The notes under the pieces are model-generated. The model was not told the DNA's origin. It searched no databases and was given only the letters and a program-made list of their open reading frames with translations. A program made the position numbers and the translations under genes. Source: a virus. From it: a stretch of DNA of 64,000 nt. The stretch lies in IMG/VR virus record IMGVR_UViG_3300035034_002581. One strand, 5' to 3'. Shown here one piece after another: positions 1 through 64,000 of the stretch (the stretch's first letter is position 1; each line of letters starts with the position of its first letter).

Positions 1-237
1 CTGTACGATGCTTAAGGAATTCACGAACCGCGTAAGGACCAAACTTCTTAGGGTCAAGATCTCCGAACTTCGTACGGAAGTCTGGAAATGATCCAACAGT
101 TATGGGGACGAACGCAGGTCCTTTAAGTGATGTACCGATAATACCCGCAGGTGTACCGACAGGTGATTGCTCTCGAGTAGAAATATCAATTTCTTGCTCG
201 AAAAATCCTGGTGAACGAAATGTCTGTTCTGCCATGA
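1..237 (-). CDS. Tail sheath protein, N-terminal fragment (gp18-like). The gene continues beyond the window start.
   Basis: A minus-strand ORF starts at ATG 237..235 with an AAGGAG RBS upstream and has no stop before position 1. The translation MAEQTFRSPGFFEQEIDIS...GTPAGIIGTSLKGPAFVPITVGSFPDFRTKFG matches the remembered T4 gp18 N-terminus (SPGIELKE...GTAALAGKFQWGPAFQIKQVT...NTFG). Confidence 0.55.
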
Positions 238-319
238 GAAATTTTACTCCTTAGCGCACAGGTCTAAAGCCAGCTCTATCTTATACATATCGAGCTGACA
301 GCCAAAAAACGCTTGTCAT

Positions 320-1534
320 TTAGTTAGTTATGTCTTCGATGTCTTTAATAATTGGTGCTATACCTAAAACTGTTTCACCCTTTCTCTGATTGCGAGACTT
401 TACTCTCAAGAATTTTCTTTCTCTTTTTCCAGTAAAAGGGTTTTCAATGAGCTCGACCTTTCCATAGGGTGAGTGATTTCTTCCGACAACGTCATTGCCG
501 CCCTTATCCAATTCTTTAACATCTGATAAGATGAACTTGTTAACATCACCTGAGCCGGCACCGTTTGACCTTGGACCAGTTATGCCAGGTGATGCTGTTG
601 AAACACCGAACTCAATCATTGGTGCAGAACAGAAGACTCTTAAAGGAGATCTCTGTCCATTGTGTTGCGGAGCTACAAGATAACCTGTTGTTGTAATACT
701 AAAAGAGTATTTAATAATGCGTTCATCTTCAGCATAGTCTTCAAAGTTATCATTTGCAGTTAACGCATCGTCAACAAATGCAACAAACCAATATCCTTTC
801 TCTGTATCTATTCTGAACTGGTTACCTTGCGCATGATACGACGATATCATCTGTTCGAGTAGTTCATTCATCTGCTGCTGATATTGTGTCCAGAATACAA
901 CTTCGTATTTGACACTAAAGAACTCTGGAAATGGTACTGTTATTATTTCGATAATGTTGTCTGTGAGGTTACCTCTAAGCATATCACCTTGGCGCTTATC
1001 ATTTCTATTATCACCCACTGCTCTACGTGTACCAACAGTTCTTCTTGCTATTCCGTCTTCAATCACTTCCCTTTGAGTTTCATGAACAGGAGCAGTGACA
1101 TTAGTTTGATTCTTTAGGTTAAGCTTGTTTTTGATCGCTTGATATTTTCTATCATCACTGGACAATCTCGTTTTTATGACAAGATCTCCCGAGTCCTGAC
1201 CAATACCTCTACCAAGACCACCCATATTCTCAGACTGATCAATTCCAGTTCTTGCTATTGAAATCATAGGCAAAACAAATGCACCGTTTTCATCTCTCGC
1301 TGGCTGATTTTTAACCATCGCAAACTTCTCAGCACCTGCAAAGATTACTGGAACTGCCCTTGAAGACTGTTTACTAGAAATTGTGAAACCTATTTTCTTA
1401 TCAAACAAGTTAAATAGTGCTCTGTCAATATCTGCAAGCCCACAAGAGGGTAGATAGTAATCTTCGGGAACATTTTGGCCTTCATATCCATCAGGAAGTT
1501 TTTCAGTTACGTCGTATGGATTATCTGATGCCAT
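320..1534 (-). CDS. Tail completion / sheath stabiliser protein (gp15-like)
   Basis: A 404-aa ORF lies immediately upstream of the sheath gene. The segments DIDRALFNLFDKKIGFTI...VPVIFAGAEKFAMVKNQ...LPMISIARTG resemble the remembered T4 gp15 (LMGDLFSNIQIKRQL...IRVPITYASKEHFMMKLNKW...LPRINLHLVDF). Confidence 0.4.
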   Translation of the reverse strand: MASDNPYDVTEKLPDGYEGQNVPEDYYLPSCGLADIDRALFNLFDKKIGFTISSKQSSRAVPVIFAGAEKFAMVKNQPARDENGAFVLPMISIARTGIDQSENMGGLGRGIGQDSGDLVIKTRLSSDDRKYQAIKNKLNLKNQTNVTAPVHETQREVIEDGIARRTVGTRRAVGDNRNDKRQGDMLRGNLTDNIIEIITVPFPEFFSVKYEVVFWTQYQQQMNELLEQMISSYHAQGNQFRIDTEKGYWFVAFVDDALTANDNFEDYAEDERIIKYSFSITTTGYLVAPQHNGQRSPLRVFCSAPMIEFGVSTASPGITGPRSNGAGSGDVNKFILSDVKELDKGGNDVVGRNHSPYGKVELIENPFTGKRERKFLRVKSRNQRKGETVLGIAPIIKDIEDITN

Positions 1535-1543
1535 GTGTTATTC

Positions 1544-2212
1544 CTATTGATCTTCGTAAAAAGATGAACCCGCTGATCCTGTAAGAGTGCCTCTTGGTGA
1601 CACTTCTGATGGTCCTGTCAACGGTTCATCGAGTACGTTTTTCTTTTGCAAATCTCGAACGTCGCCAGTTACACCGTTCGCATTTTCAGCAAATCCTCGC
1701 TGTTGATGGAACGTATCTTGTACAGCATCTGGATCTGAGAGCCCTTCGTATGTCGGTCCCAGAAGTTTTGATGCGAAGTTGCTTTTTCTTGATTCCTTCC
1801 CTATTAGTCTTACTCCGCCTGTGTATTCAATTTGACCGTAGATCTGATGTGTTTCTTTGATCTGGACTATTTCGAAGAACTTTGTTCCATAACTGAAAAA
1901 GTCACCTGATGAGAGCTTAATTCTCTTGTCAATCATATCTCTGTTCGGTATGAGCACTTCAATTCTCGAAACTTCTTCTTGACCGAATCTATCTGTTTTG
2001 ACGTCTTGAGGTTCCCAAGCAACCCAAGCGTCTATCTCAATAGGTTGCTCAAAAATCTTCTCAGGCGCTTCTCGATAGATGTCATGAACATGTGTCTTCT
2101 TCTCTGAGATTGAAAAGTAGTAGATTTTTTGTCCATTGACATCTTTCAAGATCTCTTTGTTGATGTCGTTGATGAAATCAACTTCTCTTGGTGTGATAAA
2201 AAGACGTGCCAT
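1544..2212 (-). CDS. Hypothetical virion protein, probable neck or head-tail joining protein
   Basis: A 222-aa ORF packed tightly in the morphogenesis module between the capsid gene and the sheath gene. No motif recognised. Confidence 0.3.
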   Translation of the reverse strand: MARLFITPREVDFINDINKEILKDVNGQKIYYFSISEKKTHVHDIYREAPEKIFEQPIEIDAWVAWEPQDVKTDRFGQEEVSRIEVLIPNRDMIDKRIKLSSGDFFSYGTKFFEIVQIKETHQIYGQIEYTGGVRLIGKESRKSNFASKLLGPTYEGLSDPDAVQDTFHQQRGFAENANGVTGDVRDLQKKNVLDEPLTGPSEVSPRGTLTGSAGSSFYEDQ

Positions 2213-2685
2213 TATATGATTTCCTGCTTAATGATTTGTGATGGGTTCCAGATAATCAGCGCCTTTCCGCCAGCCTCTCCTCTATTGTCATAAGCGATTG
2301 CATCGTACCCTAGTTCTTCTAGGAGATGTCCTAGCAAAATATTCTCGTGAGTCCTCATACTCCTTCCGTCTTCTTTTGCATTTTGGGATGCTTTTTTCTT
2401 AATGTCTATCACCTGCTGTCTAGGTAGGCGTAGTTCTCTCGCAATATTCTGCAAATCCCATCTCATAACATCAGGAAGCTCTAAAGGGCTGTCATAACGA
2501 AGTGTAACACGAAAGAGCCTAACAGGGGATCTATGTTGTGCAGACTCAGGTGTAAGTGCAAAATGAAAACCAAATTCTCCTGTCAGTTCTGGATCAAATT
2601 TCGAGAACTTTCTCGAAGTGCCATGGTAAGCTATTACTGTAGTCTCAGTAATCATCCGTCTAATAGCTTCTCTTAGGAGCATCAT
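2212..2685 (-). CDS. Small protein with a possible H-Y-E (diphtheria-toxin-like) ADP-ribosyltransferase signature
   Basis: This 157-aa ORF has an N-terminal IAYHGTSRKFSKFD segment (YHGT, as in diphtheria toxin and exotoxin A). It also has GFHFALTPE and a C-terminal GEAGGKALIIWN that resembles the catalytic-Glu region SVEYINNWE. The match is weak and rests on memory alone. Confidence 0.25.
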   Translation of the reverse strand: MMLLREAIRRMITETTVIAYHGTSRKFSKFDPELTGEFGFHFALTPESAQHRSPVRLFRVTLRYDSPLELPDVMRWDLQNIARELRLPRQQVIDIKKKASQNAKEDGRSMRTHENILLGHLLEELGYDAIAYDNRGEAGGKALIIWNPSQIIKQEII

Positions 2686-2690
2686 TTTAG

Positions 2691-3899
2691 TTACCCCGTA
2701 AAGATAGCCATGCCATTAGGCATTGGTACCATCTTAAGTTGTTTCATGATCATTTCTGCTCTGTTGGCATCTGTCTCAACAAGCTTATCATAAGTCAAGC
2801 TTTCAAGCATTTCTTTGATCTCGTCTTTGAGTGCAGTTTTCTCCTCTCTTCCTTGTGAGATGAGATCAGCACCATTAAGAGTTAGATCACCTCCCGGAAT
2901 TGGAACTGTTGAAAACTTAGATCTGATGAGTCCAAGCAACTCTTTAGCTCTTGCTAACGTGTATTGCCTTATCCATTGCTTAGCAATACTGTTAATCTTA
3001 GAATATGCAAGGTTTCCAAACGGTATGTTTGATATGTTTGATACACCAAAAATCGTACCGTCTTCTATTGAACCAGACTCTGACATTGAAGAAGAGTTGT
3101 AAGATGTTAAGGCCGATGTCGGATCTGGAACAAACTGCACTCTCATAAATAGCTTTCTTCGTGTCTGTGAAGATGGAGATGGGAACACTCTAATGTTTCG
3201 CCCCATGATCTTGTAAGAGTAGTTTGATCTCCTAACCCTCTGCGACAGATCTAACTGACCAGCTCTAAGAATGTCTTCAAAAACAGGCAGTACATAGAAG
3301 ATTGTCTCTGGTGTAAAACTCTCAAAAGAAAATTCGTTGTTGAGGTAGTTTACTGCAGAGTTTGTATCAAAAAACCTGTAAGCAGCATTAGGAGAGAAGT
3401 GAAGTACCTCTCTGATCCTCATCTTGCTCTTACTAGCGTTTAGCGGATGATCAAATACTGGATTACCGTCTGCATCTTTAAGTTCTGTGTAGATGTCATA
3501 ATCTTGTCGTCCAGGCTCTAGCTCAATTGAACCTGAGACAGAGTCATACGAACCACCGATGCCTGCTTCCATTGCATACGGCTCAGCAAATCTAATAAGA
3601 AACTCTAAGTTTTCTCTTGGGAAAGTCTGCTCAGCACCTTCGAGACTTCCTGTTGGCTGGCCTAGAAAATTGTTGAGCTGCGACTTTGCCTGATACTGGT
3701 TGATGATACTTGAATATTCTAGCATCGATTCTTCGAGGCAAGCCCAAATCTGTTTTCTAGTAAGCTCAACGGACATTATATCATCGCCAAGCATTCTTTT
3801 TACGAATACGACCATATTGTCAGCTTCTGTTTGAAATGCAGAGTCTGCATCGAACAGCCCGAATGGTGTAGGCGATACTGTGTTAATGAATGTCGGCAT
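2691..3899 (-). CDS. Hypothetical virion protein, neck candidate by position
   Basis: A 402-aa ORF with 1-nt-scale spacing to its neighbours. No recognised motif. Confidence 0.3.
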   Translation of the reverse strand: MPTFINTVSPTPFGLFDADSAFQTEADNMVVFVKRMLGDDIMSVELTRKQIWACLEESMLEYSSIINQYQAKSQLNNFLGQPTGSLEGAEQTFPRENLEFLIRFAEPYAMEAGIGGSYDSVSGSIELEPGRQDYDIYTELKDADGNPVFDHPLNASKSKMRIREVLHFSPNAAYRFFDTNSAVNYLNNEFSFESFTPETIFYVLPVFEDILRAGQLDLSQRVRRSNYSYKIMGRNIRVFPSPSSQTRRKLFMRVQFVPDPTSALTSYNSSSMSESGSIEDGTIFGVSNISNIPFGNLAYSKINSIAKQWIRQYTLARAKELLGLIRSKFSTVPIPGGDLTLNGADLISQGREEKTALKDEIKEMLESLTYDKLVETDANRAEMIMKQLKMVPMPNGMAIFTG

Positions 3900-3974
3900 G
3901 TAAAGGCTCCCAACTCGACATTAATACATATCGTGTCTAAGTCCTCACTTCTCTAACAATCAGCAATGTCGGCT

Positions 3975-4214
3975 TTATTTCCAGAATGAAGCAATAACCT
4001 CTAGGAAAGAAAGCTTAATAGCACCGGAGAAAGAATCAGCGCTCCCGACCCTCTTAAGCGCGAAGGCCCAAAAGTTACCATCATTTGTGCTGTTTAGAAA
4101 GAAGGGAATTTCTACAATGTATAGTTTTCCAGCTGTTGTCGTTAAGATTGATCTTGTCTTTGAATACAATTTGTCTGCCACAGCTTGTGTGTCGACATTA
4201 GTGCCCTCTCTCAA
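3975..4214 (-). CDS. Hypothetical small protein
   Basis: A 79-aa ORF fills the only gap in this region. Coding status is uncertain. Confidence 0.25.
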   Translation of the reverse strand: MREGTNVDTQAVADKLYSKTRSILTTTAGKLYIVEIPFFLNSTNDGNFWAFALKRVGSADSFSGAIKLSFLEVIASFWK

Positions 4215-4247
4215 AGACTCCGCAATATAGAGATCTAACTTGACATT

Positions 4248-4685
4248 TCATGCAGCATCAGTTGCGGGGACAAACCCAAGTCTCATTATCAATGGCCTTG
4301 ATGTGTCAATTCCAAATGGAAGCCCGAGAAGCTGGCCAACTCCATCTGTAGAGTTTCCTGCAAATTGATTGTTTTTAGCTCTAATTCGAATGTTTGCTGA
4401 GACTTGAACTGCGCCGTTTGCAGGTGCTGCAGAAACTAAGTCATCTACTGTAGATAGACTGACACTTGGGAATGCTCTTAGATCAACAACACGTCCGAAC
4501 TTTTCAAAAAATCCGTCACTGTTTATTTGAACTCTGCTTCTTCCTAGTTTTGTAAGACTAATAGTTGGTGAGGCAGTAATCGAAGAACTAACCTTAAGAC
4601 GCGCCCAGTATCCGTTGACACCATTAACTGTACCTGTAACATGCCCTGGAAGATCTGATTCAACACCGATAAGTATCCCGTTCAC
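4248..4685 (-). CDS. Hypothetical protein
   Basis: A 145-aa ORF. No motif. Confidence 0.35.
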   Translation of the reverse strand: MNGILIGVESDLPGHVTGTVNGVNGYWARLKVSSSITASPTISLTKLGRSRVQINSDGFFEKFGRVVDLRAFPSVSLSTVDDLVSAAPANGAVQVSANIRIRAKNNQFAGNSTDGVGQLLGLPFGIDTSRPLIMRLGFVPATDAA

Positions 4686-4731
4686 GTCATGACTGTCAAT
4701 AAACTAGAGAAACACATTTTGTAAAGGCAAA

Positions 4732-4799
4732 TATTGATGCGTTTTTAGTTATCTACCCTGATACAACCATAAGGGCAAGAAGGCAAAAACGCATCAATA
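4732..4799 (-). promoter_or_regulatory. Perfect 15-bp inverted repeat enclosing a 38-nt loop, just downstream of the methyltransferase stop codon. Putative terminator or regulatory hairpin.
   Basis: tattgatgcgttttt occupies 4732-4746 and aaaaacgcatcaata occupies 4785-4799. The pair lies in the 115-nt gap between CDS 4801..6870 and CDS 4248..4685. Confidence 0.35.
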
Positions 4800-4800
4800 A

Positions 4801-6870
4801 TTACCGTCTGGGTATAAATACGAGGATCGGTTCTGTAAGAGGCTTACTAACTGACTTTTTGCGAGAGAAATGATCTCGACCTGCACTCAAGTAAAAGGTT
4901 TCAACGAGCTCAAGACCAGCAGACTTAGCAGATTCAATCACGTCCTTCTCAAGCGCACGTGAGATATTGATGACGACCCTTCCATTATGTGCTAAATGAT
5001 TTTTAGCACGTGTAAGCGTAGGCACTAAGTACAGATCTTTCCAGGCATCAATATTCGGATAATCTCTCCAGCATTGTCCAGGTTCATCAAAGTATTTTTC
5101 AAGATCAAAATACGGTGGGCTTGTAAATACTAGGTCAAAACTGTTGTACTCATCAAATTTGACACATTCACTACCCGATTTAATGACACTAACTTGATTG
5201 ATGAATTTCCCTTTTTTGAGCTTGTTGCCCAAAGCAGTTAATTCATGAGACAAAGACACACCAGGTTCTGTACACGTATAAGAACCTTCGGGAAACATCG
5301 CTGCAAATCCAAGCATTCTAGCGCCGAATCCGCCAGAAGGATCCCACACAGAGGGTTTTTCTAAGTGCCCTAAAAACCTTTGATAGATCACGGCAGCGGC
5401 AGTTGGCTTGAAAAAACTCACAGCTTTTCTTTGTACAATAAATCCCCGTCTGATTGTGCTAAAGCTTATGTCGAAGTGTTCGTTAGTAGAAAACATTTCG
5501 CCATTGTCAAGTTGATATTCGTACTTTTTTGAGTTGTTTATTCCGAGACGATATCTAAGCACTGCATTGAATGATTTATCATCCATAAAAGATGCCACAG
5601 GACCATCAGACACATGCCAAAAAGATTTGATGTGTTCCTTTAGATATGCATTTCCAACGACTCCGAGTGAACTAATCGGTTCTTTGTGACAATCTCGCAG
5701 ACCAATCTTTCTGACGCTTACCAGAGTCTCTCTCAGGCTTTTCCTTGATTTGGGATAGAACCAATCATTAGCGCTTACAAAAGCTCTCATAAACTCGCGT
5801 ATAGCAGGCAGATAAACGTTTTCTGTCCACTCTTTCCCTTTGCCTCCAAGTTCTACATGGTTTTGTTCAATAAGCTTGCTTCGCGTCAAAAAGCGCGTCT
5901 TGTCATCGAATTTTTGTCTTTCATCTTTAATGATAGAACCTGATATGTCCTGGTGATAATATGCTAAGTCAATGAGTTCCTGAATTGTTGTTGCGTTTTT
6001 CCAGTTACATGTGCTGTTGATTCGTATCAGTGACTTCTCTTCAAGTTTTGCGATCTCGTTCTTTTTAAGATCATTTGTCATTCCTGATAGTTGTGAGACT
6101 GTGAAGTTCTCGCTTCGATCTAAGCCGTGCCAAAATACGCCATCGAATTCAATCAGCAAGTTATGTGAAGGTATGAAAGCGTCAAAACATTTCGTGTATT
6201 CTGCACTATTGACCCAGTAACTATCAACTACTTTATCATTCTTTGACGCTGCTGTCAATACTTTGATGAAAGCTTGTTCTTTCTTCGATGTGTTTGTTAG
6301 ATTTCTTGACATGTTTGCGAGCGAGATCTTCTTCTTAAATTCATCTGTGAAAATCTTCTTGTACATTTCATCATAGTTCTCTCGCCAGACTTTCTTACGC
6401 AGTTTTGATATAGATTCTGTGGTCCAACCATTGTCTACATATTGTGTCTTTCTTTTAAGCTCCCAACGTTCTCTCTTTTCATTGTCTTGCCAGGCTGCTT
6501 CTAGTGATTTTGAGATCTTTGCCTTTATTGACTTACTGTTCTCTTTATAAGCACGCCTAATTGCAACATTTCTGTCTTTGACTTGTTCTTTCGTAAACGT
6601 AGGCTGTTTGTTTGCTGTGAATCTATTGTTGTGCCCATTGACGTATTCGCCAAAACAATACTTTGTCTTCTTCCACTTGACGTCTTCTCCGCAACCGCAT
6701 TTACACTTCGGATTAATTCCGTTAAGGTAAAACTGCAAGACATAACTTTGAATATCGTATCCATTGTGTGATCTTGCAAGGTGATTGCCGAGTGATCTTC
6801 TATTTTTACAATACTTTTCACAGAGCTTGCATGTATGATCATCGAACAGTTTTAAATAGTTAAGTGACAT
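4801..6870 (-). CDS. Multidomain protein: N-terminal C2H2-type zinc finger, Vsr/DUF559-like PD-(D/E)XK endonuclease domain and C-terminal SAM-dependent DNA (N6-adenine or N4-cytosine) methyltransferase
   Basis: A 689-aa ORF with three recognisable parts. The N-terminus has HTCKLCEKYC...HLARSH and CKCGCG...C zinc-ligand patterns. At aa 228-250, FDAFIPSHNLLIEFDGVFWHG matches the Vsr core (PDF...GCFWHG). At aa 510-518, DPSGGFGAR is motif I, and at aa 583-587, FTSPPYF is motif IV (DPPY class). Confidence 0.6.
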   Translation of the reverse strand: MSLNYLKLFDDHTCKLCEKYCKNRRSLGNHLARSHNGYDIQSYVLQFYLNGINPKCKCGCGEDVKWKKTKYCFGEYVNGHNNRFTANKQPTFTKEQVKDRNVAIRRAYKENSKSIKAKISKSLEAAWQDNEKRERWELKRKTQYVDNGWTTESISKLRKKVWRENYDEMYKKIFTDEFKKKISLANMSRNLTNTSKKEQAFIKVLTAASKNDKVVDSYWVNSAEYTKCFDAFIPSHNLLIEFDGVFWHGLDRSENFTVSQLSGMTNDLKKNEIAKLEEKSLIRINSTCNWKNATTIQELIDLAYYHQDISGSIIKDERQKFDDKTRFLTRSKLIEQNHVELGGKGKEWTENVYLPAIREFMRAFVSANDWFYPKSRKSLRETLVSVRKIGLRDCHKEPISSLGVVGNAYLKEHIKSFWHVSDGPVASFMDDKSFNAVLRYRLGINNSKKYEYQLDNGEMFSTNEHFDISFSTIRRGFIVQRKAVSFFKPTAAAVIYQRFLGHLEKPSVWDPSGGFGARMLGFAAMFPEGSYTCTEPGVSLSHELTALGNKLKKGKFINQVSVIKSGSECVKFDEYNSFDLVFTSPPYFDLEKYFDEPGQCWRDYPNIDAWKDLYLVPTLTRAKNHLAHNGRVVINISRALEKDVIESAKSAGLELVETFYLSAGRDHFSRKKSVSKPLTEPILVFIPRR

Positions 6871-6935
6871 TTAGACCTCTATACATTCTATTGAGACTTA
6901 CTTCCTTGTATAGGTATCATGACATCAATGATCGA

Positions 6936-6972
6936 GAAAACAAAAAAGGCGTCCTCTTTGCAGAGGACGCCT
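6936..6972 (-). terminator. Rho-independent terminator after the major capsid protein gene
   Basis: On the minus strand the sequence reads aaggcgtcctct-gcaa-agaggacgcctt (a 12-bp perfect stem with a 4-nt loop), followed immediately by TTTTTTGTTTT. It lies 20 nt downstream of the MCP stop codon. Confidence 0.8.
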
Positions 6973-6992
6973 TGATTAAAGTGCTGCCAGAA

Positions 6993-8918
6993 TTAGATAA
7001 TGTTAAGGTCGAGAACCGTAACTGTACCGTAGAAGTCGGCACGTACCATCTTCTTGCCGTATCTGGTCATAACACCTTTACGTGGTGTGAAGTCTTCCGG
7101 AGCGAAGATTGTTGGTGTCACGATGAGTGGGACATACGGAGCATAGACGTATCCAGTCTCGAGGTATGAACCGCCCTTGTAACCAACAAGGATCTTCTGG
7201 CGTGGGAAGTATGGGTCCTTGTAGACCGTGAATCTGTTAGTAAGTGTACCAACGGATTCTGCACCAATGCTGAATGGCGCGCCAACCTGTCCCATTCCAT
7301 CGATTGAAAGCTGCGGCTTGTAAAGCACGGAGGACTCAAGGATGGTGCAGATGTCAGGTGAAGTCACGATGAAGTTCGCGGAACCTCGAAGTGTCTTTCT
7401 GTGAATCTGGTTAGCAACGTCGATGATTGTCTCAGTTAGCGTCTCGTACCATTCGCGGACGTTACCGGTGAATGTAGGACCTGTTGCAAGTGTGCTAGAA
7501 AGATTCTGGACTACGCCATTTGTCTTGTTAACGAACTTACCAGGAGCACGTGACCAGTAGAAGTTTGCACCACGAGCTTCAGTTAGAAGGTCGTTGAGGA
7601 TCTCACGGTCGATCTCAAGAGCAATCTGCTCAGAAAGAATCTGTGTAAGTTCAACTTCTGCGTCGAGGCTGTGGTACGCGTTGAGGTCCTGAGCAAGCTC
7701 TGGAGACCAACGAGCACGTAGCTTACGAGTTGTTGCTGTAACGGCAATTGACTCAACCTTGATGTCGATTTCAGGAATCTGTGGCGATGGTGAAGTCGCG
7801 AAGTCAGACTCGAAACTTGGGATAGTGAGCGTTGAAGCATCACTGTCTACATCAAGGGATGCACCGATTGCGTAAGAACCTGTGAGACCAACAGCAGCAG
7901 TAGTGTTAGCAGCCTTCTCCGGAACATAAGCACCGGAGACGACAACTAGAATCGCAGCGCCTGTATCAGAACGCCCAACTAGTGGGTTAGGTGTGAAGAC
8001 TCCGCCTGTGTACGTACCAAGCTGGTTGAGACGACGTAGGTTAAGAATGTTCTTGCCACCCTGGAAGGTGTCTGTAAGAGGTGTGAGACCTGCAGTAGTT
8101 GGAGCTTCTGAGAATACGGAGAAGTCCTTGATGTTACTAAGGTCAACATCAGATCCAATCTGGTTAAGGTTGAACACGAGGAACTGCCAGCGGCCAGATG
8201 CGTCATAAGTACCATCTGCTGCGTCTTCTTCGATTAGCGTACCAATCTGCGGGTCGAACATTGTAAGACGACCGTCTGTACCAGTTGCGTGCATCGAAGC
8301 ACCACCAGTAAGCGTCTGTCCAACACCCCAAGAACCAGAAGCAAGAAGCGCGAGCTCATTGCCAGTAGTTGTTGCGTGTACCTTCGAGAACGTAGAACCT
8401 ACGAGGTCGTACTGTCCACCAGTTGCAAGTGAACCGGAACGAACACCCTTGCCTGTTGGAGAGTTGTAAATCGACTGACCTGCACGGTAAGTCTCTGCCG
8501 ACGCAGCGCCTTCAGCACCAGTCTGGAGACTTGCGTCACCACCGACATTTGTACCATACGTGTAGTCAAGGTAGAATAGGAGGCCAGATGGAAGGCTCAT
8601 TGGCTGAATTGAGACGAGCTCATTCGCTACGAGACCACCGAAAACACGACGAACGATTGGGAACGCAATGTTACTGAATCCTCTGATGTCGCCAGATCCT
8701 GTTCCGCCACCACCGCCAGTTGACAATGTGCTGGTTTCTCTAAGAAGCTGAGACGCCTGGTTTTCAAGGAGACGCGACATAACTTCGCGCTTCTCTTCCT
8801 TTAGGTTACGAAGAAGACCTGTACGGCTCCACTTCTCAACCAATCGCTGACCACCATTTCTTAGGTGACGAGAGCGAATACCCTCAGTCAGCTGCTCTAA
8901 TGTAAAATCTTTACCCAT
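6993..8918 (-). CDS. Major capsid protein (T4 gp23 family)
   Basis: A 641-aa ORF. The segments IVRRVFGGLVANELVSIQPMSLPSGLLFYL, ELAQDLNAYHSLDAEVELTQILSEQIALEIDREILN and YKGGSYLETGYVYAPYVPL...TRYG align to the remembered gp23 blocks (VRRAIPNLIAFDICGVQPMNSPTGQVFAL; ELAQDLRAVHGMDADAELSGILATEIMLEINREVVD; GYKGPNEMDAGIYYAPYVAL...TRYG). Confidence 0.85.
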   Translation of the reverse strand: MGKDFTLEQLTEGIRSRHLRNGGQRLVEKWSRTGLLRNLKEEKREVMSRLLENQASQLLRETSTLSTGGGGGTGSGDIRGFSNIAFPIVRRVFGGLVANELVSIQPMSLPSGLLFYLDYTYGTNVGGDASLQTGAEGAASAETYRAGQSIYNSPTGKGVRSGSLATGGQYDLVGSTFSKVHATTTGNELALLASGSWGVGQTLTGGASMHATGTDGRLTMFDPQIGTLIEEDAADGTYDASGRWQFLVFNLNQIGSDVDLSNIKDFSVFSEAPTTAGLTPLTDTFQGGKNILNLRRLNQLGTYTGGVFTPNPLVGRSDTGAAILVVVSGAYVPEKAANTTAAVGLTGSYAIGASLDVDSDASTLTIPSFESDFATSPSPQIPEIDIKVESIAVTATTRKLRARWSPELAQDLNAYHSLDAEVELTQILSEQIALEIDREILNDLLTEARGANFYWSRAPGKFVNKTNGVVQNLSSTLATGPTFTGNVREWYETLTETIIDVANQIHRKTLRGSANFIVTSPDICTILESSVLYKPQLSIDGMGQVGAPFSIGAESVGTLTNRFTVYKDPYFPRQKILVGYKGGSYLETGYVYAPYVPLIVTPTIFAPEDFTPRKGVMTRYGKKMVRADFYGTVTVLDLNII

Positions 8919-8951
8919 TTCTATTTTCTCCTAAAGAATTAATTTCTTCGC

Positions 8952-10451
8952 TTACTTGTTGTTTTTGATGCCTGCAAGTGTTGCCCATCGTTCAGTCTGG
9001 TTAGAACCTTCAGATAGTGTACGTGAGCTTCCGCCGCCCCTAGAGGCTCTTGACGAGGAACTACGACGTCCACCTTCATTCAAAGAACTAGCAGTCTTAC
9101 GACGCTTGCCACTTGCTGATTCGTTAACAGTCTTGTATATCAATCTAACTTCTCTCAAAGTCTTAGCCTTATCAACCGTTTCCACGATACTCTTGAGAGA
9201 TCTCTTGGAAATTGATTCATTCTGCATAAGCTTATTCACGTAGAGTAACTTAGAGTTGAACAGATTCATCTGTTCAAGGTGCTCACGGAGTTTAGAAGTT
9301 ACCTTCTTCAATCCGGATACCTGGTTGCGAAGAACTCGATTCTGGCGGTTCTCTTTCTTAAGCTTCTTCTTGAGCGTGTCATGAACGTTAAGGTTGCTAT
9401 CATCGCTATCGACGAAAGCCTCACGATCCTTCTTTGCTCCTCCGAAATCTGTAACGCCGTCACCCTCATCGAGTGAAGACCTCATGCGAGCAAGCTCTCT
9501 CTTGAGCATTGCTTCGTCAATTTCAACGACTTCATCGTCGTCTTCTTCATCATCTTCCATGTCGTCGTCATCTTCATCGTCCATGTCCATGTCGTCCATG
9601 TCCATTTCTTCATCGTCCATGTCATCGTCGACGGAACCCTGTAGGACGTCAAGAAGCTGCTGTGCAAGATCTTCAGGGATCTCAACGTCGCCACCTTCCT
9701 CATCGTCTACATCCATGTCCATGTCCATGTCGTCTTCAACGTCCATATCGTCGTCTTCAACTTCATCATCCATGTCCATGTCCATGTCGTCGTCTTCAAT
9801 GTCACTTTCATTTAGACCAAGTTCAGCGAGGTCGACATTAAATACCTCGTTGCTTTCTTTTAGTTTCTGCTTACGCGAAGCCATTTCAACAATCTCCTTG
9901 CGAACTTTTTGAATTTCAGAACTCATTGCAGCATGATTGCCGTATGAGCCCTCTCGAACTATACCTATTACATCGTTTTCCAAAGTTTTTGATTCGCTAA
10001 GCATTTTGGTTACTAAACGATCAAGTATTTGCTTACCGTTGCCGCCTCTAGAAGCATTTGATTCTGCGAGCTCCTTAGCGAGTTGCAGCTTAATAGTGAC
10101 GCGGTCATACTTTTCTTTAATGCCTTCTAGAGTCTCAGCCTCTTTAACGGCGTCTCGACCTTCAAGTAAAGATGCTAGAATTTTTGCACCCTCTTCATTT
10201 AGAAGAATATCTTTTTTGCTCTTAGAACCTTCTGAGAGATTTTCTGTGTTATCTCCCAGCAATTCATCAGCAACTTCGGTAAAAACATCAGAACTAGCAT
10301 CTGTGTCTTCTCCAAGTAGTTGTTTTTCTATCATCTCGCGTATACGAGGTGTGATTGCTTCGACAAGTGCATTTTTTGCATTGTCTTCTGCGATGGATCG
10401 AAGCTTTTTAGCATCGAGAAGTGCATCGTTAAAAATTGATGTATCAGACAT
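8952..10451 (-). CDS. Prohead scaffolding core protein (gp22-like), extremely acidic
   Basis: A 499-aa ORF directly upstream of the MCP gene. It has a long D/E/M-rich tract (DDDMDMDMDDEVEDDDMDVEDDMDMDMDVDDEE...) and coiled-coil flanks, as in T4 gp22. Confidence 0.65.
   Translation of the reverse strand: MSDTSIFNDALLDAKKLRSIAEDNAKNALVEAITPRIREMIEKQLLGEDTDASSDVFTEVADELLGDNTENLSEGSKSKKDILLNEEGAKILASLLEGRDAVKEAETLEGIKEKYDRVTIKLQLAKELAESNASRGGNGKQILDRLVTKMLSESKTLENDVIGIVREGSYGNHAAMSSEIQKVRKEIVEMASRKQKLKESNEVFNVDLAELGLNESDIEDDDMDMDMDDEVEDDDMDVEDDMDMDMDVDDEEGGDVEIPEDLAQQLLDVLQGSVDDDMDDEEMDMDDMDMDDEDDDDMEDDEEDDDEVVEIDEAMLKRELARMRSSLDEGDGVTDFGGAKKDREAFVDSDDSNLNVHDTLKKKLKKENRQNRVLRNQVSGLKKVTSKLREHLEQMNLFNSKLLYVNKLMQNESISKRSLKSIVETVDKAKTLREVRLIYKTVNESASGKRRKTASSLNEGGRRSSSSRASRGGGSSRTLSEGSNQTERWATLAGIKNNK
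9536..9800. repeat. Low-complexity tandem codon repeat (gacatg/gacgac units) encoding DMD/DDE tracts of the scaffold protein
   Basis: catgtccatgtccatgtcgtc-type units recur twice within about 260 nt. Confidence 0.6.
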
Positions 10452-10516
10452 TGTTGTGTTTGCCCCTGTGACTACTAACGTACATATTCGCTCAGACTGT
10501 AAGTTGACAAAATCGA

Positions 10517-10738
10517 CTACCTTCGCTTGCTCTTCTTTTCTTCTCTTGCTCTTCTTCTTTCTGATCTGGCAATCTTATCTCTTCTCTTTTGGGAGTTAGA
10601 TTTAAAAAATCTGCCGTCTTTGTACTCTTCGACAATTCTTTCTTTCTTGCAAAGCTTTAAAAAACGACGAATCATCTTCTCTGCTGTGTTGTATTTTCTG
10701 TCATACTTGACAGTGACATGTGAAGGTTTCTTTTTCAT
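10517..10738 (-). CDS. rpsU: Ribosomal protein bS21 homologue (phage-encoded)
   Basis: A 73-aa, highly basic ORF. IRRFLKLCKKERIVEEYKDGRFFKSNSQKRRDKIA aligns with E. coli S21 [36 protein letters not shown], and a basic R/K tail follows. Phage-borne S21 genes are known from marine myoviruses. Confidence 0.6.
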   Translation of the reverse strand: MKKKPSHVTVKYDRKYNTAEKMIRRFLKLCKKERIVEEYKDGRFFKSNSQKRRDKIARSERRRAREEKKSKRR

Positions 10739-11340
10739 TTTGATTCCGTGGAGATTCTTCTAATAAGCTGTTTGAACTCTTTTACAAGGCGATCATGCGT
10801 TTTTGAAGCCTTATCGAGTGCCTTCTCATCATCTGTTAAAAAATCGTCCAAATGGTAAGCGTTATCCATGTCTTCATCATGCTTTAGCGGAGGAGGTCGT
10901 GTTGACCAACCTTTTTTAGAACCGACGCCGCCTTTCATTCCAGGGCGTGTCTTATAGACGGACGGAGATGTTCCACCCGCTGTAGCTGTTCTGTTTTTGT
11001 ACATATTAGGGAATGGAACCATTCCCGTTGCTTCACCTAATCCACGAGCTGAAGAGTGTGCAAACGAGCTTTTGTCAGTTCGCTTCTGATTTCTTCCGCC
11101 TGACTTAGATCCGCCGTAAAAGTGATTTGACATCTTGTTGACAAACCGATCAGCAATAGCAGGTCCATCAAGCACGCCTTCTTCATCTTCGTCAAACTCT
11201 TCAACTTCTTCATCATATGGAAAAGAGGTGTTTTTTAGCCAGGTCGTTCCGGCGCCTTTCGGCTTTCCTATTCTTCCATAGCCACCGCCCTGATTTGCAT
11301 CATGGCCGGCAGCTGCGAATTCGTTGAGTTTATTTTTCAT
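10735..11340 (-). CDS. Hypothetical Gly-rich head or core protein
   Basis: A 201-aa ORF in the head module, with an acidic N-terminal half and a G/K/S-rich C-terminal half. Confidence 0.4.
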   Translation of the reverse strand: MKNKLNEFAAAGHDANQGGGYGRIGKPKGAGTTWLKNTSFPYDEEVEEFDEDEEGVLDGPAIADRFVNKMSNHFYGGSKSGGRNQKRTDKSSFAHSSARGLGEATGMVPFPNMYKNRTATAGGTSPSVYKTRPGMKGGVGSKKGWSTRPPPLKHDEDMDNAYHLDDFLTDDEKALDKASKTHDRLVKEFKQLIRRISTESK

Positions 11341-11353
11341 TAGCTGCTACTTC

Positions 11354-11824
11354 TTATGATGAAGAACCAAAGACGTAATCACCAATTGTCTGCTTAGCAA
11401 TAGCTACCGTTGTTTTATCAGGTGACGCTAATCCACCTTCGCCAGAACCATACTCAGTTCCTGCGGGTGATGGAAATTCACTCGGCGGCTCTGGGATGTC
11501 TGTCGGGTTCATGCTTCCAGGACCAGGCGAACCTGGTGCAGGTGCATAAGGAGAACCAGGAAGCCCGCCACCACCGATCTTAACGTCACCCATAACAGGA
11601 GCGTCAGCGTAGTCTCTATTGAATACGCCGAAGGTGTGACCGCCGTCGTTGACTTCAGTACCTACAAGCAGTTCATTACCGAGCTCTTCAACAACTGCTC
11701 TAGTAAGCTCACCCGAGTGAATCGGAGAGTTAGGGAACATTGATTGAAGTGTCGAAGTATCAGACTTCCCGAGACCGCGCTCAGAAATTACTGCATCGAC
11801 TGTTTTTTGATCGTGTGTAGGCAT
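11354..11824 (-). CDS. Hypothetical head-module protein (P/G-rich)
   Basis: A 156-aa ORF containing a PGSPYAPAPGSPGPG tract. Confidence 0.4.
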   Translation of the reverse strand: MPTHDQKTVDAVISERGLGKSDTSTLQSMFPNSPIHSGELTRAVVEELGNELLVGTEVNDGGHTFGVFNRDYADAPVMGDVKIGGGGLPGSPYAPAPGSPGPGSMNPTDIPEPPSEFPSPAGTEYGSGEGGLASPDKTTVAIAKQTIGDYVFGSSS

Positions 11825-11843
11825 TGATTAGTTTTCCTTTAAA

Positions 11844-12098
11844 TTAGCTTTTAAGTCTAAGACGACGCTTGATCTTATTGCTCTGCTCTTGAATCTGCTT
11901 AAGCTCGATCTTCTTCTGCGCTTCTTTAATCTTAAGTGCAGCGAGGTGATCGATATCTTTTTCAAGTGTATCTGCATAGCCGTCAGCTTCTACTTTCTTT
12001 GTCTTCTTAGCTTCTTTCTCAAGATCGCAATTGTATCTAGCTTTCTCTTCTAAAACAAGACTGTGCAGTCTCTTTGCTGTCAACTTCTTGATTCTCAT
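11844..12098 (-). CDS. Hypothetical small basic coiled-coil protein
   Basis: An 84-aa K/E-rich ORF. Confidence 0.35.
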   Translation of the reverse strand: MRIKKLTAKRLHSLVLEEKARYNCDLEKEAKKTKKVEADGYADTLEKDIDHLAALKIKEAQKKIELKQIQEQSNKIKRRLRLKS

Positions 12099-12173
12099 TG
12101 TAAAACTCCAATTTGGCGGGGGTTCGCACTATTACATATCGACTTACGAGTAGTTTTAACTACGCTTTTAAAC

Positions 12174-12596
12174 TTACTGTCCATCAAAAGCTAAATGATT
12201 CCAACGATCTGCGTTGTCGTCAATCAAGCTATCAACAGCACTTTGAGAAACTGTAGCATCGCCTGATATTAAATCTTGGGGCGCAGCATTGCCTGGCGTT
12301 TCACCGGCAATCTGTTCTTGAAGTGTAGTTCTAGCTGTGTCTGCGAGAATTGAACTTAAAACAGAGTCGTTAGTTAATACACCAACTCTCTCTTTAATTG
12401 TGTTGTCAAAGTTTCTGTTCTTGACACTTCTTGTTTCTTCCTGTGTTACACTTCTGCTTTTTCTTCTAATCTTTGGTCTTGGTTTTGTCTGTAAAGACTC
12501 TACAAGCGAAGCGTCTTGTCCCAAGCCCTCTGTCATTATTTCTACTAAGCATTCTTTCACAATCGACTTGATCATGTTTCTAGTTACTTTTGCCAA
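12174..12596 (-). CDS. Hypothetical head-module protein
   Basis: A 140-aa ORF. Confidence 0.4.
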   Translation of the reverse strand: MAKVTRNMIKSIVKECLVEIMTEGLGQDASLVESLQTKPRPKIRRKSRSVTQEETRSVKNRNFDNTIKERVGVLTNDSVLSSILADTARTTLQEQIAGETPGNAAPQDLISGDATVSQSAVDSLIDDNADRWNHLAFDGQ

Positions 12597-12608
12597 CTCA
12601 GCCTCCTA

Positions 12609-13034
12609 TTATCCAACACCTTCAAAACCGTTGGATCCTGTTATTTCGTCTGCGCCTAATAGAGCTGACATATCAATTCTTGTTAAGCCAGCTAAAACGT
12701 TAAAATCTGACGCAAGTGTGCCTTTGACAAATACCTTTCTAACTCTAAGCTCTCCTGTAAAGCTTTCGCCGACCGATAGGTCAAAAAAGTTCCCTGAATC
12801 AAATCCATTTTCTGTGAACGCAAATGCTAAAGAACCAGAATTACACTTGATCGTAACGTCTTTTGTCACTTTAGGAAAATTAATTGCTTCTATCGCATCA
12901 GCCTCAACTGCAGAAGAAGTTACCCAAGGAACACCTGACAACAGATATTCATTCGCGCTATTGATCCAAAGCCTTGGATTGTCTAATGCCATTTTATTCT
13001 TCCCATCCGAGTATGTCGTTAAAGATTCTGTCAA
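12609..13034 (-). CDS. Hypothetical head-module protein
   Basis: A 141-aa ORF. Confidence 0.4.
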   Translation of the reverse strand: MTESLTTYSDGKNKMALDNPRLWINSANEYLLSGVPWVTSSAVEADAIEAINFPKVTKDVTIKCNSGSLAFAFTENGFDSGNFFDLSVGESFTGELRVRKVFVKGTLASDFNVLAGLTRIDMSALLGADEITGSNGFEGVG

Positions 13035-13602
13035 CCCTATCAGACGTCGTGAAGTGCTTCTTTAGATCTGCTGATCTGACTTCTTTTCCTTCGCGCATCA
13101 TAAATGCTCCAGGTGTAGAAGGCTCACTAACAAAATCCCAGCATATCAACTGGAAGTCTTCTTGTACGATTTGTCTATCGCCTTCGCTTCTTGTACTGCC
13201 AACGCCCCTGGAGGAAATTCCTAACGTAACGTTGGATTCCACAAGGCTTTGAAGTATTTTCCCTGACGGTGTATCTAGGAGCTCAACTTCACCTAAAACT
13301 ACATCGCCCTCCATCCAGGCACGACGAATAATATGTGATGAGTTTTTGAGCTCGACAACAGAAGAATCAGGGTGATCACATTCGCCTAGTGCTCTGCGCT
13401 CTTTGATAAACTTCTGGTAGTTTCTAATTTCTCTCTCTAAAATAGCTCTCGGATAGATTCTTCCGTTTTGATTGAGAGTATCTGCCTTCTGGAGGATTCC
13501 TTTGAGGATGATCTTGCCATTGTTTTCTTCCCTTGATTCTCTGATCATTTCATCTGAGTAGTTAAAGGGTGTCCATGATGTGAGTAGTACGCCAGTGCTC
13601 AT
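12994..13602 (-). CDS. Prohead core protease (gp21 / peptidase U9 family)
   Basis: A 202-aa ORF downstream of the portal gene. It contains NGRIYPRAILEREI...LGECDHPDSS...GISSRGVGS, typical of T4 gp21-type prohead proteases. Confidence 0.65.
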   Translation of the reverse strand: MSTGVLLTSWTPFNYSDEMIRESREENNGKIILKGILQKADTLNQNGRIYPRAILEREIRNYQKFIKERRALGECDHPDSSVVELKNSSHIIRRAWMEGDVVLGEVELLDTPSGKILQSLVESNVTLGISSRGVGSTRSEGDRQIVQEDFQLICWDFVSEPSTPGAFMMREGKEVRSADLKKHFTTSDRVDRIFNDILGWEE

Positions 13603-14492
13603 TACAAGCCCTCCTCTGTAATTGTACGATTGAGATGTGAAATCGTCAAGAACCTTGTGATTGTACTGTCGTCAATCTGGTCTGTTGATACACTCTTTAC
13701 GTCGTTAATAACTCTGTCTGCTTTTGCATTAAGAACTGCATTGTTTTCTCGAATCAAGTAGTCGCCAAGCGTCGTTAATGTATCTGTCCTTACGGATTCT
13801 AGCATTTCTCTAAGCTCAGACTTGTTTTCATTTTCACTTGATAGAACGTATGCACGAAGAATCTTTTTCTGATCTTCGTTAAGGGACGATTGATATTTCT
13901 TGTCAATCTTCTCAGACATGATTCGAATGACCAATTTGTCAGCGTCGGGATTTGTCATGTTTTCAATGTTAGGCTGTTGTACTTTTTCTTTGATTAGCCA
14001 TGTTCTAACCTTTTCTTCAAATTCAGCAATTCTAGTAAAGTTGCGACTTTCGTTTAGAGATCTCCAGTCATTTAAAAGAATTTGAATTGTCGCATACATT
14101 CTGTATTCTGGCAAATGCCTTTTATAGAATGTCTCTCGGATCAGATTGTGATTGACACTATGAATCAAGCTTGTCTTTTCAGATGATAGTTTCTTTTGAT
14201 CTATTGTCTGTGCGTATTCTCTAGCCTCTGAGAGGATTGTATTAGCTATTGACGGTGACGATGCTGTTGTCTTTACTAATGCATTGAATAGACGAAACTC
14301 CTTGTATAATTCAGAGCTTTTCTTAAAATGACGCTTGACAATTGACATTGCAACATCTGCTTCTTGCTGCTTATTTTCTACAATGCAGCTCGAGACATGC
14401 CTAAGAAGAAGCTCATAAATGATGCCAACATTTCTTTTTTTATTGTGCTTAATCATTAGTGTCTTCACTCTCCGTGTTATTACCCTCAGCAT
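13602..14492 (-). CDS. Hypothetical head assembly protein
   Basis: A 296-aa ORF between the portal and protease genes. No motif. Confidence 0.4.
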   Translation of the reverse strand: MLRVITRRVKTLMIKHNKKRNVGIIYELLLRHVSSCIVENKQQEADVAMSIVKRHFKKSSELYKEFRLFNALVKTTASSPSIANTILSEAREYAQTIDQKKLSSEKTSLIHSVNHNLIRETFYKRHLPEYRMYATIQILLNDWRSLNESRNFTRIAEFEEKVRTWLIKEKVQQPNIENMTNPDADKLVIRIMSEKIDKKYQSSLNEDQKKILRAYVLSSENENKSELREMLESVRTDTLTTLGDYLIRENNAVLNAKADRVINDVKSVSTDQIDDSTITRFLTISHLNRTITEEGL

Positions 14493-17400
14493 CAGATTCA
14501 GTAATAATACTTCGGGGCGCCTTCTTACTTATCTCTTTCTTAAGTGATTTTAACGTTGACTTTAGAGATAGTGATATTCTAGCTTGTTGTTTGACACTTC
14601 TATTGAGGAATGCGTCAAAAGGATCTTCTCTGCCGACAATCTCTTTCATCGGATCTATTTGATTAAGGCGATGTGTATCATAAGGATCTGTCAAAGAATC
14701 GCCAGGCCTCTCGTGATTTACCATACGCTTAAAATCAGGGATTCCTGTCTTTTCTGGGCCATGAGTCTTTCTTCTCTTTCTATTTTTAAGAACTTTGTCC
14801 AATTGAGCTTGTGCTTTAATTGGTGCATCGCCATCATTAATTGAGTAAGTAAACTCTTCATCAGTGTCATCGTCGTCTTCGTCTATTAGAGTAAGACCCT
14901 TTATGGTTTGTGATGCAAAGAGATCATCATCAAGATCTCCATCATCTTCATCTCCGCCAGCGTCTTCTCCATCGGCAGGTTCTTCACCTTCCTCGCCTGG
15001 CTCTCCTTCGCCTTCTTCTCCAAAATCTTCGCCGCCGCCGCCTAGGCCTCCAAATCCTCCTCCACCACCGCCAGAGAAATCGTCGGATTCACCGCTAGTT
15101 TCTTGCGAGATACCTTCAATCTTAAGATCGGATGTCTTATCGTCAACGCGACCCTTTTCGATACGATCGATTTCATCATCTGTGAGGTTCATGATATTCT
15201 TTCGAATCCAATATCTGTCAACAACACCCTCAGGAGCGGATCCTGCTATTTCAAGTCGTGTTCTGTAGATTTCAAGCTTCTGTTGCTGCGCAACAGTTGA
15301 TGGATTGCATAGATTAAGCTCAAAGTCTAGAAGATCTTCACCTTCGTATCCATTTGAGTACAAGTGTATAATCGCAAGTTTATTAAGCTCAGAGATGACA
15401 GTTCTTTGTATTCTGTTGATTGTTCTTGAGAATCGAATATCTTCTTGGCTTAGTGTTGCCTTTGATCCGATAGCTTCATCGTATCCCAAGTAAGCCTTAG
15501 GAATCTTTAGCGCAGAAAATAGCTTCTTCTGGATGTACTCAACATCTTCAATTGCAGTTACGTTTGTGCCACCTGCTAGAGTCTCTATTTTTGATCCTCC
15601 TTCTCCACCTCTAGTTGGAATGAAGTAATCCTCATCGACTGAATTCTTTACAAAGATACCAGACGGTAGAGTCGTTCTTCCCGATGATGGTGTTAAGTTT
15701 TTGTCCTGACGAACTAATCCTTCTAGTGAATTAAGAGTTGATTCCTTGGAACCTTCTTGAATAGTCTGCATTGCAAAGTTGTGTCTGTCGTCTTGACCGT
15801 CCGGACCCACTACGGTCATGCAATAGACATCTTCGTTTTTGTAGACTTCTTCAACTCTAGACACACTGTGATTCTTGTACTCAATCTCTCCTTCTGACAT
15901 AAGTGCTCTGAGCTCTGTCCAATTATTGCAAACACCATTTCGCTTGAATGCATTTATAATTGCAGCAGAGCTAAAAAGATCAGGATCTCGTCTATTTTCA
16001 CTGTTAGCAACAGCTAGATCTTCAATTAGCGTTTTGTTGTTTCTAATGGCTTCCGTGAGATTTTCTCTTGTTAGCCTTGGGTTTGTTTGAGCCTTATGAA
16101 TAGAAAACTCTACGATTGATGCAGGTATGTTCCATGACATGTTATTGCATCTATTACGACTGTGTATTTTATCATTCCAGTAGCTTGACTGAACCTTACT
16201 TCTGATTTCGTTATGTTGCTTGTGAAGTAGACTTCCATTGTACATTTTAGCCATGTTTTGGCCCTTGTTGTACTTCTTGTTATTCATTGAAACAAGATCG
16301 CGATGTGCCTGAGTTCTGTTTGCAGATGCATGATGTGCCTTGTGCTCGAACCATGTCATCGCCTGCAGATTTTCAGGTCTATTGTCCCACTTCTTATGAT
16401 TTACGTGATGGATCGTTTTGTTTTTAAGCTTTCTGTCGTGATCAATACACGCAGTTCTTGAAATTGCCTTGTGGGTATAAATAAACCTGCTTGTATGTGG
16501 ATCGTAGACCTGTTCGTAATCATCAACATAATCACCGTCAGATTTGTTACTTAGTCTTCTGTATAGCGGCATTAGTCGATCGCCCGCCGTAAGTTTATCA
16601 GCTCGCTTATTAGAACCATCCCTAAGTACAAACGGGTGCTCTGGTGCTGTCATGGCCCATGTATCATCATCAAGCCATACTTTAATTAACTTCTCTGCAG
16701 TATAGTTCTTACCACACCAAACTACTTTTCCTGGAACGATCCTCTGTGTATCGTCTTGAATTGAGTAAACCCAGTTTTCTTTACCTTCATCAAACTCTTT
16801 TGCAAGATCTTTGATAGTAATTGTTCTACCATCAAGTAGAGGAATTGGTGTCTTCGACCAGACAGGTAATGGGTTGTATCGTAAGTCGACTCTTCCTGTT
16901 TGACTGTCGACAACTTGGTTACTTCTTAGTATTGTCTTAGCTTGCTCCATGTAGTTAGGAACATCTTCTGGTGGCACATTTCCGACGTCAACGTAGAAGA
17001 CTCTTCGCTCTGGAGATCTAACAACTCTATAGACTAGCATAGCGTCTTCAATGAGTATTAGTTGTCGCCAAATTCTTCTTGCTGACTCTAAGACTGATGT
17101 ACCGTATGGCAAGAATGCATCATTACCCAGAAGCCTAAAGTGTGTGATCTGCCAGTTTTCGAGAATAGTGTTTCCGTTTGTGATCCACCTAAACCTTACA
17201 GCCATCGGATCTTGTGGATCGTACCCTTCTTCTCTTTCTATTTCGTTAACAGGAATTGGGAATACGTTAAGCACCCCATATTCTGGCGACACGTCATTAA
17301 ACAAGAAGAAATCGCCGTGTTTAACCATGTCTCTTGACCAGGGTGTCAAGTTGAATTCAACATTTAGTGTGTCGTAGAATAGCTCTTCGAGCAGTCTCTG

Positions 17401-17730
17401 AATCTGCCTGTTTTCAGAATAGACAGTTAGCACTCTACCTTTGTCATCGTTAGCAACAGTCTCTTCAGAGTAAATGTCGAGTGCACTTGCAATTTCTGGT
17501 GTGTACTCCATCTCTGCATAGTCACTATATCTTGACATTCTATCATAAGTGCCGTAAGCACTCATTGCTGTACTGTAACTTGTGCTCAGAGACTTCTTAA
17601 AAACTTGATTAGCTGACGAGACCGAAGGCTCTTTAAATGCTTTGACTTTTCTCTTAATGACTGGACCGCTTCGAAACAGCGTTGTGAGTCTCTGAAATAG
17701 ATTTTGATTATCTTCTTTGGCCACTTTCAA
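14449..17730 (-). CDS. Portal protein (gp20 family) interrupted by an intein of about 405 aa, with a Gly-rich/acidic C-terminal extension
   Basis: A 1093-aa ORF. LIEDAMLVYRVVRSPERRVFYVDVGNVPPEDVPNYMEQ aligns to T4 gp20 [37 protein letters not shown]. The downstream extein EDYFIPTRGGE...IETLAGGTNVTAIEDVEYIQKKLFSALKIPKAYLG aligns to EDYWLQRRDGK...[36 protein letters not shown], leaving an insertion of about 405 aa. Confidence 0.8.
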   Translation of the reverse strand: MKVAKEDNQNLFQRLTTLFRSGPVIKRKVKAFKEPSVSSANQVFKKSLSTSYSTAMSAYGTYDRMSRYSDYAEMEYTPEIASALDIYSEETVANDDKGRVLTVYSENRQIQRLLEELFYDTLNVEFNLTPWSRDMVKHGDFFLFNDVSPEYGVLNVFPIPVNEIEREEGYDPQDPMAVRFRWITNGNTILENWQITHFRLLGNDAFLPYGTSVLESARRIWRQLILIEDAMLVYRVVRSPERRVFYVDVGNVPPEDVPNYMEQAKTILRSNQVVDSQTGRVDLRYNPLPVWSKTPIPLLDGRTITIKDLAKEFDEGKENWVYSIQDDTQRIVPGKVVWCGKNYTAEKLIKVWLDDDTWAMTAPEHPFVLRDGSNKRADKLTAGDRLMPLYRRLSNKSDGDYVDDYEQVYDPHTSRFIYTHKAISRTACIDHDRKLKNKTIHHVNHKKWDNRPENLQAMTWFEHKAHHASANRTQAHRDLVSMNNKKYNKGQNMAKMYNGSLLHKQHNEIRSKVQSSYWNDKIHSRNRCNNMSWNIPASIVEFSIHKAQTNPRLTRENLTEAIRNNKTLIEDLAVANSENRRDPDLFSSAAIINAFKRNGVCNNWTELRALMSEGEIEYKNHSVSRVEEVYKNEDVYCMTVVGPDGQDDRHNFAMQTIQEGSKESTLNSLEGLVRQDKNLTPSSGRTTLPSGIFVKNSVDEDYFIPTRGGEGGSKIETLAGGTNVTAIEDVEYIQKKLFSALKIPKAYLGYDEAIGSKATLSQEDIRFSRTINRIQRTVISELNKLAIIHLYSNGYEGEDLLDFELNLCNPSTVAQQQKLEIYRTRLEIAGSAPEGVVDRYWIRKNIMNLTDDEIDRIEKGRVDDKTSDLKIEGISQETSGESDDFSGGGGGGFGGLGGGGEDFGEEGEGEPGEEGEEPADGEDAGGDEDDGDLDDDLFASQTIKGLTLIDEDDDDTDEEFTYSINDGDAPIKAQAQLDKVLKNRKRRKTHGPEKTGIPDFKRMVNHERPGDSLTDPYDTHRLNQIDPMKEIVGREDPFDAFLNRSVKQQARISLSLKSTLKSLKKEISKKAPRSIITESDAEGNNTESEDTND
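15643..16857 (-). mobile_element. Intein with an HNH homing endonuclease domain inside the portal gene
   Basis: Hint block A-like SIQDDTQRIV / LLDGRTITIKDL and block B TAPEHPF are present. The HNH motif IHHVNHKKWDNRPENLQAMTWFEHKAHH sits at nt 16330-16413. Block F is DVYCMTVV...RHNF. The C-terminus GIFVKN is followed by Ser+1 (SVDEDYF). The boundaries are accurate only to a few residues. Confidence 0.6.
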
Positions 17731-18319
17731 TTTCCTTTATGAAGCTTGAAACTTCACTTTGAGGCATGTCACCTAAGTCTTTGTAGGGTTCTGGTGTAAT
17801 ATAGGACTCACTAGCAAATCTGCCGAGTTTCTTTCCTACTTCACTCTCATCGTTGTCTAAAATTGCAATAATTTTCATACTAAGTGAATACAGCCAGTTT
17901 GTAAGGTGTTTTGGATTATTTGTAAAGACAGCAAGTACTGCTTTTCCTAAGTTTGCAATTTTAATTGCATCAAAGATTCCCTCTACAATATACACTGTCT
18001 GTGTAGAAGGTGTAATAGTTTCCAGCCCCCAAACACCAATCTTCTTGCCCTTCCCTTCGTCTCCTAAGAAGGTAAAATAGCGTCCAGCTTTAGGATCATT
18101 GTTTTGTGATTTAGAAGCACCAGGCCTATATTGTTGATATCCAACTAGTTGACCCGAAGAATTGTAAAGCAAGAAAGCTGCTGTGTTTTCTTCTTCACTA
18201 ACTATTACACGTGTCTTGCTAGTATCGACGCCTCTTTCTTTAAGATTGTCAGAAACACTTATTGACTCAAGAGTAATCTTTATAAGTTCTCTCAACATAG
18301 TGCTACCTCTTTTTATCAA
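17708..18319 (-). CDS. Stand-alone Toprim-domain protein
   Basis: A 203-aa ORF. YIVEGIFDAIKI is the Toprim Glu motif and IIAILDNDESEVGKK is the DxD motif. There is no zinc finger and no helicase domain. Confidence 0.45.
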   Translation of the reverse strand: MIKRGSTMLRELIKITLESISVSDNLKERGVDTSKTRVIVSEEENTAAFLLYNSSGQLVGYQQYRPGASKSQNNDPKAGRYFTFLGDEGKGKKIGVWGLETITPSTQTVYIVEGIFDAIKIANLGKAVLAVFTNNPKHLTNWLYSLSMKIIAILDNDESEVGKKLGRFASESYITPEPYKDLGDMPQSEVSSFIKEIESGQRR

Positions 18320-19928
18320 GAAGCCATCTAAGATCAGATACTGCGCCTGTCTCTCGTCTCGTCTTCTTGTTCATTCCAACAAAACTATTTCCTGATGGCT
18401 GAATTGGCATAAATGGATTTACTTGCTTTATTCCGGAGCCTTTAATTGCAGGTTGCTTAAACTCTTTGTTTGTAGTGCTCATTCCTGCCAGCATTGCCAT
18501 ATTTTCTGCTACACTGTTTTGGCTATATCCGCCTACCGAATCATATAACCAGACTCCGATCGCCATTGCCATTACTAGGTCATCATTCCTGCCTTTCATG
18601 GCTTGTGCTTTTTCATGATGCCAGACAAAGGTCTTTAGCTCATCAGCAAATCGAGTAGAATAACAGCGTATCGTTTTGTTTCTTATGACCTCTTCAAGCT
18701 TTGCAAGTACGCGGTTTCTTGAAGCTCCGTTAGTATTAAACCCAGCCTTTGAAAGCTCTTGTGGTGGTGTATACCCGCCAATAAATACAGCTTTGTTTGA
18801 TTGATAGTACATATTGTTGTACCCGAGCTCCTTAAGCTTCATACAAACTGCGTATCCGTATGAGTTGTTTTCGGGACAAACTAGGGCTGAATTGTACTTT
18901 TCGCCGTATTCAGATAGCAATTCTGCCAAACTGTCGGGTCGTATCTTTCCTTTATACTCTGCTGCAACTTCACCTTCAGTTACATCGAGAACTACAAATG
19001 TAGAGAAATCTTTAGAGTCACCTCGAGATACGTCAGCTGCAATAACATACTTGTGCCTGGACAATGGCATTTTCCATATCCAGACGTTGTTCGCAGGGCC
19101 AGTCCTTCTAATTGGTGGCATTGTCGTTCCTGCAATCCACTTTACTTCGCCTGCACTTAGAAAGGTATCACCAGATGCAAGGAAGTCGCACAAGAACTCT
19201 TGAGCAATTTTGCGTTCACTAAAGTTTGCAGTTTGTGATTCAAACCACTCCTGATCACGTTCTGGTTGCACGTCCCATGGAAGCTTAATAGCATTAAACT
19301 CATTGAGTCCTGCTTCTGCTTTGGAGTAAATATCGTGATAGGTCCCACCAACACCATTAGGTGTTGACAAAATAATCGCTCGTCCACCTGTTGAAAGTGT
19401 AGGATACAAAGCAGTCCAGAGATCTTCAAAATTTCTAATGAATGCTGCTTCGTCAATGATTAGAAGTGATAGTGCTTCTGAACGGCCGGCATCATCAGAC
19501 GTTGGAACGGCTTTAATTGTTGAACCGTTGGCGAACTCTACTTCCTGCCTGTTGTTCGTTACTATATTAACAAAGAACAGCCATCTTGGCAAGTTATTAA
19601 GTACAACCTTGACTTTTTTAATGATGTTCTGAGCAACAGCTTTCTTTGTAGCGATGATCAGTATGTTTTGATCTTTGTGAAACAGTGCAAGCCACACAGC
19701 ATAGGCAGCAGAAAGCGTCGATATTCCCAACTGTCTTGACTTCAGTATAACATTGAACTTATGATCAATGAAATCTTGGACACAGTCGTCTTGGAATGGG
19801 AAAGTCTCAAACGGAATAACACCCTTAAGTGGGTGCTGGATCTTACAGTAGTTGTTAAAGAAGTAGACTGGATCTTTGCCGCACTTGATTATCTCTTTTA
19901 CTTGGCGCTGTGTAGTGCCACTCGCCAT
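18303..19928 (-). CDS. Terminase large subunit (gp17 family)
   Basis: A 541-aa ORF. Walker A is LKSRQLGIST (compare T4 gp17 SRQLGKT). Walker B is LLIIDEAAF. A C-terminal RNase-H-like nuclease region is present. Confidence 0.8.
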   Translation of the reverse strand: MASGTTQRQVKEIIKCGKDPVYFFNNYCKIQHPLKGVIPFETFPFQDDCVQDFIDHKFNVILKSRQLGISTLSAAYAVWLALFHKDQNILIIATKKAVAQNIIKKVKVVLNNLPRWLFFVNIVTNNRQEVEFANGSTIKAVPTSDDAGRSEALSLLIIDEAAFIRNFEDLWTALYPTLSTGGRAIILSTPNGVGGTYHDIYSKAEAGLNEFNAIKLPWDVQPERDQEWFESQTANFSERKIAQEFLCDFLASGDTFLSAGEVKWIAGTTMPPIRRTGPANNVWIWKMPLSRHKYVIAADVSRGDSKDFSTFVVLDVTEGEVAAEYKGKIRPDSLAELLSEYGEKYNSALVCPENNSYGYAVCMKLKELGYNNMYYQSNKAVFIGGYTPPQELSKAGFNTNGASRNRVLAKLEEVIRNKTIRCYSTRFADELKTFVWHHEKAQAMKGRNDDLVMAMAIGVWLYDSVGGYSQNSVAENMAMLAGMSTTNKEFKQPAIKGSGIKQVNPFMPIQPSGNSFVGMNKKTRRETGAVSDLRWLLDKKR

Positions 19929-20350
19929 TATTTCACTTCGTGCATTGATGTGAATCTAAAGAGCACAGTTCTTTTTGGCGATACGTGTCCTTGTAGGCTT
20001 ATTACTTCTACAGAATGATCGTGACTCACCTTTGTTGTTCTGAGCGTTTTTCCGCATCCATCCTTGTATTCGTCCTTGATAAACGTCAAATACTTGTTAG
20101 ATGCCTTCTGTCCTTCGTCTACGAGTCTTGGAATCTGTTGGCTCATTGCAACGTTGGAGGCAAATGTTGCGATAGTTGTAAATATCACAGTCAACACATC
20201 TCCTTGAAGCTTACCCTTCATTGACATCGTTGGAGATCCCATCGTTGAAGATCTTCCCCAAGTTGTATCAAGGACTTGGCCCAAGCAATTTACTTCTTTT
20301 GTTGATAACACAATACTCTCCCGAAATAGAGTTACACCATTAACTATCAC
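19928..20350 (-). CDS. Hypothetical protein, terminase small subunit candidate by position only
   Basis: A 140-aa ORF that ends 1 nt upstream of the TerL ATG. Confidence 0.25.
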   Translation of the reverse strand: MIVNGVTLFRESIVLSTKEVNCLGQVLDTTWGRSSTMGSPTMSMKGKLQGDVLTVIFTTIATFASNVAMSQQIPRLVDEGQKASNKYLTFIKDEYKDGCGKTLRTTKVSHDHSVEVISLQGHVSPKRTVLFRFTSMHEVK

Positions 20351-20366
20351 TCAGCGTACAAGACTT

Positions 20367-20675
20367 CTATATTGAAAGCTTGGGCACTCTACAAAGACGT
20401 GTAGCAATCTCGTCAGTTACTTGCTCTTCAGATGGTCGCCATCCCGCAATCCAATCAGCTTTTCTACTTTCAGCCCATCTAAGTGTGCACAAATGACAAC
20501 ACCCATAAGCCTTAAACGAATGATTATCATCCGCAGTTCTCATGGGAAACTCACAAACACTGCAAGAAAACGGGACAGCGTCAGACTCTGTATCTGGTTT
20601 AATTACAAAAAAAAGATCGGGGTGACTCATGAGGAGTCTGCCCCGACCAATGTTTTTCCACTCTTGTTCTAACAT
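20367..20675 (-). CDS. Hypothetical Cys-rich (zinc-binding?) protein
   Basis: A 102-aa ORF with CSVC...YGCCHLC. Confidence 0.35.
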   Translation of the reverse strand: MLEQEWKNIGRGRLLMSHPDLFFVIKPDTESDAVPFSCSVCEFPMRTADDNHSFKAYGCCHLCTLRWAESRKADWIAGWRPSEEQVTDEIATRLCRVPKLSI

Positions 20676-20713
20676 GCAGCAACATCCTGTTACTACATTT
20701 TAAGTCTTACGTG

Positions 20714-23700
20714 TTATTCGTAAACAACCTTGGCATCCTTTCCTTCCCATGTGATGTCAATAACATTGTCTACAACATCCTTGACTCCGTCAACATGAGT
20801 AATGATAATGATGTTCTTGAACCACTTTTTGAGAGAGACTAGAAGCCTATTGCATGCCTCTACGTTTACATCATCTAGAGAACCAAACCCCTCGTCAATA
20901 ATTAGCATGTCTGTTTTAGGAAGAGAAGAGATGTTGATTAACGCAACACGAATGGCGAGAGAAGAGATCATCTTTTCCATTCCAGATGCTACTTCAATGA
21001 CCCTCTTGCTGTCGCCGTAGTTAATATAGACATCCATTGAGTTTGAATTTGGATCTGCTTCAAGCTCAACTGTAAACGAAACAACGCCTTGAAGAATTTT
21101 AGAAACTTCAGCATTAATAACTGGCAATTGAGACATGATTATCTGAAGAGGGAGACCTCGCTTAGAGACAGCCTGAATGAAGTATTCATAGATTCTCCAC
21201 TTCTGCTTAAGTTTTTGATACTTGGATTTCTCACTCTTAAGATTTTGTAGTGTGACTTCAAGCCGTCCAATTGAACTTGCACACGATATTCTCTTTGCAT
21301 CCTTTGACGAGATTAAACTTTTCTCTTCGTAGAGTCTTGCCTTTAAATTATTAAGCTCTTGATCAATGTCACTGTCAACCATTTTAGACTTAAGATCTTC
21401 TAGATCTTGCTCACTCTGTGTGATTTTGCTTTCAAGGCTTTCAATGTCTCTTTTGATTGACTTAGCATTGCTTTGATTTTGCGTCAATTCAATTTTAAGT
21501 GTTGACTCCATTCGCATGATCTTTTCGTACTTATCAATCTTGTCTTCAAGGTCTTCACTCATGACTTGATCAAACTGTTCTTGAGCATTTTCAATATGCT
21601 CAAGAAGTGCCTTAATCTTCTCTTCTTGTGCTTCTATTTTTTGCTTATCTTTGTGGGAGTCCTTGATGAACTTGCACATTGGAAAAGAGTCACCACAGGG
21701 TACGTCCTTAAGCTTTGCAACAGATCTTAACTGTGACTTAAGGAGGGTTTGTTCTTTTTCATGAGAGTGCTTGATTTGTACTAGAGACGCACCTAGTGCT
21801 CTTTGATTTTTAAGTGATGCTTTAAGATCTTCAATAGAAGTAGACTCTTTGACTTCTTGGATCTTCTTGATTTTGACTTCTAGATTTTCAATTTTCTCAA
21901 AGATTGCATTTCGTCTAGTGATAAGGTTTTCTAGACTCTTCTTTGCAGAATCTGTAAGTGTCTGCTGTCTTTCAACATCAGCACACGTTACAACATCAGC
22001 GTTTTCAAACTTGCTTAGTTTAATCTGCAGTTTCTGTTCATCGAGTCTCATTTCAGAGAGTTCATCTTCGATACTGTTAACTCTACTCGACAAATCCTTG
22101 ATTTCATTTTTTGCTTCGTGAATCAATGAATCCCAATCACGATCTGGTGCAGATTTAACTTTAGTCTGTATCTCTCTTGACTCTTCTTTTGCAAGATTAA
22201 ACAGATTTTCAAATATGTCAAGGCCCAAAAACCTTGTAAGCATGTGCTTTCTAGCAGTGCTACGCTGCTTGATAAATGCGTTTATCTCACCCTGTGATGC
22301 GAGTGAAGTTAGCAAGAAATCATCTGATGTGCCGAACTTTTCACGCAGATCCCTTTCAGTTACACGCCTCTGCTCTTTACTTAAATCAGCAAGCTCATTT
22401 CCATTGTTATCAATCTTAAAGATATTGAGATGTGTTAAAGCCGATTCGTGACCCTTTGCGTTCTTGTTTTTGACAGACTGTCTCTCAACCCTAAGCAGGT
22501 TTTCACCTTGCTGTATTGTTGCCTTAGCACGGCAATAGTCTTTTCTGGTATTGATTACGTGTAGGTTTTTAATAGGACCACGATCTGTTGTGTTAAACAG
22601 ACAGTACATTAATGCACCTACAATTGATGACTTACCTCGAGCATTTCTACCAAAGATTCCCGTTATGCCATTCATTGAGTCAAAGTCAATGACGTTTCCC
22701 TTGCCATAAGAGAAAGTGTTATCAAACTCAAGTTTCTTAACTGACCACTTATGATTTCTTGACAACGAACCTGATCGTGATATTGACTTGACATAACTTC
22801 TCGTTAGTGCCTCAAGATCGTTCCAGTCTTTCTCAGAGAGCGATGACTCTTTAAAATACTCTTCAAGTAGGTTGACAATCACATCGGGATCTTTGAGATC
22901 GTTCTTAAAGAGAGTAACAGCCTCAGTTGAAATTTGTTGTGTATCTACAAGTCGTTCATCCTTAGATACAACTTCTGATGGTGCTTTTAGAATTTCTAGT
23001 TCATTACACAGTTGCTTCCACTCAACTGACGGGATCGATTCTTTTGTGCGTATCCTGACTCTTGAGCCGTCTTTAAGATCTTTGAGTGCCTTAAGTGTTT
23101 TCTGGACATTCCCTTCCCAGTTTACTGTAACAAACGGCTTAGGGCCTTCGACTTTATGAAAGTTAACATCAAAGTCATCTTTGTCCCTAATATCCCAAAG
23201 CAGATACCCTTTGTTTGTATCCTCTCCGTAGTTTTGCTGAACTGTGCTTCCACAGTAAGCAACTGTCTTCTTTGGGTTAAGAAACTGGACTTTGTGGATG
23301 TCACCGAGTAGAGCAAAATCGAATCTTTCAAAGAAGTTTACGTCAACTTCTCCTTCAATATGCCAGTCAATATCAGTAGTTGAACCAAGCACTCCACCGT
23401 GAAATAGTGCTATGTTAATGTCCCCAGGTTTTGGGCGGACTTTACTCCAATTATCTTCATCGAAGCAAGAAAAAACGTTCCAGCTGAACCCTGGAATACC
23501 TATTGGATACGTTCCTGACTCTTTATAGAGTTTGATATTTGGATGGCTAAGTGCTGTGATAATCGGAGTGATTGTGTCTTGGCGATCTTTGTTTAGTAGA
23601 ATACCATCGTGATTTCCAAGAATGACTTCTGTTGGAGCAATATTTGCAAAGCCTGTAAACATCCATACAAGTGCATCAATAAGCTCTGGAGAGATTCCTT

Positions 23701-23881
23701 GAGTTTTGCTATGAACAATATCGCCGCCAATGTAAATGATATCGGGTTTTTGTTCACGAAGCATTTCAAAAATCTTACTAAAGACTTCACGATACTCTTT
23801 GTGTCGTGTCAATCCACGCCAGTGTATGTCTGCAAAGTGTGCAATCCTGACATTTTTCTTTTCGCTCTTCATGTTTGTCAC
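20714..23881 (-). CDS. Fused Mre11-like nuclease / Rad50-like ATPase (SbcD-SbcC, gp47-gp46 equivalents in a single polypeptide)
   Basis: A 1055-aa ORF. The N-terminal calcineurin-like phosphoesterase motifs are FADIHW, GGDIVH, GNHDG, ALFHGG and GDIHK. It then has the Rad50 Walker A GIFGRNARGKSSIVGAL, a coiled-coil region of about 400 aa with a central PCGDSFPMC Cys pair (a possible zinc hook), the signature/Walker B SSLAIRVAL...MLIIDEGFGSLD, and the H-loop IIIITHVDG. Confidence 0.75.
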   Translation of the reverse strand: MTNMKSEKKNVRIAHFADIHWRGLTRHKEYREVFSKIFEMLREQKPDIIYIGGDIVHSKTQGISPELIDALVWMFTGFANIAPTEVILGNHDGILLNKDRQDTITPIITALSHPNIKLYKESGTYPIGIPGFSWNVFSCFDEDNWSKVRPKPGDINIALFHGGVLGSTTDIDWHIEGEVDVNFFERFDFALLGDIHKVQFLNPKKTVAYCGSTVQQNYGEDTNKGYLLWDIRDKDDFDVNFHKVEGPKPFVTVNWEGNVQKTLKALKDLKDGSRVRIRTKESIPSVEWKQLCNELEILKAPSEVVSKDERLVDTQQISTEAVTLFKNDLKDPDVIVNLLEEYFKESSLSEKDWNDLEALTRSYVKSISRSGSLSRNHKWSVKKLEFDNTFSYGKGNVIDFDSMNGITGIFGRNARGKSSIVGALMYCLFNTTDRGPIKNLHVINTRKDYCRAKATIQQGENLLRVERQSVKNKNAKGHESALTHLNIFKIDNNGNELADLSKEQRRVTERDLREKFGTSDDFLLTSLASQGEINAFIKQRSTARKHMLTRFLGLDIFENLFNLAKEESREIQTKVKSAPDRDWDSLIHEAKNEIKDLSSRVNSIEDELSEMRLDEQKLQIKLSKFENADVVTCADVERQQTLTDSAKKSLENLITRRNAIFEKIENLEVKIKKIQEVKESTSIEDLKASLKNQRALGASLVQIKHSHEKEQTLLKSQLRSVAKLKDVPCGDSFPMCKFIKDSHKDKQKIEAQEEKIKALLEHIENAQEQFDQVMSEDLEDKIDKYEKIMRMESTLKIELTQNQSNAKSIKRDIESLESKITQSEQDLEDLKSKMVDSDIDQELNNLKARLYEEKSLISSKDAKRISCASSIGRLEVTLQNLKSEKSKYQKLKQKWRIYEYFIQAVSKRGLPLQIIMSQLPVINAEVSKILQGVVSFTVELEADPNSNSMDVYINYGDSKRVIEVASGMEKMISSLAIRVALINISSLPKTDMLIIDEGFGSLDDVNVEACNRLLVSLKKWFKNIIIITHVDGVKDVVDNVIDITWEGKDAKVVYE

Positions 23882-23917
23882 GCCTTTAGTTTAGATCTTA
23901 TACTGTCAAAGACAGTT

Positions 23918-24931
23918 TTATAATGCTGCTCTTGTAGTGGGAGACATGTTCATTATCTTTTCACGAATTGCATCCATTCTCTGCCACTGCTTTGCATTAC
24001 TTCTTGCTTCTAAGAATTCTTTGTGAGACATCTCGCCTACATCACCAAATTTTCCAAGGTCGAGTAATCTAACATTGATAGCGTAGCTATTTAGCAGTTT
24101 TGCAAATTTGTTTGCTTTTTTCTTAGCATCTGCGTCTAGGGCAAGGAGCACATCAGTTTTATTTTTAACTAGCTTCCAAAACAAAATGTAGTCTTCTGTT
24201 AGGCCGCTTCCTTGTATGCATGTTGAGTTAGTGTTGCATTTAACCAAATCAAATGGCCCTTCGACAATTGTTAGTTCTTTTGACCAGTCTATGTTACACT
24301 CATTGAATACAAGCTCTACTTTACCTACTGGTGGCAAAACATAGGGCGGCCAAGATTTTCTATCAATAGCACGCGCTGTATAGTAATTGATAAACCCGTC
24401 TTTGTCAAAAGAAGGCATGATAACTCTTCTGTGAAACTTGCTCGCACGTGAAACACCGAGCTTGTAATACCAGAGGTCTCGCTCTCTTACTCCTCGTCGT
24501 TTAAGGTATCGAAGTGTATCTTGGATATCAGGTACTCTTGAGTTTATCAAAGTTGCCAGCATTCTAAAGTCTTCGGGGAAGTCAAGCAAAACTTCATTGT
24601 CAGTGCTTTCATCTCTTTTTTCGCCGAATAGATTTGAATCATTCTTGCGTCGAGCCTGCTTAGGTAGGTACTTTTCAATGTAATCTTGAATCTGATCATT
24701 TGTGCAGACACGCCTTAGTACAGGAACTAAGTTTGAATGTGTTTTAAGTTCACACACCCAGCAGTGAGCCTGATCTGTGTCGATTCGAATTGACAGTTTT
24801 TTCTTTCCGTCAATTCTACTTTTGCATTTTTTATTTGGGCAACGAACAGCAATGTTAACGCCGTCTCGTGCGACATCAGCACCCTTAAACACACGGCGCA
24901 AGAATGCTATTTTTTTGTCATTTGAATGCAT
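23918..24931 (-). CDS. DNA primase (zinc-finger plus Toprim, gp61/DnaG-like)
   Basis: A 337-aa ORF. The zinc finger is CPNKKC...HCWVC. Toprim is TIVEGPFDLVKC and LLALDADAKKKA. Confidence 0.6.
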   Translation of the reverse strand: MHSNDKKIAFLRRVFKGADVARDGVNIAVRCPNKKCKSRIDGKKKLSIRIDTDQAHCWVCELKTHSNLVPVLRRVCTNDQIQDYIEKYLPKQARRKNDSNLFGEKRDESTDNEVLLDFPEDFRMLATLINSRVPDIQDTLRYLKRRGVRERDLWYYKLGVSRASKFHRRVIMPSFDKDGFINYYTARAIDRKSWPPYVLPPVGKVELVFNECNIDWSKELTIVEGPFDLVKCNTNSTCIQGSGLTEDYILFWKLVKNKTDVLLALDADAKKKANKFAKLLNSYAINVRLLDLGKFGDVGEMSHKEFLEARSNAKQWQRMDAIREKIMNMSPTTRAAL

Positions 24932-24966
24932 GATGTATTATAACGAGTTACATTCAAATCTATAAA

Positions 24967-25239
24967 TTACCAGATCTTCTTTGATCTCTTCATTCTACGA
25001 TGCCCTCCGACGCCGCCCTTGTAGCGTCGCGGTCTGCCACCATATCCACCATAGCTGTCGCCGTCCATATTGTCTAGTGACTTTCCATAACGGGCTAAGC
25101 ATGCTTCGTATTCTTTTTGAGTAAGTCCGCCTGCCTCATAGTCTCTTCGACAATCAGAAGCTTCTTCGTCAAGTGGCTCGATTGATTTTTCAATCTCTTC
25201 TTTAATAATACGCTTTAGCTGTGAAAGTTTGATCTTCAT
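24967..25239 (-). CDS. Hypothetical small protein with an RGG/GY-rich basic C-terminus
   Basis: The likely start is the internal Met (MKIKLSQLKR). The C-terminus reads GGYGGRPRRYKGGVGGHRRMKRSKK. Confidence 0.35.
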   Translation of the reverse strand: MKIKLSQLKRIIKEEIEKSIEPLDEEASDCRRDYEAGGLTQKEYEACLARYGKSLDNMDGDSYGGYGGRPRRYKGGVGGHRRMKRSKKIW

Positions 25240-25268
25240 GTGTAAACTCCTGTCTCTACATATCTTGG

Positions 25269-25832
25269 TCACGAAGAAATAGTTTTCAATCCTGCCTTTG
25301 CCATAACATAAGCATCTGCCATGTCTCCACATTCGACAATCTTTACTACCATCCCCTTTCTTGGTCCTCGGCTAATTACTTTCGTAGGCCAAAATTCATC
25401 AGGAAGCTCTTTGATGATCCACTCAAAAACCTTCTCTTTAGTTGTCTTTGACTTATCTTTTTTATTGTAAGTGCAACCAATTAGCTTTCTTGCTGTGTTT
25501 ACGTTTATGAGTTGCGGCTCCATGTCAAGCTCATCATATACAATTAGTGATGCCATGCCGTTAAACCTTGAAAGCTTTCGAATGACTTTTGCAGATGAAA
25601 ACCCCTTTCTAAATCGCTGGAGATCTTCTTCAATAAAAACATCAGTAATGTCGTTAGCGCTGATGATTTCTTTTAATGCAACCCGAAATTCTGCAGCCTT
25701 CTGGTAGAGATTTTCAAGCTTCCCTAATGGTATGTAACCCATTTCTAAGGAAAAGCCATCATGGGTCATTGTGCACCACCCTATTGTGGTCGTAGATATA
25801 TCTAGTCCTAATACTTTCTTAGCCATCACCAA
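25269..25832 (-). CDS. RuvC-like Holliday junction resolvase
   Basis: A 187-aa ORF. LGLDISTTTIGW (compare RuvC LGIDPG), FIEED and ECGDMADAYVMAKAG (compare the RuvC DAADA region) match the RuvC catalytic-site patterns. Confidence 0.7.
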   Translation of the reverse strand: MVMAKKVLGLDISTTTIGWCTMTHDGFSLEMGYIPLGKLENLYQKAAEFRVALKEIISANDITDVFIEEDLQRFRKGFSSAKVIRKLSRFNGMASLIVYDELDMEPQLINVNTARKLIGCTYNKKDKSKTTKEKVFEWIIKELPDEFWPTKVISRGPRKGMVVKIVECGDMADAYVMAKAGLKTISS

Positions 25833-28147
25833 TCCATCTTAATTTTGAACATAACCTTGTCTGCGCTTCGCTTAACAATAGGTTGAGCGAGATTCGTTCG
25901 TGCGACAACGTTTAGATTCTCATCATGGATCGCGATGTTAGTAATGTAAACAAATTCGCTGTCTTCATCATTGGCGTTAAGTGATGCTGAGAGATGCTTG
26001 TATGATGGGTTTGACGACGAATTTATCATTGAGGCTTGTGAAGTTACATTAACTTTTGATACAAAGATCGATCTTTCTCCGTTAAACTCTACTTCAAATG
26101 AGTCTTTTCCAAAAAAGCTAAGATGCGGAGACTTAATAAAGACAATTCCCTCATTGTAGAAGATATTCCCTACGCTGTTCCATGATGCATTTGTACCCGA
26201 TGCGTTGTGACGATACAGTGAGCCGTCACCATTGTCTCTTAGTTCTATCTGGACGCTTTCACTTGATCCCGACAGTGAGTTATCCCTAATAGTTAGAGAA
26301 CCAGGTTTGATTCGTTTTCCGTAAAACAAAGACGGTATATTGAATATTGTTACTTGATTTGAACTTGAGTCTCTCGTCCTTTGAAATACGGTCGGGACAG
26401 CGCCTACGACAACTGTCGGATCTTCAGGTGATGCTCCGTAAATATTATCTTCTAACTGACCAGAAACAGCAGTCTGCAGCACATCATCGCTAATAAAGTT
26501 TCGCAAGCTAATCTTTTTAAAGTCAGTCACTCCAAGATCTGATCTGAATCTCTCTGTTGGTGAACCTGATACGAAAAGGGCTGTTTCACTTCCTGACTTT
26601 AATAGCTTGAAGTTTGGTGTGAACCTTCCGTTGTCACATGGAAGAATTGTCAGATTCCTTTTAGCGAAGGCAGGATCAGAGTATAGTCGATCTGTTGTAC
26701 TCAGTGAAGTTTGTGTATGAAGTGTTCCTGTCAAGTTGTATTGTCGTGGATATGCAGATCTTGCAAAGTCTCTAGTAAAATTGTCTATATTTATCTCATG
26801 TCCTCCAACTTGAAAAGCAAGGCCGACATTAAATGGCGCAGCCGATTCGGATTCTCTTTTTTCAAATTGTGTAATGTACCTGTCTCTACTCGGAGATTCT
26901 CTGGTAAAGAACACAGGCACGTAAAAGAGCATTCCGCTTACAGACTCTTGACCTTGAATCGATGATGTCAAGATCTGGCTAATTGTTCTGTAGCTGTTAA
27001 ATACTTTGACGTCATGCATTTCTGCGTTGAGAGGATGAGAAAAAGAAAATCCAGATGGATCTGCTGATCCTGAAGTGAGAAGTTCGAGTCCTTCTCTACT
27101 ATTTACAATCGCATTAAAGAATCGCTCAGGTGTACTGCTGGGTGGTGCCGTGTAATAATTTCCCAAATACAACTGTGATGATGATGTGTCTTTAATTGAT
27201 GCAGACGGTACATTAAATTCACCTTTAATAACACTGTCAATAACAAATGAACCGGTCCCTTCGTTATAATCTTTTGTCCCCCATCGAGCAACAACGTTGT
27301 GCCAGGTGTCTCGTGAAAGAACATTGTCTGACGACAAAAAGACAAGATCTTCGGGATAAGTTCTGTCATTGTTACTTACAGTCAGATCTATTGAAGAAGG
27401 CTCTATGTCTGCACTATGGGACAACTGCAACATAACACGAAATGATTCAGGGTTTCCGTTCTTATCTTTTCTTGAACCAGAAACTATTGACAATGCAAAT
27501 GTAGAAGAAACATGCATTATTGTACCTGCATGGAACTCTTGATCTTTGTCAAAGAACTTGGGAGAAGGTTTAATTTGGAGATCAAGTGAGAATGCTCCTG
27601 ATGGGTGATAGTAACGCTTGGTTGTGTCACCCTCAGTTGCGCCTGGGTATATCAAGACGGTGTCTTCAGGCACACTTGATGCTGTGAAGAAGTTAAGTGA
27701 ACTATAGTTTGTATAGCTAAAGTCCATGTCTTGATATCTTGTTGAATAAAACGGCATCAAAGTATTGACAATGGCCATCTTTTTTAAATGGTTCTTGTTA
27801 ACTGTCAAGCCGGGAGTAACCCTACTTATAGCTAGCGACGCGTTTTGCCTTGTAGATAACGATTCACTACTTACAGCGTCGAGATAGTCCTGGACTTTTT
27901 CAGATAATTCTCCGCTGCTAGCATTTTTTGCAGAGATTAACTCTATCTCGACGCCTACTGTTTCGTCAAAAGAAGAAAGCCCACCGGAGAAGTAAGTAGA
28001 AGTTTCTTTGACAATCCTGTTCTCTCTAGCGAAAAGATTGACATCTCCAGTTGATCCATCTAAAGAAGATGAAGCAAAAACTCGCTTTGGATTTGTGACA
28101 AGATTAAAATTCTCAAACTTATCTTTTGTCAGCTTTACTATTGACAT
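25826..28147 (-). CDS. Large virion structural protein. Its C-terminal domain is paralogous to the next gene.
   Basis: A 773-aa ORF. Its C-terminus YITNIAIHDENLNVVARTNLAQPIVKRSADKVMFKIKMDW is clearly homologous to the C-terminus of CDS 28185..29420. Confidence 0.5.
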   Translation of the reverse strand: MSIVKLTKDKFENFNLVTNPKRVFASSSLDGSTGDVNLFARENRIVKETSTYFSGGLSSFDETVGVEIELISAKNASSGELSEKVQDYLDAVSSESLSTRQNASLAISRVTPGLTVNKNHLKKMAIVNTLMPFYSTRYQDMDFSYTNYSSLNFFTASSVPEDTVLIYPGATEGDTTKRYYHPSGAFSLDLQIKPSPKFFDKDQEFHAGTIMHVSSTFALSIVSGSRKDKNGNPESFRVMLQLSHSADIEPSSIDLTVSNNDRTYPEDLVFLSSDNVLSRDTWHNVVARWGTKDYNEGTGSFVIDSVIKGEFNVPSASIKDTSSSQLYLGNYYTAPPSSTPERFFNAIVNSREGLELLTSGSADPSGFSFSHPLNAEMHDVKVFNSYRTISQILTSSIQGQESVSGMLFYVPVFFTRESPSRDRYITQFEKRESESAAPFNVGLAFQVGGHEINIDNFTRDFARSAYPRQYNLTGTLHTQTSLSTTDRLYSDPAFAKRNLTILPCDNGRFTPNFKLLKSGSETALFVSGSPTERFRSDLGVTDFKKISLRNFISDDVLQTAVSGQLEDNIYGASPEDPTVVVGAVPTVFQRTRDSSSNQVTIFNIPSLFYGKRIKPGSLTIRDNSLSGSSESVQIELRDNGDGSLYRHNASGTNASWNSVGNIFYNEGIVFIKSPHLSFFGKDSFEVEFNGERSIFVSKVNVTSQASMINSSSNPSYKHLSASLNANDEDSEFVYITNIAIHDENLNVVARTNLAQPIVKRSADKVMFKIKMDW

Positions 28148-28184
28148 TTGACTTTCCTTTTAGCGGACCCGACCTGTTTGCAAA

Positions 28185-29420
28185 TTAGAAGTCAAGTCTG
28201 ATTCGGAACGTCAAGTCTTTCTCTGGGTTGTTTTCAACTGGCCTACTAACTTTAGCAACAGCAAGCAAATTATCATTTGCATCGTACATTCCAATACCTG
28301 TGATGAAGGAGAACGATTGCTGTGTGCCTTCTTGACCTTCATCAATTACTACGAGTCTATTAGAAGAGTCTGTGTACGTCGGATTTGAAGAGTAATTAAA
28401 TTCATCAGCTGTAGCTTTGCAGAATATCAGCGTGCTGTTAATGTTAGTTGTGTTCTGGAAGGATATCGACGTAAAAGAACCAGAATTGAATCTTACAGAC
28501 GCAATGTGGTCTAGAATGTTATCCATAGATGCTGATACCATAAGATCCGGTATAAACTTGGCGTTTCTATTTCCACTGTTTACGCCACCGAGGACTTCCT
28601 TTCCTGCTGGTAAAACACCGTCTGGGCTAGTAGCTAGAAGTGCATCAATTGCACCTGACATGTGCTGATTAGCGTCAAGTGCTTTCTTTGCGTCTAAAAC
28701 TACAATTCCCTGATCATAGAAGACGAGACCGACGTTTCGTGTTGTTTGTGAAGAATCTACAAGATTACCTACATTTCCACCAAACGAAACTAGCTGGTTT
28801 CCTGCAGAACCAATGTCTGTGAAAATAGTTGAACCTGATGGTGTGACTTCTTGCAGATTAGGAAAGTCTTCAACTGATCCTGTGTCAACTAGAGTTCTTG
28901 CGCCAGTTGTAAACATCTTCATTGCGAAAGTTTCTCTTCTTATAGAGTCTCTTGCAAAAAGTCGCTTGAAAGAGAAGAATAATGCTTCGTCTATCTGATC
29001 TACGCTACCTGTTGAATTAAAGGGCGCAGTAAAGTATGAAGACGCATTTCCAAGAAGGTTCTGCGCAAACTGTCGATAGACGTCTATCTTTTCTCTCATC
29101 ATCAAACTTGACGATGGAAACAGAATCTTTCCTGATGTGTCCTCTCCTGTCTTTGCATTCTGGACAGTGTTGCCTGACACATAAAGACCAAGTGTCATGT
29201 CAAATATTGGGTTTGCAGTCTGTAGGTTAAAGTTTTGGTCGTACACAGTCTGGAAGATTGATGACGTTACACCTGGTCCAACTCCGCCTGTGACAAATAC
29301 TGGGTAAGATTTTCTAGAAGTCGATCCAGATATATCTTCTCTTAACACATCAATTAGCTGTGTAAGGAATGTTCTACTTGTTTTAATATCTTGAGCTGTA
29401 AGCTCTTTAAATGTTGCCAT
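28185..29420 (-). CDS. Virion structural protein, paralog of the 773-aa protein in its C-terminal domain
   Basis: A 411-aa ORF with the C-terminus FITGIGMYDANDNLLAVAKVSRPVENNPEKDLTFRIRLDF. Confidence 0.5.
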   Translation of the reverse strand: MATFKELTAQDIKTSRTFLTQLIDVLREDISGSTSRKSYPVFVTGGVGPGVTSSIFQTVYDQNFNLQTANPIFDMTLGLYVSGNTVQNAKTGEDTSGKILFPSSSLMMREKIDVYRQFAQNLLGNASSYFTAPFNSTGSVDQIDEALFFSFKRLFARDSIRRETFAMKMFTTGARTLVDTGSVEDFPNLQEVTPSGSTIFTDIGSAGNQLVSFGGNVGNLVDSSQTTRNVGLVFYDQGIVVLDAKKALDANQHMSGAIDALLATSPDGVLPAGKEVLGGVNSGNRNAKFIPDLMVSASMDNILDHIASVRFNSGSFTSISFQNTTNINSTLIFCKATADEFNYSSNPTYTDSSNRLVVIDEGQEGTQQSFSFITGIGMYDANDNLLAVAKVSRPVENNPEKDLTFRIRLDF

Positions 29421-29431
29421 TATTTTGTCCC

Positions 29432-30154
29432 TTAAGCAGCGTTAGTCTTAGAGATTTGAATCTCAAAGTTTTTAGTTACACCAGATTGCAAACCGGTAAT
29501 TGAAGCGCGTGTACTAATTGTTGTCTTATCGTTGACATTGCCCTTAACTGTAAACGTTGTATCTGTTATTGATTTAACACTAATGTCAAGAGTCAATTGA
29601 GATCCTCCTGTCGAGAGTGATGTAGAATCCCTTGTAAGAAGGTAAGTTGCGATGTTGTCCTTGTCAATACTATCAGGTGTCCGACCCGTAACTTCGATTA
29701 AGTTGTTAGGCATCGATACCTGGAAGGCTTGGTCTCTTAGCTCAACGTCAATTGCATCTTCATCTTGGATGTTCTGTGAAAGAATTATTCTGCGAGATCT
29801 TCCTGATCCTGTTCTTCCCATTGCTAGGACTGCACCCGTTGTATCAAGCCCTTCTCCTGTCAAGTTTAAAATAGGAAGTCTAAGAAGGTTAGGATTTGAT
29901 ACACTCACAAGCTTGAATTTTTGTGCAAAGTTTTGATTAGTAAGTGCTTCGAGAACGGGTGTGTTCTTTTCAATCTTTTCTTTTCCGACTGCGCGTCCAA
30001 ACTTCTTGATGATAGTGTAATCTACTTCGTCATCAGAAAGAGCAAATTTAACAATAGAAAAAGATCCATCGTTTCTTGCTAAGAACTCTCTGCCTGTGTC
30101 TGTTAGAACAGCATCAAGAATGATGTTGTTAGTTGAATGATCTAGAAAACCCAT
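29432..30154 (-). CDS. Virion structural protein. Its N-terminus is paralogous to CDS 38661..39569.
   Basis: A 240-aa ORF. MGFLDHSTNNIILDAVLTDTGREFLA resembles MAGILDNKSRIFDTILTTEGRRQLAA. Confidence 0.4.
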   Translation of the reverse strand: MGFLDHSTNNIILDAVLTDTGREFLARNDGSFSIVKFALSDDEVDYTIIKKFGRAVGKEKIEKNTPVLEALTNQNFAQKFKLVSVSNPNLLRLPILNLTGEGLDTTGAVLAMGRTGSGRSRRIILSQNIQDEDAIDVELRDQAFQVSMPNNLIEVTGRTPDSIDKDNIATYLLTRDSTSLSTGGSQLTLDISVKSITDTTFTVKGNVNDKTTISTRASITGLQSGVTKNFEIQISKTNAA

Positions 30155-30193
30155 TTTCGGATTTCTCCTTAGCTGTTAGTAAGTATATGCTCA

Positions 30194-32068
30194 TTATTCT
30201 TTCCGTAAACTACTAAGATTACGTCTTAAACTTCTTGGCGTAGGAGTTAATTCTCTTGCACCGAGCGATTCTGTTGTGTTTCTGTCTCTTCGTCTATCGT
30301 CTATTGTAAGGGTAACTGTTTCACTTGCTTGCAAATCTGTGTTTATTACCTGGACTTTGAACTCACTGTATGCTTGTGAGCTTGGAAGCAGATTCAGGTC
30401 ATTGTTTTTATCATCTGTTACTCTTAAGTATTCAGGATCGAAAAAGATAGACATATTTTCGTAAGACGAAACTTTTATAGTGTCAATGAACGCAGAAGTC
30501 TTCAAAAACATGTTTGGGTAAGCTTTGGGTGCACCAGATCTCGATATTGCTTTTGTCACAAGTTTATTTGTAAACCTATTGAATGAAACTTCATATTGGG
30601 CTGAATAGTTTGATGTCAGTCCGTGTGCGTCTATTGAGCACAGCGTGTATATGAAAGTGTCATCTTTGCCGAATTCTTTATCATAAAAGTAAGTAACTGG
30701 ATCTTTCATTTTGTATACGAGATAGTCATCAATATCTTCTCCTCTATCAACAGGAATGATACTGTTGTCAAAGTCAAATTCCCTAATTAACTCAAAGGGT
30801 TCATTGATTGTTCTTCTGCGGAATATTTGAAAATACTTGATGTCTCTCTGTCTATTGACTGGGAAACTCCAGATAAGTCTAAACGATCTCTCTCCATAAT
30901 CCCACGTTGGCTTAATATCAGCAGGGAAGGGAGGTGGTGTTGCATCAATGCAGTTTATAAATCTAACTGAAGATGCTTGTGATGCAACGAGACCTGTTGA
31001 CTTGACTTTTCTGTTTTGTGAATCCCTTCCCATTAGAGAGACAGATGCAATTGCGTTTACTTTGTATTTGTACACGCCTCCGAAGACAATCTCTGGATCA
31101 ATTACTGTCGTTGCCTGAGATCCTTTGATCATAATTGGATCAAAGGCAATTTCACTACCATCCGCTGCGAGCTGAACTTTTGTAATAATGTAACCTACGA
31201 CTTCAAATCTCGACACTTCGAAGCTTTTTGCGTTTGATTTTATTCGCTCTTGTACAATAGGAACGAAGCTTGAATCCCATTCAGAACTTCTAATAGAAGT
31301 TGACTCCATTTTTTCTATGGAAACATCCTGTAAGTCTGCTGCAATATCAATGATTTTAGATAGTTCGTCTGCATATGGACTCAAGCTATCCTCAGCAACA
31401 GTTCTAATTATTGATCCAACAAACTTATTATTGATCTGTGCTCGTATCTTGAGATCTTTCACTTCTTCAAATGATGACTTTCGATTACTTATGAGTGGAC
31501 TTGGGTCTGTACTTAGAATTCCGAGTTTTGACTTATTGTTTACAGCATCAACAAGTATATTTCCGTTTACAGTTTCTCTTGTGAAGTCATTGAGAGACTT
31601 TGCAGCATCACTTAGGCTATTCAAGTCGATGTTCTTAATGTTTGTAGAACCTGATACTAGAGAGAATAGTTTTTCGTCGATGTTTGTGTCTTGAAACGTA
31701 ATTGACGAAAAGTCAAAGTTAGAAAAGGCTTGTTCTGATTGTATGTAGTCGATGTTTTCTTGAGAGAAAATGTCTTCACCTTCGACTCTTGTACTTGCAA
31801 TATTCTGTCTTCTTGATACCTCTTCATTTCCGTCTGTTTTGCATTTCTTAATATTGATTGGAGACCAGGTGATCTTGACAAAACGAGGTACCTTGTCAAT
31901 AATGTCAATAATGTCAGCGTCTTGAATAGATCTTTGACTTATGCTGTCACCCGAGTCATTTACTCTTTCATCAGGCGTAAAGTAGTTGTACTGAAATGAG
32001 ACTGATACATTCTGTGGATCAGGAACATCGACCAGCGTTGCAATTCGTGAAGGATATGTTGAAGGCAT
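30194..32068 (-). CDS. Large tail or baseplate structural protein
   Basis: A 624-aa ORF in the fibre/baseplate run. Confidence 0.4.
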   Translation of the reverse strand: MPSTYPSRIATLVDVPDPQNVSVSFQYNYFTPDERVNDSGDSISQRSIQDADIIDIIDKVPRFVKITWSPINIKKCKTDGNEEVSRRQNIASTRVEGEDIFSQENIDYIQSEQAFSNFDFSSITFQDTNIDEKLFSLVSGSTNIKNIDLNSLSDAAKSLNDFTRETVNGNILVDAVNNKSKLGILSTDPSPLISNRKSSFEEVKDLKIRAQINNKFVGSIIRTVAEDSLSPYADELSKIIDIAADLQDVSIEKMESTSIRSSEWDSSFVPIVQERIKSNAKSFEVSRFEVVGYIITKVQLAADGSEIAFDPIMIKGSQATTVIDPEIVFGGVYKYKVNAIASVSLMGRDSQNRKVKSTGLVASQASSVRFINCIDATPPPFPADIKPTWDYGERSFRLIWSFPVNRQRDIKYFQIFRRRTINEPFELIREFDFDNSIIPVDRGEDIDDYLVYKMKDPVTYFYDKEFGKDDTFIYTLCSIDAHGLTSNYSAQYEVSFNRFTNKLVTKAISRSGAPKAYPNMFLKTSAFIDTIKVSSYENMSIFFDPEYLRVTDDKNNDLNLLPSSQAYSEFKVQVINTDLQASETVTLTIDDRRRDRNTTESLGARELTPTPRSLRRNLSSLRKE

Positions 32069-35000
32069 TTATGAACTTGCTCCTAATTCAACCACAGCAA
32101 ATATCTCAGAAAACTCGTAGCTGCCTTCTGACTTCTTTCTTGGTGTAATTTTCTTGATTCTGTTTCCAAACTTGTCTTTCTCTTCAATTACACAACTGTT
32201 TAAAAGAAGACTGTTGAAGGCTTCGCGTCCTGTCTCTGTATTTAGTGTTGCCTCCTCATCGATAATAAAATCATCAGGGTCAACAGGTAGGATGAAAGTT
32301 CTTTCAAATAGTTTAGGTTGCATAGTCTTATTTGCTTGATCTGCTGATCTAAATATCAATGAGTTCAAGAAACGCTTAAACTGTCGAGCTGCTTCTGTTG
32401 ACTGCACAACGCGTGTTACATTTTGCTTTTGCGTTTGGAACTTCTTTGCACTGCTTGAGACAGATGCACTCTTAGGTTCAGATTTAATCTTTTTGTTTAT
32501 CTTTGATGTATTGGGATTCTGCCCAGTTGTAACTTTTTCTCCAATAGGAGGTTTTGTTGCTATAAAGTCATAGTCTGTAGTAAGAGTTTTTGAAATTGTA
32601 GCGCCTTGTTTAATTGACTCAAGTATTCCTTGTGCTCCACTTACAGAGTCAGTTTTTTGAAGTGAAGTAAATGATTGTGACGGTGTGACGCTAATTTGTG
32701 TTAATAGCTCTGTAATTTCTTGACTAATCGTTACATCTTGCCCTTCGTTTGCAACAAACGAAGATTCGGAAAAATCAAGCCCTGTTAATAGTTTCAAGTA
32801 CGTTTTAAGGATACTGTCAACTACGTGATTTTCAAATAGTTCTTCTTGCTCTTCTTGCGTCAAAATGCTATATTCTTTTTCTGATTTGATGTCTGACTGT
32901 AGCAATGATTGCCCAATGCCTTTTCCGTCAATATTTTTGAGCTTAAAGTCATCATCTAAGAGTCTAGTAAAAGTTTTATTTCTGCTTGAAAGATTTTCGT
33001 TGATCTGTGTAAACCTTGACATGTCAAAAATAAAGTTTAGTGGCTTGAAAATAATTTCAGAAAACTCAGGATCACGCTTGAAGACTTTGACTGTTATTAA
33101 ATCTGCAAGAGAAGACTCTAGTTCAGTGTTCTTTCCGACAGTAAAAATTGGGTTTTGAAGCTTATTAAGTGTACCTGCAGGAAGACCGACGACCATTAAC
33201 TTCATGTTGTTTGCAGCTGTTTCTTCAAATCTACTTTCTCTAAGCATCGAGTCTAATGCTATCTTTTGAGAGTTACTTGTGATCTGTGACTTTGAAATTA
33301 ATGATTTATCTGGCGTCAATAGTGTTTCATTGAAGCTCTGCCATGATAAAGCAATTTGTTGAGGTGTGAGATTGGCAAGAGCACTCTTGAGTGTTTCGTC
33401 ATTTATTATTTCGTTGACCCTTTGTGATGCAGGATCGTTGTTATTATTTTCAAAGAATATGACTGCAGAGTCTGTCTTCTTCTTGATGCCCTCAGTTATG
33501 CTATAAAGCATGTCAACAAGATCTCTCGTAATGTTGTCTTCAAGCACAGTTGCCTTAAAAATACTATCGAGTAGAGATGTTAGTGTGCTATACGACGACG
33601 TCTCTAATTGTCTTTCGTCATTGCTAGAAACAGCAGTCATCTTGTCTGCAATCGTTTTGTTTTGCTTTAAAATTAAGCTGATTGTCAAGGGTGTGGAATT
33701 TTTTGGGTTCGGCCCAAAATCAGCAGAAACAAACTCTGATATCATGGCAGAAAATATTTCAAAGACTATCATCAGCACTGTGTCGTCTGTATATTTTCTA
33801 AAACGAGTTGCTCCATTTTCTGTCTTATGCCCTGTGCTACTTGAAGAAGATGAAGGGCCTCTCGAGCTTAGTGTTAATGCATCAGATGTAAGTGAATCAG
33901 TCAAAGAGGAAATTGCATTAAATATTGATGAGAAGTCTTCCACACCCTTGTTAAGAATTGACTCAATATCGCCATCAGAAACGTCAAGTAAAAGTTTACT
34001 ATTGTCAGGTCTTCTACCTCTCCTGTTAGAGTTAAACAGTGCCATGACTCTTTTTTCAATTTCAAACGGAAAAGAGTTCGAAGAAATGACACCCTCTACC
34101 TCACCTGTTGACTCATTAATCTTGGCCTCTTCAATTGAGTTTTCATCAGATTTGTTTGTTGGATTCGCTCCAGCTTTACCTTTTGACTTGTCTTCGGGAT
34201 CAAACTTTTCAAGTGGTTTATCATTTTTTGTATCTTCTACTAGGTCTTCTAAGTCTTTAACGTAGTCTTTTGTGCCTAGATCGCTTGCAGTATTCGTCTC
34301 TATGTTCTTGTTTTCAACAGGATCGTCTGATGTGCCTCCAGTTTCTTCATTTCCTGTATTCTCGTCGGAAGCGTCGACAACTTTTGTTACAGTAACTTTT
34401 CCTGTTCTAATTTCTTTTGTGTATTTAAACAGAAGATGACGAAGCTTACTGTCATCTCGTGCTGCTCTTATTAGCGCTGTAGTAATAGCGGAAGTCCTGT
34501 CGACACTTCCAAGTGTGCCCAAGCTTTTTGATATTTCTGACGCGACATTAAAGATTTCTGTTACAACTCTTTCGCTGTGAAGTGTATTGTCTGTGCTGTC
34601 AAAATTCATTAAATAGTTAATCATTGCAATATTGCTACTAGCGATACTTGATGCACGTTGATTGAGACGCGTAATTGGAAGAAGATTAGGTGTTATTGCA
34701 GAGTCTAATATAGAATCTATAAGAGCAGTATTTCCGGGAAGGTATCGCCTATTGTCGCTAGGATCGTCCACCTCTCTTGTTTCAAATGGCAAGATTACAC
34801 CATCTGTTGCGGGATCTTCGTAACGAACTAAAGAAGATAATGTTCCGTCAGTCGGAACTTCTCCTGTTATCTTCTCTCCAGTTGAACCAAATATGTTTTC
34901 AATTAGCTGTCCAGAATTTTCGACAGCAAACTTTCTTCCAATATCTGTATTGATCAACCTAGCAATTCCTGCAGAGATTCGAAGTTCCTTAGAAAGTAGG

Positions 35001-36001
35001 GTGATCAAAAGCTTAATTCGATCTTTTTCAAGAACGGGTAGTGACTCTACAAAGCTGTTATAATTTGACTGTTTGTTTGGGTTAAACAGTGCAGGGTTTC
35101 TAGTACTTCGACCTTGTCGTCTACTTACATTATTGACAGGGAAAGAAGCTAGATCTTTCGGTTCAAATGAAAAATCTGATGATGCCTCAATTGACTTAGC
35201 AATGTTTACAGGATCTCTGTCTTCGGCTCGTGATGGGACAAATTCGTTAAATAGTCTTGGCGAACTATTTGATACAACACTTCGCAGGCCGATAATCAAC
35301 TGCGAAAGAACTTTTGTATTAGACATGCTTTCATAAGCATCATCACTAAATAGTAAGTGACACACTAGAATATCTCTTAATGTTCTCAAAACTCCGGGTG
35401 GTGTGGGTTGTATTGTGCTGTTAATTTTTGATCTGCCTCTTGAGTTTCTTAGTTTAGAAACAGATGCAGCAATTTGATTTGTATTGTCTTTGATGTCGAG
35501 GGTCTTTTTTGCAGAAGCTAGGTTCTGGTATATAACGGAGAAAAGTTTGAGATCTCTCTTAGTGTCTTTTGTCAGGCTGTTGTATGCATCAATTGCTTTT
35601 GTCAATGCAATTGATGCAATTGGATCACTTGACAGATCAGAGATTAAAGATGATACATCATCAGTCTTAAGTGACCTTGCCATGAATTGAGTGTCTAATA
35701 ATCTTGATGCAGGTGTCTTTTCGCTTATGTGATTAGTTGCTAAAAAGTCAACCATAGCTATGATTTCTGGCTTGTTAGCGTTTAAAGAATGTGCCAGCAA
35801 TATTTTTGAAACACTGTCAATAGAGTCAATTTCAATCTTTTCTTCATCTGCATCAGGTGATACCTTCTGTTTAAAAGAACTGACTTTCTTTCCAACGTTT
35901 ACATCAAACGTAATAGAGCCATCGCTAGATGCAATGTTTTTACTAGACGGTTGTGTAGAAACCGAGTTGTTTGTCACTTCAAATAGTTTCTCAGTAGGCA
36001 T
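32069..36001 (-). CDS. Very large tail structural protein (fibre or tape-measure candidate) with a flexible acidic S/T-rich central region
   Basis: A 1310-aa ORF. No catalytic motif. Confidence 0.4.
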   Translation of the reverse strand: MPTEKLFEVTNNSVSTQPSSKNIASSDGSITFDVNVGKKVSSFKQKVSPDADEEKIEIDSIDSVSKILLAHSLNANKPEIIAMVDFLATNHISEKTPASRLLDTQFMARSLKTDDVSSLISDLSSDPIASIALTKAIDAYNSLTKDTKRDLKLFSVIYQNLASAKKTLDIKDNTNQIAASVSKLRNSRGRSKINSTIQPTPPGVLRTLRDILVCHLLFSDDAYESMSNTKVLSQLIIGLRSVVSNSSPRLFNEFVPSRAEDRDPVNIAKSIEASSDFSFEPKDLASFPVNNVSRRQGRSTRNPALFNPNKQSNYNSFVESLPVLEKDRIKLLITLLSKELRISAGIARLINTDIGRKFAVENSGQLIENIFGSTGEKITGEVPTDGTLSSLVRYEDPATDGVILPFETREVDDPSDNRRYLPGNTALIDSILDSAITPNLLPITRLNQRASSIASSNIAMINYLMNFDSTDNTLHSERVVTEIFNVASEISKSLGTLGSVDRTSAITTALIRAARDDSKLRHLLFKYTKEIRTGKVTVTKVVDASDENTGNEETGGTSDDPVENKNIETNTASDLGTKDYVKDLEDLVEDTKNDKPLEKFDPEDKSKGKAGANPTNKSDENSIEEAKINESTGEVEGVISSNSFPFEIEKRVMALFNSNRRGRRPDNSKLLLDVSDGDIESILNKGVEDFSSIFNAISSLTDSLTSDALTLSSRGPSSSSSSTGHKTENGATRFRKYTDDTVLMIVFEIFSAMISEFVSADFGPNPKNSTPLTISLILKQNKTIADKMTAVSSNDERQLETSSYSTLTSLLDSIFKATVLEDNITRDLVDMLYSITEGIKKKTDSAVIFFENNNNDPASQRVNEIINDETLKSALANLTPQQIALSWQSFNETLLTPDKSLISKSQITSNSQKIALDSMLRESRFEETAANNMKLMVVGLPAGTLNKLQNPIFTVGKNTELESSLADLITVKVFKRDPEFSEIIFKPLNFIFDMSRFTQINENLSSRNKTFTRLLDDDFKLKNIDGKGIGQSLLQSDIKSEKEYSILTQEEQEELFENHVVDSILKTYLKLLTGLDFSESSFVANEGQDVTISQEITELLTQISVTPSQSFTSLQKTDSVSGAQGILESIKQGATISKTLTTDYDFIATKPPIGEKVTTGQNPNTSKINKKIKSEPKSASVSSSAKKFQTQKQNVTRVVQSTEAARQFKRFLNSLIFRSADQANKTMQPKLFERTFILPVDPDDFIIDEEATLNTETGREAFNSLLLNSCVIEEKDKFGNRIKKITPRKKSEGSYEFSEIFAVVELGASS

Positions 36002-38649
36002 TACTTTCTCTTAATTCTTTGTGTATCTGTTTCTTCGGACCCAATAATGATTTCTTGACCCTTAGAGAAATCAAGGTAGACAGGGTAGACTGAATATGTT
36101 GTTGTGCATACGCACTTACTAAGTACTCTATCTTCAAACCTTACTGCGTTTGTGTTGACAAGTGCATGGGCTTTTCCTAATATTGATCTCATTCCGAGTT
36201 GTGTTCCCATTACAACGAAGTGATCAATTCTTTTCATATCGCCCTTTACAATCCACTTAAGCTCTACGTTTCCACGAGAAGTTTTCGTTGCTGTTCCAGT
36301 AGTAATCTTAGGTAGGCTCGTTTTTGTACTAACATTGACGAACTTCTGAACGCCTGTAAATCCTTGCTTGAATTCACTATCTATTTGAGCAGCTAATATT
36401 GTCTTCTTAGTTCTTAACACTCCTCTTGACAGAGTAGATGGGTGTAACCACTTAGCTGGCTGCAGTGCATAAGTTTTTTGTGTCTTGCTATCTACTACTT
36501 CTCTCACAGTAGTGGGTAGTATTTCATCAATTTTTCTTCTATAGACAGAGATAACATATCGATACTCTGTTTGCGATCTAAGCTGCGAGACATTATTAAA
36601 GGTTCTGTTTGCAAAGTCAGAAAAGCTAGTCTCAGTAAAGAACCCGAAGTCTTCTGTAACTCCTCTTGTCAAGTCAATTCGCTCTATGCCGACAATTGTA
36701 ATTTCTTCAAGCTTTTCTTTTTGATTTCGGATTTCTGTCTCAAAAAATGTACTTAAATTTGAAGATTGTAGGAGTGCAGTTGTTGCTGATATGTTGTTCT
36801 TGGGTACCTTGACGTTGATGTCAAATTTGACATCAAGAATGCCGCGGGAGTTAATTGACACTTCAGGTTGTGACACAATCAGATCTACAGCGTTTTGAAC
36901 AAGAGGCTCGTACTTAATGAGACTATACGCTGTTGAAAAAATTTCACGACCTCTCCTTGTAAATATTTTTGCACGATACTCATAGATGTGATTTAGCTTG
37001 GTTTGTGTGTCAACAAATGTAACTGCAGGTGATTTATTACTGACAACCTGGTATGGTTCTGGAACACTTATGGGTGTGAATTTTTGCTCATTTAGCGTTG
37101 TATCTTTTCTGACGACTACGACTGTGTAACTGCTTTGAAAGTTGTCAAGTCTAATTGCGATTCCGCCCTTTCTTAAAAAAGTAGACAAAGACAAAAACCT
37201 ATTGTCTGTCTCAGAAACTGTGTTTCTTAAAATAGGATTCGCTGTAGATAGATTTCGAGATGGAGAGGGCACTATTAAATCATCAAAGTCCGGAGTAGTC
37301 GGTGAAAATCCTTGACCAATTATCCTTTCGATCGTTGTTGAACCTTTAGGGGTTGAAGTCGGATTGTCTAACATTTCACTTATCTTCCAGGTTGAATCCG
37401 AAATCGGACCGAACTGTGAGAACACCCTAGAGTACCTTTCGAGAGTTCTTGGTTGACCACTTCCGCCGCCGCCTGGACTAAGATCTGTCGGCGTGTCGCT
37501 TGGAGAAGAATCTCTATTAACACGATTCAGTCTACTTTTTAAGTTTATGTTTAAGTCTAGGTCATCTGTGTTGCTTTTAATCCTTTCAAGCCCTTGCAGT
37601 TTCCCTTTTGATCTATCAAAAGGAGACTTAAGGGAATCTGCTTCGTTGATCTTTTCTACGATGTCTACAGCACATGCAGCTGATGAAACTTCGTTGCCTT
37701 TCTTATCAAGCGCAGCGATTTTTAGTATTCCTGTGTTTCCTATGCTTGCTAGATCTTTACTGCTAACTGTGATTGTGGATACAATTTTAACATTTTTTCT
37801 CTTAGATCTTCTAAGAGAAGGAAAAGGTGTTGAGCCCTTTCCAATATCTGATGCCTTGAAAACGTCCTTTAAAGATCCTTTAATGTTGCTGCTTATAATA
37901 TTGTCAACTGGACTAACATTATCATTGAGTTTCTTCTTAATGGGTGAAAGTATACCACCGAGTGTATCTTCAGCAGGTGAGAATGGGATAAGTCCATCAG
38001 ATGCTTTTGTCGGCGAGAGGTTTCCAATAAAGATTGAATCTAAGCTTAGTTCACTTGTGTCCTTACTGTCTTCAGTGAGATTGACACCAGAAAAAGTCGG
38101 TGTTTGTAATATCGGTGTATTCTCTATTGAAGATGCTAAAGAGTCAGGTGAAAGGTTTACAATTTCTTGCTGGAACCCTTCATTTGAATTTTTGCCGATG
38201 TTGTTCTTAGCTGTAGTGTTGTTAAACTTAGATGTAATATCTGTCTTTTGCTTGATCACACTCTGATTTTCGACTTTCTTATTGAGTAGATCAGCGTTAC
38301 TCGAAGATTCCAAGATATTTTTAAGCACGTTATCAGGTGCAGACTTATCACTCTTTTTTGAAGGATCTTCACCTCTTTTGCTTAAAGAGACTTCAAGAGT
38401 ATTTACATCACTGTTTATTGCTTCGTTTTCATCTATTAAAGTCTCAATAGACAGAACAACTGACCCATTTGAGTTCTGACTAACTACCTTGACGTCATTA
38501 TGATTAATCTTGACACTAGTAGAATTTCCGCGTCGAGGAGATTTAGGCTTGAAAGTACTTTTGCTACTAGTTGACTTTGACTTTCCTTTCTTTGAAGTCG
38601 AAGTACTTTTTCCAAAATTTGTAGGTGGTGTCTTAGTAGATTTTGGCAT
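36001..38649 (-). CDS. Large structural protein with a Lys/Ser-rich basic N-terminal tail
   Basis: An 882-aa ORF. Its N-terminus reads MPKSTKTPPTNFGKSTSTSKKGKSKSTSSKSTFKPKSPRRGN. Confidence 0.4.
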   Translation of the reverse strand: MPKSTKTPPTNFGKSTSTSKKGKSKSTSSKSTFKPKSPRRGNSTSVKINHNDVKVVSQNSNGSVVLSIETLIDENEAINSDVNTLEVSLSKRGEDPSKKSDKSAPDNVLKNILESSSNADLLNKKVENQSVIKQKTDITSKFNNTTAKNNIGKNSNEGFQQEIVNLSPDSLASSIENTPILQTPTFSGVNLTEDSKDTSELSLDSIFIGNLSPTKASDGLIPFSPAEDTLGGILSPIKKKLNDNVSPVDNIISSNIKGSLKDVFKASDIGKGSTPFPSLRRSKRKNVKIVSTITVSSKDLASIGNTGILKIAALDKKGNEVSSAACAVDIVEKINEADSLKSPFDRSKGKLQGLERIKSNTDDLDLNINLKSRLNRVNRDSSPSDTPTDLSPGGGGSGQPRTLERYSRVFSQFGPISDSTWKISEMLDNPTSTPKGSTTIERIIGQGFSPTTPDFDDLIVPSPSRNLSTANPILRNTVSETDNRFLSLSTFLRKGGIAIRLDNFQSSYTVVVVRKDTTLNEQKFTPISVPEPYQVVSNKSPAVTFVDTQTKLNHIYEYRAKIFTRRGREIFSTAYSLIKYEPLVQNAVDLIVSQPEVSINSRGILDVKFDINVKVPKNNISATTALLQSSNLSTFFETEIRNQKEKLEEITIVGIERIDLTRGVTEDFGFFTETSFSDFANRTFNNVSQLRSQTEYRYVISVYRRKIDEILPTTVREVVDSKTQKTYALQPAKWLHPSTLSRGVLRTKKTILAAQIDSEFKQGFTGVQKFVNVSTKTSLPKITTGTATKTSRGNVELKWIVKGDMKRIDHFVVMGTQLGMRSILGKAHALVNTNAVRFEDRVLSKCVCTTTYSVYPVYLDFSKGQEIIIGSEETDTQRIKRK

Positions 38650-38660
38650 GCTTTACTTCC

Positions 38661-39569
38661 TTAGTCAAATGAGATTACAAAGATGTTTACAAAAGTTGAA
38701 TGGCCAAATTCATCTTTGAAGATTTTTCCCACAAAGTAGACTTGCTTAGTCCTGCTTTCGTTTTCTCCGACAGTAAATTCTCCAAAGTCAATTATGTCAA
38801 GTTTTATGACTTTTCCACTTGAAGCCTCAAACATCTGTATAACTAGGTTGTTATCAGCTGATGTCGATGGAAATGTTATGTCAATTTTTTCTTTGTTAGC
38901 AAGCTCTGAAGAGAGTTCATCGAATGTCGTGATCTCGGGCTGATTTGGTACTGGATAGTTTCCGAGCGGTTTTGTCTTTCCTTTATTTACTGGTGGGAGG
39001 TATTTAAAGTTAGGGATGTGGGACAATCGTTTGTCTTGATAAAAACTCTCTATGCTACTAACAGATGCTTGCGTTACACCTCTTCTTGTATCTATGGGCA
39101 GTTCATCTGTGATGAGAAACGAACCAGACTGTTTTGACAGAGAAAATCTATCAATTTCTGAGAAGACATCTTTGCTACCAAGTAAGTACATGTTTCGGAA
39201 GTTGTCGATGGACGACTCCAATAGTCCATCGACAGTTGACGCAAAATTATCATCACTACTTACTATTGATGTGCCAGATATTATCTTGTCGCCAACTATC
39301 TTTAAGCTGCTAGGCCCAATGTATGGTACAAGCGCTCCATCATCACTTGTGACAAGTGTAACTTGATTTCTTCCATTAGCTGTAGCTTCAAAGAATATCC
39401 TTTTGCCGGCGTCTGTTGAGCCGCTGGATACATCACCTTCGTAAAAAGTATTTGCATCAGAAAAAGATGCGAACTCAAACTTTAGTGATCCGGCAGCTAA
39501 CTGCCGTCTACCCTCAGTTGTCAGGATCGTATCAAATATTCTGCTCTTGTTATCTAAGATACCTGCCAT
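38661..39569 (-). CDS. Virion structural protein (N-terminus paralogous to the 240-aa protein)
   Basis: A 302-aa ORF. Confidence 0.4.
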   Translation of the reverse strand: MAGILDNKSRIFDTILTTEGRRQLAAGSLKFEFASFSDANTFYEGDVSSGSTDAGKRIFFEATANGRNQVTLVTSDDGALVPYIGPSSLKIVGDKIISGTSIVSSDDNFASTVDGLLESSIDNFRNMYLLGSKDVFSEIDRFSLSKQSGSFLITDELPIDTRRGVTQASVSSIESFYQDKRLSHIPNFKYLPPVNKGKTKPLGNYPVPNQPEITTFDELSSELANKEKIDITFPSTSADNNLVIQMFEASSGKVIKLDIIDFGEFTVGENESRTKQVYFVGKIFKDEFGHSTFVNIFVISFD

Positions 39570-42500
39570 TAGATTACACTTGTCCAGTTGTTAAACACAT
39601 TATCTACATATGGTAGCGAAGAAGTTGCGGCATTGCTTCTATTTGAAGAACCACTCAATACATCAAGTCCGCCACCGTCGATTAATTCTCCATTTTGAAC
39701 AAACTTAACTGTGACCGGTGCTTGAAGAAGGCCTTGGACTGTCGAGACATCGTCTTTACCTTTTGACTGTTTGAAAACTCTGCTATCTTTTCGTTGTTCA
39801 AGCGTGTCTCGAAATTGTCCGTATCTTCCTGGTCTGAAGATGGTAGTAGGGTACTGTGGAAACACGCTCATTATTCCATATTTGTAACCTGTTGATCCTG
39901 ACACACTGTGATGAAGTTTTCTTGGGTCATAAAGATCGGCACCTTCAACTGACAATCTATAACCTCTTCCAAAGAGAAGTGTTCGCAGCATATATACACT
40001 GTTGATTACTACTTCACGATAATAATCGTTTACTGAGCTGCTTATGACAAGTTGCATCTCTTCGTTTTTAAAACGAGCTGGGTTATCTGAGTAGGGGTAG
40101 GGATTTAGTGCGCGATCGGAAAGAAATGGATGTTCGGCTTTTTTGACACCTAGCGAGCCTAGTGTTCCTGTCACTGCATCGCCTCTAAATGCAAACCCGT
40201 CAGGTGTACCTCTTAATATTGGATCAGGACTCGGATGTGGATCGAATATAAAAGATCCTGTAGGTGTGAAGACAGTTTCATTACTGGATGCACCATATTT
40301 CTTAAGGCTTGGCAGCATAGAATCATAGAATCGTTCATCAGTTGAAGCAATCGTAGTTCTAAAAGATCGCCCTCGCCCGAGATCTCCAAAAAACAAATCG
40401 TTTCTGCTAGCAGAAACTTCATTGTTTGCAAAAATTAGATCTGTTTGGAACGGGTTACCATTAAGGACTATGTTTTTTGGTTGACTATTTGCTGAAAGAT
40501 ATCTTACACGCGAAACTTCTTGAAGTTCATCGGGCTGAGTATTCTCAAGGTCTAATTCACCAAAAATACTTCCTAGCATTACGTCGTCTCCGTTTGATCC
40601 AGAGTACATCTCGCGAGGCGCTATTATGTATTCATCGACAATTTCTTCACCAATAAACTCATGAACTGTATCTGTAGTCAATTCTTGGTTTAGAGTATTA
40701 TGATACTGCTTGCCTTCTCTAAGTAATGATCCAAACATTTTAACAGAGGCTTTGCCCGGTACAACTGTCATGTAAGAAGCTGTATGGAATCCAACATTTG
40801 TTCCACCACCGGTTCCATTCACTATTGACGTTTGTGTATCAATGCCAAAAACAAGTTCATCTGTAGGTAACAATAAGTATGGTGAAACTTTTGACTGTGG
40901 GTCTAGTACACTGACAGATTCGTCAGCATCGCCTATGATTACTAATCCATCATTGTCTGCATTTCCAGCACCAAAAGGTGAAAGAGTTCTTGGATCATAC
41001 TTTTCGATAGGAAGTTGATCAGTCGTTTTTGAGTAACTTGTGGGATCAATTTCATTAATAAAGTATCTAAAGTTAGTATCTGACGTTGGTACCGGTGCTT
41101 TGCTTACAATTGATGCAGAAACTTCTGGTATTCTTCCTGTCAAACTAATATCACCAAAAGCTCGTGTTGTTGTCCCACCAGGCCAGTAATTAAAGTAAGA
41201 AGGGTACTCGCTAGCGCTATCGGGTGGACCTTCTCGCCAATCAATTCCAGATGAACCGAGCATTAATTTATTTGCTACAGCCGGTTCAAGATCGAGAACA
41301 ATAGAGCCAGTAAAAATGCCTTCTGCTACAGCACTACCATAGTTAAATCTTGAAATATCAAAACCATACTTAAATGATGGTGAATGTTGCGGTTCAAAAT
41401 CTTCTGTAAGTGCATTGAGTCCTGTGCCGCCGAGTTTATAAAAACAAATTGATCCACTAAAAACAATAAATCGATCACTTGATGAAATATCTTGAAGGCT
41501 GTCAACTACGTCGTTGTGGTTTTTTCTTTCTTGTCTGTACGCGAAGAATGTCCAGTTCCAGATATGCTGTCCTCGCTCCATAGGGTAGCCATTCTGTGTT
41601 ATAGGGGCTATTCTTGCTGTAATCGGTAATGTGACTTGTACTTTCTCAAGTAGAAATGGTTGCTTGATCGATCTTGACATATCATACGCAGAACTTGCTG
41701 TTGCGTGATATTTTGTGGCAAATGGTGCAAATGCAACACAAGTCGGTGATCCAAGTTTACTAAGGTTTGAATTGTTTTTAACTTCCGCTAATGTTGTTAG
41801 GCTGTTTAAGCTTGATGATGTCTCACTTACAAACTGTTGGACAAACTTCTCTGTGCCATTTGTTGGTTCTGTGTTTCCTAGTGAACCTGTTATAGTCCAA
41901 CTAAAATCATATGGGTTTCCTGTTGCATAATCTGTAATGCCAATTTGATCCCACGTTCCATTGTCAAAGTTAAAATAAGCCATCCCAGAATAGTCTTTTC
42001 CAAAAAACTGACTATTAGCATAATCTGTTGTGTGTGTAGACATATAATCTTTAGGATGCTTAACAAAGATCTGTTCATTCTGTGCTGAGAGGTCGATTTC
42101 AAATGACGTCTTGCTTAGTAATTTATCGCTAAAGCCTGGCAGAATTTGTATTGAAGTTCCTGTTAGAAAGAAACTAGGATTAGACACGGGTGGATTTACA
42201 TTTTGATTTTCTACAGACCCAGATGGTGAACCATTGTATAACATTGCTGCTGTAAAGGAAGTACCCCTTGACACCAATCTTGTTTCATCAAATGGCGAAA
42301 GTGCTGCCGACTGTGTCTGATTGTCTATAACATATTCGTCAGAGATTCCCTTGACAACATTACCAGTTCCTGAAAGATAGCCTGCATAAGATGAAGAAAC
42401 AACTGTGTATTCAGACCCTGATTTAATCATCTGTGAAAAGATGATATCGTTTTCCTGCTGAAACACAATGGACTTTGTATCATCATAGACTGACGTACCG

Positions 42501-42610
42501 GTTCCTGTCCTTTGATCGCCGGTTCTTTTAATCTTAGAAGATTTTTCGCCTTTGTTGTCCCTGTCTCTTATTTGAACTCTTGGTGAATTATTAATAAATC
42601 GATCACTCAT
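39569..42610 (-). CDS. Large tail fibre / baseplate structural protein
   Basis: A 1013-aa ORF. Confidence 0.4.
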   Translation of the reverse strand: MSDRFINNSPRVQIRDRDNKGEKSSKIKRTGDQRTGTGTSVYDDTKSIVFQQENDIIFSQMIKSGSEYTVVSSSYAGYLSGTGNVVKGISDEYVIDNQTQSAALSPFDETRLVSRGTSFTAAMLYNGSPSGSVENQNVNPPVSNPSFFLTGTSIQILPGFSDKLLSKTSFEIDLSAQNEQIFVKHPKDYMSTHTTDYANSQFFGKDYSGMAYFNFDNGTWDQIGITDYATGNPYDFSWTITGSLGNTEPTNGTEKFVQQFVSETSSSLNSLTTLAEVKNNSNLSKLGSPTCVAFAPFATKYHATASSAYDMSRSIKQPFLLEKVQVTLPITARIAPITQNGYPMERGQHIWNWTFFAYRQERKNHNDVVDSLQDISSSDRFIVFSGSICFYKLGGTGLNALTEDFEPQHSPSFKYGFDISRFNYGSAVAEGIFTGSIVLDLEPAVANKLMLGSSGIDWREGPPDSASEYPSYFNYWPGGTTTRAFGDISLTGRIPEVSASIVSKAPVPTSDTNFRYFINEIDPTSYSKTTDQLPIEKYDPRTLSPFGAGNADNDGLVIIGDADESVSVLDPQSKVSPYLLLPTDELVFGIDTQTSIVNGTGGGTNVGFHTASYMTVVPGKASVKMFGSLLREGKQYHNTLNQELTTDTVHEFIGEEIVDEYIIAPREMYSGSNGDDVMLGSIFGELDLENTQPDELQEVSRVRYLSANSQPKNIVLNGNPFQTDLIFANNEVSASRNDLFFGDLGRGRSFRTTIASTDERFYDSMLPSLKKYGASSNETVFTPTGSFIFDPHPSPDPILRGTPDGFAFRGDAVTGTLGSLGVKKAEHPFLSDRALNPYPYSDNPARFKNEEMQLVISSSVNDYYREVVINSVYMLRTLLFGRGYRLSVEGADLYDPRKLHHSVSGSTGYKYGIMSVFPQYPTTIFRPGRYGQFRDTLEQRKDSRVFKQSKGKDDVSTVQGLLQAPVTVKFVQNGELIDGGGLDVLSGSSNRSNAATSSLPYVDNVFNNWTSVI

Positions 42611-43359
42611 TTTTTGAGTCCTCCAAATGCTATTGAGTCTGTACCTGCGACATTATTGTTATATGTTGACCCAGCGCCTGCAGATCTGTGATCGTTTGGT
42701 AGTAAATCGTCAGTCTGCGGCTTCATGTCACCAATTGCTCCAATTAAGTCGATACCTGTCAATGTTACGCCTAGTTTGTCATACTCAATTTCATTTTGCT
42801 CATCAAACGGAGATAGAATAGCTGTGTTAGATGATACGATACCTGGTATTTTAACAGCTGCTGTTATAGTATCGCCCATGTATTCATCAGAGTCTACAAA
42901 CGGAACAATTGTATCAGGTATCTCGATTTCGAAAAACTGATTGACAATAGATGTTCTTTTAAATGTGTCTTCGTTTCCTGACATCAAAGTACCAAATACA
43001 TCGTGCGCTTCATATGGGTGATCAATGGAATTTCTGCTTGCTTTACTTCTAATTGTAAGGGGCTCTATTATTCCGTCTAAAGATTCTGGATCTCTGATAT
43101 TTAGGTTTCCGAGAATCGCAGGGAACATTTGATCGCCATTGACGTCATTGATATAGGATACAGGATCGTAATCAGCTAAATCTTGAAACCCTAAGTTATC
43201 AGAATATGTTTTTGGTTGTCCAAAAGCACTTTGTGACAGAAAAGAACCATCAAGTTCAGGACCAAGAACAGGTAGCGAGCCTCGTGCAACTCTTTTAGAT
43301 GAATTGACACCTTGATAGAACTGACGAACTTGTAGATAATTGGATCCTGTCACTGCCAT
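42607..43359 (-). CDS. Tail / baseplate structural protein
   Basis: A 250-aa ORF overlapping the 1013-aa gene by 4 nt. Confidence 0.35.
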   Translation of the reverse strand: MAVTGSNYLQVRQFYQGVNSSKRVARGSLPVLGPELDGSFLSQSAFGQPKTYSDNLGFQDLADYDPVSYINDVNGDQMFPAILGNLNIRDPESLDGIIEPLTIRSKASRNSIDHPYEAHDVFGTLMSGNEDTFKRTSIVNQFFEIEIPDTIVPFVDSDEYMGDTITAAVKIPGIVSSNTAILSPFDEQNEIEYDKLGVTLTGIDLIGAIGDMKPQTDDLLPNDHRSAGAGSTYNNNVAGTDSIAFGGLKK

Positions 43360-43398
43360 ACTAAACCTCTATTGTAAACATAGGCAGTTTTTTGATAC

Positions 43399-46300
43399 TC
43401 AGTCAGAAAAACTGCCGCCGTCGTTGCTTACTATTGTTGTGAGTAAAGAACTTCTTAGATCTTCACTTAAGTGTACTTCTTCTTCTATGTATCTTACCTT
43501 GGGCCTCTCTAGCATGTGTGATTCAATCACAAAGTTAGTTCCCAAGTAGTTTGTCTTTCTCGGTAGCAGTTGCTCAATAAACATTCCAATAGAGCCGTCG
43601 AACCACTTAAAGAACTCAAAGAAACCTTTAAGGTTGACCTTGTCAGTCAGTCTATTAAAGTAAATCTCACGCATAGATTCAAGATCAGGATAATCTTCTG
43701 AGTACCTTAATTCTGGGTTTCCTATTGCAGACTCAAAGAAGTCAAATGATTCAAATATTTTAACTATGTCTTCGTTTAGGGCATCAACTATTGAGAAGTC
43801 AATTGTAAATCTTGTATCATCTTGAGGTAACTCACTGGGAGTAATTTGATACACAGGTGCTGTGGCTGTGTCAAATTGATCTATGTTTTCTTGTTGCAAA
43901 AACCCGCGCACTCTAACTTTATTGTTTGTTGCAGCTTCATCGAACTTAGTGGAAAGTGTACTAAACCTAAATGTCTCAGGTTTGATTACTTTTTTGCTTG
44001 GCTCAAAACCTGTACCTACAAACGTAAGATTGTTCTGAGTAAAGTCTGTGAGCGTAACAACTCCCGATGCATTAGATTCAGTTATCGGCTGATCTGTTGT
44101 TGCATCTAAACGTAATCTCTGGAAGGCCCCAGAGGTTTGTGTGTTGAAATTGAAGTTAACCTTGGGCGTTTTAACACCTATAGACTTAAAATTCCTTACG
44201 TGTTCTTTCCATTCATCTGACGTAAGGCCTTTTGACCAGAACCTTATCTGGCTAACTTTACCACTAAATCTAGTCTCAAGTGTCTCATTTGTCAAACCCT
44301 GAGCGTTTAGATACAATCCAGGATCTATCGATCTTGATAGGCTCTGTGAACCTATTGTTATGAAGGAACCACTATCATTTACGGTCGCTAAAGCATTTGA
44401 GTATAAGTTGTCTGGGTCTGTAAAATAGAAAGACGATGTTGTGTATGTCTTCTCGAGTTCACCAAAATTCTGTTTACCTGCTCTAATAAAGAATGATGAA
44501 GAAACACTGCTTCCTATTAAATCATTGCGATTTTTGCCTACAGATACTGACCATACAGAGCCATCAAAAATGTTGACGCCTGTTAGAGGTAGACTAATAA
44601 GTTCTGCATTTGTACCTGATACAGGTCGTGTGTAGAATACAATTCTTGATGTGTCACTTGTTGACCCAGATATTGCGACAAGGTTAGCAATCGCTATCTC
44701 ATTTGAGTTGATAGCACCGAGAGTTCCTGTAACATTTAGCCTCATCAAGCTTTGACTTACTGGGTGCGATCCTGTCAGTAGATTTTCAAATTTGTATAGG
44801 GACTCGAAAGTCCACGAACCAGACGTCATCAGACCATCTGAAGGACTATCTGAGATGCCGTGAATTGGTGAGTTTTCTTTATTCACAAATGTTCCATTAG
44901 CTAATGGAACTCCGGATTCAATCCTTGAACCCGACAGATAGGCAGACTTCAGAAACGGTTTGTTGTTAGGCACACCCGATATGTCAAACGTTGATGTATC
45001 AGTCGATAGAGTTCCTGACATGTCTATCATGGTCGAAACTTCTGTCCTGTCAAGTCGCAGTGTCTTAAGATTTCCTTCTTTCGGTCCACCAAATTCTCTT
45101 ATTCTAAGAGTCGTATCTGGGTTAATTCCGACAGATCTAATTAGCGACTTGATAGAGTGAAGCGTGCCTTTTGACTTAACGATGTCTCCCATATTGACAA
45201 GTATTCTTCGCCAAATCTGATTCTGAACGGATTTCAGACTGTTTTCAGAGATGTCAAAGCTATTGCCGATGTTTTCACCATCAATAAATTGATCAAAATT
45301 TGAATTGTTAAAGAAACCTGGTGCTTCTATACCGTGATATTTAAAGATCATTGGTAAGAATTGATCTGCTACAGTGTCGTTAACATCATAGTCTACATGT
45401 AAGACATTTGACAGTTGGTCGATGTAGAGCTTCATTTCGTCAAAGTATTTTGCCCAAACAAACAAGAAGGCAGAGAGGAGTTGAGGGCTTCCAAGTTCGC
45501 CTGATCCTGGGACATTTCCTCCTGTATACTGATCTCCGATTGTTCCTACTTCACTATTAAGTCCCTCAAATTGTTGTCCTTCAGCAAAGTAGTGTTGAGG
45601 GACAAGCCTTGTAATCATGTTCGGGTTTTTTTGATCGTATAGACTTGCTGATGTCAATAGCACTGCATTAAATAGTACAACCTCTCTCTTTGTTGAAAAA
45701 AGCACAGGGTTGAGACTTCTATTCTCTTGCAACAGTGGATTACCAAACGAGTAACTACCAGTCGCTCTGTTTAGCGACGTAAATCCTTGTATTCTACTAT
45801 GAAGAGAATTACCAGAACTATCTAAGACTAAGTTGTCAAGATTGCCTAAAGTTCCAGATGGTTCATTGAATTTGAAATACAACTTAAGTTTGTCATCTTG
45901 GTAGACATTCTTATTAGCAAACTTAAGCTGTGTATCTTCTGTCAAGACTTTGTGATACACTCTTAGCTCATCAATCACACCATCCCAAGTGTTGTTTGGC
46001 GTCATTGTTCCAGATGGGTAGACATGAGACGATCCTGATCCAATAAGAAACTTCTCGGATGTAAATCCGAAAGATCCAATCTCAGCCTGTTTAGAAGATG
46101 TAGCAACGAGAACTGAGTCTCTGAATATCTTAAGTCTGTTTACGCCAGGTGTTCTATCGAATGTAAATGTAACATGTTCCCAATCGCTCTTTGACAATGT
46201 TGTTGATGCTGAAAGTGCGAGGGTTCCGGACGTAACTACGAAGTGGATGTCATAGGACTCCGTTGATGCTGTATCTTGCTGATAAACTGTAAACCCTGCT

Positions 46301-46902
46301 TGTTGTGTGTCTTCGGTCAAGTATTGAAAGAGAACCTCTGTGTTGTTTTCTCTCGGCATTTGATATATTTGACTTTCTAGAGTAAATGACTTAAGGCCAG
46401 GATCTATTGTCTTTTCTCCCGTTTTATTTTTTGAGAATGAAGGGCTTTCAGATCCAGCAAAATCATTTACTGGAATGTAAGTTGACGATGCACTTAGAAA
46501 TAAGAGCTGACCAAGATTCTTGGGAAAATTATCGTAAACCCATTTTTCAAAACCTGTTAAATCGTCAAAGAATGATTCTGTTTCTTCACGTGTTCCATCG
46601 AATGGGAATTCATTGATTATTCTATCAAATGCTACGTTTACTTTCGCCTCAGCACTATTAAAGAATGTGTGATTTTCAAATTTTGACCAATCAAGGTTAA
46701 TCTGTTGTGTTGACTTTAGACCTACACCAGGAGGATCGTATCTAAAAGATGATGTATTCTGGATATTTGAGTCAGATAGCGAGTTGCCTACAACCTCTCT
46801 TACTTCACCTTCTGTGTTTAAAACTCTACGAGAAAATGCTGACGAGAACAGTTTTGGCTTTTTGAAATTATTAAGATTATTATTCGGTGTGATCTTTGAC
46901 AT
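43399..46902 (-). CDS. Tail fibre protein with a concanavalin-A-like / LamG-like lectin domain
   Basis: A 1167-aa ORF. SDWEHVTFTFDRTPGVNRLKIFRDSVLVATSSK...FLIGSG and ELRVYHKVLTED fit the LamG/ConA-like jelly-roll pattern (WHHVAVTYDG...LYVDG). Confidence 0.45.
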   Translation of the reverse strand: MSKITPNNNLNNFKKPKLFSSAFSRRVLNTEGEVREVVGNSLSDSNIQNTSSFRYDPPGVGLKSTQQINLDWSKFENHTFFNSAEAKVNVAFDRIINEFPFDGTREETESFFDDLTGFEKWVYDNFPKNLGQLLFLSASSTYIPVNDFAGSESPSFSKNKTGEKTIDPGLKSFTLESQIYQMPRENNTEVLFQYLTEDTQQAGFTVYQQDTASTESYDIHFVVTSGTLALSASTTLSKSDWEHVTFTFDRTPGVNRLKIFRDSVLVATSSKQAEIGSFGFTSEKFLIGSGSSHVYPSGTMTPNNTWDGVIDELRVYHKVLTEDTQLKFANKNVYQDDKLKLYFKFNEPSGTLGNLDNLVLDSSGNSLHSRIQGFTSLNRATGSYSFGNPLLQENRSLNPVLFSTKREVVLFNAVLLTSASLYDQKNPNMITRLVPQHYFAEGQQFEGLNSEVGTIGDQYTGGNVPGSGELGSPQLLSAFLFVWAKYFDEMKLYIDQLSNVLHVDYDVNDTVADQFLPMIFKYHGIEAPGFFNNSNFDQFIDGENIGNSFDISENSLKSVQNQIWRRILVNMGDIVKSKGTLHSIKSLIRSVGINPDTTLRIREFGGPKEGNLKTLRLDRTEVSTMIDMSGTLSTDTSTFDISGVPNNKPFLKSAYLSGSRIESGVPLANGTFVNKENSPIHGISDSPSDGLMTSGSWTFESLYKFENLLTGSHPVSQSLMRLNVTGTLGAINSNEIAIANLVAISGSTSDTSRIVFYTRPVSGTNAELISLPLTGVNIFDGSVWSVSVGKNRNDLIGSSVSSSFFIRAGKQNFGELEKTYTTSSFYFTDPDNLYSNALATVNDSGSFITIGSQSLSRSIDPGLYLNAQGLTNETLETRFSGKVSQIRFWSKGLTSDEWKEHVRNFKSIGVKTPKVNFNFNTQTSGAFQRLRLDATTDQPITESNASGVVTLTDFTQNNLTFVGTGFEPSKKVIKPETFRFSTLSTKFDEAATNNKVRVRGFLQQENIDQFDTATAPVYQITPSELPQDDTRFTIDFSIVDALNEDIVKIFESFDFFESAIGNPELRYSEDYPDLESMREIYFNRLTDKVNLKGFFEFFKWFDGSIGMFIEQLLPRKTNYLGTNFVIESHMLERPKVRYIEEEVHLSEDLRSSLLTTIVSNDGGSFSD

Positions 46903-48422
46903 TATTTCTCAACCTTAAATCTTCCGCCGACGGCCTTGTAAATCTGTTCAACGTTAGACTCTACTACTAAAAGGTCTACCGCGTATACCGCACCAGGTGC
47001 GAAGCTATCCATATACAGGTCAAAGTACATTCCCCTGCTGTCTGTGGATAATCTGGTCGTATTTCTCGTTCTATCAAAGGGTATAATTACGTCTCCTGTA
47101 TTTACATCCCTTATAGAATAATACATGAAGGGTATGATTTCACTCTTCTTTTCAAACGGAAGCTTAGAGAACTTAAAGTCAGTAAAGTGTGACTCATCTT
47201 GTGCGTGGACTCTAAACCTTGATTTTTCTGAACTTCCGTAGACAGAGTGTATATTAGTAATGTTCATCGAGTATCGTTTCTGTTCGACGTCAAAACTAGT
47301 TCTGTTGGGTGATTTTATGACAAGTGTACTTGACAAGAACGGGACCGTTCCATCGAGCGAGCCCCACACTTCTGTGAATGTTGCTGATCCTGCATTCTGT
47401 ATCTCAGTTTTAAGCAATGCATTGTTAGATTGTATTGCAAATGATGCAGAGTATACGCCTAAAACTGGATTTCCAGCTATAGTGTGTTGTGAGGCAATAA
47501 ATGACTCAGAGAATGAACCTGATGTTAGTGTGATTTGAAGGCTTTCACTTCCTGTGATTTGAGTCCCTTGCGAACCTGACACAATATTTGCGTAAGAACC
47601 GCGAGGAGTATTGTTCAGAAAAAGTGAACCTGACGTGTCAAATACAAAGTTTTCATGATTATCTTGAACGTTGTCATCAAAAGTGACAATAATACGAGGC
47701 GTCTTTCGTTTATTTGTCGAGTGCCTTGTTATAAACCTCTTTACGAACCTTGTTCTATTATCAGTCTCTTGTGAACCTGAGAATGATATTCTGAAGCCGC
47801 AATCTGGAATTAGATTTGCAACTGTTGCAGACACTATCGTTGTAACGTCCATGTAGAGATCTTCTTCTCCGCTAGAGAAGAGCTGCTCTGCCCACAAGTT
47901 TTGAATACCTACACCTGCATCGAGGACTCCACTTGATATGATGTCAATATCACTTGATCCGAGTAGACCTTGTTTATCAGCGCCTTCTTGATTCCAGAGA
48001 GAGATCACAGACTGACCTGACGCTGTTAAAAAATTTGCAGTGTCTAGGTCTTGGTACTTGCTTAAATCCCGCCCGAATCCTTCATCAAAAGACTGCGATA
48101 GAGGAAATAAGATAAGTTTAAAGTTTGTCGGAACACTTTGCCCACCATACACATCAGACAACTTTATAAAACACCTAAGGCTCGGATCATTAAGATTAAG
48201 ATTTGATGCAGTCATTGCTCTAATAGGATCGAGATCAAATTTGATTAGTGCCCTCGATAGTTCAATAGGCTCTGTAGAACCACTAATGTAAGACTCATCG
48301 TATAGTTTGAACAAATCGATAGTTCCTGCCCTACCAACGTTGCCATCAGTAGCACGGAAAGAACTGTCAACAATTTTGTTTGTAATGTATGTGTCTTTGC
48401 TTGCTGTTAAAATTCTATACAT
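46902..48422 (-). CDS. Baseplate / tail structural protein
   Basis: A 506-aa ORF. Confidence 0.35.
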   Translation of the reverse strand: MYRILTASKDTYITNKIVDSSFRATDGNVGRAGTIDLFKLYDESYISGSTEPIELSRALIKFDLDPIRAMTASNLNLNDPSLRCFIKLSDVYGGQSVPTNFKLILFPLSQSFDEGFGRDLSKYQDLDTANFLTASGQSVISLWNQEGADKQGLLGSSDIDIISSGVLDAGVGIQNLWAEQLFSSGEEDLYMDVTTIVSATVANLIPDCGFRISFSGSQETDNRTRFVKRFITRHSTNKRKTPRIIVTFDDNVQDNHENFVFDTSGSLFLNNTPRGSYANIVSGSQGTQITGSESLQITLTSGSFSESFIASQHTIAGNPVLGVYSASFAIQSNNALLKTEIQNAGSATFTEVWGSLDGTVPFLSSTLVIKSPNRTSFDVEQKRYSMNITNIHSVYGSSEKSRFRVHAQDESHFTDFKFSKLPFEKKSEIIPFMYYSIRDVNTGDVIIPFDRTRNTTRLSTDSRGMYFDLYMDSFAPGAVYAVDLLVVESNVEQIYKAVGGRFKVEK

Positions 48423-48433
48423 TTTTGTGCCCT

Positions 48434-50281
48434 TTAGACTGCGCTTCCGATAATGTCAAAGTCTGGATATCTTACTTCAAATATTGAACCTGGTGGCCCA
48501 ATTATGAGTCCCTTGAATGTATTTGAACTAACATTAAACGCAGAGTTTGAGTAAGCCCTCTCAAGTACGTTTCCACTAATCCCAGTAATTTTTAGATTGA
48601 TAATTGATAAGACACCTGGTGTATTAATGATGATGTTTGTAATATCTGCAGTTGATATTGGCTGATCTATCTGGAAGTTCTTGATGTTAAAGTACTCCTT
48701 AAGATCAGAGATTACGTTTTGAACTGCCAATCTCTTGTTTGTATTTGGTTCAACTGCAACTTGAAATGTCACCTTTGTGTTTATTACTTGAGCATCAAGA
48801 ATGTCAATTGCATCAGAGATAAGACGGAACTGGTTTAGATAAGTTCTTAGATTCTTCTTAAGTGTGTCAGGAGAAGTCACAAGTTTCTTCTGTCTATCCC
48901 TGCTTGTTATGAATAGCTGCGTAGACAGTGGATTGTTTGGATTAGATCTTACGCCAGCTCTAAAAACTCGACCAAAACCAGATGGCATTGTATACACACG
49001 TGCCAATAGATCTTCTCGTGTGACAATCCTTGATTGTGCATTTCTTGCTGCTGGTATTTTTGATCTTAGTTCATCAAGAGTTAGAGCGTCGTCTCCTCCT
49101 CTTGCTACAGAGTCATTCCTAATGTCTATAGACGCTCTTACCTGCGATGCTACGGTGCTAGACGGCATTCCTGGAAAACTTATAATCAGCTTATCAAGTG
49201 TTCTTATTGTTCCTGCAGCAACATTGTGAGAAAGCCCGCCACCATGTCTATACTGAATTGTAAGTGTAGTATTGACGGGTGCAATTCCCAAAGTCTGCGT
49301 TCGAAGAAGACTGTTAGGATCTATTGCAAACCTTGAAAAGTTATTTTTTCCATAAAGCGGAACTCCCAAGTCACTTGGATCAGGAATAATATCGTCATCT
49401 AGGGAATCAGCGCGGCCGCCGCCAAACTGAACTGTTGTAAGTCCTGTCTGTAAACTTGTACTTTTGACGTACCTATACGGTGCAGGGACTACTTCGAGAT
49501 TTTCTTTTACGAGCTCGCCGTCCTCATCAAGATTAGTAATACCTCTAAACACTGTATCTTGTGTAAGCGCTTCGACTTCATAGTACTCATTGTTGTCAGA
49601 GTCTTTAACACTAATAATCTGTGTAACATTTTCTTGTGACAGTGTTAACTTTCTAAATCTGACTAGTGAATCAGGAATTCTAAATGTCTGAGTCGCTGTA
49701 GAACCTGACACTGCTAAAACTGTCCTTACAAGCACATAAGACGTTGGGACTCCGCTTGAGTCAGTTGATGCGATTATAACATCTGACGTGAGAAGACCTG
49801 TTGTTTCGTCTTGTTCACCAAAGTCAATGTCAGACAGTATTTCGAACAATACACCACTGTTCGATCTAGAAACTGATCCCTGTAGTATTTTCGGCAGTGC
49901 AGAGGACTGGGGCTGGTAGTTACCAGATGATAACTCTGCAGGGACTTCAATTGCTACTTTGATTAGTACAACCGCAGGAGGCGCACCTTCTATTTTGACT
50001 CCTGCAGCTCTAATCAATCTTTCAATGTTTTTTGTTTCTACTGCACTTTCAACATTAAGTTCATTAAACTGGTGATCAAGATAGAATGAGTTTACATCAC
50101 CAACATAAGCAGCAAGATCTAAAAGTAGACCTCCTAGAGAAGCCTCTGAGAAGTCTTTGATCCTATCTGGGAAAAATGTCTTAGTGTATCTAGACAGATC
50201 ACTTCTGAAGCCGTCAAAATCTTTGTTAAGATAAGTTCTGCTTCTTTTTGTGCGAAGTTTCTTTTTAATGTCAAAGGTCAT
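48434..50281 (-). CDS. Baseplate wedge protein (Baseplate_J / gp6-like)
   Basis: A 615-aa ORF adjacent to the gp25-like gene. Its N-terminal FPDRIKDFSEASLGGLLLDLAAYVGDVNSFYLDHQFNE...IERLIRAAGVKIEGAPPAVVLIKV matches the Baseplate_J pattern. Confidence 0.5.
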   Translation of the reverse strand: MTFDIKKKLRTKRSRTYLNKDFDGFRSDLSRYTKTFFPDRIKDFSEASLGGLLLDLAAYVGDVNSFYLDHQFNELNVESAVETKNIERLIRAAGVKIEGAPPAVVLIKVAIEVPAELSSGNYQPQSSALPKILQGSVSRSNSGVLFEILSDIDFGEQDETTGLLTSDVIIASTDSSGVPTSYVLVRTVLAVSGSTATQTFRIPDSLVRFRKLTLSQENVTQIISVKDSDNNEYYEVEALTQDTVFRGITNLDEDGELVKENLEVVPAPYRYVKSTSLQTGLTTVQFGGGRADSLDDDIIPDPSDLGVPLYGKNNFSRFAIDPNSLLRTQTLGIAPVNTTLTIQYRHGGGLSHNVAAGTIRTLDKLIISFPGMPSSTVASQVRASIDIRNDSVARGGDDALTLDELRSKIPAARNAQSRIVTREDLLARVYTMPSGFGRVFRAGVRSNPNNPLSTQLFITSRDRQKKLVTSPDTLKKNLRTYLNQFRLISDAIDILDAQVINTKVTFQVAVEPNTNKRLAVQNVISDLKEYFNIKNFQIDQPISTADITNIIINTPGVLSIINLKITGISGNVLERAYSNSAFNVSSNTFKGLIIGPPGSIFEVRYPDFDIIGSAV

Positions 50282-50286
50282 AGTTT

Positions 50287-50817
50287 TTATCCGGCAAAGA
50301 AGAGAGAAAGCTCAAGGGCCTTGCTGTTTAGCGATATTTTAGGTACGTCGTATGTAATGAGAAGCCTAATCTCTGTTACATTACTTTCTTGTACACGTCC
50401 AACAATTGTCTTTTGAAAGTCTTTGAGTTCAATGTAAGACATCCATTTGCTTGTTGCAGATTTTATCCGAGTCATTACTTCACTGTCAAACTCGTCAGAT
50501 GTAAGCTCAATTGTCAGAGGTTTAAGATTTGCACCAAAGTCATAGAAACCGACTCTCTCACCCCAATTTGTTAAAAGTAAGTTTCTGAGGTTGTCTTGGA
50601 TTTGATCACCAAGACTAAAGTGCATAGCGAAAATGCCATCATTCTTCTCACCAAGTCTCAATGGAGTTTTAAGGCCGATCGGAGATTCGTTTACTTTTTG
50701 TTTAAAAGTTCGATCTGTTGACAGAACACCTACACTCTTAAAGCTATAAGTCTTAGGACGAGATTCAATTGTAGTCACCCCATCAGATGAATTGGGATAT
50801 GTAATTGTTCTTGCCAT
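50287..50817 (-). CDS. Baseplate wedge protein (gp25 / GPW family, lysozyme-like fold)
   Basis: A 176-aa ORF. NLLLTNWGERVGFYDFGANLKPLTIELTSDE...SKWMSYIEL matches the GPW_gp25 pattern (GER...P.FG..L..L+FE). Confidence 0.55.
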   Translation of the reverse strand: MARTITYPNSSDGVTTIESRPKTYSFKSVGVLSTDRTFKQKVNESPIGLKTPLRLGEKNDGIFAMHFSLGDQIQDNLRNLLLTNWGERVGFYDFGANLKPLTIELTSDEFDSEVMTRIKSATSKWMSYIELKDFQKTIVGRVQESNVTEIRLLITYDVPKISLNSKALELSLFFAG

Positions 50818-50855
50818 TTAGTTCCCCTAGAGCTAAGTAGGCTTTTCCTCCGAAA

Positions 50856-51101
50856 TCATGTAATGTTTCCGGTTCCAGTCACTCTACCATTTGACAAAGG
50901 TCTACTTGATGTGGACGTTACCTTAGTTTTGACTGTGCCCGATTTTACATATGCTTCAATAGCCTTCTTAAGCTCTTTTGCTAATTCTGTATACTTCTCT
51001 TCGGATTCTTTTCTAGCTGATTCTGGTATCTTGTCAGATGAAAACACTTTGATAAAAGCTTGTACAAGATCATTTTCTAACTTTTTAGAGTCTAGTGACA
51101 T
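50856..51101 (-). CDS. Hypothetical small protein
   Basis: An 81-aa ORF. Confidence 0.3.
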   Translation of the reverse strand: MSLDSKKLENDLVQAFIKVFSSDKIPESARKESEEKYTELAKELKKAIEAYVKSGTVKTKVTSTSSRPLSNGRVTGTGNIT

Positions 51102-51102
51102 T

Positions 51103-52581
51103 TTACTCTCCGAATATCTTTTTTGATTGTGCTTGATCTAGTCGTGCAGAAAGCGCGTTAAGTTTTGCTATTTTTTGTGTCAAAGACGGGATTGATCCAA
51201 CAAGTCCAGGTGCTGGGGTTCCTGGTGCAGCTACAGGCAGACCAAACTGTGTAATCAATGTAGTATAAAGATCAGTCGTAATATCAATTAGCTCGTTCAT
51301 TTGATCTTTGTATTCGCTAAATTTGATGTAAGGTTCGGTACCTTTAGGACCTGGTCCACTACCTCCGGGCCTTCCCATATAAATAACTTCTGCATCTATT
51401 TGAACTGCACCATCATGAAGAAGGTAAATAGCCGCTCTGTCTTCTCCTGATGTTCCTTCTTTGATGATTCTTATACTTCCGTTGATATTGTTTTCATCAT
51501 CTTTTCTGGCAATTATTCTAACTTCATCGGACTTCATGACCGCTGCAGCTGTGTCTACTTTTTCATCAATAGTAGAGCCGATTCCATCTGCTATCTCATA
51601 TGGGAACCTTCCGTCTACGTCAGTCTTCATCGACAAATACACACGTGAAGCATCACTTATATAATTCGGATCACCTTCATTTGGATTAGGCGTGTTTCCT
51701 GACTCTGCTGTATTCTTGTCTGTTTCTACGTAGCCACGAGTATTTTCAACGGTTGGTTGTTGAGTATTTTCTGGAACCTCTCCTGGACCTTTCGGAAAAC
51801 GACCACGACCAACAACTGCATCGATTGTTCCCGACTTATCTTTTGTGTTTTCTGATTGGACTGGTCCTTCTCTGTCATCTGTTAAGACGATCAATGAATT
51901 GTTTGATCCTTGAATGACAAGATCTCCAGGTCTCTTTGTAAATCTTGGAACAGATTCAGCACTAAAGCTCGAGAACGACGGATCGCTATTTACAATATTT
52001 TCATAGCCTTTTTCGTCAGACAATGTCTTAGAGTTTTTTGTTCCAGCACCGTTGGGGAACCCTGGCACTTTACTGTCAGGCTCATTTGTTTTGTCAAGTG
52101 TAGATCTTACAATCTTTGAAACAAATTTTCTATCTGCATGTGTATAGTTTGCATCTTCAACATGATCAGGCTCACTAGTTTTCCATAGCCAGTACGGAAG
52201 GCTTCCACCTGCTCCTGGATTTTCATATGCAATCCATACTTGTTCGCCTGCCTTTGCAGGAAAGCACATGTGAGAAGGCAAAAACGGGTATGCTACAATA
52301 GGTTCGCCGCCTCTATTATCCTGGTTGCCTGTGACAACCCTAATAACAACAGAATTTCTTGGTGCAGAGAGCAGGTATGATGGATTCAAGACAAGCTCTT
52401 CAATCTCTTTAAGATCTTCTGGCGTTAGTTGTTTGGGATCGTGAAGATATCTGACAACTACTGCTCTAAGAAATGTTCCGGGTGTACCTCCAGTTCTTAA
52501 AGAGCCGATTTCAGCTTGAACACCAGTGCTCGCCGGTGCTGTTATTCTTCGTGATACATTAATTCCTTTACCAGTACTCAT
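51103..52581 (-). CDS. Baseplate central spike / hub protein (gp5 / VgrG-like OB-fold)
   Basis: A 492-aa ORF. SVVIRVVTGNQDNRGGEPIVAYPFLPSHMCFPAKAGEQVWIAYENPGAGGSLPYW matches the gp5/VgrG OB-fold signature (GRVRV...WARV...P.GE.V.V.FE.GD...P...G). Confidence 0.45.
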   Translation of the reverse strand: MSTGKGINVSRRITAPASTGVQAEIGSLRTGGTPGTFLRAVVVRYLHDPKQLTPEDLKEIEELVLNPSYLLSAPRNSVVIRVVTGNQDNRGGEPIVAYPFLPSHMCFPAKAGEQVWIAYENPGAGGSLPYWLWKTSEPDHVEDANYTHADRKFVSKIVRSTLDKTNEPDSKVPGFPNGAGTKNSKTLSDEKGYENIVNSDPSFSSFSAESVPRFTKRPGDLVIQGSNNSLIVLTDDREGPVQSENTKDKSGTIDAVVGRGRFPKGPGEVPENTQQPTVENTRGYVETDKNTAESGNTPNPNEGDPNYISDASRVYLSMKTDVDGRFPYEIADGIGSTIDEKVDTAAAVMKSDEVRIIARKDDENNINGSIRIIKEGTSGEDRAAIYLLHDGAVQIDAEVIYMGRPGGSGPGPKGTEPYIKFSEYKDQMNELIDITTDLYTTLITQFGLPVAAPGTPAPGLVGSIPSLTQKIAKLNALSARLDQAQSKKIFGE

Positions 52582-52586
52582 ATTTA

Positions 52587-52973
52587 TTAGCCTTCTTGGA
52601 TCTGAGCGAATATTGAATCTGCATCAGCTCCCTTCTCTTCCTCGTCTTGCGCTTTTTGAACTAACTCGGCAAGCTTAATGAGTTGATCATTAGCCCTTGA
52701 CATTCTCTCAACATACTTTGCAAGAATTGGACCATTTAACTGGTGCTCAGCAGCTTTTGACTTTGTCTCAATAAATAGATCAGTAAACAGTATATATGCA
52801 TGCATTCTGTCGTCTACAGCATTTTCGTAAATATGCATCCACAGCATTTTCTTTTTGTCTTGTAGCGTTTCAAGTGATGTTAGAAGCTCTTTGAACTCTC
52901 CGATTTTATCTTGTTTTACCTTTTCAAGATCGCCAATTCCTTTTCTCAAAACTTCTTTTTTGTCCTTGCTCAT
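52587..52973 (-). CDS. Hypothetical coiled-coil protein
   Basis: A 128-aa ORF. Confidence 0.35.
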   Translation of the reverse strand: MSKDKKEVLRKGIGDLEKVKQDKIGEFKELLTSLETLQDKKKMLWMHIYENAVDDRMHAYILFTDLFIETKSKAAEHQLNGPILAKYVERMSRANDQLIKLAELVQKAQDEEEKGADADSIFAQIQEG

Positions 52974-53008
52974 TTTATGTCTTCACCCTTCGTAATAGGT
53001 ATCACAGT

Positions 53009-53737
53009 CTAGAAGATCCCAAAGTCGTCTGACCTCGAAAGTTCACGATAATGTTTTCTAATCTGTGACATTGCAACAGATAGCTGCTTAGGATTAAGTC
53101 CTGATAGATCTCTGATGTATACGAAGATCGCTCTTTTGTTCAAGAACTCAAGATTGTTAATGTGATCGAATATCTTGATAACAGCGTTAATGCAAAGAAG
53201 CTCATTTTCATTTGATGTTCTGAGTTTTATCTCTTTAAGGAGCTTGACAATCTCATCGGTCCTTTCTTTTTCGATCATTACAGCATCTGGTGGCGGAACA
53301 ACCTTGTAACTTGCAATCTCTGACTTCTGATCTATACTGAGAGATTCTTGATCGTCCATACTGATGTGGCGCCTGTTTCTCTTTGACTTTTTCTTTGATT
53401 GAATTATCAACCAGTTCCTAGCAACGACGTTAAAATAAGAGAATGCCTTAGTCCCTCTTTCAGGCTTCCATTTGTATATCGTCTCATAGAGGAAAGAGAC
53501 ACAGTCATTCTTTAGTGTTTCAAATGAGTCGAAAGACTTATTAAAACCGTGCATAAAGATTAAGTTCTCTGCCAATTTATCAAAAGCAGGAAGGATATCT
53601 TTCTTGTACAAGACTTCTTTTTCACGATCTGATTCAGTATCTTGATATTGAATAATCGCTGCCTGTGTATCAAGATTGAAATACATATTTCGCTTTGTCT
53701 TTTTCCTTCTAATAGTTCGTTTCTTCTTGACTGCCAT
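53009..53737 (-). CDS. Late-transcription sigma factor (gp55-like)
   Basis: A 242-aa ORF with a basic N-terminus. [15 protein letters not shown] resembles gp55 [38 protein letters not shown] resembles [48 protein letters not shown] resembles [28 protein letters not shown] (a region-2-like block). Confidence 0.55.
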   Translation of the reverse strand: [242 protein letters not shown]

Positions 53738-54064
53738 CTACTCCCCCTGTTCTTCAATTGCTGTCGTATCTATAGCTGCTGTCATTGAATTAGCAACATA
53801 GAGTATTGCATCTCTAGTCATACTTATGTCCTCGATCGCCCGCCGGACTTCAGGACTATCGAAAAATATGTCTTTTTCAAGTAGTTTAGACAGGGAATCA
53901 TACCTTTCATCAAAAATATCAAGAGAGGCTTCGATCGCTGATTGGACGTCCAGGATTACTAAGCCCCACTTGTAGTTAATTAACAAAGAAGCTAATAGAA
54001 GCACAGCAAGAGAAATTGTCATAGAAATCAAGGCTGCGAACCACAGTGTTGGTATTTGAATCAC
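53738..54064 (-). CDS. Small membrane protein (single N-terminal TM helix)
   Basis: A 108-aa ORF. LWFAALISMTISLAVLLLASLLI is a predicted transmembrane segment. Confidence 0.4.
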   Translation of the reverse strand: MIQIPTLWFAALISMTISLAVLLLASLLINYKWGLVILDVQSAIEASLDIFDERYDSLSKLLEKDIFFDSPEVRRAIEDISMTRDAILYVANSMTAAIDTTAIEEQGE

Positions 54065-55227
54065 TTAAAATATCCATCTAGTTCTTTGTTATACTTTTCT
54101 TCAACTGAAGCCTGACTAAACTCTTTCTGTATCTTCACACTTAATTCTTTAGCCCAATCAGCTGGTGCTTCAGAGCCATTTCTAAACTTTTTGATTTTTT
54201 TCTTAAAATCTTTCTCGTTTGGCTGTGCCCAGCTAGTATTGGGAAGAAAAATTTGATTGTCAACTCTTTCTTTTGGAATCGGTATCATAGAGTAGTTAAT
54301 TTTTATGAACTTACCTAGATTCATAAAATCTAGATGTCCAGACCAGTTTGTTGCTACGACTGGCAAACCTGAAGCGGCGGCTTCTAGAATTGGTAGACCG
54401 AAGCCTTCGCCCCTTGTTAGATTGACTAGAGCTTTTACATCGTCTCTTCTATAGAGACCAACCATCTCTGATGTTGTCATATTGCCGTGCAGTAAATACA
54501 CAGCAGGATACTGTCCTTTTCTGTTCTCTTGTAAGAATCGATTTAACATTACCTGTGTGTTCTTTCTATCAATAGAAGTGTTTCTGCTGCTATTTGTTTT
54601 CAATATGATACCTACATTAGGATCGTTATGAAAAGCATCACAGAGCCACTTCAGGGTTCCGAAAGTATTCTTTCTATCGCTATTGCTATCGTTACCTGTA
54701 ATTTGGCCGACCATTAGAAAATTAAAGCTAGTACTAAGCTCAAGATCAAGAGATGATGTGTCTTCATCAAATACATCTTCAAAAAACGATTCATGAATAA
54801 CAGAGACTTTTGTGCTTGTCTTTCCTGTTCTTTCAATTGTTTCTTTGACATGGCTTGATGGAACAACTACGTGATTCATCGAATTACAGCATGCTAACCA
54901 CTCTGGATTACATTTATCTGTCTCTACAAAAGCTGATACGCCGATGTTCGTCTTTGCCAATGCGGGATCCCACTCATTAGGTAACAAAACCTGGACTGAT
55001 ACGTCAGCATGATGTTGAACACTAATTGACGTGGAACACGCCATAATTTTTCCAATTAGCCCTTTCTCAACGTCAGGATCTAAATACCAGGAAGTTCTTC
55101 CCCACGGAACGATCTGTGTTATTAGCTTAATGTCATTTCGATTTGAAAGCCATCGAAATATTTGTCTGGAGTGGACGCCATATCCACTAGCTGATAGTAG
55201 CGGTGCACGAAGAATAACTGTCTTCAT
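54061..55227 (-). CDS. Glycosyltransferase, GT4 family
   Basis: The ORF-track start at 55320 overlaps the upstream gene. The likely start is MKTVILRAP at 55227. GEGFGLPILEAAASGLPVVATNWSGHLDF is an E-x7-E GT4 motif. Confidence 0.65.
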   Translation of the reverse strand: MKTVILRAPLLSASGYGVHSRQIFRWLSNRNDIKLITQIVPWGRTSWYLDPDVEKGLIGKIMACSTSISVQHHADVSVQVLLPNEWDPALAKTNIGVSAFVETDKCNPEWLACCNSMNHVVVPSSHVKETIERTGKTSTKVSVIHESFFEDVFDEDTSSLDLELSTSFNFLMVGQITGNDSNSDRKNTFGTLKWLCDAFHNDPNVGIILKTNSSRNTSIDRKNTQVMLNRFLQENRKGQYPAVYLLHGNMTTSEMVGLYRRDDVKALVNLTRGEGFGLPILEAAASGLPVVATNWSGHLDFMNLGKFIKINYSMIPIPKERVDNQIFLPNTSWAQPNEKDFKKKIKKFRNGSEAPADWAKELSVKIQKEFSQASVEEKYNKELDGYFK

Positions 55228-55228
55228 A

Positions 55229-56485
55229 TTATTTCCCCTCGATCTTTGTGCAAGACCATCTTGTGTAGTTTTCTTTCCAGTTCTTGATTGTGTCTTTGAG
55301 AGTTTCATCCCACTTATCAATTGTGTCTTGATGATTAAACTCAGACTTTACATAATCTATGCACTTCTTGCCTAGCTCTTTTCGACCTTCTGGTCCAAAG
55401 TTGTACATTTTTAAGAACCCCTCAGCTACTGTCTCTATAGTAACGTAGTCTTCGTAAATGTAAGGTACTTGTTGGGATCCGACTAGTGATTTTGTTTCAA
55501 CGGGTAGAGCGACTCCGTTCTCAGAACCATCTCTGTGATCCACAACTTGTCGTGTCAAACCACCGGTCTTTACAGCAATGATGGGTGTTCCAGTTTGCAT
55601 AGCCTCAAGGGTACCAAGACCAAAACCTTCTGCAAAAGAAATATTTACATAGCAGTCAGCAATGTTGTGAAGAACATTTATTTTTTCAAAGTTCAATCTA
55701 TCTCGCGAGAAGATAATGTTAGGGACAACGCCGAATGCTTCAGCGGTCGCAAAAAGATTAGGACCCTCAGAATCAGTAGGATCTGTGTGCATAATGAGAG
55801 ATGCATTTCTATGACCATGTTCTTCTTCAAGTCTGTCAAGGAATTTTGCCCAAGATGCAATAACATCGTTTGGGCGCTTCCGCTTCGCGTTTCTATTAAT
55901 CCAGAGAGCAACGAAATGATCTTTGCGATCTGGACCTAGAATCTGTGGTTTGAGTGTCTTGATTGCGTCGTCTTCAAGTTTAAAAAACAATTCTTCTGGC
56001 AAAGAGTGTGGTATAAAGTTTGTCTTTTCTGGAAAGTTCTCTGAAACCATCTCGAATGTAAGATGTGAATGACAGTTGATAAGATCTGTTGCATCATACA
56101 AAGGATTGTTGAAGATTGGTGTAGGCCTATTATCCCAGACATGCCACCAGACTATTGGGCAAATCTGATGTATCTCGTCTTCCATTTCAAACAACCATAT
56201 GAAGAACCTTGGATCTGTGAAGATAAAAAGTGCGTCGGGTTTTTCTTGAGCAAGAATTAAGCGAAGCATATCCGGACTTCCAAATCCATCAATTGGTTTG
56301 ATGATAAAGTCTGGATTTACGACGGTGACATTATAGTCTTGATGCTTAATTGCTGCACCGAGTTGCCTAAATGTCCAGTCACCTTTCTTGATTAGTCCGT
56401 TGATTAAGTGTCTACTCTGTGTACCTACGCCTGACGTTGATAGTGCGTGGTCAGAGATCATCAAAATCTTTTTCTTTTCTGACAT
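55229..56485 (-). CDS. Glycosyltransferase, GT4 family
   Basis: A 418-aa ORF with AEGFGLGTLEAMQTGTPIIAVKTGGLTRQV. Confidence 0.65.
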   Translation of the reverse strand: MSEKKKILMISDHALSTSGVGTQSRHLINGLIKKGDWTFRQLGAAIKHQDYNVTVVNPDFIIKPIDGFGSPDMLRLILAQEKPDALFIFTDPRFFIWLFEMEDEIHQICPIVWWHVWDNRPTPIFNNPLYDATDLINCHSHLTFEMVSENFPEKTNFIPHSLPEELFFKLEDDAIKTLKPQILGPDRKDHFVALWINRNAKRKRPNDVIASWAKFLDRLEEEHGHRNASLIMHTDPTDSEGPNLFATAEAFGVVPNIIFSRDRLNFEKINVLHNIADCYVNISFAEGFGLGTLEAMQTGTPIIAVKTGGLTRQVVDHRDGSENGVALPVETKSLVGSQQVPYIYEDYVTIETVAEGFLKMYNFGPEGRKELGKKCIDYVKSEFNHQDTIDKWDETLKDTIKNWKENYTRWSCTKIEGK

Positions 56486-56538
56486 GTTTCCTCACAAAAA
56501 GCTTAGTCAATCATACCAGCCATTGCTGAGAAAGTTAA

Positions 56539-57393
56539 TCAAATCAATTTGCAGTGTTCTGTTTCAAAGAACTCACAGAATTTGCAGCTGTATCTATTCT
56601 TAAGGTGCATCCTTCTGTTGACAAGAGTGAACATACTCTTTACTTTCTTGACAGCTCTCTCAATAGTGACTGGACCCGCTGATACTTTGAGAATAGAACA
56701 TCTGTTGCCGCTTGACTTCTTTGTCATGTCCGGGTTGTTTCGCTTAAGAAGCACGAAGGCACATTGAATAGATTTGTAATCAATCTTATGCTTTTGCGCC
56801 CAAAAATACTTATAGAGCACTAATTGCATTCTGACATTGTTGTCACGTCGCTTCTGTGGGTGCCATCCACCATTTCCGGCAGTTTTCCAGTCAATAATGT
56901 AATACTTAGTCTTTCCTTTCTTCTCAACTTTAATGATTGCGTCGATGAAACCCTTGAAGTAAAATCCAGTGTCAAGGAAAGGTTCTCTAAATCTTTCTTC
57001 TACTGCGACTACTTCCCAGCCGGGATATTGTTCTTCCATAAATGATGGAACACTAGCTAACATATTTTCTGCTGTGTCTAGCCAATATTGAAGAACAGGA
57101 ACTGCAGACTTATACTCTGGCCAATTATCTACGTCTGGGTAGCCGCGCTCTTCCCAAAAAGTTTTGATTTCAGATAGTGCTGACGCCGTGTCCATCTTTC
57201 GTGTTTGTAGGTAGCCTTCACAAGCTGTGTGAATTGCTTTTCCAAAGTCAGAGTATATGCTGTCTTCAAAGTCAGAAAGTTTGTCAATGTGGATAAGCTT
57301 GTGTGCCCACCCACATTCAATCCAAGTCTTAAGCTCAGAAAATGATATGTGACCCTTTCCAGTAGGTAGGGTAAGTTCTTTTTGATTAGTCAT
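56539..57393 (-). CDS. PD-(D/E)XK nuclease, Cas4 / RecB-exonuclease-like, with an Fe-S-type Cys cluster
   Basis: A 284-aa ORF. IDAII...YYIIDWKT is the D...D/ExK motif. QLVLYKY is QxxxY. There is an N-terminal Cys (IECGW) and a C-terminal CKFCEFFETEHC. Confidence 0.55.
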   Translation of the reverse strand: MTNQKELTLPTGKGHISFSELKTWIECGWAHKLIHIDKLSDFEDSIYSDFGKAIHTACEGYLQTRKMDTASALSEIKTFWEERGYPDVDNWPEYKSAVPVLQYWLDTAENMLASVPSFMEEQYPGWEVVAVEERFREPFLDTGFYFKGFIDAIIKVEKKGKTKYYIIDWKTAGNGGWHPQKRRDNNVRMQLVLYKYFWAQKHKIDYKSIQCAFVLLKRNNPDMTKKSSGNRCSILKVSAGPVTIERAVKKVKSMFTLVNRRMHLKNRYSCKFCEFFETEHCKLI

Positions 57394-57424
57394 ACCCTTA
57401 TTATACTACTTTGTGTCAGATTTT

Positions 57425-58336
57425 TTAATACTTTAAGATCATATCTACAAGCTTGAACTTTGGTGCCCAGCCGAGCATTAATTTTCCCTTTGTATTGTCT
57501 GCTCGTGTCTCTTGAGCCTCACCTGGTCGCTCGGGCACATTTACTTGGTTATCACTAATCATGTCAGCTATCTGATTTACAGAGTAATTCATTCCTGTGC
57601 CGACATTAACTACTTGGTGTGGTATATCTTTCTTAAAGACATCTGCTGTACTCTTAGATGAAGCTACTATGTTTGCCGAGACAACATCGTCGACATAAGT
57701 AAAATCGCGTCTTTGCTCTCCGTCACCGACGATAGTTAGTGGCTCGCCTGCTTCTTTTTGGCGCTTAAATATGCCAATGACAGGTGCGTACCTCCCCTTT
57801 AATGGTTCACGAGGACCATAGACATTAAAGTATCTCAATACGACAGTTTCAATTCCATGCATTCTAGAATATAGCTTACAAACTTGCTCTCCTTGATATT
57901 TAGAAAGAGAGTACGGGTTAAGACAGTCTGATGTCATATTTTCTCTATGTGGTGCATTCTGTTGCCCATAAAAAGAAGAGCTACCGGCATATACAACACG
58001 CTTTACTCCGTGCTTAACGGCAGCTTCTAAGACACATTGAGTGCCTATAACATTGTTTTCAAATGTATGACGTGCTTCATTGAATGCAGGTTGAATTCTT
58101 GAACGTGCCGCCAAGTGAAATACAACATCAACACCCTTGTATAGCTTTACTGTAGATGGATCAGATATATCTTTGTTGACATACTTGACCTTCTTTAGTT
58201 TTGTAAATTCAAAGAACTCACCATTTTCAGGCGCGCTTTCATCGTCTATAACGATGACTTCATGCCCATCTTTTGCAAGTGCCTCTGTTAGGTGGGATCC
58301 AATAAATCCCTTTCCACCTGTCACTAAGTATTTCAT
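57425..58336 (-). CDS. NAD-dependent epimerase/dehydratase (SDR), UDP-glucuronate decarboxylase (UXS) / GalE-like
   Basis: A 303-aa ORF. The N-terminus LVTGGKGFIGSHLTEALAKDGHEVIVIDD is a Rossmann motif resembling UXS [28 protein letters not shown]. YSLSK is the YxxxK motif. Confidence 0.6.
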   Translation of the reverse strand: MKYLVTGGKGFIGSHLTEALAKDGHEVIVIDDESAPENGEFFEFTKLKKVKYVNKDISDPSTVKLYKGVDVVFHLAARSRIQPAFNEARHTFENNVIGTQCVLEAAVKHGVKRVVYAGSSSFYGQQNAPHRENMTSDCLNPYSLSKYQGEQVCKLYSRMHGIETVVLRYFNVYGPREPLKGRYAPVIGIFKRQKEAGEPLTIVGDGEQRRDFTYVDDVVSANIVASSKSTADVFKKDIPHQVVNVGTGMNYSVNQIADMISDNQVNVPERPGEAQETRADNTKGKLMLGWAPKFKLVDMILKY

Positions 58337-58363
58337 CTGTTGTTTCTTCCTTTATACTGCGTT

Positions 58364-58750
58364 TTAGTCTTCTGACACTGCTCGACCTGTCATACTTAAC
58401 CAATCTCTTTCTTCGAATGGCCTAACTTCATCATTCTTTTTATTGACTGCATGTAAGACAAGAGGTTGTACATCAAGAGATTTAGCAAGAGAAATCATTG
58501 CATTGACGTCTTTTGGAAAACAATTGTGAGTCACGACGCAAGAATTTTCTTCAACCCAGAATAGATCATCTTCAGTATGCGATTGAGAAACTAGTTCAAG
58601 ATTGTAGACTTGGCCTGAAAACTTTTCCCTCGTAATACTTTTTATTTTGGTTTCGCTAATAGGCCCTGCGTTCTGAGGTTCAAATCGTCTATCTGACTCT
58701 CTAGCGACCTGTTTGAATTTCTTTACATTTTCTGTCATATTGTGACTCAT
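58364..58750 (-). CDS. Downstream half of the fractured ugd gene: C-terminal intein segment (IntC, about 76 aa) followed by a truncated Ugd C-extein of 52 aa that begins at the catalytic Cys
   Basis: GQVYNLELV is block F. DDLFWVEENSCVVTHN|C is block G, ending in HN followed by Cys+1. The extein CFPKDVNAMISLAKSL matches the Ugd active-site region GG(S)CFPKDVLNLVYL. The ATG overlaps the upstream endonuclease stop codon (ATGA). Confidence 0.6.
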   Translation of the reverse strand: MSHNMTENVKKFKQVARESDRRFEPQNAGPISETKIKSITREKFSGQVYNLELVSQSHTEDDLFWVEENSCVVTHNCFPKDVNAMISLAKSLDVQPLVLHAVNKKNDEVRPFEERDWLSMTGRAVSED

Positions 58751-59087
58751 ATTAGTACACCTAGTTTTTGTAAGTCATCCTTGAACAACATAATCAAGTT
58801 GATTTCAGGATTGTCTCGTGTTATCTGGTCGAACTTTTTACGCTGGATGCTAAAGCGGTATTTGTTTTTGACTTCAACGTACGCATTCCAATCTGTAAGG
58901 TAAAAGTCGGGGAAGTAAGTTCGCTTTATTGCCCATCGAAGTATTTAATTGTACCTCTATGGGCAATAAAGTTTATTTCTTGTTTATCTAGCCACGTTGC
59001 AAATGCGAGCTCCCACGTTCCTTGCACTTTGATAGTTTCGCCTGTTCTTTTAGAAAGACTACTTGCATCATACTTTATAAACGTCAT
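58747..59087 (-). pseudogene. Free-standing PD-(D/E)XK (Vsr / DUF559-like) homing endonuclease gene lying between the split-intein halves, with its frame disrupted
   Basis: The ATG at 59087..59085 overlaps the TGA of the upstream ORF (ATGA). Frame 1 encodes MTFIKYDASSLSKRTGETIKVQGTWELAFATWLDKQEINFIAHRGTIKYFDGQ*. A frame shifted by +2 then encodes ...TYFPDFYLTDWNAYVEVKNKYRFSIQRKKFDQITRDNPEINLIMLFKDDLQKLGVLI*, with PDF...(E)VK motifs, and its stop overlaps the next ATG. Removing the 26 nt at 58912-58937 restores a single 105-aa ORF. Confidence 0.55.
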
Positions 59088-60277
59088 GATGAAATCAAAG
59101 TGAATTTTGGAGCCGTACTCTCAACTGTAAATAATATGTCTGTTTCTAGGACATCCTCGGCTTTGACAATTAGATGTTGTCCATCTCTTTTAATAGGCAT
59201 CAAATGTTCAGGTGTGCACTTAAAGAGTATGTTTTCACCTGGACGTCCGATGTCAAATACAATAAGCTCACCTTCAAAATCATTGCGAGTGACATCAGAT
59301 ACTCGCTTCCCGCCCCTGGTAAGGCTTTTACAGCCTGGATTGGCGCTCTTTATTTTAAAGTAGTCTTTTGGCGGCATTGAATGAAAAAGTTCATATAACT
59401 CTTCGATTGTAACCTTACCTTCATATACATCATGGATATCACGATCAGTAATATCAGCTCCATTGCTTCCTGGTATGACGTAAGATAGGTACATTGCAGA
59501 AATTAATGAATCACCAGGAACGCAATGACCGCCGAATCCTAGCGAACCATCTGGACCAGGTACTGTCAAATGTGTATCACCGATCCTCTCATCATGAAGT
59601 GTATACTCAACAACTTTATCATAGTCAATGTTGATAGCATCACATATCTGCTTCATTTCATTTGCAAATGATACCTTAGTTGCAAGGAAGCAATTAGTGA
59701 AGTACTTGACAAACTCTGCTTCTGTTGAACCTGTTTTTACTATTGTGACATTAGGAAAAGCTGCTGAGAATACTTGCTTAACTATTGTTGATGCTGGACG
59801 AGGACCACCAATAATAATCCTGTTCTGTTCTCGCATATCGTCGATAGCGTTTGCCTCTGTCAAGAATTCAGGATTAAAGACAACTGTCAGGCCTGAACTT
59901 CTGTACTTGGCATTCCAGATCTTTGTTGTTCCAGGTGGTATCGTTGACTTTACTACTGCGATCCTATCTCCTGGAATTTCTGAAAGCTCATCAAGTACAG
60001 ATTCAACTATTCTTATGTCTGCTGAGCCATCTTTTCTCATTGGCGTTGGGACACAAACAAAGTAGATTTTAGACTGTGCTCTTTCAAGCGTTTGAACTAA
60101 TTCGTGAACAGACTGCTGGTGAGCGTATCGCCTATGAGGCTTTAGATAGTTATTTCCTTTATCAAATGCAAAAACGTTAAAACCACGTTCTAAAAACACT
60201 GTAGCTAGGCTACCACCTACAAACCCTTGGCCAATTACACCTATTGTATCTTCTTTGTTTTTCACAAATTCTCCCAT
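59084..60277 (-). CDS. ugd: Upstream half of the fractured ugd gene: UDP-glucose 6-dehydrogenase N-extein (about 251 aa) fused to an N-terminal intein segment (IntN, about 146 aa)
   Basis: The NAD-binding motif is IGVIGQGFVGGSLA. The sequence ...LGFGGH immediately precedes C|VPGDSLIS (Hint block A), and TPEHLMPI is block B. The ORF stops 146 aa after the intein start, with no endonuclease domain in frame. Confidence 0.65.
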   Translation of the reverse strand: MGEFVKNKEDTIGVIGQGFVGGSLATVFLERGFNVFAFDKGNNYLKPHRRYAHQQSVHELVQTLERAQSKIYFVCVPTPMRKDGSADIRIVESVLDELSEIPGDRIAVVKSTIPPGTTKIWNAKYRSSGLTVVFNPEFLTEANAIDDMREQNRIIIGGPRPASTIVKQVFSAAFPNVTIVKTGSTEAEFVKYFTNCFLATKVSFANEMKQICDAINIDYDKVVEYTLHDERIGDTHLTVPGPDGSLGFGGHCVPGDSLISAMYLSYVIPGSNGADITDRDIHDVYEGKVTIEELYELFHSMPPKDYFKIKSANPGCKSLTRGGKRVSDVTRNDFEGELIVFDIGRPGENILFKCTPEHLMPIKRDGQHLIVKAEDVLETDILFTVESTAPKFTLISS

Positions 60278-61230
60278 TCAAACTCGATCATTTCTTCGAT
60301 CATTTCTTCAAAAGTGATCTCAGGTTTCCATCCTAATTCTTTTTCTGCAAGAGTATAACTTCCTATCAATGTATTAACTTCAGCTGGTCTAAAAAACTTA
60401 GGATTTATGATTATCTTATCTTCATAGTTTTCAACACCTGCAATCTTAAACGCAACTTCTACTAAATCTCTTACAGATCTTGTTTGTCCAGTTGATAACA
60501 CAAAGTCTCTTGGTTCATGATGTTGCAACATCGTGTGCATTCCTCTGACAAAATCTTTTGCGTGCCCCCAGTCTCTACGTGCCTCAAGGTTTCCGAGTTC
60601 AAGAACATGTTGGTCGCCATTAGCAATTTTTACTGCTGCTTTACAGACTTTTCTAGTAACAAAGTCTCCGCCTCTTCTTGGGGATTCATGGTTGAAAAGT
60701 ATTCCAGAACATGCGAACATGTTGTAAGCTTCTCTATAGGTTTTCACCATGTGATGTGCAAAAAGCTTACTAACTGCATAAGGTGATCTGGGATTAAACG
60801 GTGTGTCTTCATTTTGAGGAACTTCAATAGCGTTTCCAAACAGCTCTGATGTTGACGCTTGGTACACTTTTGAATTGAAATTTGATATTCTTACTGATTC
60901 GAGAATGTTAAGGGCACCCTGCGCTGTGACGGCGGCTGTAAAGTGAGGCATCTCGAATGATTTTCCAACATGAGATTGTGCTGCAAGATTGTAAATCTCA
61001 TGTGGTCGGACCCGTTGGATGGTGGAGCAGACATGACTAAAGTCTGTCAAATCGCCTTGGATCAATGTTATCTTGTCAAGTATGTGCTTAATGTTGACAT
61101 ACTCACTCTCTGTTGTCGAGTGCCTTACAAGACCGTGAACTTCATATCCCATTTCGAGCAGATGCTCTGCAAGATAAGAACCGTCTTGACCCGCGATACC
61201 TGTAATTAGTGCGCGCTTAGCAGCTTTCAA
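60262..61230 (-). CDS. gmd: GDP-mannose 4,6-dehydratase
   Basis: A 322-aa ORF. KRALITGIAGQDGSYLAEHLLEMGYEVHGLVRHSTT is the typical GMD N-terminus. YAVSK is the YxxxK motif. Confidence 0.75.
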   Translation of the reverse strand: MKAAKRALITGIAGQDGSYLAEHLLEMGYEVHGLVRHSTTESEYVNIKHILDKITLIQGDLTDFSHVCSTIQRVRPHEIYNLAAQSHVGKSFEMPHFTAAVTAQGALNILESVRISNFNSKVYQASTSELFGNAIEVPQNEDTPFNPRSPYAVSKLFAHHMVKTYREAYNMFACSGILFNHESPRRGGDFVTRKVCKAAVKIANGDQHVLELGNLEARRDWGHAKDFVRGMHTMLQHHEPRDFVLSTGQTRSVRDLVEVAFKIAGVENYEDKIIINPKFFRPAEVNTLIGSYTLAEKELGWKPEITFEEMIEEMIEFEWENL

Positions 61231-62204
61231 TTCACACCTCCAATTGTTTCTATTATACTGCGAAAGCTGTCAAATGATTCAGGCATGAAAAGCTTACTAA
61301 CTTTATCATACGCATATTCAACGTCAGATCTCACAGTGTCAAGAATGTCATGCTCATAGATGAATTCGTCTTTGATACATTCATCACCAAAAATACTATG
61401 AGGAGCCAGAATTGATGACGCAATTCCAACATCAGTTGAAACTATAGGTGTTTTAGATGCAGCACATTCAACAACAGACTGTGGTCCACCCTCGTACCTT
61501 GATGCTACTATGTATAAGTCTAAAGCGTTGTACATTACATTAAGGGTTTTCTCTCGAGGCATTTCGTTAAATGTATACTTGATCCCTTTAGATTCGAGTC
61601 TTGATATAACATATTGACGTCTCCATGCTCCCAAAAGTACTTCTACATCGCGATCTGTGTGCTCAACTATGTTTTCTACAATATTACAGAAGAGGTCTGG
61701 TCCTTTTTCAAGCTTGGGCTGAGTGAGATTGCGCCCCATTGTATCCCGCTGAAATGATCCGATTACGAACCTGTCCTCTTTAATTCCGAGACTCTTTCTT
61801 GCAGAACTTTTGTCAATCGGAAACCACAGTTCTTGATTGACCCAGGGTAGAATAAGCTTAATAGGTTTTGGATTAGCTACTAAGTGATTCTGTATTTCTT
61901 CAATTTGCTTTTTTGACTTTAGACTCGGTGCATGATACAAGTCAACGTACTGATCTCTTTTTGCAAAGTCATTTAAACTATGATTGGTGAACCTTTCGGG
62001 AACAGCATGCCACATCGTGACAATAACTTTCTTCTTCTTCAATAGGTCGAGAGATATGTGATTCCAACACCATCCAGCAAGTAACCAGATTAAGTCAGCT
62101 TCTTCTGGTGTACTTACAATTATGTCTTTGTTGTTTTCATTAAATTCCGATACAAGCCTATCTACAACCCAGTTTTCTTTGGGCGCTAGCATGAATATTT
62201 TCAT
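61227..62204 (-). CDS. Glycosyltransferase (GT4-like)
   Basis: A 325-aa ORF with SRYEGGPQSVVECAASKTPIVSTDVG. Confidence 0.5.
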   Translation of the reverse strand: MKIFMLAPKENWVVDRLVSEFNENNKDIIVSTPEEADLIWLLAGWCWNHISLDLLKKKKVIVTMWHAVPERFTNHSLNDFAKRDQYVDLYHAPSLKSKKQIEEIQNHLVANPKPIKLILPWVNQELWFPIDKSSARKSLGIKEDRFVIGSFQRDTMGRNLTQPKLEKGPDLFCNIVENIVEHTDRDVEVLLGAWRRQYVISRLESKGIKYTFNEMPREKTLNVMYNALDLYIVASRYEGGPQSVVECAASKTPIVSTDVGIASSILAPHSIFGDECIKDEFIYEHDILDTVRSDVEYAYDKVSKLFMPESFDSFRSIIETIGGVN

Positions 62205-62240
62205 TCTAAAATCCTTTCTTTAATTGTAGATGGCTTTGAA

Positions 62241-63137
62241 TCAACGTACAAACATTTCTTCATACTGATCTGCTACTGTCCCTATTTCAAGATCGGTAGT
62301 ATCAAATGATGGAATATCTCGTAGTTCAAAGTTTGATAAGTCAAGTTTCGGAGGATTATCATAGTCTACTAGTTCGAACTTATACTCAGTTTCTGGAACG
62401 ATTATTCCTCTATCCCTTACAAGTTCATCAGTTCCACCTGCAGTAGTACAAATTACTGGGCAGCCTTGTGATAGCGCTTCAACAACTACATTTGGGCAAT
62501 GATCTAGCCAAGCTAAATGGATGAACCAGTCGGCCTGATTGTATATTTCTAGACACGACGCATGATCTATGTTACCTAGTACGATTTCATTACTTCTGAA
62601 ACCTAACGGAGATGTGGCGTTAGATCCCATTATGAGAAGCACATCGTCTTCTTCTTGTACTTGACGAAATAGTAAAAGGTTTTCTGTCAGTCTTTTTTGG
62701 TTGTGCCAGTTTGCAGAACATACGAATTTCCTTCCCTTGATGTGGCTTAGTGGGTAATTAGAAACAGGTTGGGGTTTAACATCAATTCCATTTCTAATTA
62801 CCCTCCCAGACCTTTTACCCCAATGATGCTCAGACATGTTCCTGTCAAAGTTAGACTGCCAAATCACCTGTTCAGCGTTATCATATGTCCACTTAATCCC
62901 AACGTTATGTGTAATGAATTCGTCAGGTTTAAACCAAATTCCGTCAAGTCTTTGAATAAATTTTGCGTGTGCTGGAGGTCGAGATGCAGCTTCTATAAAA
63001 GCTAGAAATACTTCGCACTCTTCAGGATTGCCTGTTATTTTATGGCCTCTTCTTGTTAGTTCACGCCCTAGCCTATATGCAAATGAGTTAGGTCCTGAAC
63101 GTGAGTTAAAATTGACATTTGAAAAGTGAATAATCAT
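62241..63137 (-). CDS. Glycosyltransferase (GT4-like)
   Basis: A 298-aa ORF with HLAWLDHCPNVVVEALSQGCPVICTTAGGTDELV. Confidence 0.5.
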   Translation of the reverse strand: MIIHFSNVNFNSRSGPNSFAYRLGRELTRRGHKITGNPEECEVFLAFIEAASRPPAHAKFIQRLDGIWFKPDEFITHNVGIKWTYDNAEQVIWQSNFDRNMSEHHWGKRSGRVIRNGIDVKPQPVSNYPLSHIKGRKFVCSANWHNQKRLTENLLLFRQVQEEDDVLLIMGSNATSPLGFRSNEIVLGNIDHASCLEIYNQADWFIHLAWLDHCPNVVVEALSQGCPVICTTAGGTDELVRDRGIIVPETEYKFELVDYDNPPKLDLSNFELRDIPSFDTTDLEIGTVADQYEEMFVR

Positions 63138-64000
63138 TTTGATTGATCCTGGTTTATTATTTTGACGACTTGATTAGCTGCATTGACGCACGTATCAAGT
63201 TTTCCCGAAAACATGTTAATGATCTTAGGAGATATACGAGATACTACAGTGGGTCGTGCATCTGTTTTATCGAGATTTGGTAACACAGCTCTTACTGTAA
63301 ACATTGACGCAATATGTTCGCAACGTTCTGCAGTTGGAAAAAACTCTGATGCTGACTGAATGAAATCTTTGAAAGCGGTATTTGGTGGGTTTCTTATTGG
63401 GCCGGAGTTGAGTACAGAGCTGAGGTCTTTGGGGATTGACGGAAACATGCCTACATTTGAACTTCTGATTGCATGGACGACATTGCCCATAAGAGACAAT
63501 CCGGTATTCCCGAGAGGATCAAAGCACATAAAGGGTCCGTCCATCACCACAATACTCTTATTCTTAAGATCCGGAGGTGGCTTTACGATGATCTTCTCAC
63601 ATACTTCAAACTGGTATTTTCTTCTTAGTTCCTTTGGTACGATACTGTTGACACTTGCATAAGTGCAATTAATGACGTAATCAAAACCCTCAACATCTTC
63701 AGGTAGAAACTCTGTTAAATAGTGAACTTTAACTTTGCTGTTATTTAATCGACTAAGGCAGATGTTGCGAAGGGACCAAAAATCAATGAGCGATTCTTTC
63801 GCATTTACTATTGTTTCAATTTTATCCTTGTCAACAGGGCATGTGTTATATGAATAATCATCTTCTCGAAACTCTAGATTGTTTTTTCGACAAAATTCCA
63901 AGAATTCAGGACCGCTTACTTTACTGCCAGACTTAGCAATGCAGTAATAATGTGAAAAATCATTAAGAACTACACCATGGTATTCTTCTAGAAATGAAGC
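63134..64000 (-). CDS. Hypothetical protein in the glycan island. Its 5' end lies beyond the window end.
   Basis: The ORF-track start at 63901 is a TTG codon. The reading frame remains open through 64000 (...ASFLEEYHGVVLNDFSHYYCIAK...). Confidence 0.4.
   Translation of the reverse strand, partial: ASFLEEYHGVVLNDFSHYYCIAKSGSKVSGPEFLEFCRKNNLEFREDDYSYNTCPVDKDKIETIVNAKESLIDFWSLRNICLSRLNNSKVKVHYLTEFLPEDVEGFDYVINCTYASVNSIVPKELRRKYQFEVCEKIIVKPPPDLKNKSIVVMDGPFMCFDPLGNTGLSLMGNVVHAIRSSNVGMFPSIPKDLSSVLNSGPIRNPPNTAFKDFIQSASEFFPTAERCEHIASMFTVRAVLPNLDKTDARPTVVSRISPKIINMFSGKLDTCVNAANQVVKIINQDQSK

What the first reader, a model, noticed from the sequence alone, without database searches (positions are those of the whole stretch)
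4801..6870. DNA methyltransferase fused to a zinc finger and a Vsr-like nuclease domain. This is the same nuclease family as the ugd homing endonuclease.
A single 689-aa ORF combines three parts: a C2H2-like zinc finger, a Vsr-type core FDAFIPSHNLLIEFDGVFWHG, and a C-terminal SPPY methyltransferase. Vsr-like domains are the catalytic modules of a rare homing endonuclease family. The second copy in this window is the free-standing endonuclease in the ugd locus. This protein could be a homing-endonuclease::methyltransferase fusion. It might also be a self-contained restriction-modification-like or nicking module, or a methylation-directed mismatch nicking enzyme. It sits immediately after the major capsid protein terminator, a typical landing site for mobile cassettes.
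Basis: partly seen in the sequence, partly recalled or inferred. Interest (0 to 1): 0.65.

Follow-up and report, generated by a model that had tools for sequence, protein, structure and literature searches.

The report
Homing endonuclease fused to DNA methyltransferase
A T4-like phage carries, directly behind its major capsid gene, one protein that joins a complete mobile-gene-type DNA-cutting enzyme to a complete DNA-methylating enzyme; this pairing recurs in hundreds of uncultured phages, I found no paper describing it, and it may be a selfish gene that protects its own genome by methylation.

Summary

The gene is accessory. Only 1 of 50 MCP-related loci carries it, yet in 8 of 9 carriers with readable context it is the first gene after the gp23 terminator. 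That slot is a hot spot for zinc-finger nuclease genes. A nuclease-only form lies at the same site in inverted orientation, and methyltransferase-only forms lie 3-4 kb away. The same methyltransferase unit is also fused to HNH, HNH-repeat and DUF7487/TnsA-like modules.

Best reading: a free-standing homing endonuclease that carries its own methyltransferase, probably for self-protection. That step is inferred, not shown.

The claimed "second copy" at ugd is a different family: DUF7487/TnsA-like and frameshifted. Novelty: new variant of a known kind.

The parts
4801..6870 (-). Whole gene: 689-aa zinc-finger / Vsr-like nuclease / methyltransferase fusion protein (stop codon 4801-4803)
   Evidence: ORF listing; 72 near-full-length homologs; 98 full-length members aligned; AlphaFold model with pLDDT 88.6 and pTM 0.71
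6730..6843 (-). aa 10-47: C2H2 zinc finger (C14, C17, H30, H35)
   Evidence: The four ligands are invariant in 29 sequences and present in 92-93 of 98 (the rest are gaps). Pfam C2H2 hits are weak in the query. zf-C2H2_4 is above its cut-off in the L089 homolog
6625..6711 (-). aa 54-82: second zinc-type cluster CxCGCG...GHN (C56, C58, C60, H80)
   Evidence: Invariant and present in 96-98 of 98. The same module heads the TnsA-type and GNAT-type nuclease genes found in the same slot
6286..6600 (-). aa 91-195: basic helical repeats, the presumed DNA-binding region
   Evidence: Seven helices in the model. Conserved R/K-rich repeats. Pfam NUMOD3 is not detected in any of 29 members but is detected in more distant relatives
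5971..6285 (-). aa 196-300: Vsr-fold (EDxHD-type) nuclease domain; D230, E241, D243, F246-W247, H248, D267, K270
5431..5970 (-). aa 301-480: middle domain, the N-terminal part of the methyltransferase unit (possible target-recognition region)
   Evidence: No PDB fold match. It travels with the Rossmann domain in stand-alone proteins of 365-420 aa and in giant-virus methyltransferases aligned over about 395 columns
4804..5430 (-). aa 481-689: Rossmann-fold amino-methyltransferase; motif I VWDPSGGFGAR (508-518), motif IV FTSPPYF (582-588)
6936..6973 (-). Intrinsic terminator of the MCP gene (12-bp stem, 4-nt loop, T-tract), 20 nt after the MCP stop
   Evidence: the repeat finder I2; terminator scan. 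Equivalent hairpins follow the MCP stop in other carriers
6885..6912 (-). Promoter-like site (TATACA-16-TAGAAT) between the terminator and the gene start; a consensus match only
   Evidence: Consensus scan; function not shown
6993..8918 (-). gp23-type major capsid protein gene; its 3' flank is the conserved landmark of the insertion slot
   Evidence: phrog_138 at 8e-76. A Gp23 Pfam gene lies upstream of the homolog in L002, L003, L085, L086, L087, L092 and L093
4726..4805 (.). 21-nt inverted repeat arms flanking a 38-nt spacer, overlapping the stop codon; the spacer is inverted in the ~99%-identical genome L066
   Evidence: 37/38 identity when reverse-complemented, 16/38 directly

Best explanation
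The gene encodes a free-standing homing endonuclease of the Vsr-like (EDxHD) kind that has captured a complete DNA amino-methyltransferase in the same polypeptide.

Shown by computation:
- The N-terminal ~300 residues (two zinc modules, basic helical repeats, Vsr-fold nuclease with the EDxHD residues) have the layout of I-Bth0305I-type endonucleases and also exist as stand-alone genes.
- The C-terminal ~390 residues are a complete methyltransferase unit that also exists as a stand-alone gene.
- Both catalytic centres are conserved across the family.
- The gene is sporadic among related phages but sits in a fixed position, first after the major capsid gene's terminator.

Inferred:
- During co-infection the zinc/helical module binds a sequence at or near the conserved 3' flank of the capsid gene in a relative that lacks the element. 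The nuclease nicks or cuts there, and recombinational repair copies the gene into the empty slot.
- The fused methyltransferase, delivered by the same DNA-binding module, methylates N4 of cytosine (suggested by TSPPY) or N6 of adenine at or near the target in the carrier genome. The carrier is then not cut by its own enzyme. This is restriction-modification logic inside one mobile protein.
For: Architecture and fold. EDxHD register: D230=Vsr D51, E241=F62 position, H248=H69, D267, against the family definition in PMC2677866 and PMC3239194. Conservation of both active sites in at least 95 of 98 members.

Sporadic presence: 1 of 50 MCP-retrieved loci with at least 2.5 kb downstream carries the gene.

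Fixed position: it is the first gene, 99-272 nt after the gp23 stop, in the window, L002, L003, L085, L086, L087, L092 and L066, and second in L093, while the downstream neighbours differ each time. The MCP-gp13 interval varies from 154 nt to more than 9 kb.

The slot is a hot spot: genes sharing the zinc module but carrying TnsA-type or Vsr+GNAT-type domains sit there, scattered on the MCP tree. The nuclease-only homolog P0084 abuts the MCP 3' end in the opposite orientation. Methyltransferase-only forms lie 3.3-3.9 kb away, so position follows the nuclease half.

Recurrent fusion: the same methyltransferase unit is also fused to HNH_3/NUMOD4, to HNH_repeat and to DUF7487/TnsA-like nuclease modules, and forms that lost the nuclease keep the zinc module. 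This argues for functional coupling.

T4 has a free-standing endonuclease gene, segD, in the equivalent 23/24 slot (PMC2988022).
Against: There is no biochemical or genetic evidence: cleavage, target, methylated base and protection are all inferred. Nuclease-only relatives occupy the same slot, so a methyltransferase is not required for such an element to persist. The stand-alone methyltransferase presumably has its own specificity and could simply be useful cargo. Among loci retrieved through the MCP, carriers form a single clade (WIN/L066 + L002). The other carriers were retrieved through the gene itself, so the patchiness is partly an effect of how they were found. There is no sign of recent transfer between the window and L066 (4.3 differences per kb in the gene against 2-10 in most flanks). 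No target-site difference between carriers and empty alleles was detectable in the last 90 nt of the MCP gene (inconclusive). Sequence-level matches of the query itself to Vsr are below the Pfam cut-off, and HMMER does not link the nuclease profile to 1cw0 or 3r3p.
Confidence: 0.45

Rival explanations
1. Beneficial cargo without biochemical coupling. The nuclease half is a homing endonuclease. The methyltransferase is an anti-restriction (orphan) methylase that protects phage DNA from host restriction enzymes. Fusion only ensures that the selfish nuclease gene is retained because deleting it would also remove a useful function. Methylation has nothing to do with the endonuclease's own target.
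For: The methyltransferase unit is common as a stand-alone gene in the same island and in unrelated phages. Orphan methylases are common in phages (PMC11855218). Nuclease-only elements persist at the same site. T4 homing endonuclease genes are known to embed host-needed signals that favour their retention (PMC2988022).
Against: Adjacency would be enough for hitch-hiking. Instead there are translational fusions to at least four different homing-type modules, in both domain orders, and the zinc module is kept when the nuclease is lost. Both suggest the methyltransferase uses the endonuclease's DNA-binding module.
Confidence: 0.22
2. A phage-encoded single-chain restriction-modification enzyme (Type IIC/IIG-like) used as a weapon rather than for homing. 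The nuclease cuts unmethylated host or competitor-phage DNA at many short sites, while the methyltransferase protects the phage genome. The position next to the capsid gene reflects only a generic hypervariable island.
Against: A generic island does not explain why the gene is the first one after the MCP terminator in 8 of 9 carriers, why a nuclease-only relative sits at the same junction inverted, or why other nuclease genes sharing the zinc module pile up at that junction. There is no C-terminal target-recognition domain as in Type IIG enzymes; DNA binding looks homing-endonuclease-like (long, modular). No relatives were found in 185,579 cellular genomes, where restriction-modification enzymes normally live.
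Confidence: 0.18
3. A methylation-coupled very-short-patch repair enzyme, analogous to Dcm-Vsr. The Vsr-like domain nicks mismatches created by deamination at the sites that the fused methyltransferase modifies.
For: The best fold match is the repair enzyme Vsr itself, and the intercalating F/Y-W pair is kept. In bacteria vsr is genetically linked to dcm (established knowledge, summarised in PMC3424549).
Against: The methyltransferase is an exocyclic-amino type ((D/S)PPY), not a C5-cytosine methylase, so deamination would not create the T:G mismatch that Vsr repairs. The invariant Glu at the Vsr Phe62 position, together with N-terminal modular DNA-binding domains, is the homing-endonuclease signature (PMC2677866). 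Sporadic distribution, a fixed insertion site and swapping with HNH and TnsA-like nucleases do not fit a repair function.
Confidence: 0.03
4. The reverse history. The methyltransferase gene is the resident 'host' gene and homing target, and endonuclease modules have invaded its ends in frame. This would resemble the HNH element inside a mycobacteriophage methylase gene. The fusion would then be an accident of insertion.
For: A precedent exists for a homing HNH element inside a phage methylase gene (PMC11855218). Several unrelated nuclease modules are attached to either end of the same methyltransferase unit.
Against: Position follows the nuclease half, not the methyltransferase: the fusion and the nuclease-only form lie at the MCP junction, while methyltransferase-only forms lie 3-4 kb away. 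The fusion is stable and dominant (93 of 172 retrieved proteins have all five modules) with both active sites conserved.
Confidence: 0.07

Closest known systems
I-Bth0305I and the EDxHD (Vsr-like) homing endonuclease family (Dassa et al. 2009, PMC2677866; Taylor et al. 2011, PMC3239194; PDB 3r3p)
   Same: Modular N-terminal DNA-binding region followed by a Vsr-fold nuclease. Residues equivalent to Vsr D51, H69 and D97, plus the family-specific Glu at the F62 position and the F/Y-W pair. Phage-borne, and known as free-standing inserts.
Type IIC/IIG single-chain restriction-modification enzymes (e.g. BpuSI, PDB 3s1s; DrdV, 7lo5)
   Same: One polypeptide with an N-terminal PD-(D/E)XK-superfamily nuclease followed by an amino-methyltransferase with motif I before motif IV. 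The implied logic is that methylation protects against the enzyme's own nuclease.
   Different: No C-terminal target-recognition domain. The nuclease is of the Vsr/EDxHD clade. DNA binding is by N-terminal zinc and helical modules. It is found in lytic-type phage genomes at a fixed junction with sporadic distribution, and was not found in cellular genomes.
Free-standing homing endonuclease genes of T4-like phages, especially segD between genes 23 and 24 of T4 (PMC2988022)
   Same: An intergenic endonuclease gene immediately downstream of the major capsid gene of a T4-type phage, sporadic among relatives. The nuclease-only relative P0084 is even inverted relative to its neighbours, as segD is.
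   Different: SegD is a GIY-YIG enzyme of unproven activity and carries no modification domain. Here the nuclease is Vsr-like and is fused to a methyltransferase.
Stand-alone phage and giant-virus (S/D)PPY DNA methyltransferases (e.g. Vibrio phage 2.058.O NVP2058O_092, 'N-4 cytosine-specific DNA methylase'; Pithovirus proteins in BFVD)
   Same: 36% identity over aa 482-685. The whole middle + Rossmann unit superposes on giant-virus proteins of 354-375 aa with TM about 0.6. The TSPPY motif is shared.
   Different: Those proteins lack any nuclease or zinc-finger module. Their specificities are annotations, not tested for these exact proteins.
ShiLan-type hidden HNH endonuclease inside a mycobacteriophage methylase gene (PMC11855218)
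   Same: Physical association of a homing-type nuclease with a phage DNA methylase gene.
   Different: There the HNH is an out-of-frame insertion that uses the methylase gene as its homing site. Here nuclease and methyltransferase are in-frame domains of one conserved protein, and the position tracks the capsid gene.

Membership tests
EDxHD / Vsr-like homing endonucleases | Catalytic domain with the Vsr fold | tested here: met
EDxHD / Vsr-like homing endonucleases | Composite motif: Glu at the Vsr F62 position, Asp (Vsr D51), general-base His (H69), second Asp (D97), plus the F-W intercalating pair | tested here: met
   D230, E241, D243, F246-W247, H248 and D267 are invariant or nearly so in 29 sequences and in 98 sequences. 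The register to the Vsr sequence was reproduced by hhalign, though with low probability and against a Vsr sequence entered from memory. The assignment D267=D97 is by order and conservation only.
EDxHD / Vsr-like homing endonucleases | Sequence-profile similarity to Vsr (Pfam PF03852 / DUF559 PF04480) | tested here: inconclusive
   Query: PF03852 at E=0.0085, 16.4 bits against a cut-off of 27. 2 of 29 members reach E<=0.01. The distant fused homolog in LR756508.1 reaches 27.3 bits. A HMMER profile of the domain finds neither 1cw0 nor 3r3p in the PDB.
EDxHD / Vsr-like homing endonucleases | N-terminal NUMOD-type modular DNA-binding region | tested here: inconclusive
   NUMOD3 is not detected in any of 29 members. 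Zinc fingers and basic helical repeats occupy that place. NUMOD3 is detected in distant relatives (L089 homolog at 19.4 bits, below the 20.4 cut-off; the ~470-aa class in 4 of 6 members).
EDxHD / Vsr-like homing endonucleases | Mobile-element genomic behaviour: sporadic presence at a fixed site in related genomes | tested here: met
   1 of 50 MCP-retrieved loci carries it. It is first after the MCP terminator in 8 of 9 carriers. A nuclease-only form lies at the same junction inverted.
EDxHD / Vsr-like homing endonucleases | Site-specific cleavage of the element-free allele, and gene conversion (homing) | not testable with these tools
   Requires enzyme assays and co-infection crosses.
Beta-class N6/N4 DNA methyltransferases (Pfam PF01555 N6_N4_Mtase) | Profile match above the curated threshold | tested here: inconclusive
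   The query has no PF01555 hit at E<=10. 18 of 29 family members hit it (best 6e-9), and stand-alone relatives score 33-37 bits against a cut-off of 26.7, but only over profile positions 1-108 of 221, the (D/S)PPY half.
Beta-class N6/N4 DNA methyltransferases (Pfam PF01555 N6_N4_Mtase) | Beta-class motif order: motif IV (D/S)PPY before motif I (FxGxG) | tested here: not met
   Motif I (DPSGGFGAR, aa 510-518) precedes motif IV (TSPPY, aa 583-587). That is the order seen in gamma-type enzymes, consistent with PF02384 N6_Mtase hits in relatives (29.9 bits against 20.4) and with the top fold matches Trm11, Trm14, TrmN, METTL5 and PrmC.
N4-cytosine-specific DNA methyltransferases | TSPP[FY] signature and demonstrated 4mC product | tested here: inconclusive
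   F-T-S-P-P-Y is present and kept in 91-98 of 98 members. A 36%-identical Vibrio phage protein is annotated as N4-cytosine methylase through an InterPro signature. The product base cannot be determined here, and the closest solved folds are RNA m2G and m6A enzymes.
Type IIG/IIC restriction-modification enzymes | Single chain: N-terminal PD-(D/E)XK nuclease + gamma-type methyltransferase + C-terminal target-recognition domain | tested here: not met
TnsA-like / DUF7487 nucleases (the family of the ugd-locus endonuclease) | Classical PD...(D/E)xK motif and a PF08722 / PF24308 profile match | tested here: not met
   The query has no such hit and carries ExDG...H instead. The ugd-locus ORF hits DUF7487 (2e-5) and TnsA-like (0.011) with 'PDF...VEVK'. 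Relatives of the query in which DUF7487 replaces the Vsr domain do exist (P0224, P0239).

The most novel reading that the evidence does not exclude
This protein is one example of a widespread, undescribed class of 'self-immunising' homing endonucleases. These would be mobile single-polypeptide restriction-modification elements in which a homing-type nuclease (Vsr-like, HNH or TnsA-like) is fused to a DNA-modifying enzyme. That enzyme is this methyltransferase, and perhaps a GNAT/Mom-like domain in the neighbouring gene class. It would mark the carrier genome so that only unmarked relatives are cut. Such a class would be a living intermediate between homing endonucleases and restriction-modification systems.
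Probability: 0.35. Interest if true: 0.85.

Novelty: new variant of a known kind. Interest (0 to 1): 0.7.

Why it matters
Homing endonucleases and restriction enzymes share folds and a selfish lifestyle, but they are usually treated as separate solutions. Homing endonucleases normally avoid self-cleavage because their insertion or nearby polymorphisms destroy the target. Restriction enzymes avoid it through a partner methylase. A natural, abundant family in which a homing-type nuclease carries its own methyltransferase would show that the two strategies can be combined. The recurrence of the same fusion with three or four unrelated nuclease modules strengthens the case. Such a family would give a directly testable model for how one kind of element could evolve into the other. 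It would also explain how free-standing endonuclease genes can sit beside, rather than inside, a highly conserved essential gene.

In practical terms, the family offers compact proteins that combine programmable-looking DNA-binding modules, a nickase or nuclease and a methyltransferase. It also flags the capsid-gene 3' junction as a recombination hot spot in an abundant group of uncultured T4-like phages.

Tried and rejected
1. Near-identity DNA search of the phage collection found no match. The window phage is known only as IMG/VR contig UViG_3300035698_022074 (L066).
2. NCBIfam gave no hit.
3. HMMER profiles of the whole family and of the nuclease domain against PDB sequences gave only marginal zinc-finger and methylase hits and no Vsr or 3r3p. 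The fold search was needed.
4. The search for a second copy of any module in the window by tblastn and five domain HMMs found only a 9-bit motif-level hit at 58750-58944, which turned out to be a TnsA-like nuclease.
5. Testing for recent horizontal transfer by comparing the window with L066 showed the gene is not distinctly more conserved than its flanks.
6. Comparing the last 90 nt of the MCP gene between carriers and empty alleles to find a protected or altered target showed no carrier-specific change. The comparison is confounded by phylogeny.
7. I first labelled the aa 90-195 repeats NUMOD3-like, then withdrew that because no member reaches the Pfam profile.
8. I first labelled the ~470-aa neighbour class 'Mom-like', then downgraded it to 'GNAT-fold, with a sub-threshold Mom match in one of six'.
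9. PHROG annotation of the neighbours of the HNH::methyltransferase fusion in L094 gave nothing informative.
10. A scan of 185,579 cellular genomes with the two most conserved motifs found no relatives.
11. The core-gene hypothesis, suggested at first by conserved synteny in three contigs, was rejected after the MCP-based survey showed the gene is absent from 49 of 50 relatives.
Full report
**1. The observation**

The window contains a single ATG-initiated ORF of 689 codons at 4801-6870 on the minus strand, exactly as reported. The quoted motif FDAFIPSHNLLIEFDGVFWHG is residues 229-249. A degenerate DNA pattern for its core occurs once in the window, at 6125-6150. TSPPY is residues 583-587.

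Upstream on the same strand lies a 641-aa gp23-type major capsid protein (MCP) gene (6993-8918; phrog_138, E=8e-76). Other T4-type morphogenesis genes surround it: a gp21-like prohead protease, a head-tail adaptor and a tail sheath stabilizer. The MCP stop is followed after 20 nt by a 12-bp-stem hairpin with a T-tract (6973-6946). A promoter-like match follows (6912-6885), and then the ORF's ATG, 122 nt after the MCP stop. Base composition does not set the ORF apart from the bulk of the window (about 39-42% GC); the MCP gene is the GC-rich outlier.

**2. One gene, not two**

A search of about 5.8 billion proteins returned 77 relatives. Of these, 72 cover 96-100% of the query at 37-56% identity and are 632-720 aa long, some on contigs of 100-250 kb. 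After further searches, 98 full-length members could be aligned. An exhaustive phmmer scan of 1.84 billion cluster representatives gave 142 hits at E<=1e-30 and 3,421 at E<=1e-3.

**3. Anatomy**

An alignment of 29 members (A1) and an AlphaFold model (pLDDT 88.6, pTM 0.71) define five modules:

- **aa 10-47:** a C2H2 zinc finger (C14, C17, H30, H35).
- **aa 54-82:** a second cluster, CxCGCG...GHN (C56, C58, C60, H80).
- **aa 91-195:** seven basic helices in repeats.
- **aa 196-300:** an alpha/beta nuclease domain with invariant D230, E241, D243, H248, D267 and K270.
- **aa 301-689:** a helical/beta middle domain followed by a Rossmann fold, with motif I (VWDPSGGFGAR) before motif IV (FTSPPYF).

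**4. The nuclease**

The papers that define the family describe Vsr-like homing endonucleases as keeping Vsr D51, H69 and D97, the intercalating F67-W68, and an additional invariant Glu at the F62 position (the 'EDxHD' motif), behind N-terminal modular DNA-binding motifs (PMC2677866, PMC3239194). The query matches that register: D230, then I-E241-F-D243-G-V-F246-W247-H248, then D267. A distant fused homolog in a 484-kb uncultured phage (LR756508.1) passes the Pfam Vsr cut-off (27.3 bits) and shows a near-threshold NUMOD3 match (19.4 bits against a cut-off of 20.4). In 98 members the nuclease residues are kept in 95-98 sequences. I conclude that the domain is an active-looking EDxHD/Vsr-clade nuclease.

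**5. The methyltransferase**

- By sequence, aa 482-685 are 36% identical to a 330-aa Vibrio phage protein annotated as N-4 cytosine-specific DNA methylase.
- 18 of 29 family members hit PF01555, and 3 hit the gamma-type PF02384. Stand-alone relatives pass both cut-offs.
- In the viral structure library, giant-virus proteins of 354-375 aa (one annotated as a cytosine-N4 DNA methyltransferase) align over about 395 columns with TM about 0.6.
- A search with aa 300-689 alone found many stand-alone proteins of 365-420 aa.

So the middle domain plus Rossmann fold is one complete methyltransferase unit. The motif order (I before IV) is not that of the beta class that PF01555 models. TSPPY suggests N4-cytosine, but the modified base cannot be decided here. 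Motifs I and IV are kept in 91-98 of 98 members.

**6. Genomic behaviour**

At first the gene looked like a core gene. In every contig retrieved through the protein it lies just downstream of a Gp23 gene: L002, L003/L004, L085, L086, L087 and L092, with gaps of 99-272 nt. In L093 it is second, behind a TnsA-type gene.

Retrieval through the MCP instead changed this view. Of 80 IMG/VR loci with MCPs 62-98% identical, 50 have at least 2.5 kb downstream. Only one, L066, carries the gene, and L066 is essentially the same phage (about 99% DNA identity). The distance from the MCP to the next conserved gene (gp13-like) ranges from 154 nt to more than 9 kb, and the genes downstream of the fusion differ in every carrier. 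On an MCP tree, the carriers retrieved through the MCP form one small clade nested among non-carriers. The remaining carriers fall in a distant MCP group, but they were found through the gene itself, so that part is ascertainment-biased.

**7. The slot is a nuclease hot spot**

Domain HMMs run on all loci show that the first position after the MCP is often occupied by other genes that share the query's zinc module:

- **~265-aa proteins** ending in a TnsA-like PD...ExK nuclease (PF08722, 27.9 bits against 26.5).
- **~470-aa proteins** with NUMOD3, a zinc ribbon, a Vsr/DUF559-type nuclease (ExNG...H; MTES_1575 and Vsr hits) and a C-terminal GNAT-fold domain. One member of this class has a sub-threshold match to the Mom DNA-modification family.
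- **Shorter zinc-finger ORFs.**

These classes are scattered over the MCP tree, in about 4 and 6 separate places. The phage T4 genome itself has a free-standing GIY-YIG endonuclease gene, segD, between genes 23 and 24, inverted relative to its neighbours (PMC2988022).

**8. Both halves exist separately, and position follows the nuclease**

- P0084 (306 aa) is the zinc-repeat-nuclease half alone and ends exactly at the middle-domain boundary. It abuts the 3' end of a Gp23 gene in convergent orientation, 53 nt away. At least 15 further nuclease-half representatives exist.
- P0074 (544 aa) and P0107 (500 aa) keep the zinc module and the methyltransferase unit but have lost the repeats and nuclease. 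P0074 lies 3.9 kb from the MCP, behind two other nuclease-type genes.
- The stand-alone methyltransferase P0123 lies 3.3 kb from the MCP in the same island.

This pattern fits successive insertions at the MCP junction that push older occupants outward, where they decay.

**9. Recurrent fusion**

The same methyltransferase unit is also fused to several other modules:

- NUMOD4 + HNH_3 at its C-terminus (P0156, P0160, P0161, P0171, P0172; PHROG HNH at 3e-35) or at its N-terminus (P0166, P0183, P0187, P0189).
- Four 'homing endonuclease associated repeats' (P0244).
- A DUF7487/TnsA-like nuclease, behind the same zinc N-terminus as the query (P0224, P0239).

At least four homing-type modules are therefore joined to one methyltransferase, in both orders. 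Of 172 proteins retrieved, 93 have all five modules of the query. No relative was found in 185,579 species-representative bacterial and archaeal genomes. I found no paper describing such fusions. [quoted passage not shown]

**10. Interpretation**

The domain identities, the conservation, the sporadic but site-fixed distribution, the hot spot and the recurrence of the fusion are shown by the computations above. The mechanism is inferred.

The N-terminal half is a free-standing homing endonuclease that targets the conserved MCP 3' flank of element-free relatives. The fused methyltransferase most likely marks the carrier genome at or near that target so that the element does not cut its own genome. 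The main support for coupling, rather than mere co-travel, is twofold: translational fusion arose repeatedly with unrelated nucleases, and the zinc module is retained when the nuclease is lost.

Evidence against or missing:
- Nuclease-only elements persist at the same site.
- The methyltransferase unit works as a stand-alone gene elsewhere.
- I could not detect target-site differences between carriers and empty alleles.
- There is no signature of recent transfer.

The rivals are beneficial cargo, a restriction-modification weapon, invasion of a resident methylase gene, and Dcm-Vsr-like repair. Each is scored separately with the result that would refute it.

**11. The 'second copy' claim**

The ugd locus does hold an endonuclease, but of another family. 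The UDP-glucose dehydrogenase gene is fractured. ORF 59084-60277 ends with GFGGHC followed by an intein-like N-part. ORF 58364-58750 ends an intein-like C-part with ...VVTHN and resumes with CFPKDV.... The ORF between them is split over two frames, and its joined product matches DUF7487 (2e-5) and TnsA-like profiles, with a PDF...VEVK motif. It is therefore related to the TnsA-type occupants of the MCP slot, not to the query's Vsr-type domain. The two share only the PD-(D/E)XK superfold.

**12. Verdict**

The protein is a new variant of a known kind: an EDxHD-type free-standing homing endonuclease fused to a complete DNA amino-methyltransferase. It belongs to a larger, apparently undescribed set of homing-nuclease::methyltransferase fusions in uncultured phages. 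Interest 0.7.

Noticed in passing
window 58364-60277 (minus strand): The UDP-glucose dehydrogenase gene is 'fractured'. The N-terminal and central domains end at GFGGHC and continue into an intein-like N-part (ORF 59084-60277). A separate ORF (58364-58750) ends an intein-like C-part with VVTHN and resumes the extein with CFPKDV. A small endonuclease ORF lies between them. This is the split-intein arrangement of Dassa et al. 2009. No UDPG_MGDP_dh C-terminal domain was seen in the second ORF.
   Followed up: partly
window 58750-59087 (minus strand): The endonuclease between the two ugd halves is split over two reading frames (MTFIKYD...KYFDGQ*, then KRTYFPDFYLTDWNAYVEVKNKY...). This could be a frameshift mutation, a sequencing error or recoding. 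The joined product matches DUF7487 (2e-5) and TnsA-like profiles.
   Followed up: partly
window 4726-4805; L066 10117-10193: A 38-bp spacer flanked by 21-nt inverted repeats, overlapping the stop codon of the 689-aa gene, is present in opposite orientations in two ~99%-identical genomes (37/38 matches when reverse-complemented). The spacer contains TTGCCC-17 nt-TAGATA, which points toward the downstream 145-aa ORF in the window. It could be a tiny invertible promoter or a template-switch inversion.
   Followed up: partly
L037, L038, L040 about 8055-9467; L063 7982-9400; L070 2652-4067; L045 7985-9457; L006 8857-10311; L089 3723-5435: A second class of fusion proteins occupies the same post-MCP slot. 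They have a zinc finger, NUMOD3, a zinc ribbon, a Vsr/DUF559-type nuclease and a C-terminal GNAT-fold domain. One of six members has a sub-threshold match to the Mom DNA-modification family. This may be a parallel nuclease + DNA-modifier design.
   Followed up: partly
window 8952-10451 (minus strand): The 499-aa ORF just upstream of the MCP is a hot spot of differences between the window and L066 (34 per kb, against 2-10 per kb in most neighbouring genes). It has almost no family match.
   Followed up: no
window 54061-61230 (minus strand): A cluster of sugar-nucleotide and glycosyltransferase-like genes surrounds ugd: two ~418-aa glycosyltransferase-like ORFs, an NAD-dependent epimerase/dehydratase-like ORF at 57425-58336 and a GDP-mannose dehydratase-like ORF at 60262-61230. 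These were judged by eye from the sequences only. The cluster is unusual cargo for a T4-like phage.
   Followed up: no
L002 1-100; L003 15831-17084: Related phage contigs show further selfish-element signs. In L002 the portal gene carries an Intein_splicing domain. In L003 a NifU-like gene has a weak Hint_2 match. Both come from precomputed Pfam hits.
   Followed up: no
P0077 (401 aa), C-terminal ~40 residues: A truncated family member ends with ...VTSIKPMSLPSSLIFYDENL, which resembles the MCP N-terminal motif QPMSLPSGLLFYLDYTYG. This suggests a recombination chimera between the endonuclease gene and a capsid gene.
   Followed up: no
L089 (LR756508.1 170000-180000): In a 484-kb uncultured phage the MCP is followed by two consecutive multi-zinc-finger nuclease fusions: a 570-aa GNAT-type protein, then a 644-aa methyltransferase-type protein with TSIPY instead of TSPPY. 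The hot spot and both fusion classes therefore extend to jumbo phages.
   Followed up: partly
L086 7353-7619: A Tad2-like (anti-Thoeris) gene lies just downstream of the fusion homolog on the opposite strand, so the island also carries counter-defence cargo.
   Followed up: no

What the first reader, a model, noticed from the sequence alone, without database searches (positions are those of the whole stretch)
15643..16857. HNH-endonuclease intein inside the portal protein
Alignment of the portal to T4 gp20 leaves an insertion of about 405 aa between ...NPLPVWSK and EDYFIPTRGGE. The insertion carries Hint blocks A, B, F and G and a canonical HNH motif (HHVNHKKWDNRPENLQAMTWFEHKAHH). It ends in ...GIFVKN followed by Ser. 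The penultimate residue is Lys rather than His, and the F-to-G spacer is long (about 40 aa). This could be an atypical or weakened splicing site. The portal is essential, so splicing must occur for virion assembly.
Basis: partly seen in the sequence, partly recalled or inferred. Interest (0 to 1): 0.6.

Follow-up and report, generated by a model that had tools for sequence, protein, structure and literature searches.

The report
Proline-first HNH intein in phage portal
The phage portal gene really is interrupted by a self-splicing protein element (an intein carrying an HNH homing nuclease), but it starts with proline and keeps an internal cysteine, so it most likely splices by the rare "class 3" route rather than being a weakened ordinary intein.

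Summary
The finding is real. The 1093-codon ORF at 14449..17730 (-) is a T4 gp20-type portal interrupted by an intein with an HNH nuclease domain.

Five intein-less alleles read RYNPL|SVDEDYF, so the intein is Pro289..Asn696 (408 aa, window 15643..16866). It starts with Pro, not with Ser292.

I extracted 230 inteins from 120 homologous portals.
- All 86 that start with Pro have Cys at block F position 4.
- Of the 143 Cys1/Ser1 inteins, 105 have the usual Asp there.
- No Pro1 intein has a penultimate His.

This matches how class 3 inteins work (prototype: mycobacteriophage Bethlehem, also Pro1). An internal Cys attacks the N-terminal junction and passes the N-extein to Ser+1. Asn696 then cyclises.

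The canonical Trp-Cys-Thr signature is not met; the window has Phe-Cys-Val. The nuclease is HNH rather than LAGLIDADG, and the host protein is a portal. I therefore call it class-3-like: a new variant of a known kind. Splicing itself is inferred, not shown.

The Lys penultimate residue is normal for this clade. The 37-aa F-G spacer belongs to a small sub-lineage.

Seen in passing: this portal family has at least 15 intein insertion sites, and some homologues carry six inteins.

The parts
14449..17730 (-). Portal precursor ORF (T4 gp20 type). It is 1093 codons from TTG at 17730. The likely true start is GTG at 17724, giving 1091 aa and 124.1 kDa.
   Evidence: An AAGGA ribosome-binding site lies 8 nt upstream of GTG 17724, and homologues begin MAKEDN....
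16867..17724 (-). N-extein, ending ...GRVDLRYNPL (Leu288 is residue -1).
   Evidence: Alignment with intein-less alleles P0031, P0058, P0093, P0104 and P0115. The DNA junction was compared with L001.
15643..16866 (-). Intein, Pro289..Asn696, 408 aa, 47.2 kDa.
   Evidence: Pfam Intein_splicing. AlphaFold2 model with mean pLDDT 80.5. The top 50 Foldseek PDB matches are all inteins or intein-like domains.
16828..16866 (-). Block A, PVWSKTPIPLLDG. Pro1 is a non-nucleophile. Thr6, Ile8, Pro9 and Gly13 have the same spacing as in the class 3 prototype (PLALNTEVPTPSG).
   Evidence: Pro1 in 85 of 85 distinct Pro-type inteins, at three different portal sites. The prototype sequence was read from AY500153 gp11.
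16714..16716 (-). Cys339 (intein Cys51, preceded by Trp50). It is invariant only in Pro1-type inteins. Its role is unknown; it could be structural, a redox partner, or an alternative nucleophile.
   Evidence: Cys in 82 of 83 Pro1-type inteins, against Ala in 24 of 25 Cys1/Cys-F:4 relatives. For comparison, Cys48 of Msm DnaBi1 pairs with the catalytic Cys.
16624..16665 (-). Block B. His365 is B:10 and Phe367 is B:12, the position that is Trp in canonical class 3 inteins.
   Evidence: His in 83 of 83. B:12 is Phe or Tyr in all 49 Pro1 inteins tabulated. hhalign places HPF opposite HGW of the prototype.
16330..16425 (-). HNH nuclease core, IHHVNHKKWDNRPENLQAMTWFEHKAHH (His441, His442, Asn454, His463, His467).
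   Evidence: Pfam HNH_3 and PHROG HNH endonuclease families. These residues are invariant among 15 sequences that are 42-61% identical to the window.
15775..15831 (-). Block F, DVYCMTVVGPDGQDDRHNF. Cys637 is F:4, the proposed initiating nucleophile. A clade-specific 6-aa insertion and a DRHNF motif follow it.
   Evidence: Cys at F:4 in 86 of 86 Pro1 inteins, against Asp in 105 of 143 Cys1/Ser1 inteins of the same portals. In a wider set of 237 proteins it is Cys in 160 of 160.
15664..15774 (-). F-G spacer of 37 aa, with a predicted short helix and low model confidence.
15640..15663 (-). Block G plus residue +1: SGIFVKN|S. Val694 is G:5, Lys695 is G:6, Asn696 is G:7, and Ser697 is +1.
14449..15642 (-). 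C-extein, starting SVDEDYFIPTRGGE. The ligated portal is predicted to be 683 aa and 77.0 kDa.
   Evidence: The spliced sequence aligns without a gap to T4 gp20 across the junction (HNM|SMTEDYW; E 1e-27).

Best explanation
The insertion is an active, mobile intein that interrupts the portal at the conserved motif RYNPL|SVDEDYF. It consists of a Hint splicing domain split by an HNH homing endonuclease.

Residue 1 is proline, so the usual first step (an N-to-S/O acyl shift by residue 1) is impossible. I infer that it splices as class 3 inteins do:
1. Cys637 (block F position 4), helped by His365 (block B position 10), attacks the Leu288-Pro289 peptide bond. The N-extein is then held on a thioester branch.
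2. The N-extein is passed to the side chain of Ser697 (+1).
3. Asn696 cyclises and releases the 47-kDa intein. No penultimate His assists this step. The invariant DRH of block F may help instead, but that is speculation.
4. An O-to-N shift yields the 77-kDa portal reading ...RYNPLSVDEDYF...

At the DNA level, the HNH nuclease would cut intein-less portal alleles during co-infection and copy the intein in.

**Shown:** the Hint fold, the exact boundaries, the conservation pattern, and the existence of intein-less alleles.
**Inferred:** splicing itself, the identity of the nucleophile, and homing.
For: **Intein identity**
- Pfam finds Intein_splicing, HNH_3 and a split Portal_T4.
- A profile of 15 relatives matches solved inteins by sequence (Pab PolC intein, E 1.6e-4).
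- The AlphaFold2 model has mean pLDDT 80.5 and pTM 0.65. Its top 50 Foldseek PDB matches are all inteins or intein-like domains.

**Boundaries**
- Five intein-less alleles read RYNPL|SVDEDYF.
- One of them lies in the same TerL-portal-protease context.
- The same PV-x-x-x-T-x-I-P-LLDG start follows the extein directly at two other portal sites, RNL|P...N|CKYGDFF and GGQF|P...N|TGD.

**Mechanism**
- Pro1 co-occurs with Cys at F:4 in 86 of 86 inteins.
- Cys1/Ser1 inteins in the same proteins have Asp there in 105 of 143.
- In a wider set the Pro1/Cys-F:4 link holds in 160 of 160.
- His B:10, Asn or Gln at G:7, and a Ser, Thr or Cys at +1 are all conserved.

**Published precedent**
- The class 3 prototype also starts with Pro1 and needs Cys at F:4 absolutely: the C320A and C320S mutants are dead.
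- It tolerates Trp-to-Phe at B:12, with about half splicing at 30 C and over 90% at 15 C.
- It tolerates loss of Thr G:5 and of the penultimate His (PMC2807308).

**HNH domain**
- The catalytic residues are invariant among 15 divergent relatives.
Against: - No experiment: no splicing products and no branched intermediate have been observed.
- Two of the three canonical class 3 signature residues are absent. B:12 is Phe or Tyr, never Trp. G:5 is Val, Leu or Ile; it is Thr in 1 of 85.
- hhalign finds no specific similarity to the prototype beyond block B (probability under 1%). The window intein is only 23% identical to the prototype over the splicing domain.
- 25 Cys1 inteins of the same family also carry Cys at F:4. 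That Cys could therefore have a non-nucleophilic role.
- A second clade-specific invariant, Cys51, is an untested alternative.
- I could not read model coordinates, so the distance from Cys637 to the scissile bond was not measured.
Confidence: 0.75

Rival explanations
1. It is an ordinary class 1 intein that begins at Ser292. Ser292 would make the first acyl shift, and the mature portal would keep three extra residues (Pro-Val-Trp).
For: Ser292 lies near the junction and Ser is a legitimate class 1 nucleophile. GIFVKN|S looks like a block G.
Against: - That position is Ser in only 10 of 85 related inteins and Lys in 48.
- Intein-less alleles have no PVW.
- The P-V-x-x motif travels with the intein to two other insertion sites.
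- Class 1 inteins in the same proteins have Asp at F:4, not Cys.
Confidence: 0.02
2. It splices by a class 2-like route. Ser697 (+1) would attack the Leu288-Pro289 amide directly, as Cys+1 does in archaeal KlbA inteins. Cys637 would only assist.
For: There is no nucleophile at residue 1. Class 2 is the other known solution to that problem.
Against: - Known class 2 inteins have Ala1 and Cys+1, and lack the class 3 Trp-Cys-Thr triplet. In the class 2 Mja KlbA intein an Asp (Asp147) helps activate Cys+1.
- The 86 of 86 link between Pro1 and Cys at F:4 is the class 3 pattern.
- A Ser hydroxyl attacking an X-Pro amide directly is chemically unfavourable. This last point is my own knowledge.
Confidence: 0.07
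3. A different internal cysteine starts the reaction. Cys339 (intein Cys51, in the invariant Trp-Cys-Gly-Lys-Asn-Tyr motif) would be the initiating nucleophile. Alternatively, it would be an obligatory redox partner that gates splicing.
For: - Cys51 is invariant in Pro1-type inteins (82 of 83) and is Ala in their Cys1 relatives (24 of 25). It therefore tracks Pro1 more tightly than Cys at F:4 does.
- In the class 3 Msm DnaBi1 intein, a non-block Cys48 forms a disulfide with the catalytic Cys and is essential.
Against: - F:4 is the experimentally established nucleophile position in class 3, and it lies at the active-site centre.
- Cys51 does not align with DnaBi1 Cys48. By my alignment via MP-Be it sits about 9 residues earlier.
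- Its position in the model could not be inspected.
Confidence: 0.06
4. It is a degenerate or domesticated insertion that no longer splices. It would either stay in the mature portal as an extra domain, or make this portal allele non-functional.
For: - The penultimate residue is not His.
- The F-G spacer is unusually long.
- The window comes from an uncultured genome.
- No expression data exist.
Against: - All catalytic positions are intact and conserved across hundreds of variants.
- The ORF is uninterrupted over 3.3 kb.
- The insertion splits the most conserved portal motif. T4 gp20 aligns across that motif without a gap.
- The HNH catalytic residues are invariant.
- The long spacer is conserved in a sub-lineage.
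- The portal is essential in tailed phages; this is established knowledge.
Confidence: 0.07

Closest known systems
Class 3 inteins. [quoted passage not shown] Other examples are Msm/Mle DnaB-1, Dra Snf2 and actinophage TerL/Cas4 inteins.
   Same: - Pro at position 1, with no N-terminal nucleophile.
- Invariant Cys at block F position 4.
- His at B:10, and Ser or Thr at +1.
- The same block A spacing (P1, T6, [VI]8, P9, G13).
- A phage setting.
- Cys1 relatives that keep the F:4 Cys also exist, as I recall for class 3 (Tori & Perler 2011; that paper is not held here).
   Different: - The Trp-Cys-Thr signature is not met. B:12 is Phe or Tyr and G:5 is Val, Leu or Ile.
- The penultimate residue is never His.
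- There is a 6-aa insertion in block F, and a clade-specific Trp50-Cys51.
- The nuclease is HNH, not LAGLIDADG.
- The host is a structural portal protein, not a P-loop ATPase or Cas4.
- Members at site 133 have Cys at +1.
- No specific sequence similarity was detectable.
Class 1 portal-protein inteins of actinobacteriophages (cluster C1 mycobacteriophages; Kelley 2016, Gosselin 2025).
   Same: Inteins in phage portal genes. Non-His penultimate residues are common in phage inteins.
   Different: As far as the two surveys show, those are in a different portal family (InterPro IPR009279), and the class 3 actinophage inteins were found in only four extein types, the ones named being Cas4, terminase, helicase and minor capsid. 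I infer from this that the portal inteins there are class 1 with Cys1 or Ser1. Here the intein has Pro1 with Cys at F:4 and an HNH nuclease, in a T4 gp20-type portal.
Cys1 inteins at the same portal site (for example P0083: CISLKT...EDTGCITV...IYLHN|S).
   Same: - Same insertion point.
- About 40% identical over the splicing domain.
- They also carry Cys at F:4 and Trp50.
- They group with the Pro1 clade in a neighbour-joining tree (82% bootstrap).
   Different: They have Cys1, a penultimate His and Ala51, and they lack the block F insertion.
Class 2 (KlbA) inteins.
   Same: They lack an N-terminal nucleophile.
   Different: Ala1, Cys+1, no Trp-Cys-Thr triplet, archaeal.

Membership tests
Intein (Hint splicing domain) | Hint fold with blocks A, B, F and G | tested here: met
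   Pfam PF14890 scores 41.7-44.9 bits against a cut-off of 35.8. The AlphaFold2 model (pLDDT 80.5) matches only inteins or intein-like domains among the top 50 PDB hits. The profile matches the Pab PolC intein at E 1.6e-4.
Intein (Hint splicing domain) | Precise in-frame insertion whose removal restores a conserved host sequence, with intein-less alleles in existence | tested here: met
   RYNPL|SVDEDYF in P0031, P0058, P0093, P0104 and P0115. Same gene order in L001. Gap-free alignment to T4 gp20 across the junction.
Intein (Hint splicing domain) | Catalytic residues: His B:10, C-terminal Asn, and Ser, Thr or Cys at +1 | tested here: met
   His365, Asn696 and Ser697. These positions are conserved in 83 of 83, 83 of 85 (Gln in the other two) and all Pro-type relatives.
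Intein (Hint splicing domain) | Self-catalysed protein splicing | not testable with these tools
   Needs expression and mass spectrometry.
Class 3 inteins | Non-nucleophilic residue at position 1 | tested here: met
   Pro289. Pro in 85 of 85 clade members.
Class 3 inteins | Cys at block F position 4 | tested here: met
   Cys637. Cys in 86 of 86 and 160 of 160.
Class 3 inteins | Trp at block B position 12 | tested here: not met
   Phe367. Phe or Tyr in all 49 Pro1 inteins tabulated. hhalign places it opposite Trp67 of the prototype. The W67F mutant of the prototype still splices.
Class 3 inteins | Thr at block G position 5 | tested here: not met
   Val694. The clade has Val 40, Leu 34, Ile 5, Ser 4, Met 1, Thr 1.
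Class 3 inteins | Ser or Thr at +1 | tested here: met
   Ser697. Clade members at site 133 have Cys at +1.
Class 3 inteins | Thiol-labile branched intermediate on the F:4 Cys | not testable with these tools
   A biochemical assay is needed.
Class 1 inteins | Cys, Ser or Thr at position 1 | tested here: not met
   Pro289. Ser292 is not conserved.
Class 2 (KlbA) inteins | Ala1 with Cys+1 and no F:4 Cys | tested here: not met
   Pro1, Ser+1 and Cys at F:4.
HNH homing endonuclease | His-Asn-His catalytic motif | tested here: met
   HNH_3 scores 26.0 bits against a cut-off of 24.8 on the isolated intein, and 24.4 on the whole protein. PHROG HNH families match at 1e-10. His441, His442, Asn454, His463 and His467 are invariant. 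Cleavage activity was not tested.
T4 gp20-type portal | Portal_T4 domain, in a head-morphogenesis gene neighbourhood | tested here: met
   Pfam 8e-71. T4 gp20 structures match at E 1e-27. The neighbours are TerL, a head maturation protease and a gp23-type capsid protein.

The most novel reading that the evidence does not exclude
The Pro1/Cys-F:4 portal inteins would be a separate, or very deeply diverged, lineage that uses class 3 chemistry with its own signature: Trp50-Cys51, Phe or Tyr at B:12, Cys at F:4 followed by a 6-aa insertion, DRHNF, and no penultimate His.

They would have arisen from Cys1 ancestors at this same portal site. Living intermediates (Cys1 plus Cys at F:4) would still occupy the site. 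The lineage would then have jumped to two further sites in the same protein, with +1 Ser, Cys or Thr.

That would provide a natural series for studying how an intein changes its nucleophile. Cys51 might also act as a redox switch on virion assembly.
Probability: 0.3. Interest if true: 0.65.

Novelty: new variant of a known kind. Interest (0 to 1): 0.5.

Why it matters
Class 3 inteins have been defined by a Trp-Cys-Thr signature. They have been reported almost only in helicase-like ATPases, terminases and Cas4 of actinobacteria and their phages.

A large environmental clade combines Pro1 and the block F Cys but lacks the Trp, the Thr and the penultimate His. It carries an HNH nuclease and sits in a structural protein. 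Three consequences follow.
- The sequence definition of class 3 would widen, and searches that rely on the Trp-Cys-Thr signature would be shown to miss members.
- Intein engineers would gain new scaffolds whose catalytic residues all lie near the C-terminus.
- One insertion site holds Pro1, Cys1-with-F:4-Cys and Cys1-with-C-terminal-Gln inteins, which allows mechanisms to be compared in one extein context.

For annotation, portal ORFs of 1000-2900 aa in such phages should be read as a 680-aa portal plus one to six inteins.

Tried and rejected
- **PDB search with the single sequence**. It gave only spurious SET-domain hits with E above 0.3. A profile of 15 relatives was needed to reach inteins.
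- **hhalign of that profile against the Bethlehem class 3 prototype**. Only 20 columns of block B aligned, at probability under 1%. This fixed which residue is B:12 but is not evidence of specific relatedness.
- **Locating the prototype.** The annotated DnaB-like gp62 of phage Bethlehem has no intein. The 'DnaB' intein is in gp11.
- **Neighbour-joining tree including the prototype.** Its position is unresolved: it joins the Pro1 clade in 23% of bootstraps. An earlier bootstrap run contained undefined distances and should be disregarded.
- **GenBank phage genomes** (INPHARED 2025). No cultured phage carries this intein. The only hit is an uncultured 484-kb phage, at 27% identity over the N-terminal half. 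The closest cultured portals are about 41-42% identical.
- **Search for the same intein type in other host proteins.** Of 117 new top cluster representatives, 115 are this portal family. One is a portal fragment. One (P0206) is a different protein with ordinary Cys1/Asp-F:4 HNH inteins.
- **Literature searches**. I found no description of class 3-type or HNH inteins in gp20-type portals. The Tori & Perler 2011 paper is not held.
- **Model coordinates.** They are not exposed, so distances from Cys637 and Cys339 to the junction could not be measured.
- **Other large ORFs in the window.** Ten were scanned with Pfam and none contained a further Hint domain.
Full report
**1. The observation**

The region lies in one long ORF on the minus strand, 14449..17730, 1093 codons from a TTG. 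A GTG at 17724 lies 8 nt downstream of an AAGGA ribosome-binding site. Homologues begin MAKEDN..., so the real product is probably 1091 aa.

Pfam finds three things:
- Portal_T4 at 8e-71, split into two stretches.
- Intein_splicing at 1.3e-10, above the curated cut-off.
- HNH_3.

PHROGs agrees: portal protein plus HNH endonuclease. The neighbours are a terminase large subunit, a head maturation protease and a gp23-type capsid protein. This is a phage head module.

**2. Where the intein starts**

A search with the whole protein returned thousands of homologous portals. Five of the best 120 are about 630-690 aa long, have no insertion, and read ...GRVDLRYNPL|SVDEDYFIP.... The window reads ...RYNPL-PVWSKTPIPLLDG...SGIFVKN-SVDEDYFIP...

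- Only one placement of the insert restores the intein-less sequence: Pro289..Asn696, 408 aa, window 15643..16866.
That position is Ser in only 10 of 85 related inteins and Lys in 48.
- The same N-terminal motif P-[VI]-x-x-x-[TS]-x-[IV]-P-L-L-D-G follows the extein directly at two other portal sites...RNL|P...N|CKYGDFF and ...GGQF|P...N|TGD....
- The proline is therefore residue 1 of the element.
- One intein-less allele (P0031, 82% identical) lies on a contig with the same order: TerL, portal, a 281-aa gene, prohead protease. Its DNA junction is ...AATCCCTTG|AGCGTTGAT....
- The spliced protein aligns without a gap to T4 gp20 across the junction (T4 HNM|SMTEDYW; E 1e-27). The intein therefore splits the family's most conserved motif.

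**3. Fold**

I built an alignment of the window intein, with 10 flanking residues on each side, and 14 relatives that are 42-61% identical to it.
- The AlphaFold2 model from this alignment has mean pLDDT 80.5 and pTM 0.65. The beta-rich N- and C-terminal parts are mostly above 85-90, and a helical middle domain lies between them.
- The 50 best Foldseek matches in the PDB are all inteins or bacterial intein-like domains. They include PI-PfuI, Ssp DnaB, Npu DnaE and Mtu RecA.
- The sequence profile also reaches solved inteins (Pab PolC intein, E 1.6e-4).

**4. What kind of intein**

I aligned the 120 best portal homologues pairwise to an intein-less reference and extracted 230 inteins in 15 site groups. 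I then aligned their C-terminal parts. The table below gives residue 1 against block F position 4.

| Residue 1 | Cys at F:4 | Asp | Asn | Other | Total |
|---|---|---|---|---|---|
| Pro | 86 | 0 | 0 | 0 | 86 |
| Cys or Ser | 25 | 105 | 10 | 3 | 143 |

- In a wider set of 237 proteins, 160 of 160 Pro-type inteins with a detectable block F have Cys at F:4.
- None of the 86 has a penultimate His. That position is hypervariable: Lys 28, Arg 13, Gly 8, Leu 8, Trp 6 and others.
- His B:10 is invariant. The C-terminal residue is Asn, or Gln in two. Residue +1 is Ser at site 286, Cys at site 133 and Thr at site 311.

Published work defines class 3 inteins by four features (PMC2807308, PMC5222942):
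- a non-nucleophilic residue 1;
- a dispersed triplet of Trp B:12, Cys F:4 and Thr G:5;
- Ser or Thr at +1;
- attack of the F:4 Cys on the N-terminal junction, giving an extra branched intermediate.

The prototype, from mycobacteriophage Bethlehem, begins with Pro1. I read its sequence from the phage genome: gp11, PLALNTEVPTPSGW...SHGWTT...VKCIGID...ILTHN|T. Its block A has the same spacing as the window's: P1, T6, [VI]8, P9, G13.

**5. Membership against mechanism**

Two of the three triplet residues are not met here.
- hhalign places the window's HPF opposite the prototype's HGW. B:12 is therefore Phe367. B:12 is Phe or Tyr in all 49 Pro1 inteins tabulated for that position.
- G:5 is Val694. 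The clade has Val, Leu or Ile, with Thr in 1 of 85.

By the published signature this is not a canonical class 3 member. The mutational data on the prototype show that these departures are compatible with the chemistry:
- C320A and C320S are dead.
- W67F still gives roughly half splicing at 30 C and over 90% at 15 C, and W67Y splices at 15 C.
- Substitutions of Thr339 only make splicing temperature-dependent.
- Mutating the penultimate His had minimal effect.

I therefore conclude that the element works like a class 3 intein, with confidence about 0.75. I call it class-3-like rather than filing it as a member.

**6. Relationships**

Identity of the window intein to other groups over the splicing domain:

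| Group | Identity |
|---|---|
| Pro-type, site 286 | 62% |
| Pro-type, site 311 | 59% |
| Pro-type, site 133 | 50% |
| Cys1 with Cys at F:4, same site | 40% |
| Cys1 with C-terminal Gln, same site | 37% |
| Class 1 inteins at other portal sites | 27-36% |
| Bethlehem prototype | 23% |

- A crude neighbour-joining bootstrap (78 taxa, 136 columns) supports a Pro-type clade spanning all three sites at 89%.
- It supports a larger clade of all F:4-Cys portal inteins at 82%.
- When the prototype is added, its position is unresolved.
- This fits a single origin of the F:4 Cys within the portal inteins, followed by movement among three sites. It cannot settle whether the clade is a divergent branch of canonical class 3 or a parallel invention.
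- Clade-specific features are a 6-aa insertion after F:8, a DRHNF motif, and an invariant Trp50-Cys51.
- Cys51 (window Cys339) is Cys in 82 of 83 Pro-type inteins and Ala in 24 of 25 Cys1/Cys-F:4 relatives.
- In the class 3 Msm DnaBi1 intein, a non-block Cys48 forms a regulatory disulfide with the catalytic Cys and is essential (PMC6195587). By my alignment via the Bethlehem prototype the two positions do not align. The role of Cys51 is open and is kept as a rival or addition.

**7. The nuclease and mobility**

- The HNH core residues (His441, His442, Asn454, His463, His467) are invariant among the 15 aligned sequences.
- The intein's G+C content (0.40) equals that of the exteins and of the window. 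It is therefore not a recent arrival from a compositionally different source.
- The distribution is sporadic: close relatives lack it, and distant ones carry it.
- Unrelated inteins occupy the same site.
- Both patterns are what a homing element would give. Homing itself is inferred.

**8.

- A Lys penultimate residue is simply the commonest state in the clade.
- The F-G spacer of 37 aa is real; the clade median is 14. It is shared by P0002, P0004, P0009 and P0020, with a conserved S-L-x-x-x-V segment and a predicted short helix. I read it as a tolerated loop insertion, not decay.

**9. Novelty**

- No cultured phage in GenBank carries this intein.
- The library of papers contains no description of class 3-type or HNH inteins in gp20-type portals.
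- Class 3 inteins were originally reported only in helicase-like proteins and terminases.
- In actinophages they occur in only four host proteins, the ones named being Cas4, terminase, helicase and minor capsid. The class 3 phylogeny described there uses LAGLIDADG-type nucleases.
- The representative-cluster search finds 3115 clusters at E no greater than 1e-3. Nearly all the top ones are portals of this family.
- This is therefore a large environmental group without published description in the library I could search.
- My verdict is a new variant of a known kind. It should interest intein specialists. It is not a new principle.

**10. Beyond the window**

The portal family is an exceptional intein hotspot.
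- It has at least 15 insertion sites.
- Homologues P0121 (2818 aa, found on three contigs) and P0124 (2930 aa) each have six inteins with intact termini.
- The published maximum I could find is five (PMC10710043).

Noticed in passing
Homologues of window 14449..17730; L004 3001..11457 (P0121): This portal family has at least 15 distinct intein insertion sites. Two homologues carry six inteins each. P0121 (2818 aa) has them at sites 63, 74, 133, 286, 311 and 344, and three of these are Pro1-type. P0124 (2930 aa) also has six. All have intact termini, and P0121 was seen on three contigs. The published maximum I found is five inteins in one protein.
   Followed up: partly
Homologues, at the same site as window 15643..16866: Three intein types compete for the same RYNPL|S site: Pro1 with Cys at F:4; Cys1 with Cys at F:4 and an HN ending; and Cys1 with Asn at F:4 and a C-terminal Gln. 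Asn at F:4 and the C-terminal Gln co-occur in 10 of 10, also at site 69.
   Followed up: partly
window 16714..16719 (-): Trp338-Cys339 (intein Trp50-Cys51) is invariant in Pro1-type inteins. The Cys is Ala in their Cys1 relatives. It may be a redox partner of Cys637, or structural. This was not tested.
   Followed up: partly
window 17708..18319 (-): A 203-aa ORF with a Toprim/primase-like domain lies between terL and the portal gene and overlaps the portal start (PHROG DNA primase 2e-32; Pfam Toprim_3 weak). The intein-less relative L001 has no gene there. It could be a primase fragment or another mobile insertion.
   Followed up: partly
window 20714..23881 (-): A 1055-aa ORF combines a Metallophos (Mre11-like) domain and an AAA_23 (Rad50-like) domain in one polypeptide. 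It looks like a fusion of the T4 gp47 and gp46 functions.
   Followed up: no
window 6993..8918 (-): The gp23-type major capsid protein is 641 aa, but the Pfam Gp23 match covers only residues 350-631. The N-terminal 350 aa or so are unexplained. No Hint domain was found there.
   Followed up: no
window 14850..15150 (-): The portal's C-terminal region contains a Gly-rich and then strongly acidic low-complexity stretch (GGGGGGFGGLGGGGEDFGEEGEGEPGEEGEE...). G+C rises locally to about 0.50. Intein-less homologues have the same stretch.
   Followed up: no
window 17724..17730 (-): The mechanical ORF start is TTG at 17730. GTG at 17724, preceded by AAGGA, is the more plausible start. The JGI gene call (P0001, 1038 aa) starts further downstream.
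   Followed up: yes
L004 1..336: An IS605 OrfB/TnpB-like gene (Cas12f1-like_TNB) lies a few genes upstream of the six-intein portal on that contig.
   Followed up: no

What the first reader, a model, noticed from the sequence alone, without database searches (positions are those of the whole stretch)
20714..23881. Mre11 nuclease and Rad50 ATPase encoded as one 1055-aa polypeptide
In T4 (gp47/gp46), in bacteria (SbcD/SbcC) and in eukaryotes, Mre11 and Rad50 are separate subunits. Here all five phosphoesterase motifs are followed, in the same frame, by the Rad50 Walker A, a long coiled coil, a central Cys pair, the signature/Walker B and the H-loop. A covalent Mre11-Rad50 fusion fixes the 1:1 stoichiometry and places the nuclease at the N-terminus of the ABC ATPase. 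Such fusions are uncommon.
Basis: partly seen in the sequence, partly recalled or inferred. Interest (0 to 1): 0.6.

Follow-up and report, generated by a model that had tools for sequence, protein, structure and literature searches.

The report
Single-chain Mre11–Rad50 nuclease of marine phage
One 1055-residue phage protein really does join the Mre11 DNA-end nuclease to the Rad50 ATPase, but this fusion was described in 2011 and is the usual form in a very large family of uncultured marine phages, so it is real but not new.

Summary
Window 20714-23881 (minus strand) is one uninterrupted 1055-codon ORF. Its probable true start is the ATG at 23872.

Residues 11-330 are an Mre11/SbcD nuclease plus capping domain. 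Residues 378-1055 are a Rad50/SbcC ABC ATPase whose two halves are separated by two ~170-residue antiparallel helical arms.

All catalytic motifs of both halves are invariant in 118 full-length relatives. 112 of the 150 best cluster representatives in a 1.8-billion-protein library have the same architecture, so a frameshift artefact is excluded.

The gene lies in a conserved block (RuvC-like, primase, fusion, two small ORFs, TerL, T4-type portal) of an uncultured marine T4-like phage lineage, on contigs up to 322 kb.

The fusion is already known. Yoshida, Claverie and Ogata (2011) described Mimivirus R555 and abundant marine-metagenome homologues flanked by phage primases, and cultured Tenacibaculum jumbo phages encode fused proteins too.

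Three details are not in that paper:
- The coiled-coil apex carries an invariant C-x6-C loop (CGDxFPxC) instead of the canonical CxxC zinc hook.
- A recurrent variant is split just after motif V.
- Some relatives carry inteins.

Verdict: new member of a known kind, with modest interest.

The parts
20714..23881 (-). Whole ORF, 1055 codons plus stop (stop codon 20714-20716): single-chain Mre11-Rad50
   Evidence: ORF and translation. (domain profiles). (full-length relatives).
23870..23872 (-). Probable true start codon: ATG, residue M4 of the listed ORF
   Evidence: AAAGG lies 10 nt upstream of this ATG but only 1 nt from the GTG. Homologues begin at about this point.
23219..23851 (-). Mre11/SbcD phosphoesterase (nuclease) domain, residues 11-221. 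It holds motifs I-V and the Y209-x-G211-S212...G219-E220 strand and loop.
22892..23218 (-). Mre11 capping domain, residues 222-330 (five strands plus two helices in the model)
22751..22891 (-). Junction, residues 331-377. Two conserved helices (332-342, 350-369) sit where Mre11 has its Rad50-binding helix-loop-helix. An ~8-residue tether follows, ending in R375-N-x-K-W379-S.
   Evidence: helices. (gap-free apart from a 1-residue indel; conserved L338, W353, L359, Y363, R375, W379). (helix 1 aligns with the start of the T. maritima HLH).
22220..22750 (-). Rad50 ATPase N-lobe, residues 378-554: Walker A G411-S418 and Q-loop Q530
21707..22219 (-). Ascending coiled-coil arm, residues 555-725
   Evidence: Long helices 555-577, 583-623, 633-680 and 683-725 in the model.
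21674..21706 (-). Apex loop, residues 726-736, with C729-G-D-S-F-P-M-C736: a putative non-canonical zinc hook
   Evidence: C729 and C736 are invariant in 118 sequences. The motif CGDx[FY]PxC is present in nearly all of the 149 more distant representatives listed, none of which has a mid-coil CxxC. The distant relative LR756508 has CEYC at the same relative position.
21167..21673 (-). Descending coiled-coil arm, residues 737-905
   Evidence: Helices 737-774, 778-832 and 841-905.
20717..21166 (-). Rad50 ATPase C-lobe, residues 906-1055: signature S966-GMEK, Walker B D996-E997, D-loop D1003, H-loop H1029
23918..24931 (-). Upstream neighbour: DnaG-type primase (337 aa), conserved next to the fusion gene
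   Evidence: PHROG 47 at 1.5e-18. Synteny in L004-L007 and L009. Similar to SPO1 gp21.95.
25269..25832 (-). RuvC-like Holliday-junction resolvase (187 aa) upstream of the primase
   Evidence: PHROG 159 at 4e-12. Synteny in L004 and L005.
20367..20675 (-). Conserved ~100-aa Cys-rich ORF immediately downstream. It is a possible accessory factor, which is speculative.
   Evidence: 34-38% identity to the ORF at the same position in L004, L006 and L007. It overlaps the fusion's stop codon in L004 and L007. No Pfam or PHROG hit.

Best explanation
**What it is.** The ORF encodes a natural single-chain Mre11-Rad50 (SbcDC-type) enzyme. It belongs to an uncultured marine phage with T4-type head, portal and baseplate genes.

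**Likely mechanism (inferred from the characterised two-subunit complexes).**
- Two chains pair through their N-terminal Mre11 nuclease domains and through ATP-dependent engagement of the Rad50 heads. Walker A of one chain faces the signature motif of the other. This homodimer is the equivalent of the usual M2R2 heterotetramer.
- The two ~170-residue coiled-coil arms, roughly 25 nm long, are closed at their tip by the Cys loop C729/C736, probably around a shared zinc ion.
- ATP binding and hydrolysis clamp DNA ends between the arms and hand them to the Mn-dependent nuclease site. That site trims ends and opens hairpins.
- The two conserved helices (332-369) and a fixed-length ~8-residue tether take the place of, or reinforce, the non-covalent Mre11 helix-loop-helix/Rad50 coiled-coil contact. 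This fixes 1:1 stoichiometry.

**Likely role in the phage (inferred).** As for T4 gp46/47, the enzyme probably produces recombinogenic ends for recombination-dependent replication and double-strand-break repair. It works beside the adjacent primase and RuvC-like resolvase, and may also help degrade host DNA.

**Shown versus inferred.**
- Shown here: the intact ORF, the domain folds, motif conservation, family-wide conservation of the fusion, and the synteny.
- Inferred: dimerisation, metal and zinc binding, enzymatic activities and biological role.
For: **Intact ORF.**

**Domain profiles.**
- Metallophos and AAA_23 score above Pfam cutoffs.
- PHROG 77 SbcC-like: 3e-57.
- Rad50, SbcC and Mre11 chains are the only PDB sequence hits apart from two SMC heads.

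**Structure.**
- AlphaFold model: mean pLDDT 81.8, with nuclease, capping domain, two helices, N-lobe, antiparallel arms and C-lobe.

**Conservation.**
- All catalytic residues of both halves are invariant in 118 sequences at 49-68% identity.
- Junction conserved and gap-free.
- 112 of the 150 best 50%-cluster representatives are full-length fusions.
- Inteins sit at motif III and the P-loop in some relatives.

**Context.**
- No second Mre11 or Rad50 in the 64-kb window.
- Conserved block RuvC-like, primase, fusion, TerL, T4-type portal on contigs up to 322 kb.
- Gene order matches separate Mre11-then-Rad50 gene pairs in T4-like phage 31 (gp47 then gp46, 4-nt overlap), in Herelleviridae and in bacterial sbcDC.

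**Published precedent.** PMC3175470.
Against: - No member of this family, and no natural fusion found in the paper library, has been characterised biochemically.
- Scores against curated NCBIfam SbcC, SbcD, Rad50 and Mre11 models are far below their cutoffs. The protein is a distant relative, not an equivalog.
- Pfam SbcC_Walker_B scores below its cutoff.
- The hook is not the canonical CxxC. Zinc-mediated apex dimerisation is therefore an assumption.
- Motif V has Asp194 where archaeal and bacterial Mre11 has His: GDIH against GHIH in T. maritima.
- No RecA/UvsX-type recombinase was seen in the window. However, the window is only part of a genome that may be several times larger.
Confidence: 0.85

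Rival explanations
1. Artefact: two adjacent genes (Mre11-like, then Rad50-like) were joined by a sequencing or assembly indel, as seems to have happened in the Listeria phage LMTA-57 record.
For: - Separate but abutting or overlapping Mre11-then-Rad50 genes are the rule in T4-like phages, Herelleviridae and bacteria. A single indel could therefore fuse them.
- LMTA-57's 1009-aa 'fusion' differs from LMSP-25's two genes by one A in an A-run.
Against: - The best 120 relatives are all 1015-1061 aa, from independent samples and sources (ENA, JGI, Tara, Logan, NCBI), and cover 97-100% of the query.
- 112 of 150 representatives at <=50% mutual identity are full length.
- The junction has conserved residues and no length variation beyond one residue.
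- There is no relic stop/start or intergenic spacer at the domain boundary.
Confidence: 0.01
2. It is not a replication/repair enzyme but a Lamassu-like (LmuB-type SMC plus fused effector nuclease) conflict system, carried by the phage against competing elements or host defences.
For: - PADLOC LmuB model PDLC03859 matches residues 378-1046 at E 3.5e-34.
- Lamassu LmuB structures appear among the Foldseek hits, E 1e-11.
- LmuB and Rad50 are acknowledged close relatives. Some LmuC proteins resemble the Mre11 capping and Rad50-binding region (bioRxiv 2025.03.14.643221).
Against: - LmuB proteins carry a Walker B Glu-to-Gln change. This family has invariant D996-E997.
- There is no LmuA- or LmuC-like neighbour. 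The flanks are primase, RuvC-like resolvase and terminase, in a block conserved across the lineage.
- The N-terminal half is a complete Mre11 with catalytic motifs and capping domain.
- Rad50 and SbcC outrank LmuB structurally.
- PHROG 77 SbcC-like scores better, at 3e-57.
- Inteins at its catalytic motifs point to a strongly conserved gene, although inteins are not evidence against a defence role on their own.
Confidence: 0.04
3. It is the same enzyme, but its main role is degrading host DNA, or processing concatemers and hairpin ends before packaging, rather than recombination-dependent replication.
For: - The gene lies directly upstream of two small ORFs and the large terminase, inside an otherwise structural and packaging gene block.
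- T4 gp46/47 is also needed for host DNA breakdown (established knowledge of T4).
- No recombinase was found in the window.
Against: - It is equally adjacent to a primase and a RuvC-like resolvase.
- The roles are not mutually exclusive.
- Only 64 kb of the genome was inspected.
Confidence: 0.1

Closest known systems
Mimivirus R555-type Mre11/Rad50 fusion proteins and their marine-metagenome (GOS) homologues (Yoshida, Claverie, Ogata 2011, Virol J 8:427, PMC3175470)
   Same: - Same order of domains in one polypeptide.
- Same motif II GDxxH, and Asp in place of the first His of motif V.
- The paper's GOS homologues are flanked by phage primases whose best hit is SPO1 gp21.95, and by a RuvC. Here the neighbours are a primase that also hits SPO1 gp21.95 and a RuvC-like gene.
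- The best viral structural matches are full-length mimivirid proteins: Tupanvirus 1379 aa, E 1.6e-55, 22% identity; also Catovirus, Klosneuvirus and Megavirus.
   Different: - This protein is ~300 residues shorter than R555 (1351 aa).
- Only ~20% identity to mimivirid proteins, from structure-based alignment.
- It is encoded by a tailed phage with T4-type morphogenesis genes, not a giant virus.
- The hook motif and the split variants are not discussed in the paper.
Fused 'DNA repair exonuclease' of Tenacibaculum jumbo phages pT24 and PTm1 (1310 and 1318 aa). Bacillus phage 0305phi8-36 was listed in 2011 as a further phage with a fusion protein.
   Same: Full-length structural alignment over >1300 columns, E 1.8e-45 and 8.4e-43. 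These are phage-encoded single-chain Mre11-Rad50 proteins.
   Different: - 15-17% identity.
- Longer proteins.
- Different phage lineages.
- 0305phi8-36 lacks one P-loop segment and the capping/HLH region according to PMC3175470.
T4 gp47/gp46, and Herelleviridae (SPO1, K, A511) adjacent exonuclease pairs
   Same: - Same two activities, with the nuclease gene first and overlapping or abutting the ATPase gene.
- A short phage-type coiled coil.
- Association with a DnaG-type primase in Herelleviridae.
   Different: - Two polypeptides.
- 21-23% identity to the Herelleviridae pair across the whole length.
- No T4-like record appears in the organism tally (E<=1e-5), which leaves only 3 entries unnamed.
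E. coli SbcCD, and archaeal and bacterial Mre11-Rad50 (T. maritima, P. furiosus, M. jannaschii structures)
   Same: - All catalytic motifs.
- The Y-x-G-S...G-E segment after motif V.
   Different: - Covalent link in place of, or in addition to, the HLH tether.
- C-x6-C rather than CxxC at the apex.
- GDIH rather than GHIH in motif V.
- Below NCBIfam family cutoffs.
Lamassu LmuB (Rad50-like SMC ATPase of a defence system)
   Same: Rad50-like head, coiled coil and Cys apex. Strong PADLOC profile hit.
   Different: - The Walker B glutamate is retained.
- It is fused to a complete Mre11.
- No LmuA or LmuC partner.
- It sits in a phage core-gene context.

Membership tests
Mre11/SbcD nuclease family | Calcineurin-like phosphoesterase fold with motifs I-V (DxH, GDxx[DH], GNH[DE], H, GHxH) | tested here: met
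   - Pfam Metallophos 49.6 bits against a cutoff of 21.5.
- D18/H20, D54/H57, N90/H91, H161 and H196 are invariant or nearly so.
- One deviation: D194 replaces the first His of motif V, as reported for R555.
Mre11/SbcD nuclease family | Capping domain following the nuclease domain | tested here: met
   - The model has five strands plus two helices at residues 222-330.
- phmmer aligns residues 187-346 to T. maritima Mre11 203-356.
Mre11/SbcD nuclease family | C-terminal helix-loop-helix that binds the base of the Rad50 coiled coil | tested here: inconclusive
   - Two conserved helices (332-342, 350-369) occupy the equivalent position.
- The first aligns weakly with the start of the T. maritima HLH.
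- Docking on the coiled coil could not be examined without model coordinates.
Mre11/SbcD nuclease family | Curated family score (NCBIfam TIGR00619 sbcd; NF041030 Mre11_Halo) | tested here: not met
   28.9 bits against a cutoff of 77.65, and 23.6 against 550. It is a distant homologue, not an equivalog.
Rad50/SbcC ABC ATPase family | Split ABC head: Walker A and Q-loop in the N-lobe; signature, Walker B (D-E), D-loop and H-loop in the C-lobe | tested here: met
   - G411-S418, Q530, S966-G967, D996-E997, D1003 and H1029 are invariant.
- AAA_23 55.2 bits against a cutoff of 27.
- PDB Rad50 and SbcC sequence hits.
Rad50/SbcC ABC ATPase family | Long antiparallel coiled coil between the two head halves | tested here: met
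   Helical arms at 555-725 and 737-905 in the model, with pLDDT mostly 70-92 over these arms.
Rad50/SbcC ABC ATPase family | CxxC zinc hook at the coiled-coil apex | tested here: not met
   - No CxxC in the protein.
- The apex has the invariant C729-x6-C736, consensus CGDx[FY]PxC, across the family.
- The distant relative LR756508 has CEYC at the same relative position. The loop is therefore probably a derived hook, but zinc binding is untested.
Rad50/SbcC ABC ATPase family | Curated family score (NCBIfam TIGR00618 sbcc; Rad50 equivalogs; Pfam SbcC_Walker_B) | tested here: not met
   85.9 bits against 478.5, 67.2 against 700, and 20.7 against 27.
Natural Mre11/Rad50 fusion proteins, R555 type (PMC3175470) | Mre11-like N-terminal and Rad50-like C-terminal regions in one ORF, conserved across independent genomes | tested here: met
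Natural Mre11/Rad50 fusion proteins, R555 type (PMC3175470) | R555 peculiarities: motif II GDxxH; Asp in place of P. furiosus Mre11 His206 | tested here: met
   GDIVH57 and GD194IH196. GDxxH is also present in T. maritima Mre11, so only the Asp is discriminating.
Natural Mre11/Rad50 fusion proteins, R555 type (PMC3175470) | Aquatic-metagenome abundance, with phage primase or endonuclease neighbours | tested here: met
   - Tara, JGI and ENA marine sources.
- Primase and RuvC-like neighbours in all loci examined.
- The same SPO1 gp21.95 primase similarity as in the paper's supplement.
Natural Mre11/Rad50 fusion proteins, R555 type (PMC3175470) | Monophyly with Mimivirus R555 in a sequence phylogeny | not testable with these tools
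   The R555 sequence could not be fetched and the AFDB library was unavailable. Indirect support only: mimivirid fused proteins are the top BFVD matches.
Lamassu LmuB | Walker B glutamate replaced by glutamine | tested here: not met
   D996-E997 is invariant. The criterion comes from bioRxiv 2025.03.14.643221.
Lamassu LmuB | Operon with an LmuA effector and (usually) LmuC | tested here: not met
   The neighbours are primase, RuvC-like resolvase, two small conserved ORFs and terminase.

The most novel reading that the evidence does not exclude
This phage lineage is the previously unidentified source of the abundant marine 'R555-like' sequences reported in 2011. That would tie the giant-virus fusion gene to T4-like jumbo phages.

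Within the lineage, the constant covalent unit would be capping domain plus Rad50, not Mre11 plus Rad50. The nuclease core would be detached and re-attached repeatedly at one site just after motif V. That site is also used by a TnsA-like mobile endonuclease gene.

The coiled-coil apex would use a derived C-x6-C loop that may close the arms differently from the canonical CxxC zinc hook.
Probability: 0.3. Interest if true: 0.5.

Novelty: new member of a known kind. Interest (0 to 1): 0.3.

Why it matters
**A naturally linked enzyme.** A natural single-chain Mre11-Rad50 fixes stoichiometry and removes the need to co-express and tether two subunits. A compact (about 120 kDa) and well-conserved example with hundreds of homologues would be a convenient object for structural and single-molecule work. 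Such work could address how ATP-driven head and coiled-coil movements are coupled to nuclease access.

**Natural experiments within the family.** The family offers variants that engineered constructs do not:
- a fixed-length tether;
- a hook with a different Cys spacing;
- a version in which the nuclease core is a separate polypeptide while the capping domain stays fused to Rad50.

**Viral ecology.** The window gives genomic context (T4-type head, portal and baseplate genes; contigs up to 322 kb) to sequences that in 2011 could only be called 'aquatic virus' homologues of Mimivirus R555.

None of this changes the basic picture, because the architecture itself is already published.

Tried and rejected
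1. **Listeria phage LMTA-57 as a cultured-phage example of the fusion.** Rejected. LMSP-25 is identical apart from one extra A in an A-run and has two genes. So do A511, P100 and about 50 other Pecentumvirus records. The LMTA-57 'fusion' is therefore probably a homopolymer sequencing error.

2. **Near-identity DNA search of 15 kb of the window against 50,697 phage records.** No match. No cultured close relative is known.

3. **Plasmid collection, searched for the C. kluyveri and Deferribacter fusions named in the 2011 paper.** No full-length match. Only colinear sbcD-sbcC operons were found. This fits the paper's view that the fusions are polyphyletic.

4. **Second Mre11 or Rad50 copy in the window.** None found by tblastn.

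5. **Defence-system reading (PADLOC LmuB hit).** Rejected on the Walker B residue, the neighbours and the complete Mre11 half.

6. **Promoter and terminator scan of 19800-25900.** Counts are close to the shuffle expectation: 16 against 13.2 promoter-like sites, and 7 against 4.0 terminator-like sites.

7. **AFDB fold search for cellular fused homologues.** Library unavailable.

8. **Literature searches for any biochemical work on natural fusions.** None found beyond the 2011 description.

9. **Neighbour-joining tree, to ask whether split variants are one clade.** They are scattered: 18 separate in-group all-split groups (15 singletons and 3 pairs) among 113 fused sequences. The tree has no support values and recombination is likely, so no direction of change is claimed.

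10. **My initial recollection that T4 has gene 46 upstream of 47.** This was checked and was wrong. In T4-like phage 31 the order is gp47 then gp46, which is colinear with the fusion.


Full report

The ORF listing finds a single ORF at 20714..23881 on the minus strand. It has 1055 codons, a GTG start and no internal stop.

The first GTG lies only 1 nt after an AAAGG element. An in-frame ATG three codons downstream (23872) lies 10 nt after that element. Homologues align from query residue ~12. The real product is therefore probably 1052 aa.

- Mre11 half: D18-x-H20, G53-D54-IV-H57, G89-N-H-D92, H161, G193-D194-I-H196.
- Rad50 half: Walker A G411...G416-K-S418, Q530, signature S966-GMEK, Walker B MLII-D996-E997, D1003, H1029.

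One detail differs from what a reader would assume. The central Cys pair is C729 and C736, a C-x6-C spacing, and the protein contains no CxxC at all.

**2. Are the two halves what they seem?**

Sequence profiles:
- Pfam places Metallophos on residues 12-197 (49.6 bits, cutoff 21.5) and AAA_23 on residues 383-608 (55.2 bits, cutoff 27). There is a sub-threshold SbcC_Walker_B match at 958-1015.
- PHROG 77 ('SbcC-like subunit of palindrome specific endonuclease') covers residues 257-1054 at E 3e-57.
- NCBIfam sbcc, sbcd, Rad50 and Mre11 models all match, but far below their curated cutoffs. This is a distant homologue rather than an equivalog of the cellular enzymes.
- Against PDB sequences, the hits are Rad50, SbcC, Mre11 and SbcD plus two SMC heads.
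- The N-terminal 380 residues align to T. maritima Mre11 in two blocks, 22-93 and 187-346. These include the Y-x-G-S...G-E segment after motif V, the capping domain and the start of the Rad50-binding helices.

Structure:
- An AlphaFold2 model was built on 118 homologues. It has mean pLDDT 81.8.
- The model shows the nuclease domain (11-221), a five-strand/two-helix capping domain (222-330) and two helices (332-342, 350-369).
- These are followed by the Rad50 N-lobe from residue 378, helical arms at 555-725 and 737-905 joined by the loop 726-736, and the C-lobe.

**3. Is the fusion genuine?**

- The 5.8-billion-protein search returns 3951 matches at E<=1e-5. The best 120 are all 1015-1061 aa, cover 97-100% of the query at 49-68% identity, and nearly all have a Metallophos hit on record. 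They come from independent ENA, JGI, Tara, Logan and NCBI assemblies.
- JGI's own annotation for some of them already reads 'SbcCD ATPase subunit/SbcCD nuclease subunit'.
- The exhaustive search of 1.84 billion cluster representatives finds 2036 at E<=1e-30. Of the best 150, 112 are full-length fusions.
- In the 118-sequence alignment every catalytic residue of both halves is invariant or nearly so.
- The junction (residues 329-380) has a single one-residue indel. It keeps a conserved pattern: L338, W353, L359, Y363, R375-N-x-K-W379-S.

A frameshift or assembly artefact is therefore excluded.

**4. Genomic setting.**

- The window is part of a tailed phage with T4-type morphogenesis genes. These are a Gp23 capsid protein, a Portal_T4 portal, the large terminase, a prohead protease, baseplate wedge proteins and a sheath-associated protein.
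- The fusion gene sits in a small DNA-metabolism island: RuvC-like resolvase, DnaG-type primase, then the fusion. Two small conserved ORFs and TerL follow.
- The same order recurs in related metagenomic contigs, one of them 322 kb. It also recurs in the published 484-kb uncultured phage LR756508.
- No DNA-level relative exists among 50,697 phage records.
- TerL is ~40% identical to Microcystis phage Mel-JY01, the Flavobacterium 'immuto' phages and LR756508.
- No other Mre11- or Rad50-like sequence is detectable in the window.

**5. What is already known?**

Yoshida, Claverie and Ogata (2011, PMC3175470) reported the following:
- Mimivirus R555 is an Mre11-Rad50 fusion.
- Twelve more fusions exist, including Bacillus phage 0305phi8-36, plasmids of C. 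kluyveri and Deferribacter, and several protists.
- 249 Global Ocean Sampling scaffolds carry close R555 homologues, next to genes resembling phage primases and endonucleases.
- They concluded that these belong to aquatic viruses.

The present locus fits that description:
- The paper's supplement lists SPO1 gp21.95, Twort, G1 and A511 proteins and a RuvC as best hits of the neighbouring ORFs. This window's primase also hits SPO1 gp21.95 and is preceded by a RuvC-like gene.
- The two sequence peculiarities the paper notes for R555 are both present here: His at the end of motif II, and Asp in place of P. furiosus His206. The first is shared with T. maritima Mre11 and so is not diagnostic.
- In the viral structure library the top matches are full-length fused proteins of mimivirids. 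These are Tupanvirus (E 1.6e-55, 22% identity), Yasminevirus, Harvfovirus, Catovirus, Klosneuvirus and Megavirus. Other algal giant viruses and the cultured Tenacibaculum jumbo phages pT24 and PTm1 also match.

The architecture is thus a known kind. I found no biochemical or structural study of any natural fusion.

**6. Mechanism.**

The inferences here come from the characterised two-subunit enzymes: E. coli SbcCD, the archaeal and T. maritima Mre11-Rad50 complexes, and T4 gp46/47.
- Two chains should pair through the Mre11 domains and through ATP-dependent head engagement. This gives the equivalent of M2R2.
- The ~170-residue arms should be joined at the apex.
- ATP turnover should clamp DNA ends and present them to the Mn-dependent nuclease.
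- The covalent link runs from the capping domain through two conserved helices and an ~8-residue tether into Rad50 strand beta-1. The 2011 paper calculated that 9-12 extended residues would bridge the 28 A gap in the T. maritima complex. The fixed tether length seen here fits that estimate.
- The fusion is colinear with separate gene pairs in which the nuclease gene precedes and often overlaps the ATPase gene. Examples are gp47/gp46 in T4-like phage 31, Herelleviridae and bacterial sbcDC. A small deletion would therefore suffice to create it.
- The biological role is inferred from the neighbours and from T4. It is probably end processing for recombination-dependent replication and break repair, and possibly also host DNA breakdown.

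**7. Rival readings.**

- A Lamassu-like defence protein was considered because a PADLOC LmuB model matches at 3.5e-34.
- LmuB proteins have a Walker B Glu-to-Gln change and work with LmuA and LmuC. This family keeps D996-E997, is fused to a complete Mre11, and sits among core phage genes.
- The Listeria phage LMTA-57 'fusion' is a one-base homopolymer difference from two-gene relatives. It is not a real precedent.

**8. Details beyond the published description.**

(a) The hook.
- CGDx[FY]PxC is present in nearly all of the 149 more distant representatives listed, down to ~33% identity. None of them has a mid-coil CxxC. C729 and C736 are invariant in the 118 closer relatives.
- The more distant LR756508 protein has CEYC at the same relative position.
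- The C-x6-C loop is therefore probably a derived zinc hook. This is untested.

(b) A split variant.
- 21 of the 150 representatives are ~860-aa proteins that start near residue 200.
- In loci L006, L007 and L008, a ~217-aa Metallophos ORF ends in a stop codon that overlaps the start of the ~860-aa ORF (TAATG or ATGA).
- The small product carries a ~30-residue acidic tail. The large product carries a basic head.
- The break lies just after motif V, not at the Mre11/Rad50 boundary. In these phages the capping domain therefore stays fused to Rad50.
- In L003 and LR756508 a Cys-rich ORF lies between the halves. The LR756508 ORF has a TnsA-like endonuclease domain, which suggests a mobile endonuclease insertion site.
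- Split forms are scattered in a simple distance tree. No direction of change is claimed.

(c) Inteins. Some relatives carry inteins at motif III and at the P-loop.

**9. Verdict.**

The observation and its main interpretation are correct. The claim of rarity is not, because this is the standard form in a very large marine phage family and was described in 2011. I rate it a new member of a known kind with modest interest. Some added value lies in the unusual hook, the split variants and the genomic context.

Noticed in passing
L003 1295-5459; L006 1145-4392; L007 3351-6577; L008 893-4119; L009 (LR756508.1) 2027-6252: A recurrent variant of the same gene is split just after motif V, into a ~217-243 aa nuclease core with an acidic tail and a ~860 aa capping+Rad50 protein with a basic head. 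The stop and start codons overlap in L006-L008. In L003 and L009 a Cys-rich ORF lies between the halves, and the L009 ORF has a TnsA-like endonuclease domain. 21 of the 150 best representatives are of this type, and they are scattered in a distance tree.
   Followed up: partly
Relatives P0201, P0205, P0211, P0250 (1400-1779 aa): Versions of the fusion protein carry inteins. Intein_splicing and LAGLIDADG domains are inserted after motif III (GNHD) and in the Walker A region, and P0211 has both.
   Followed up: partly
window 14449-17730 (-): The T4-type portal protein is 1093 aa because it carries an intein (Intein_splicing, residues 296-642) with an HNH endonuclease. The portal in relative L004 is 690 aa without it, while the L003 portal also has an intein.
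   Followed up: partly
window 6993-8918 (-): The Gp23-type major capsid protein is 641 aa. The best Gp23 stretch covers residues 350-631, and PHROG 138 matches in two stretches, so the N-terminal half holds an extension or insertion of unknown nature.
   Followed up: no
window 4801-6870 (-): A 689-aa ORF between the capsid and head-tail adaptor genes has weak PHROG hits to homing/HNH endonucleases (N-terminal) and DNA methyltransferases (C-terminal) but no Pfam hit. It may be a mobile element within the structural module.
   Followed up: no
window 20367-20675 (-) and 19928-20350 (-): Two small ORFs between the fusion gene and TerL are conserved in position and sequence (30-43% identity) in all related loci. 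The first is Cys-rich (CxxC...CCxxC...GWRP) and overlaps the fusion's stop codon in L004 and L007. It may be an accessory factor of the fusion protein. The second could be a small terminase subunit. Neither has a Pfam or PHROG hit.
   Followed up: partly
window 17708-18319 (-): A 203-aa primase/Toprim-like ORF (PHROG 849, 2e-32) lies between TerL and the portal, separate from the 337-aa primase at 23918-24931. L003 has a 191-aa ORF at the same place and L004 has none. This may be a split or second primase module.
   Followed up: no
window 54061-63901 (-): A cluster of sugar-modification genes: four glycosyltransferases, two nucleotide-sugar epimerases and a UDP-glucose dehydrogenase. It is interrupted by a PD-(D/E)XK (Cas4-like) nuclease at 56539-57393. 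It may be an auxiliary metabolic or surface/DNA-modification module.
   Followed up: no
window 25826-48422 (-): A run of eleven ORFs of 240 to 1310 aa with no PHROG hit at E<=0.001. They lie between the RuvC-like gene and the baseplate wedge genes and are presumably tail fibre or baseplate proteins of a poorly sampled lineage.
   Followed up: no
window 23902-23916: A perfect 6-bp hairpin (ACTGTC-TTT-GACAGT on the coding strand) lies between the primase stop codon and the fusion gene's ribosome-binding site. Its function is unknown.
   Followed up: no
L001 (Listeria phage LMTA-57, KJ591605.1) 3995-7024, compared with L011 (LMSP-25): The 1009-aa 'recombination exonuclease' annotated in LMTA-57 differs from the two-gene arrangement of LMSP-25 by one A in an A-run at position 1046 of the gene. 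It is probably a sequencing error in a public record, which also propagates into UniProt and BFVD as A0A068CB47.
   Followed up: yes
Relatives P0008, P0022, P0050: Several full-length homologues sit on contigs binned as 'Candidatus Bathyarchaeota', 'Candidatus Poribacteria' and 'Halobacteriovorax' MAGs. Given the phage synteny, these are probably phage contigs that were mis-binned into cellular genomes.
   Followed up: no
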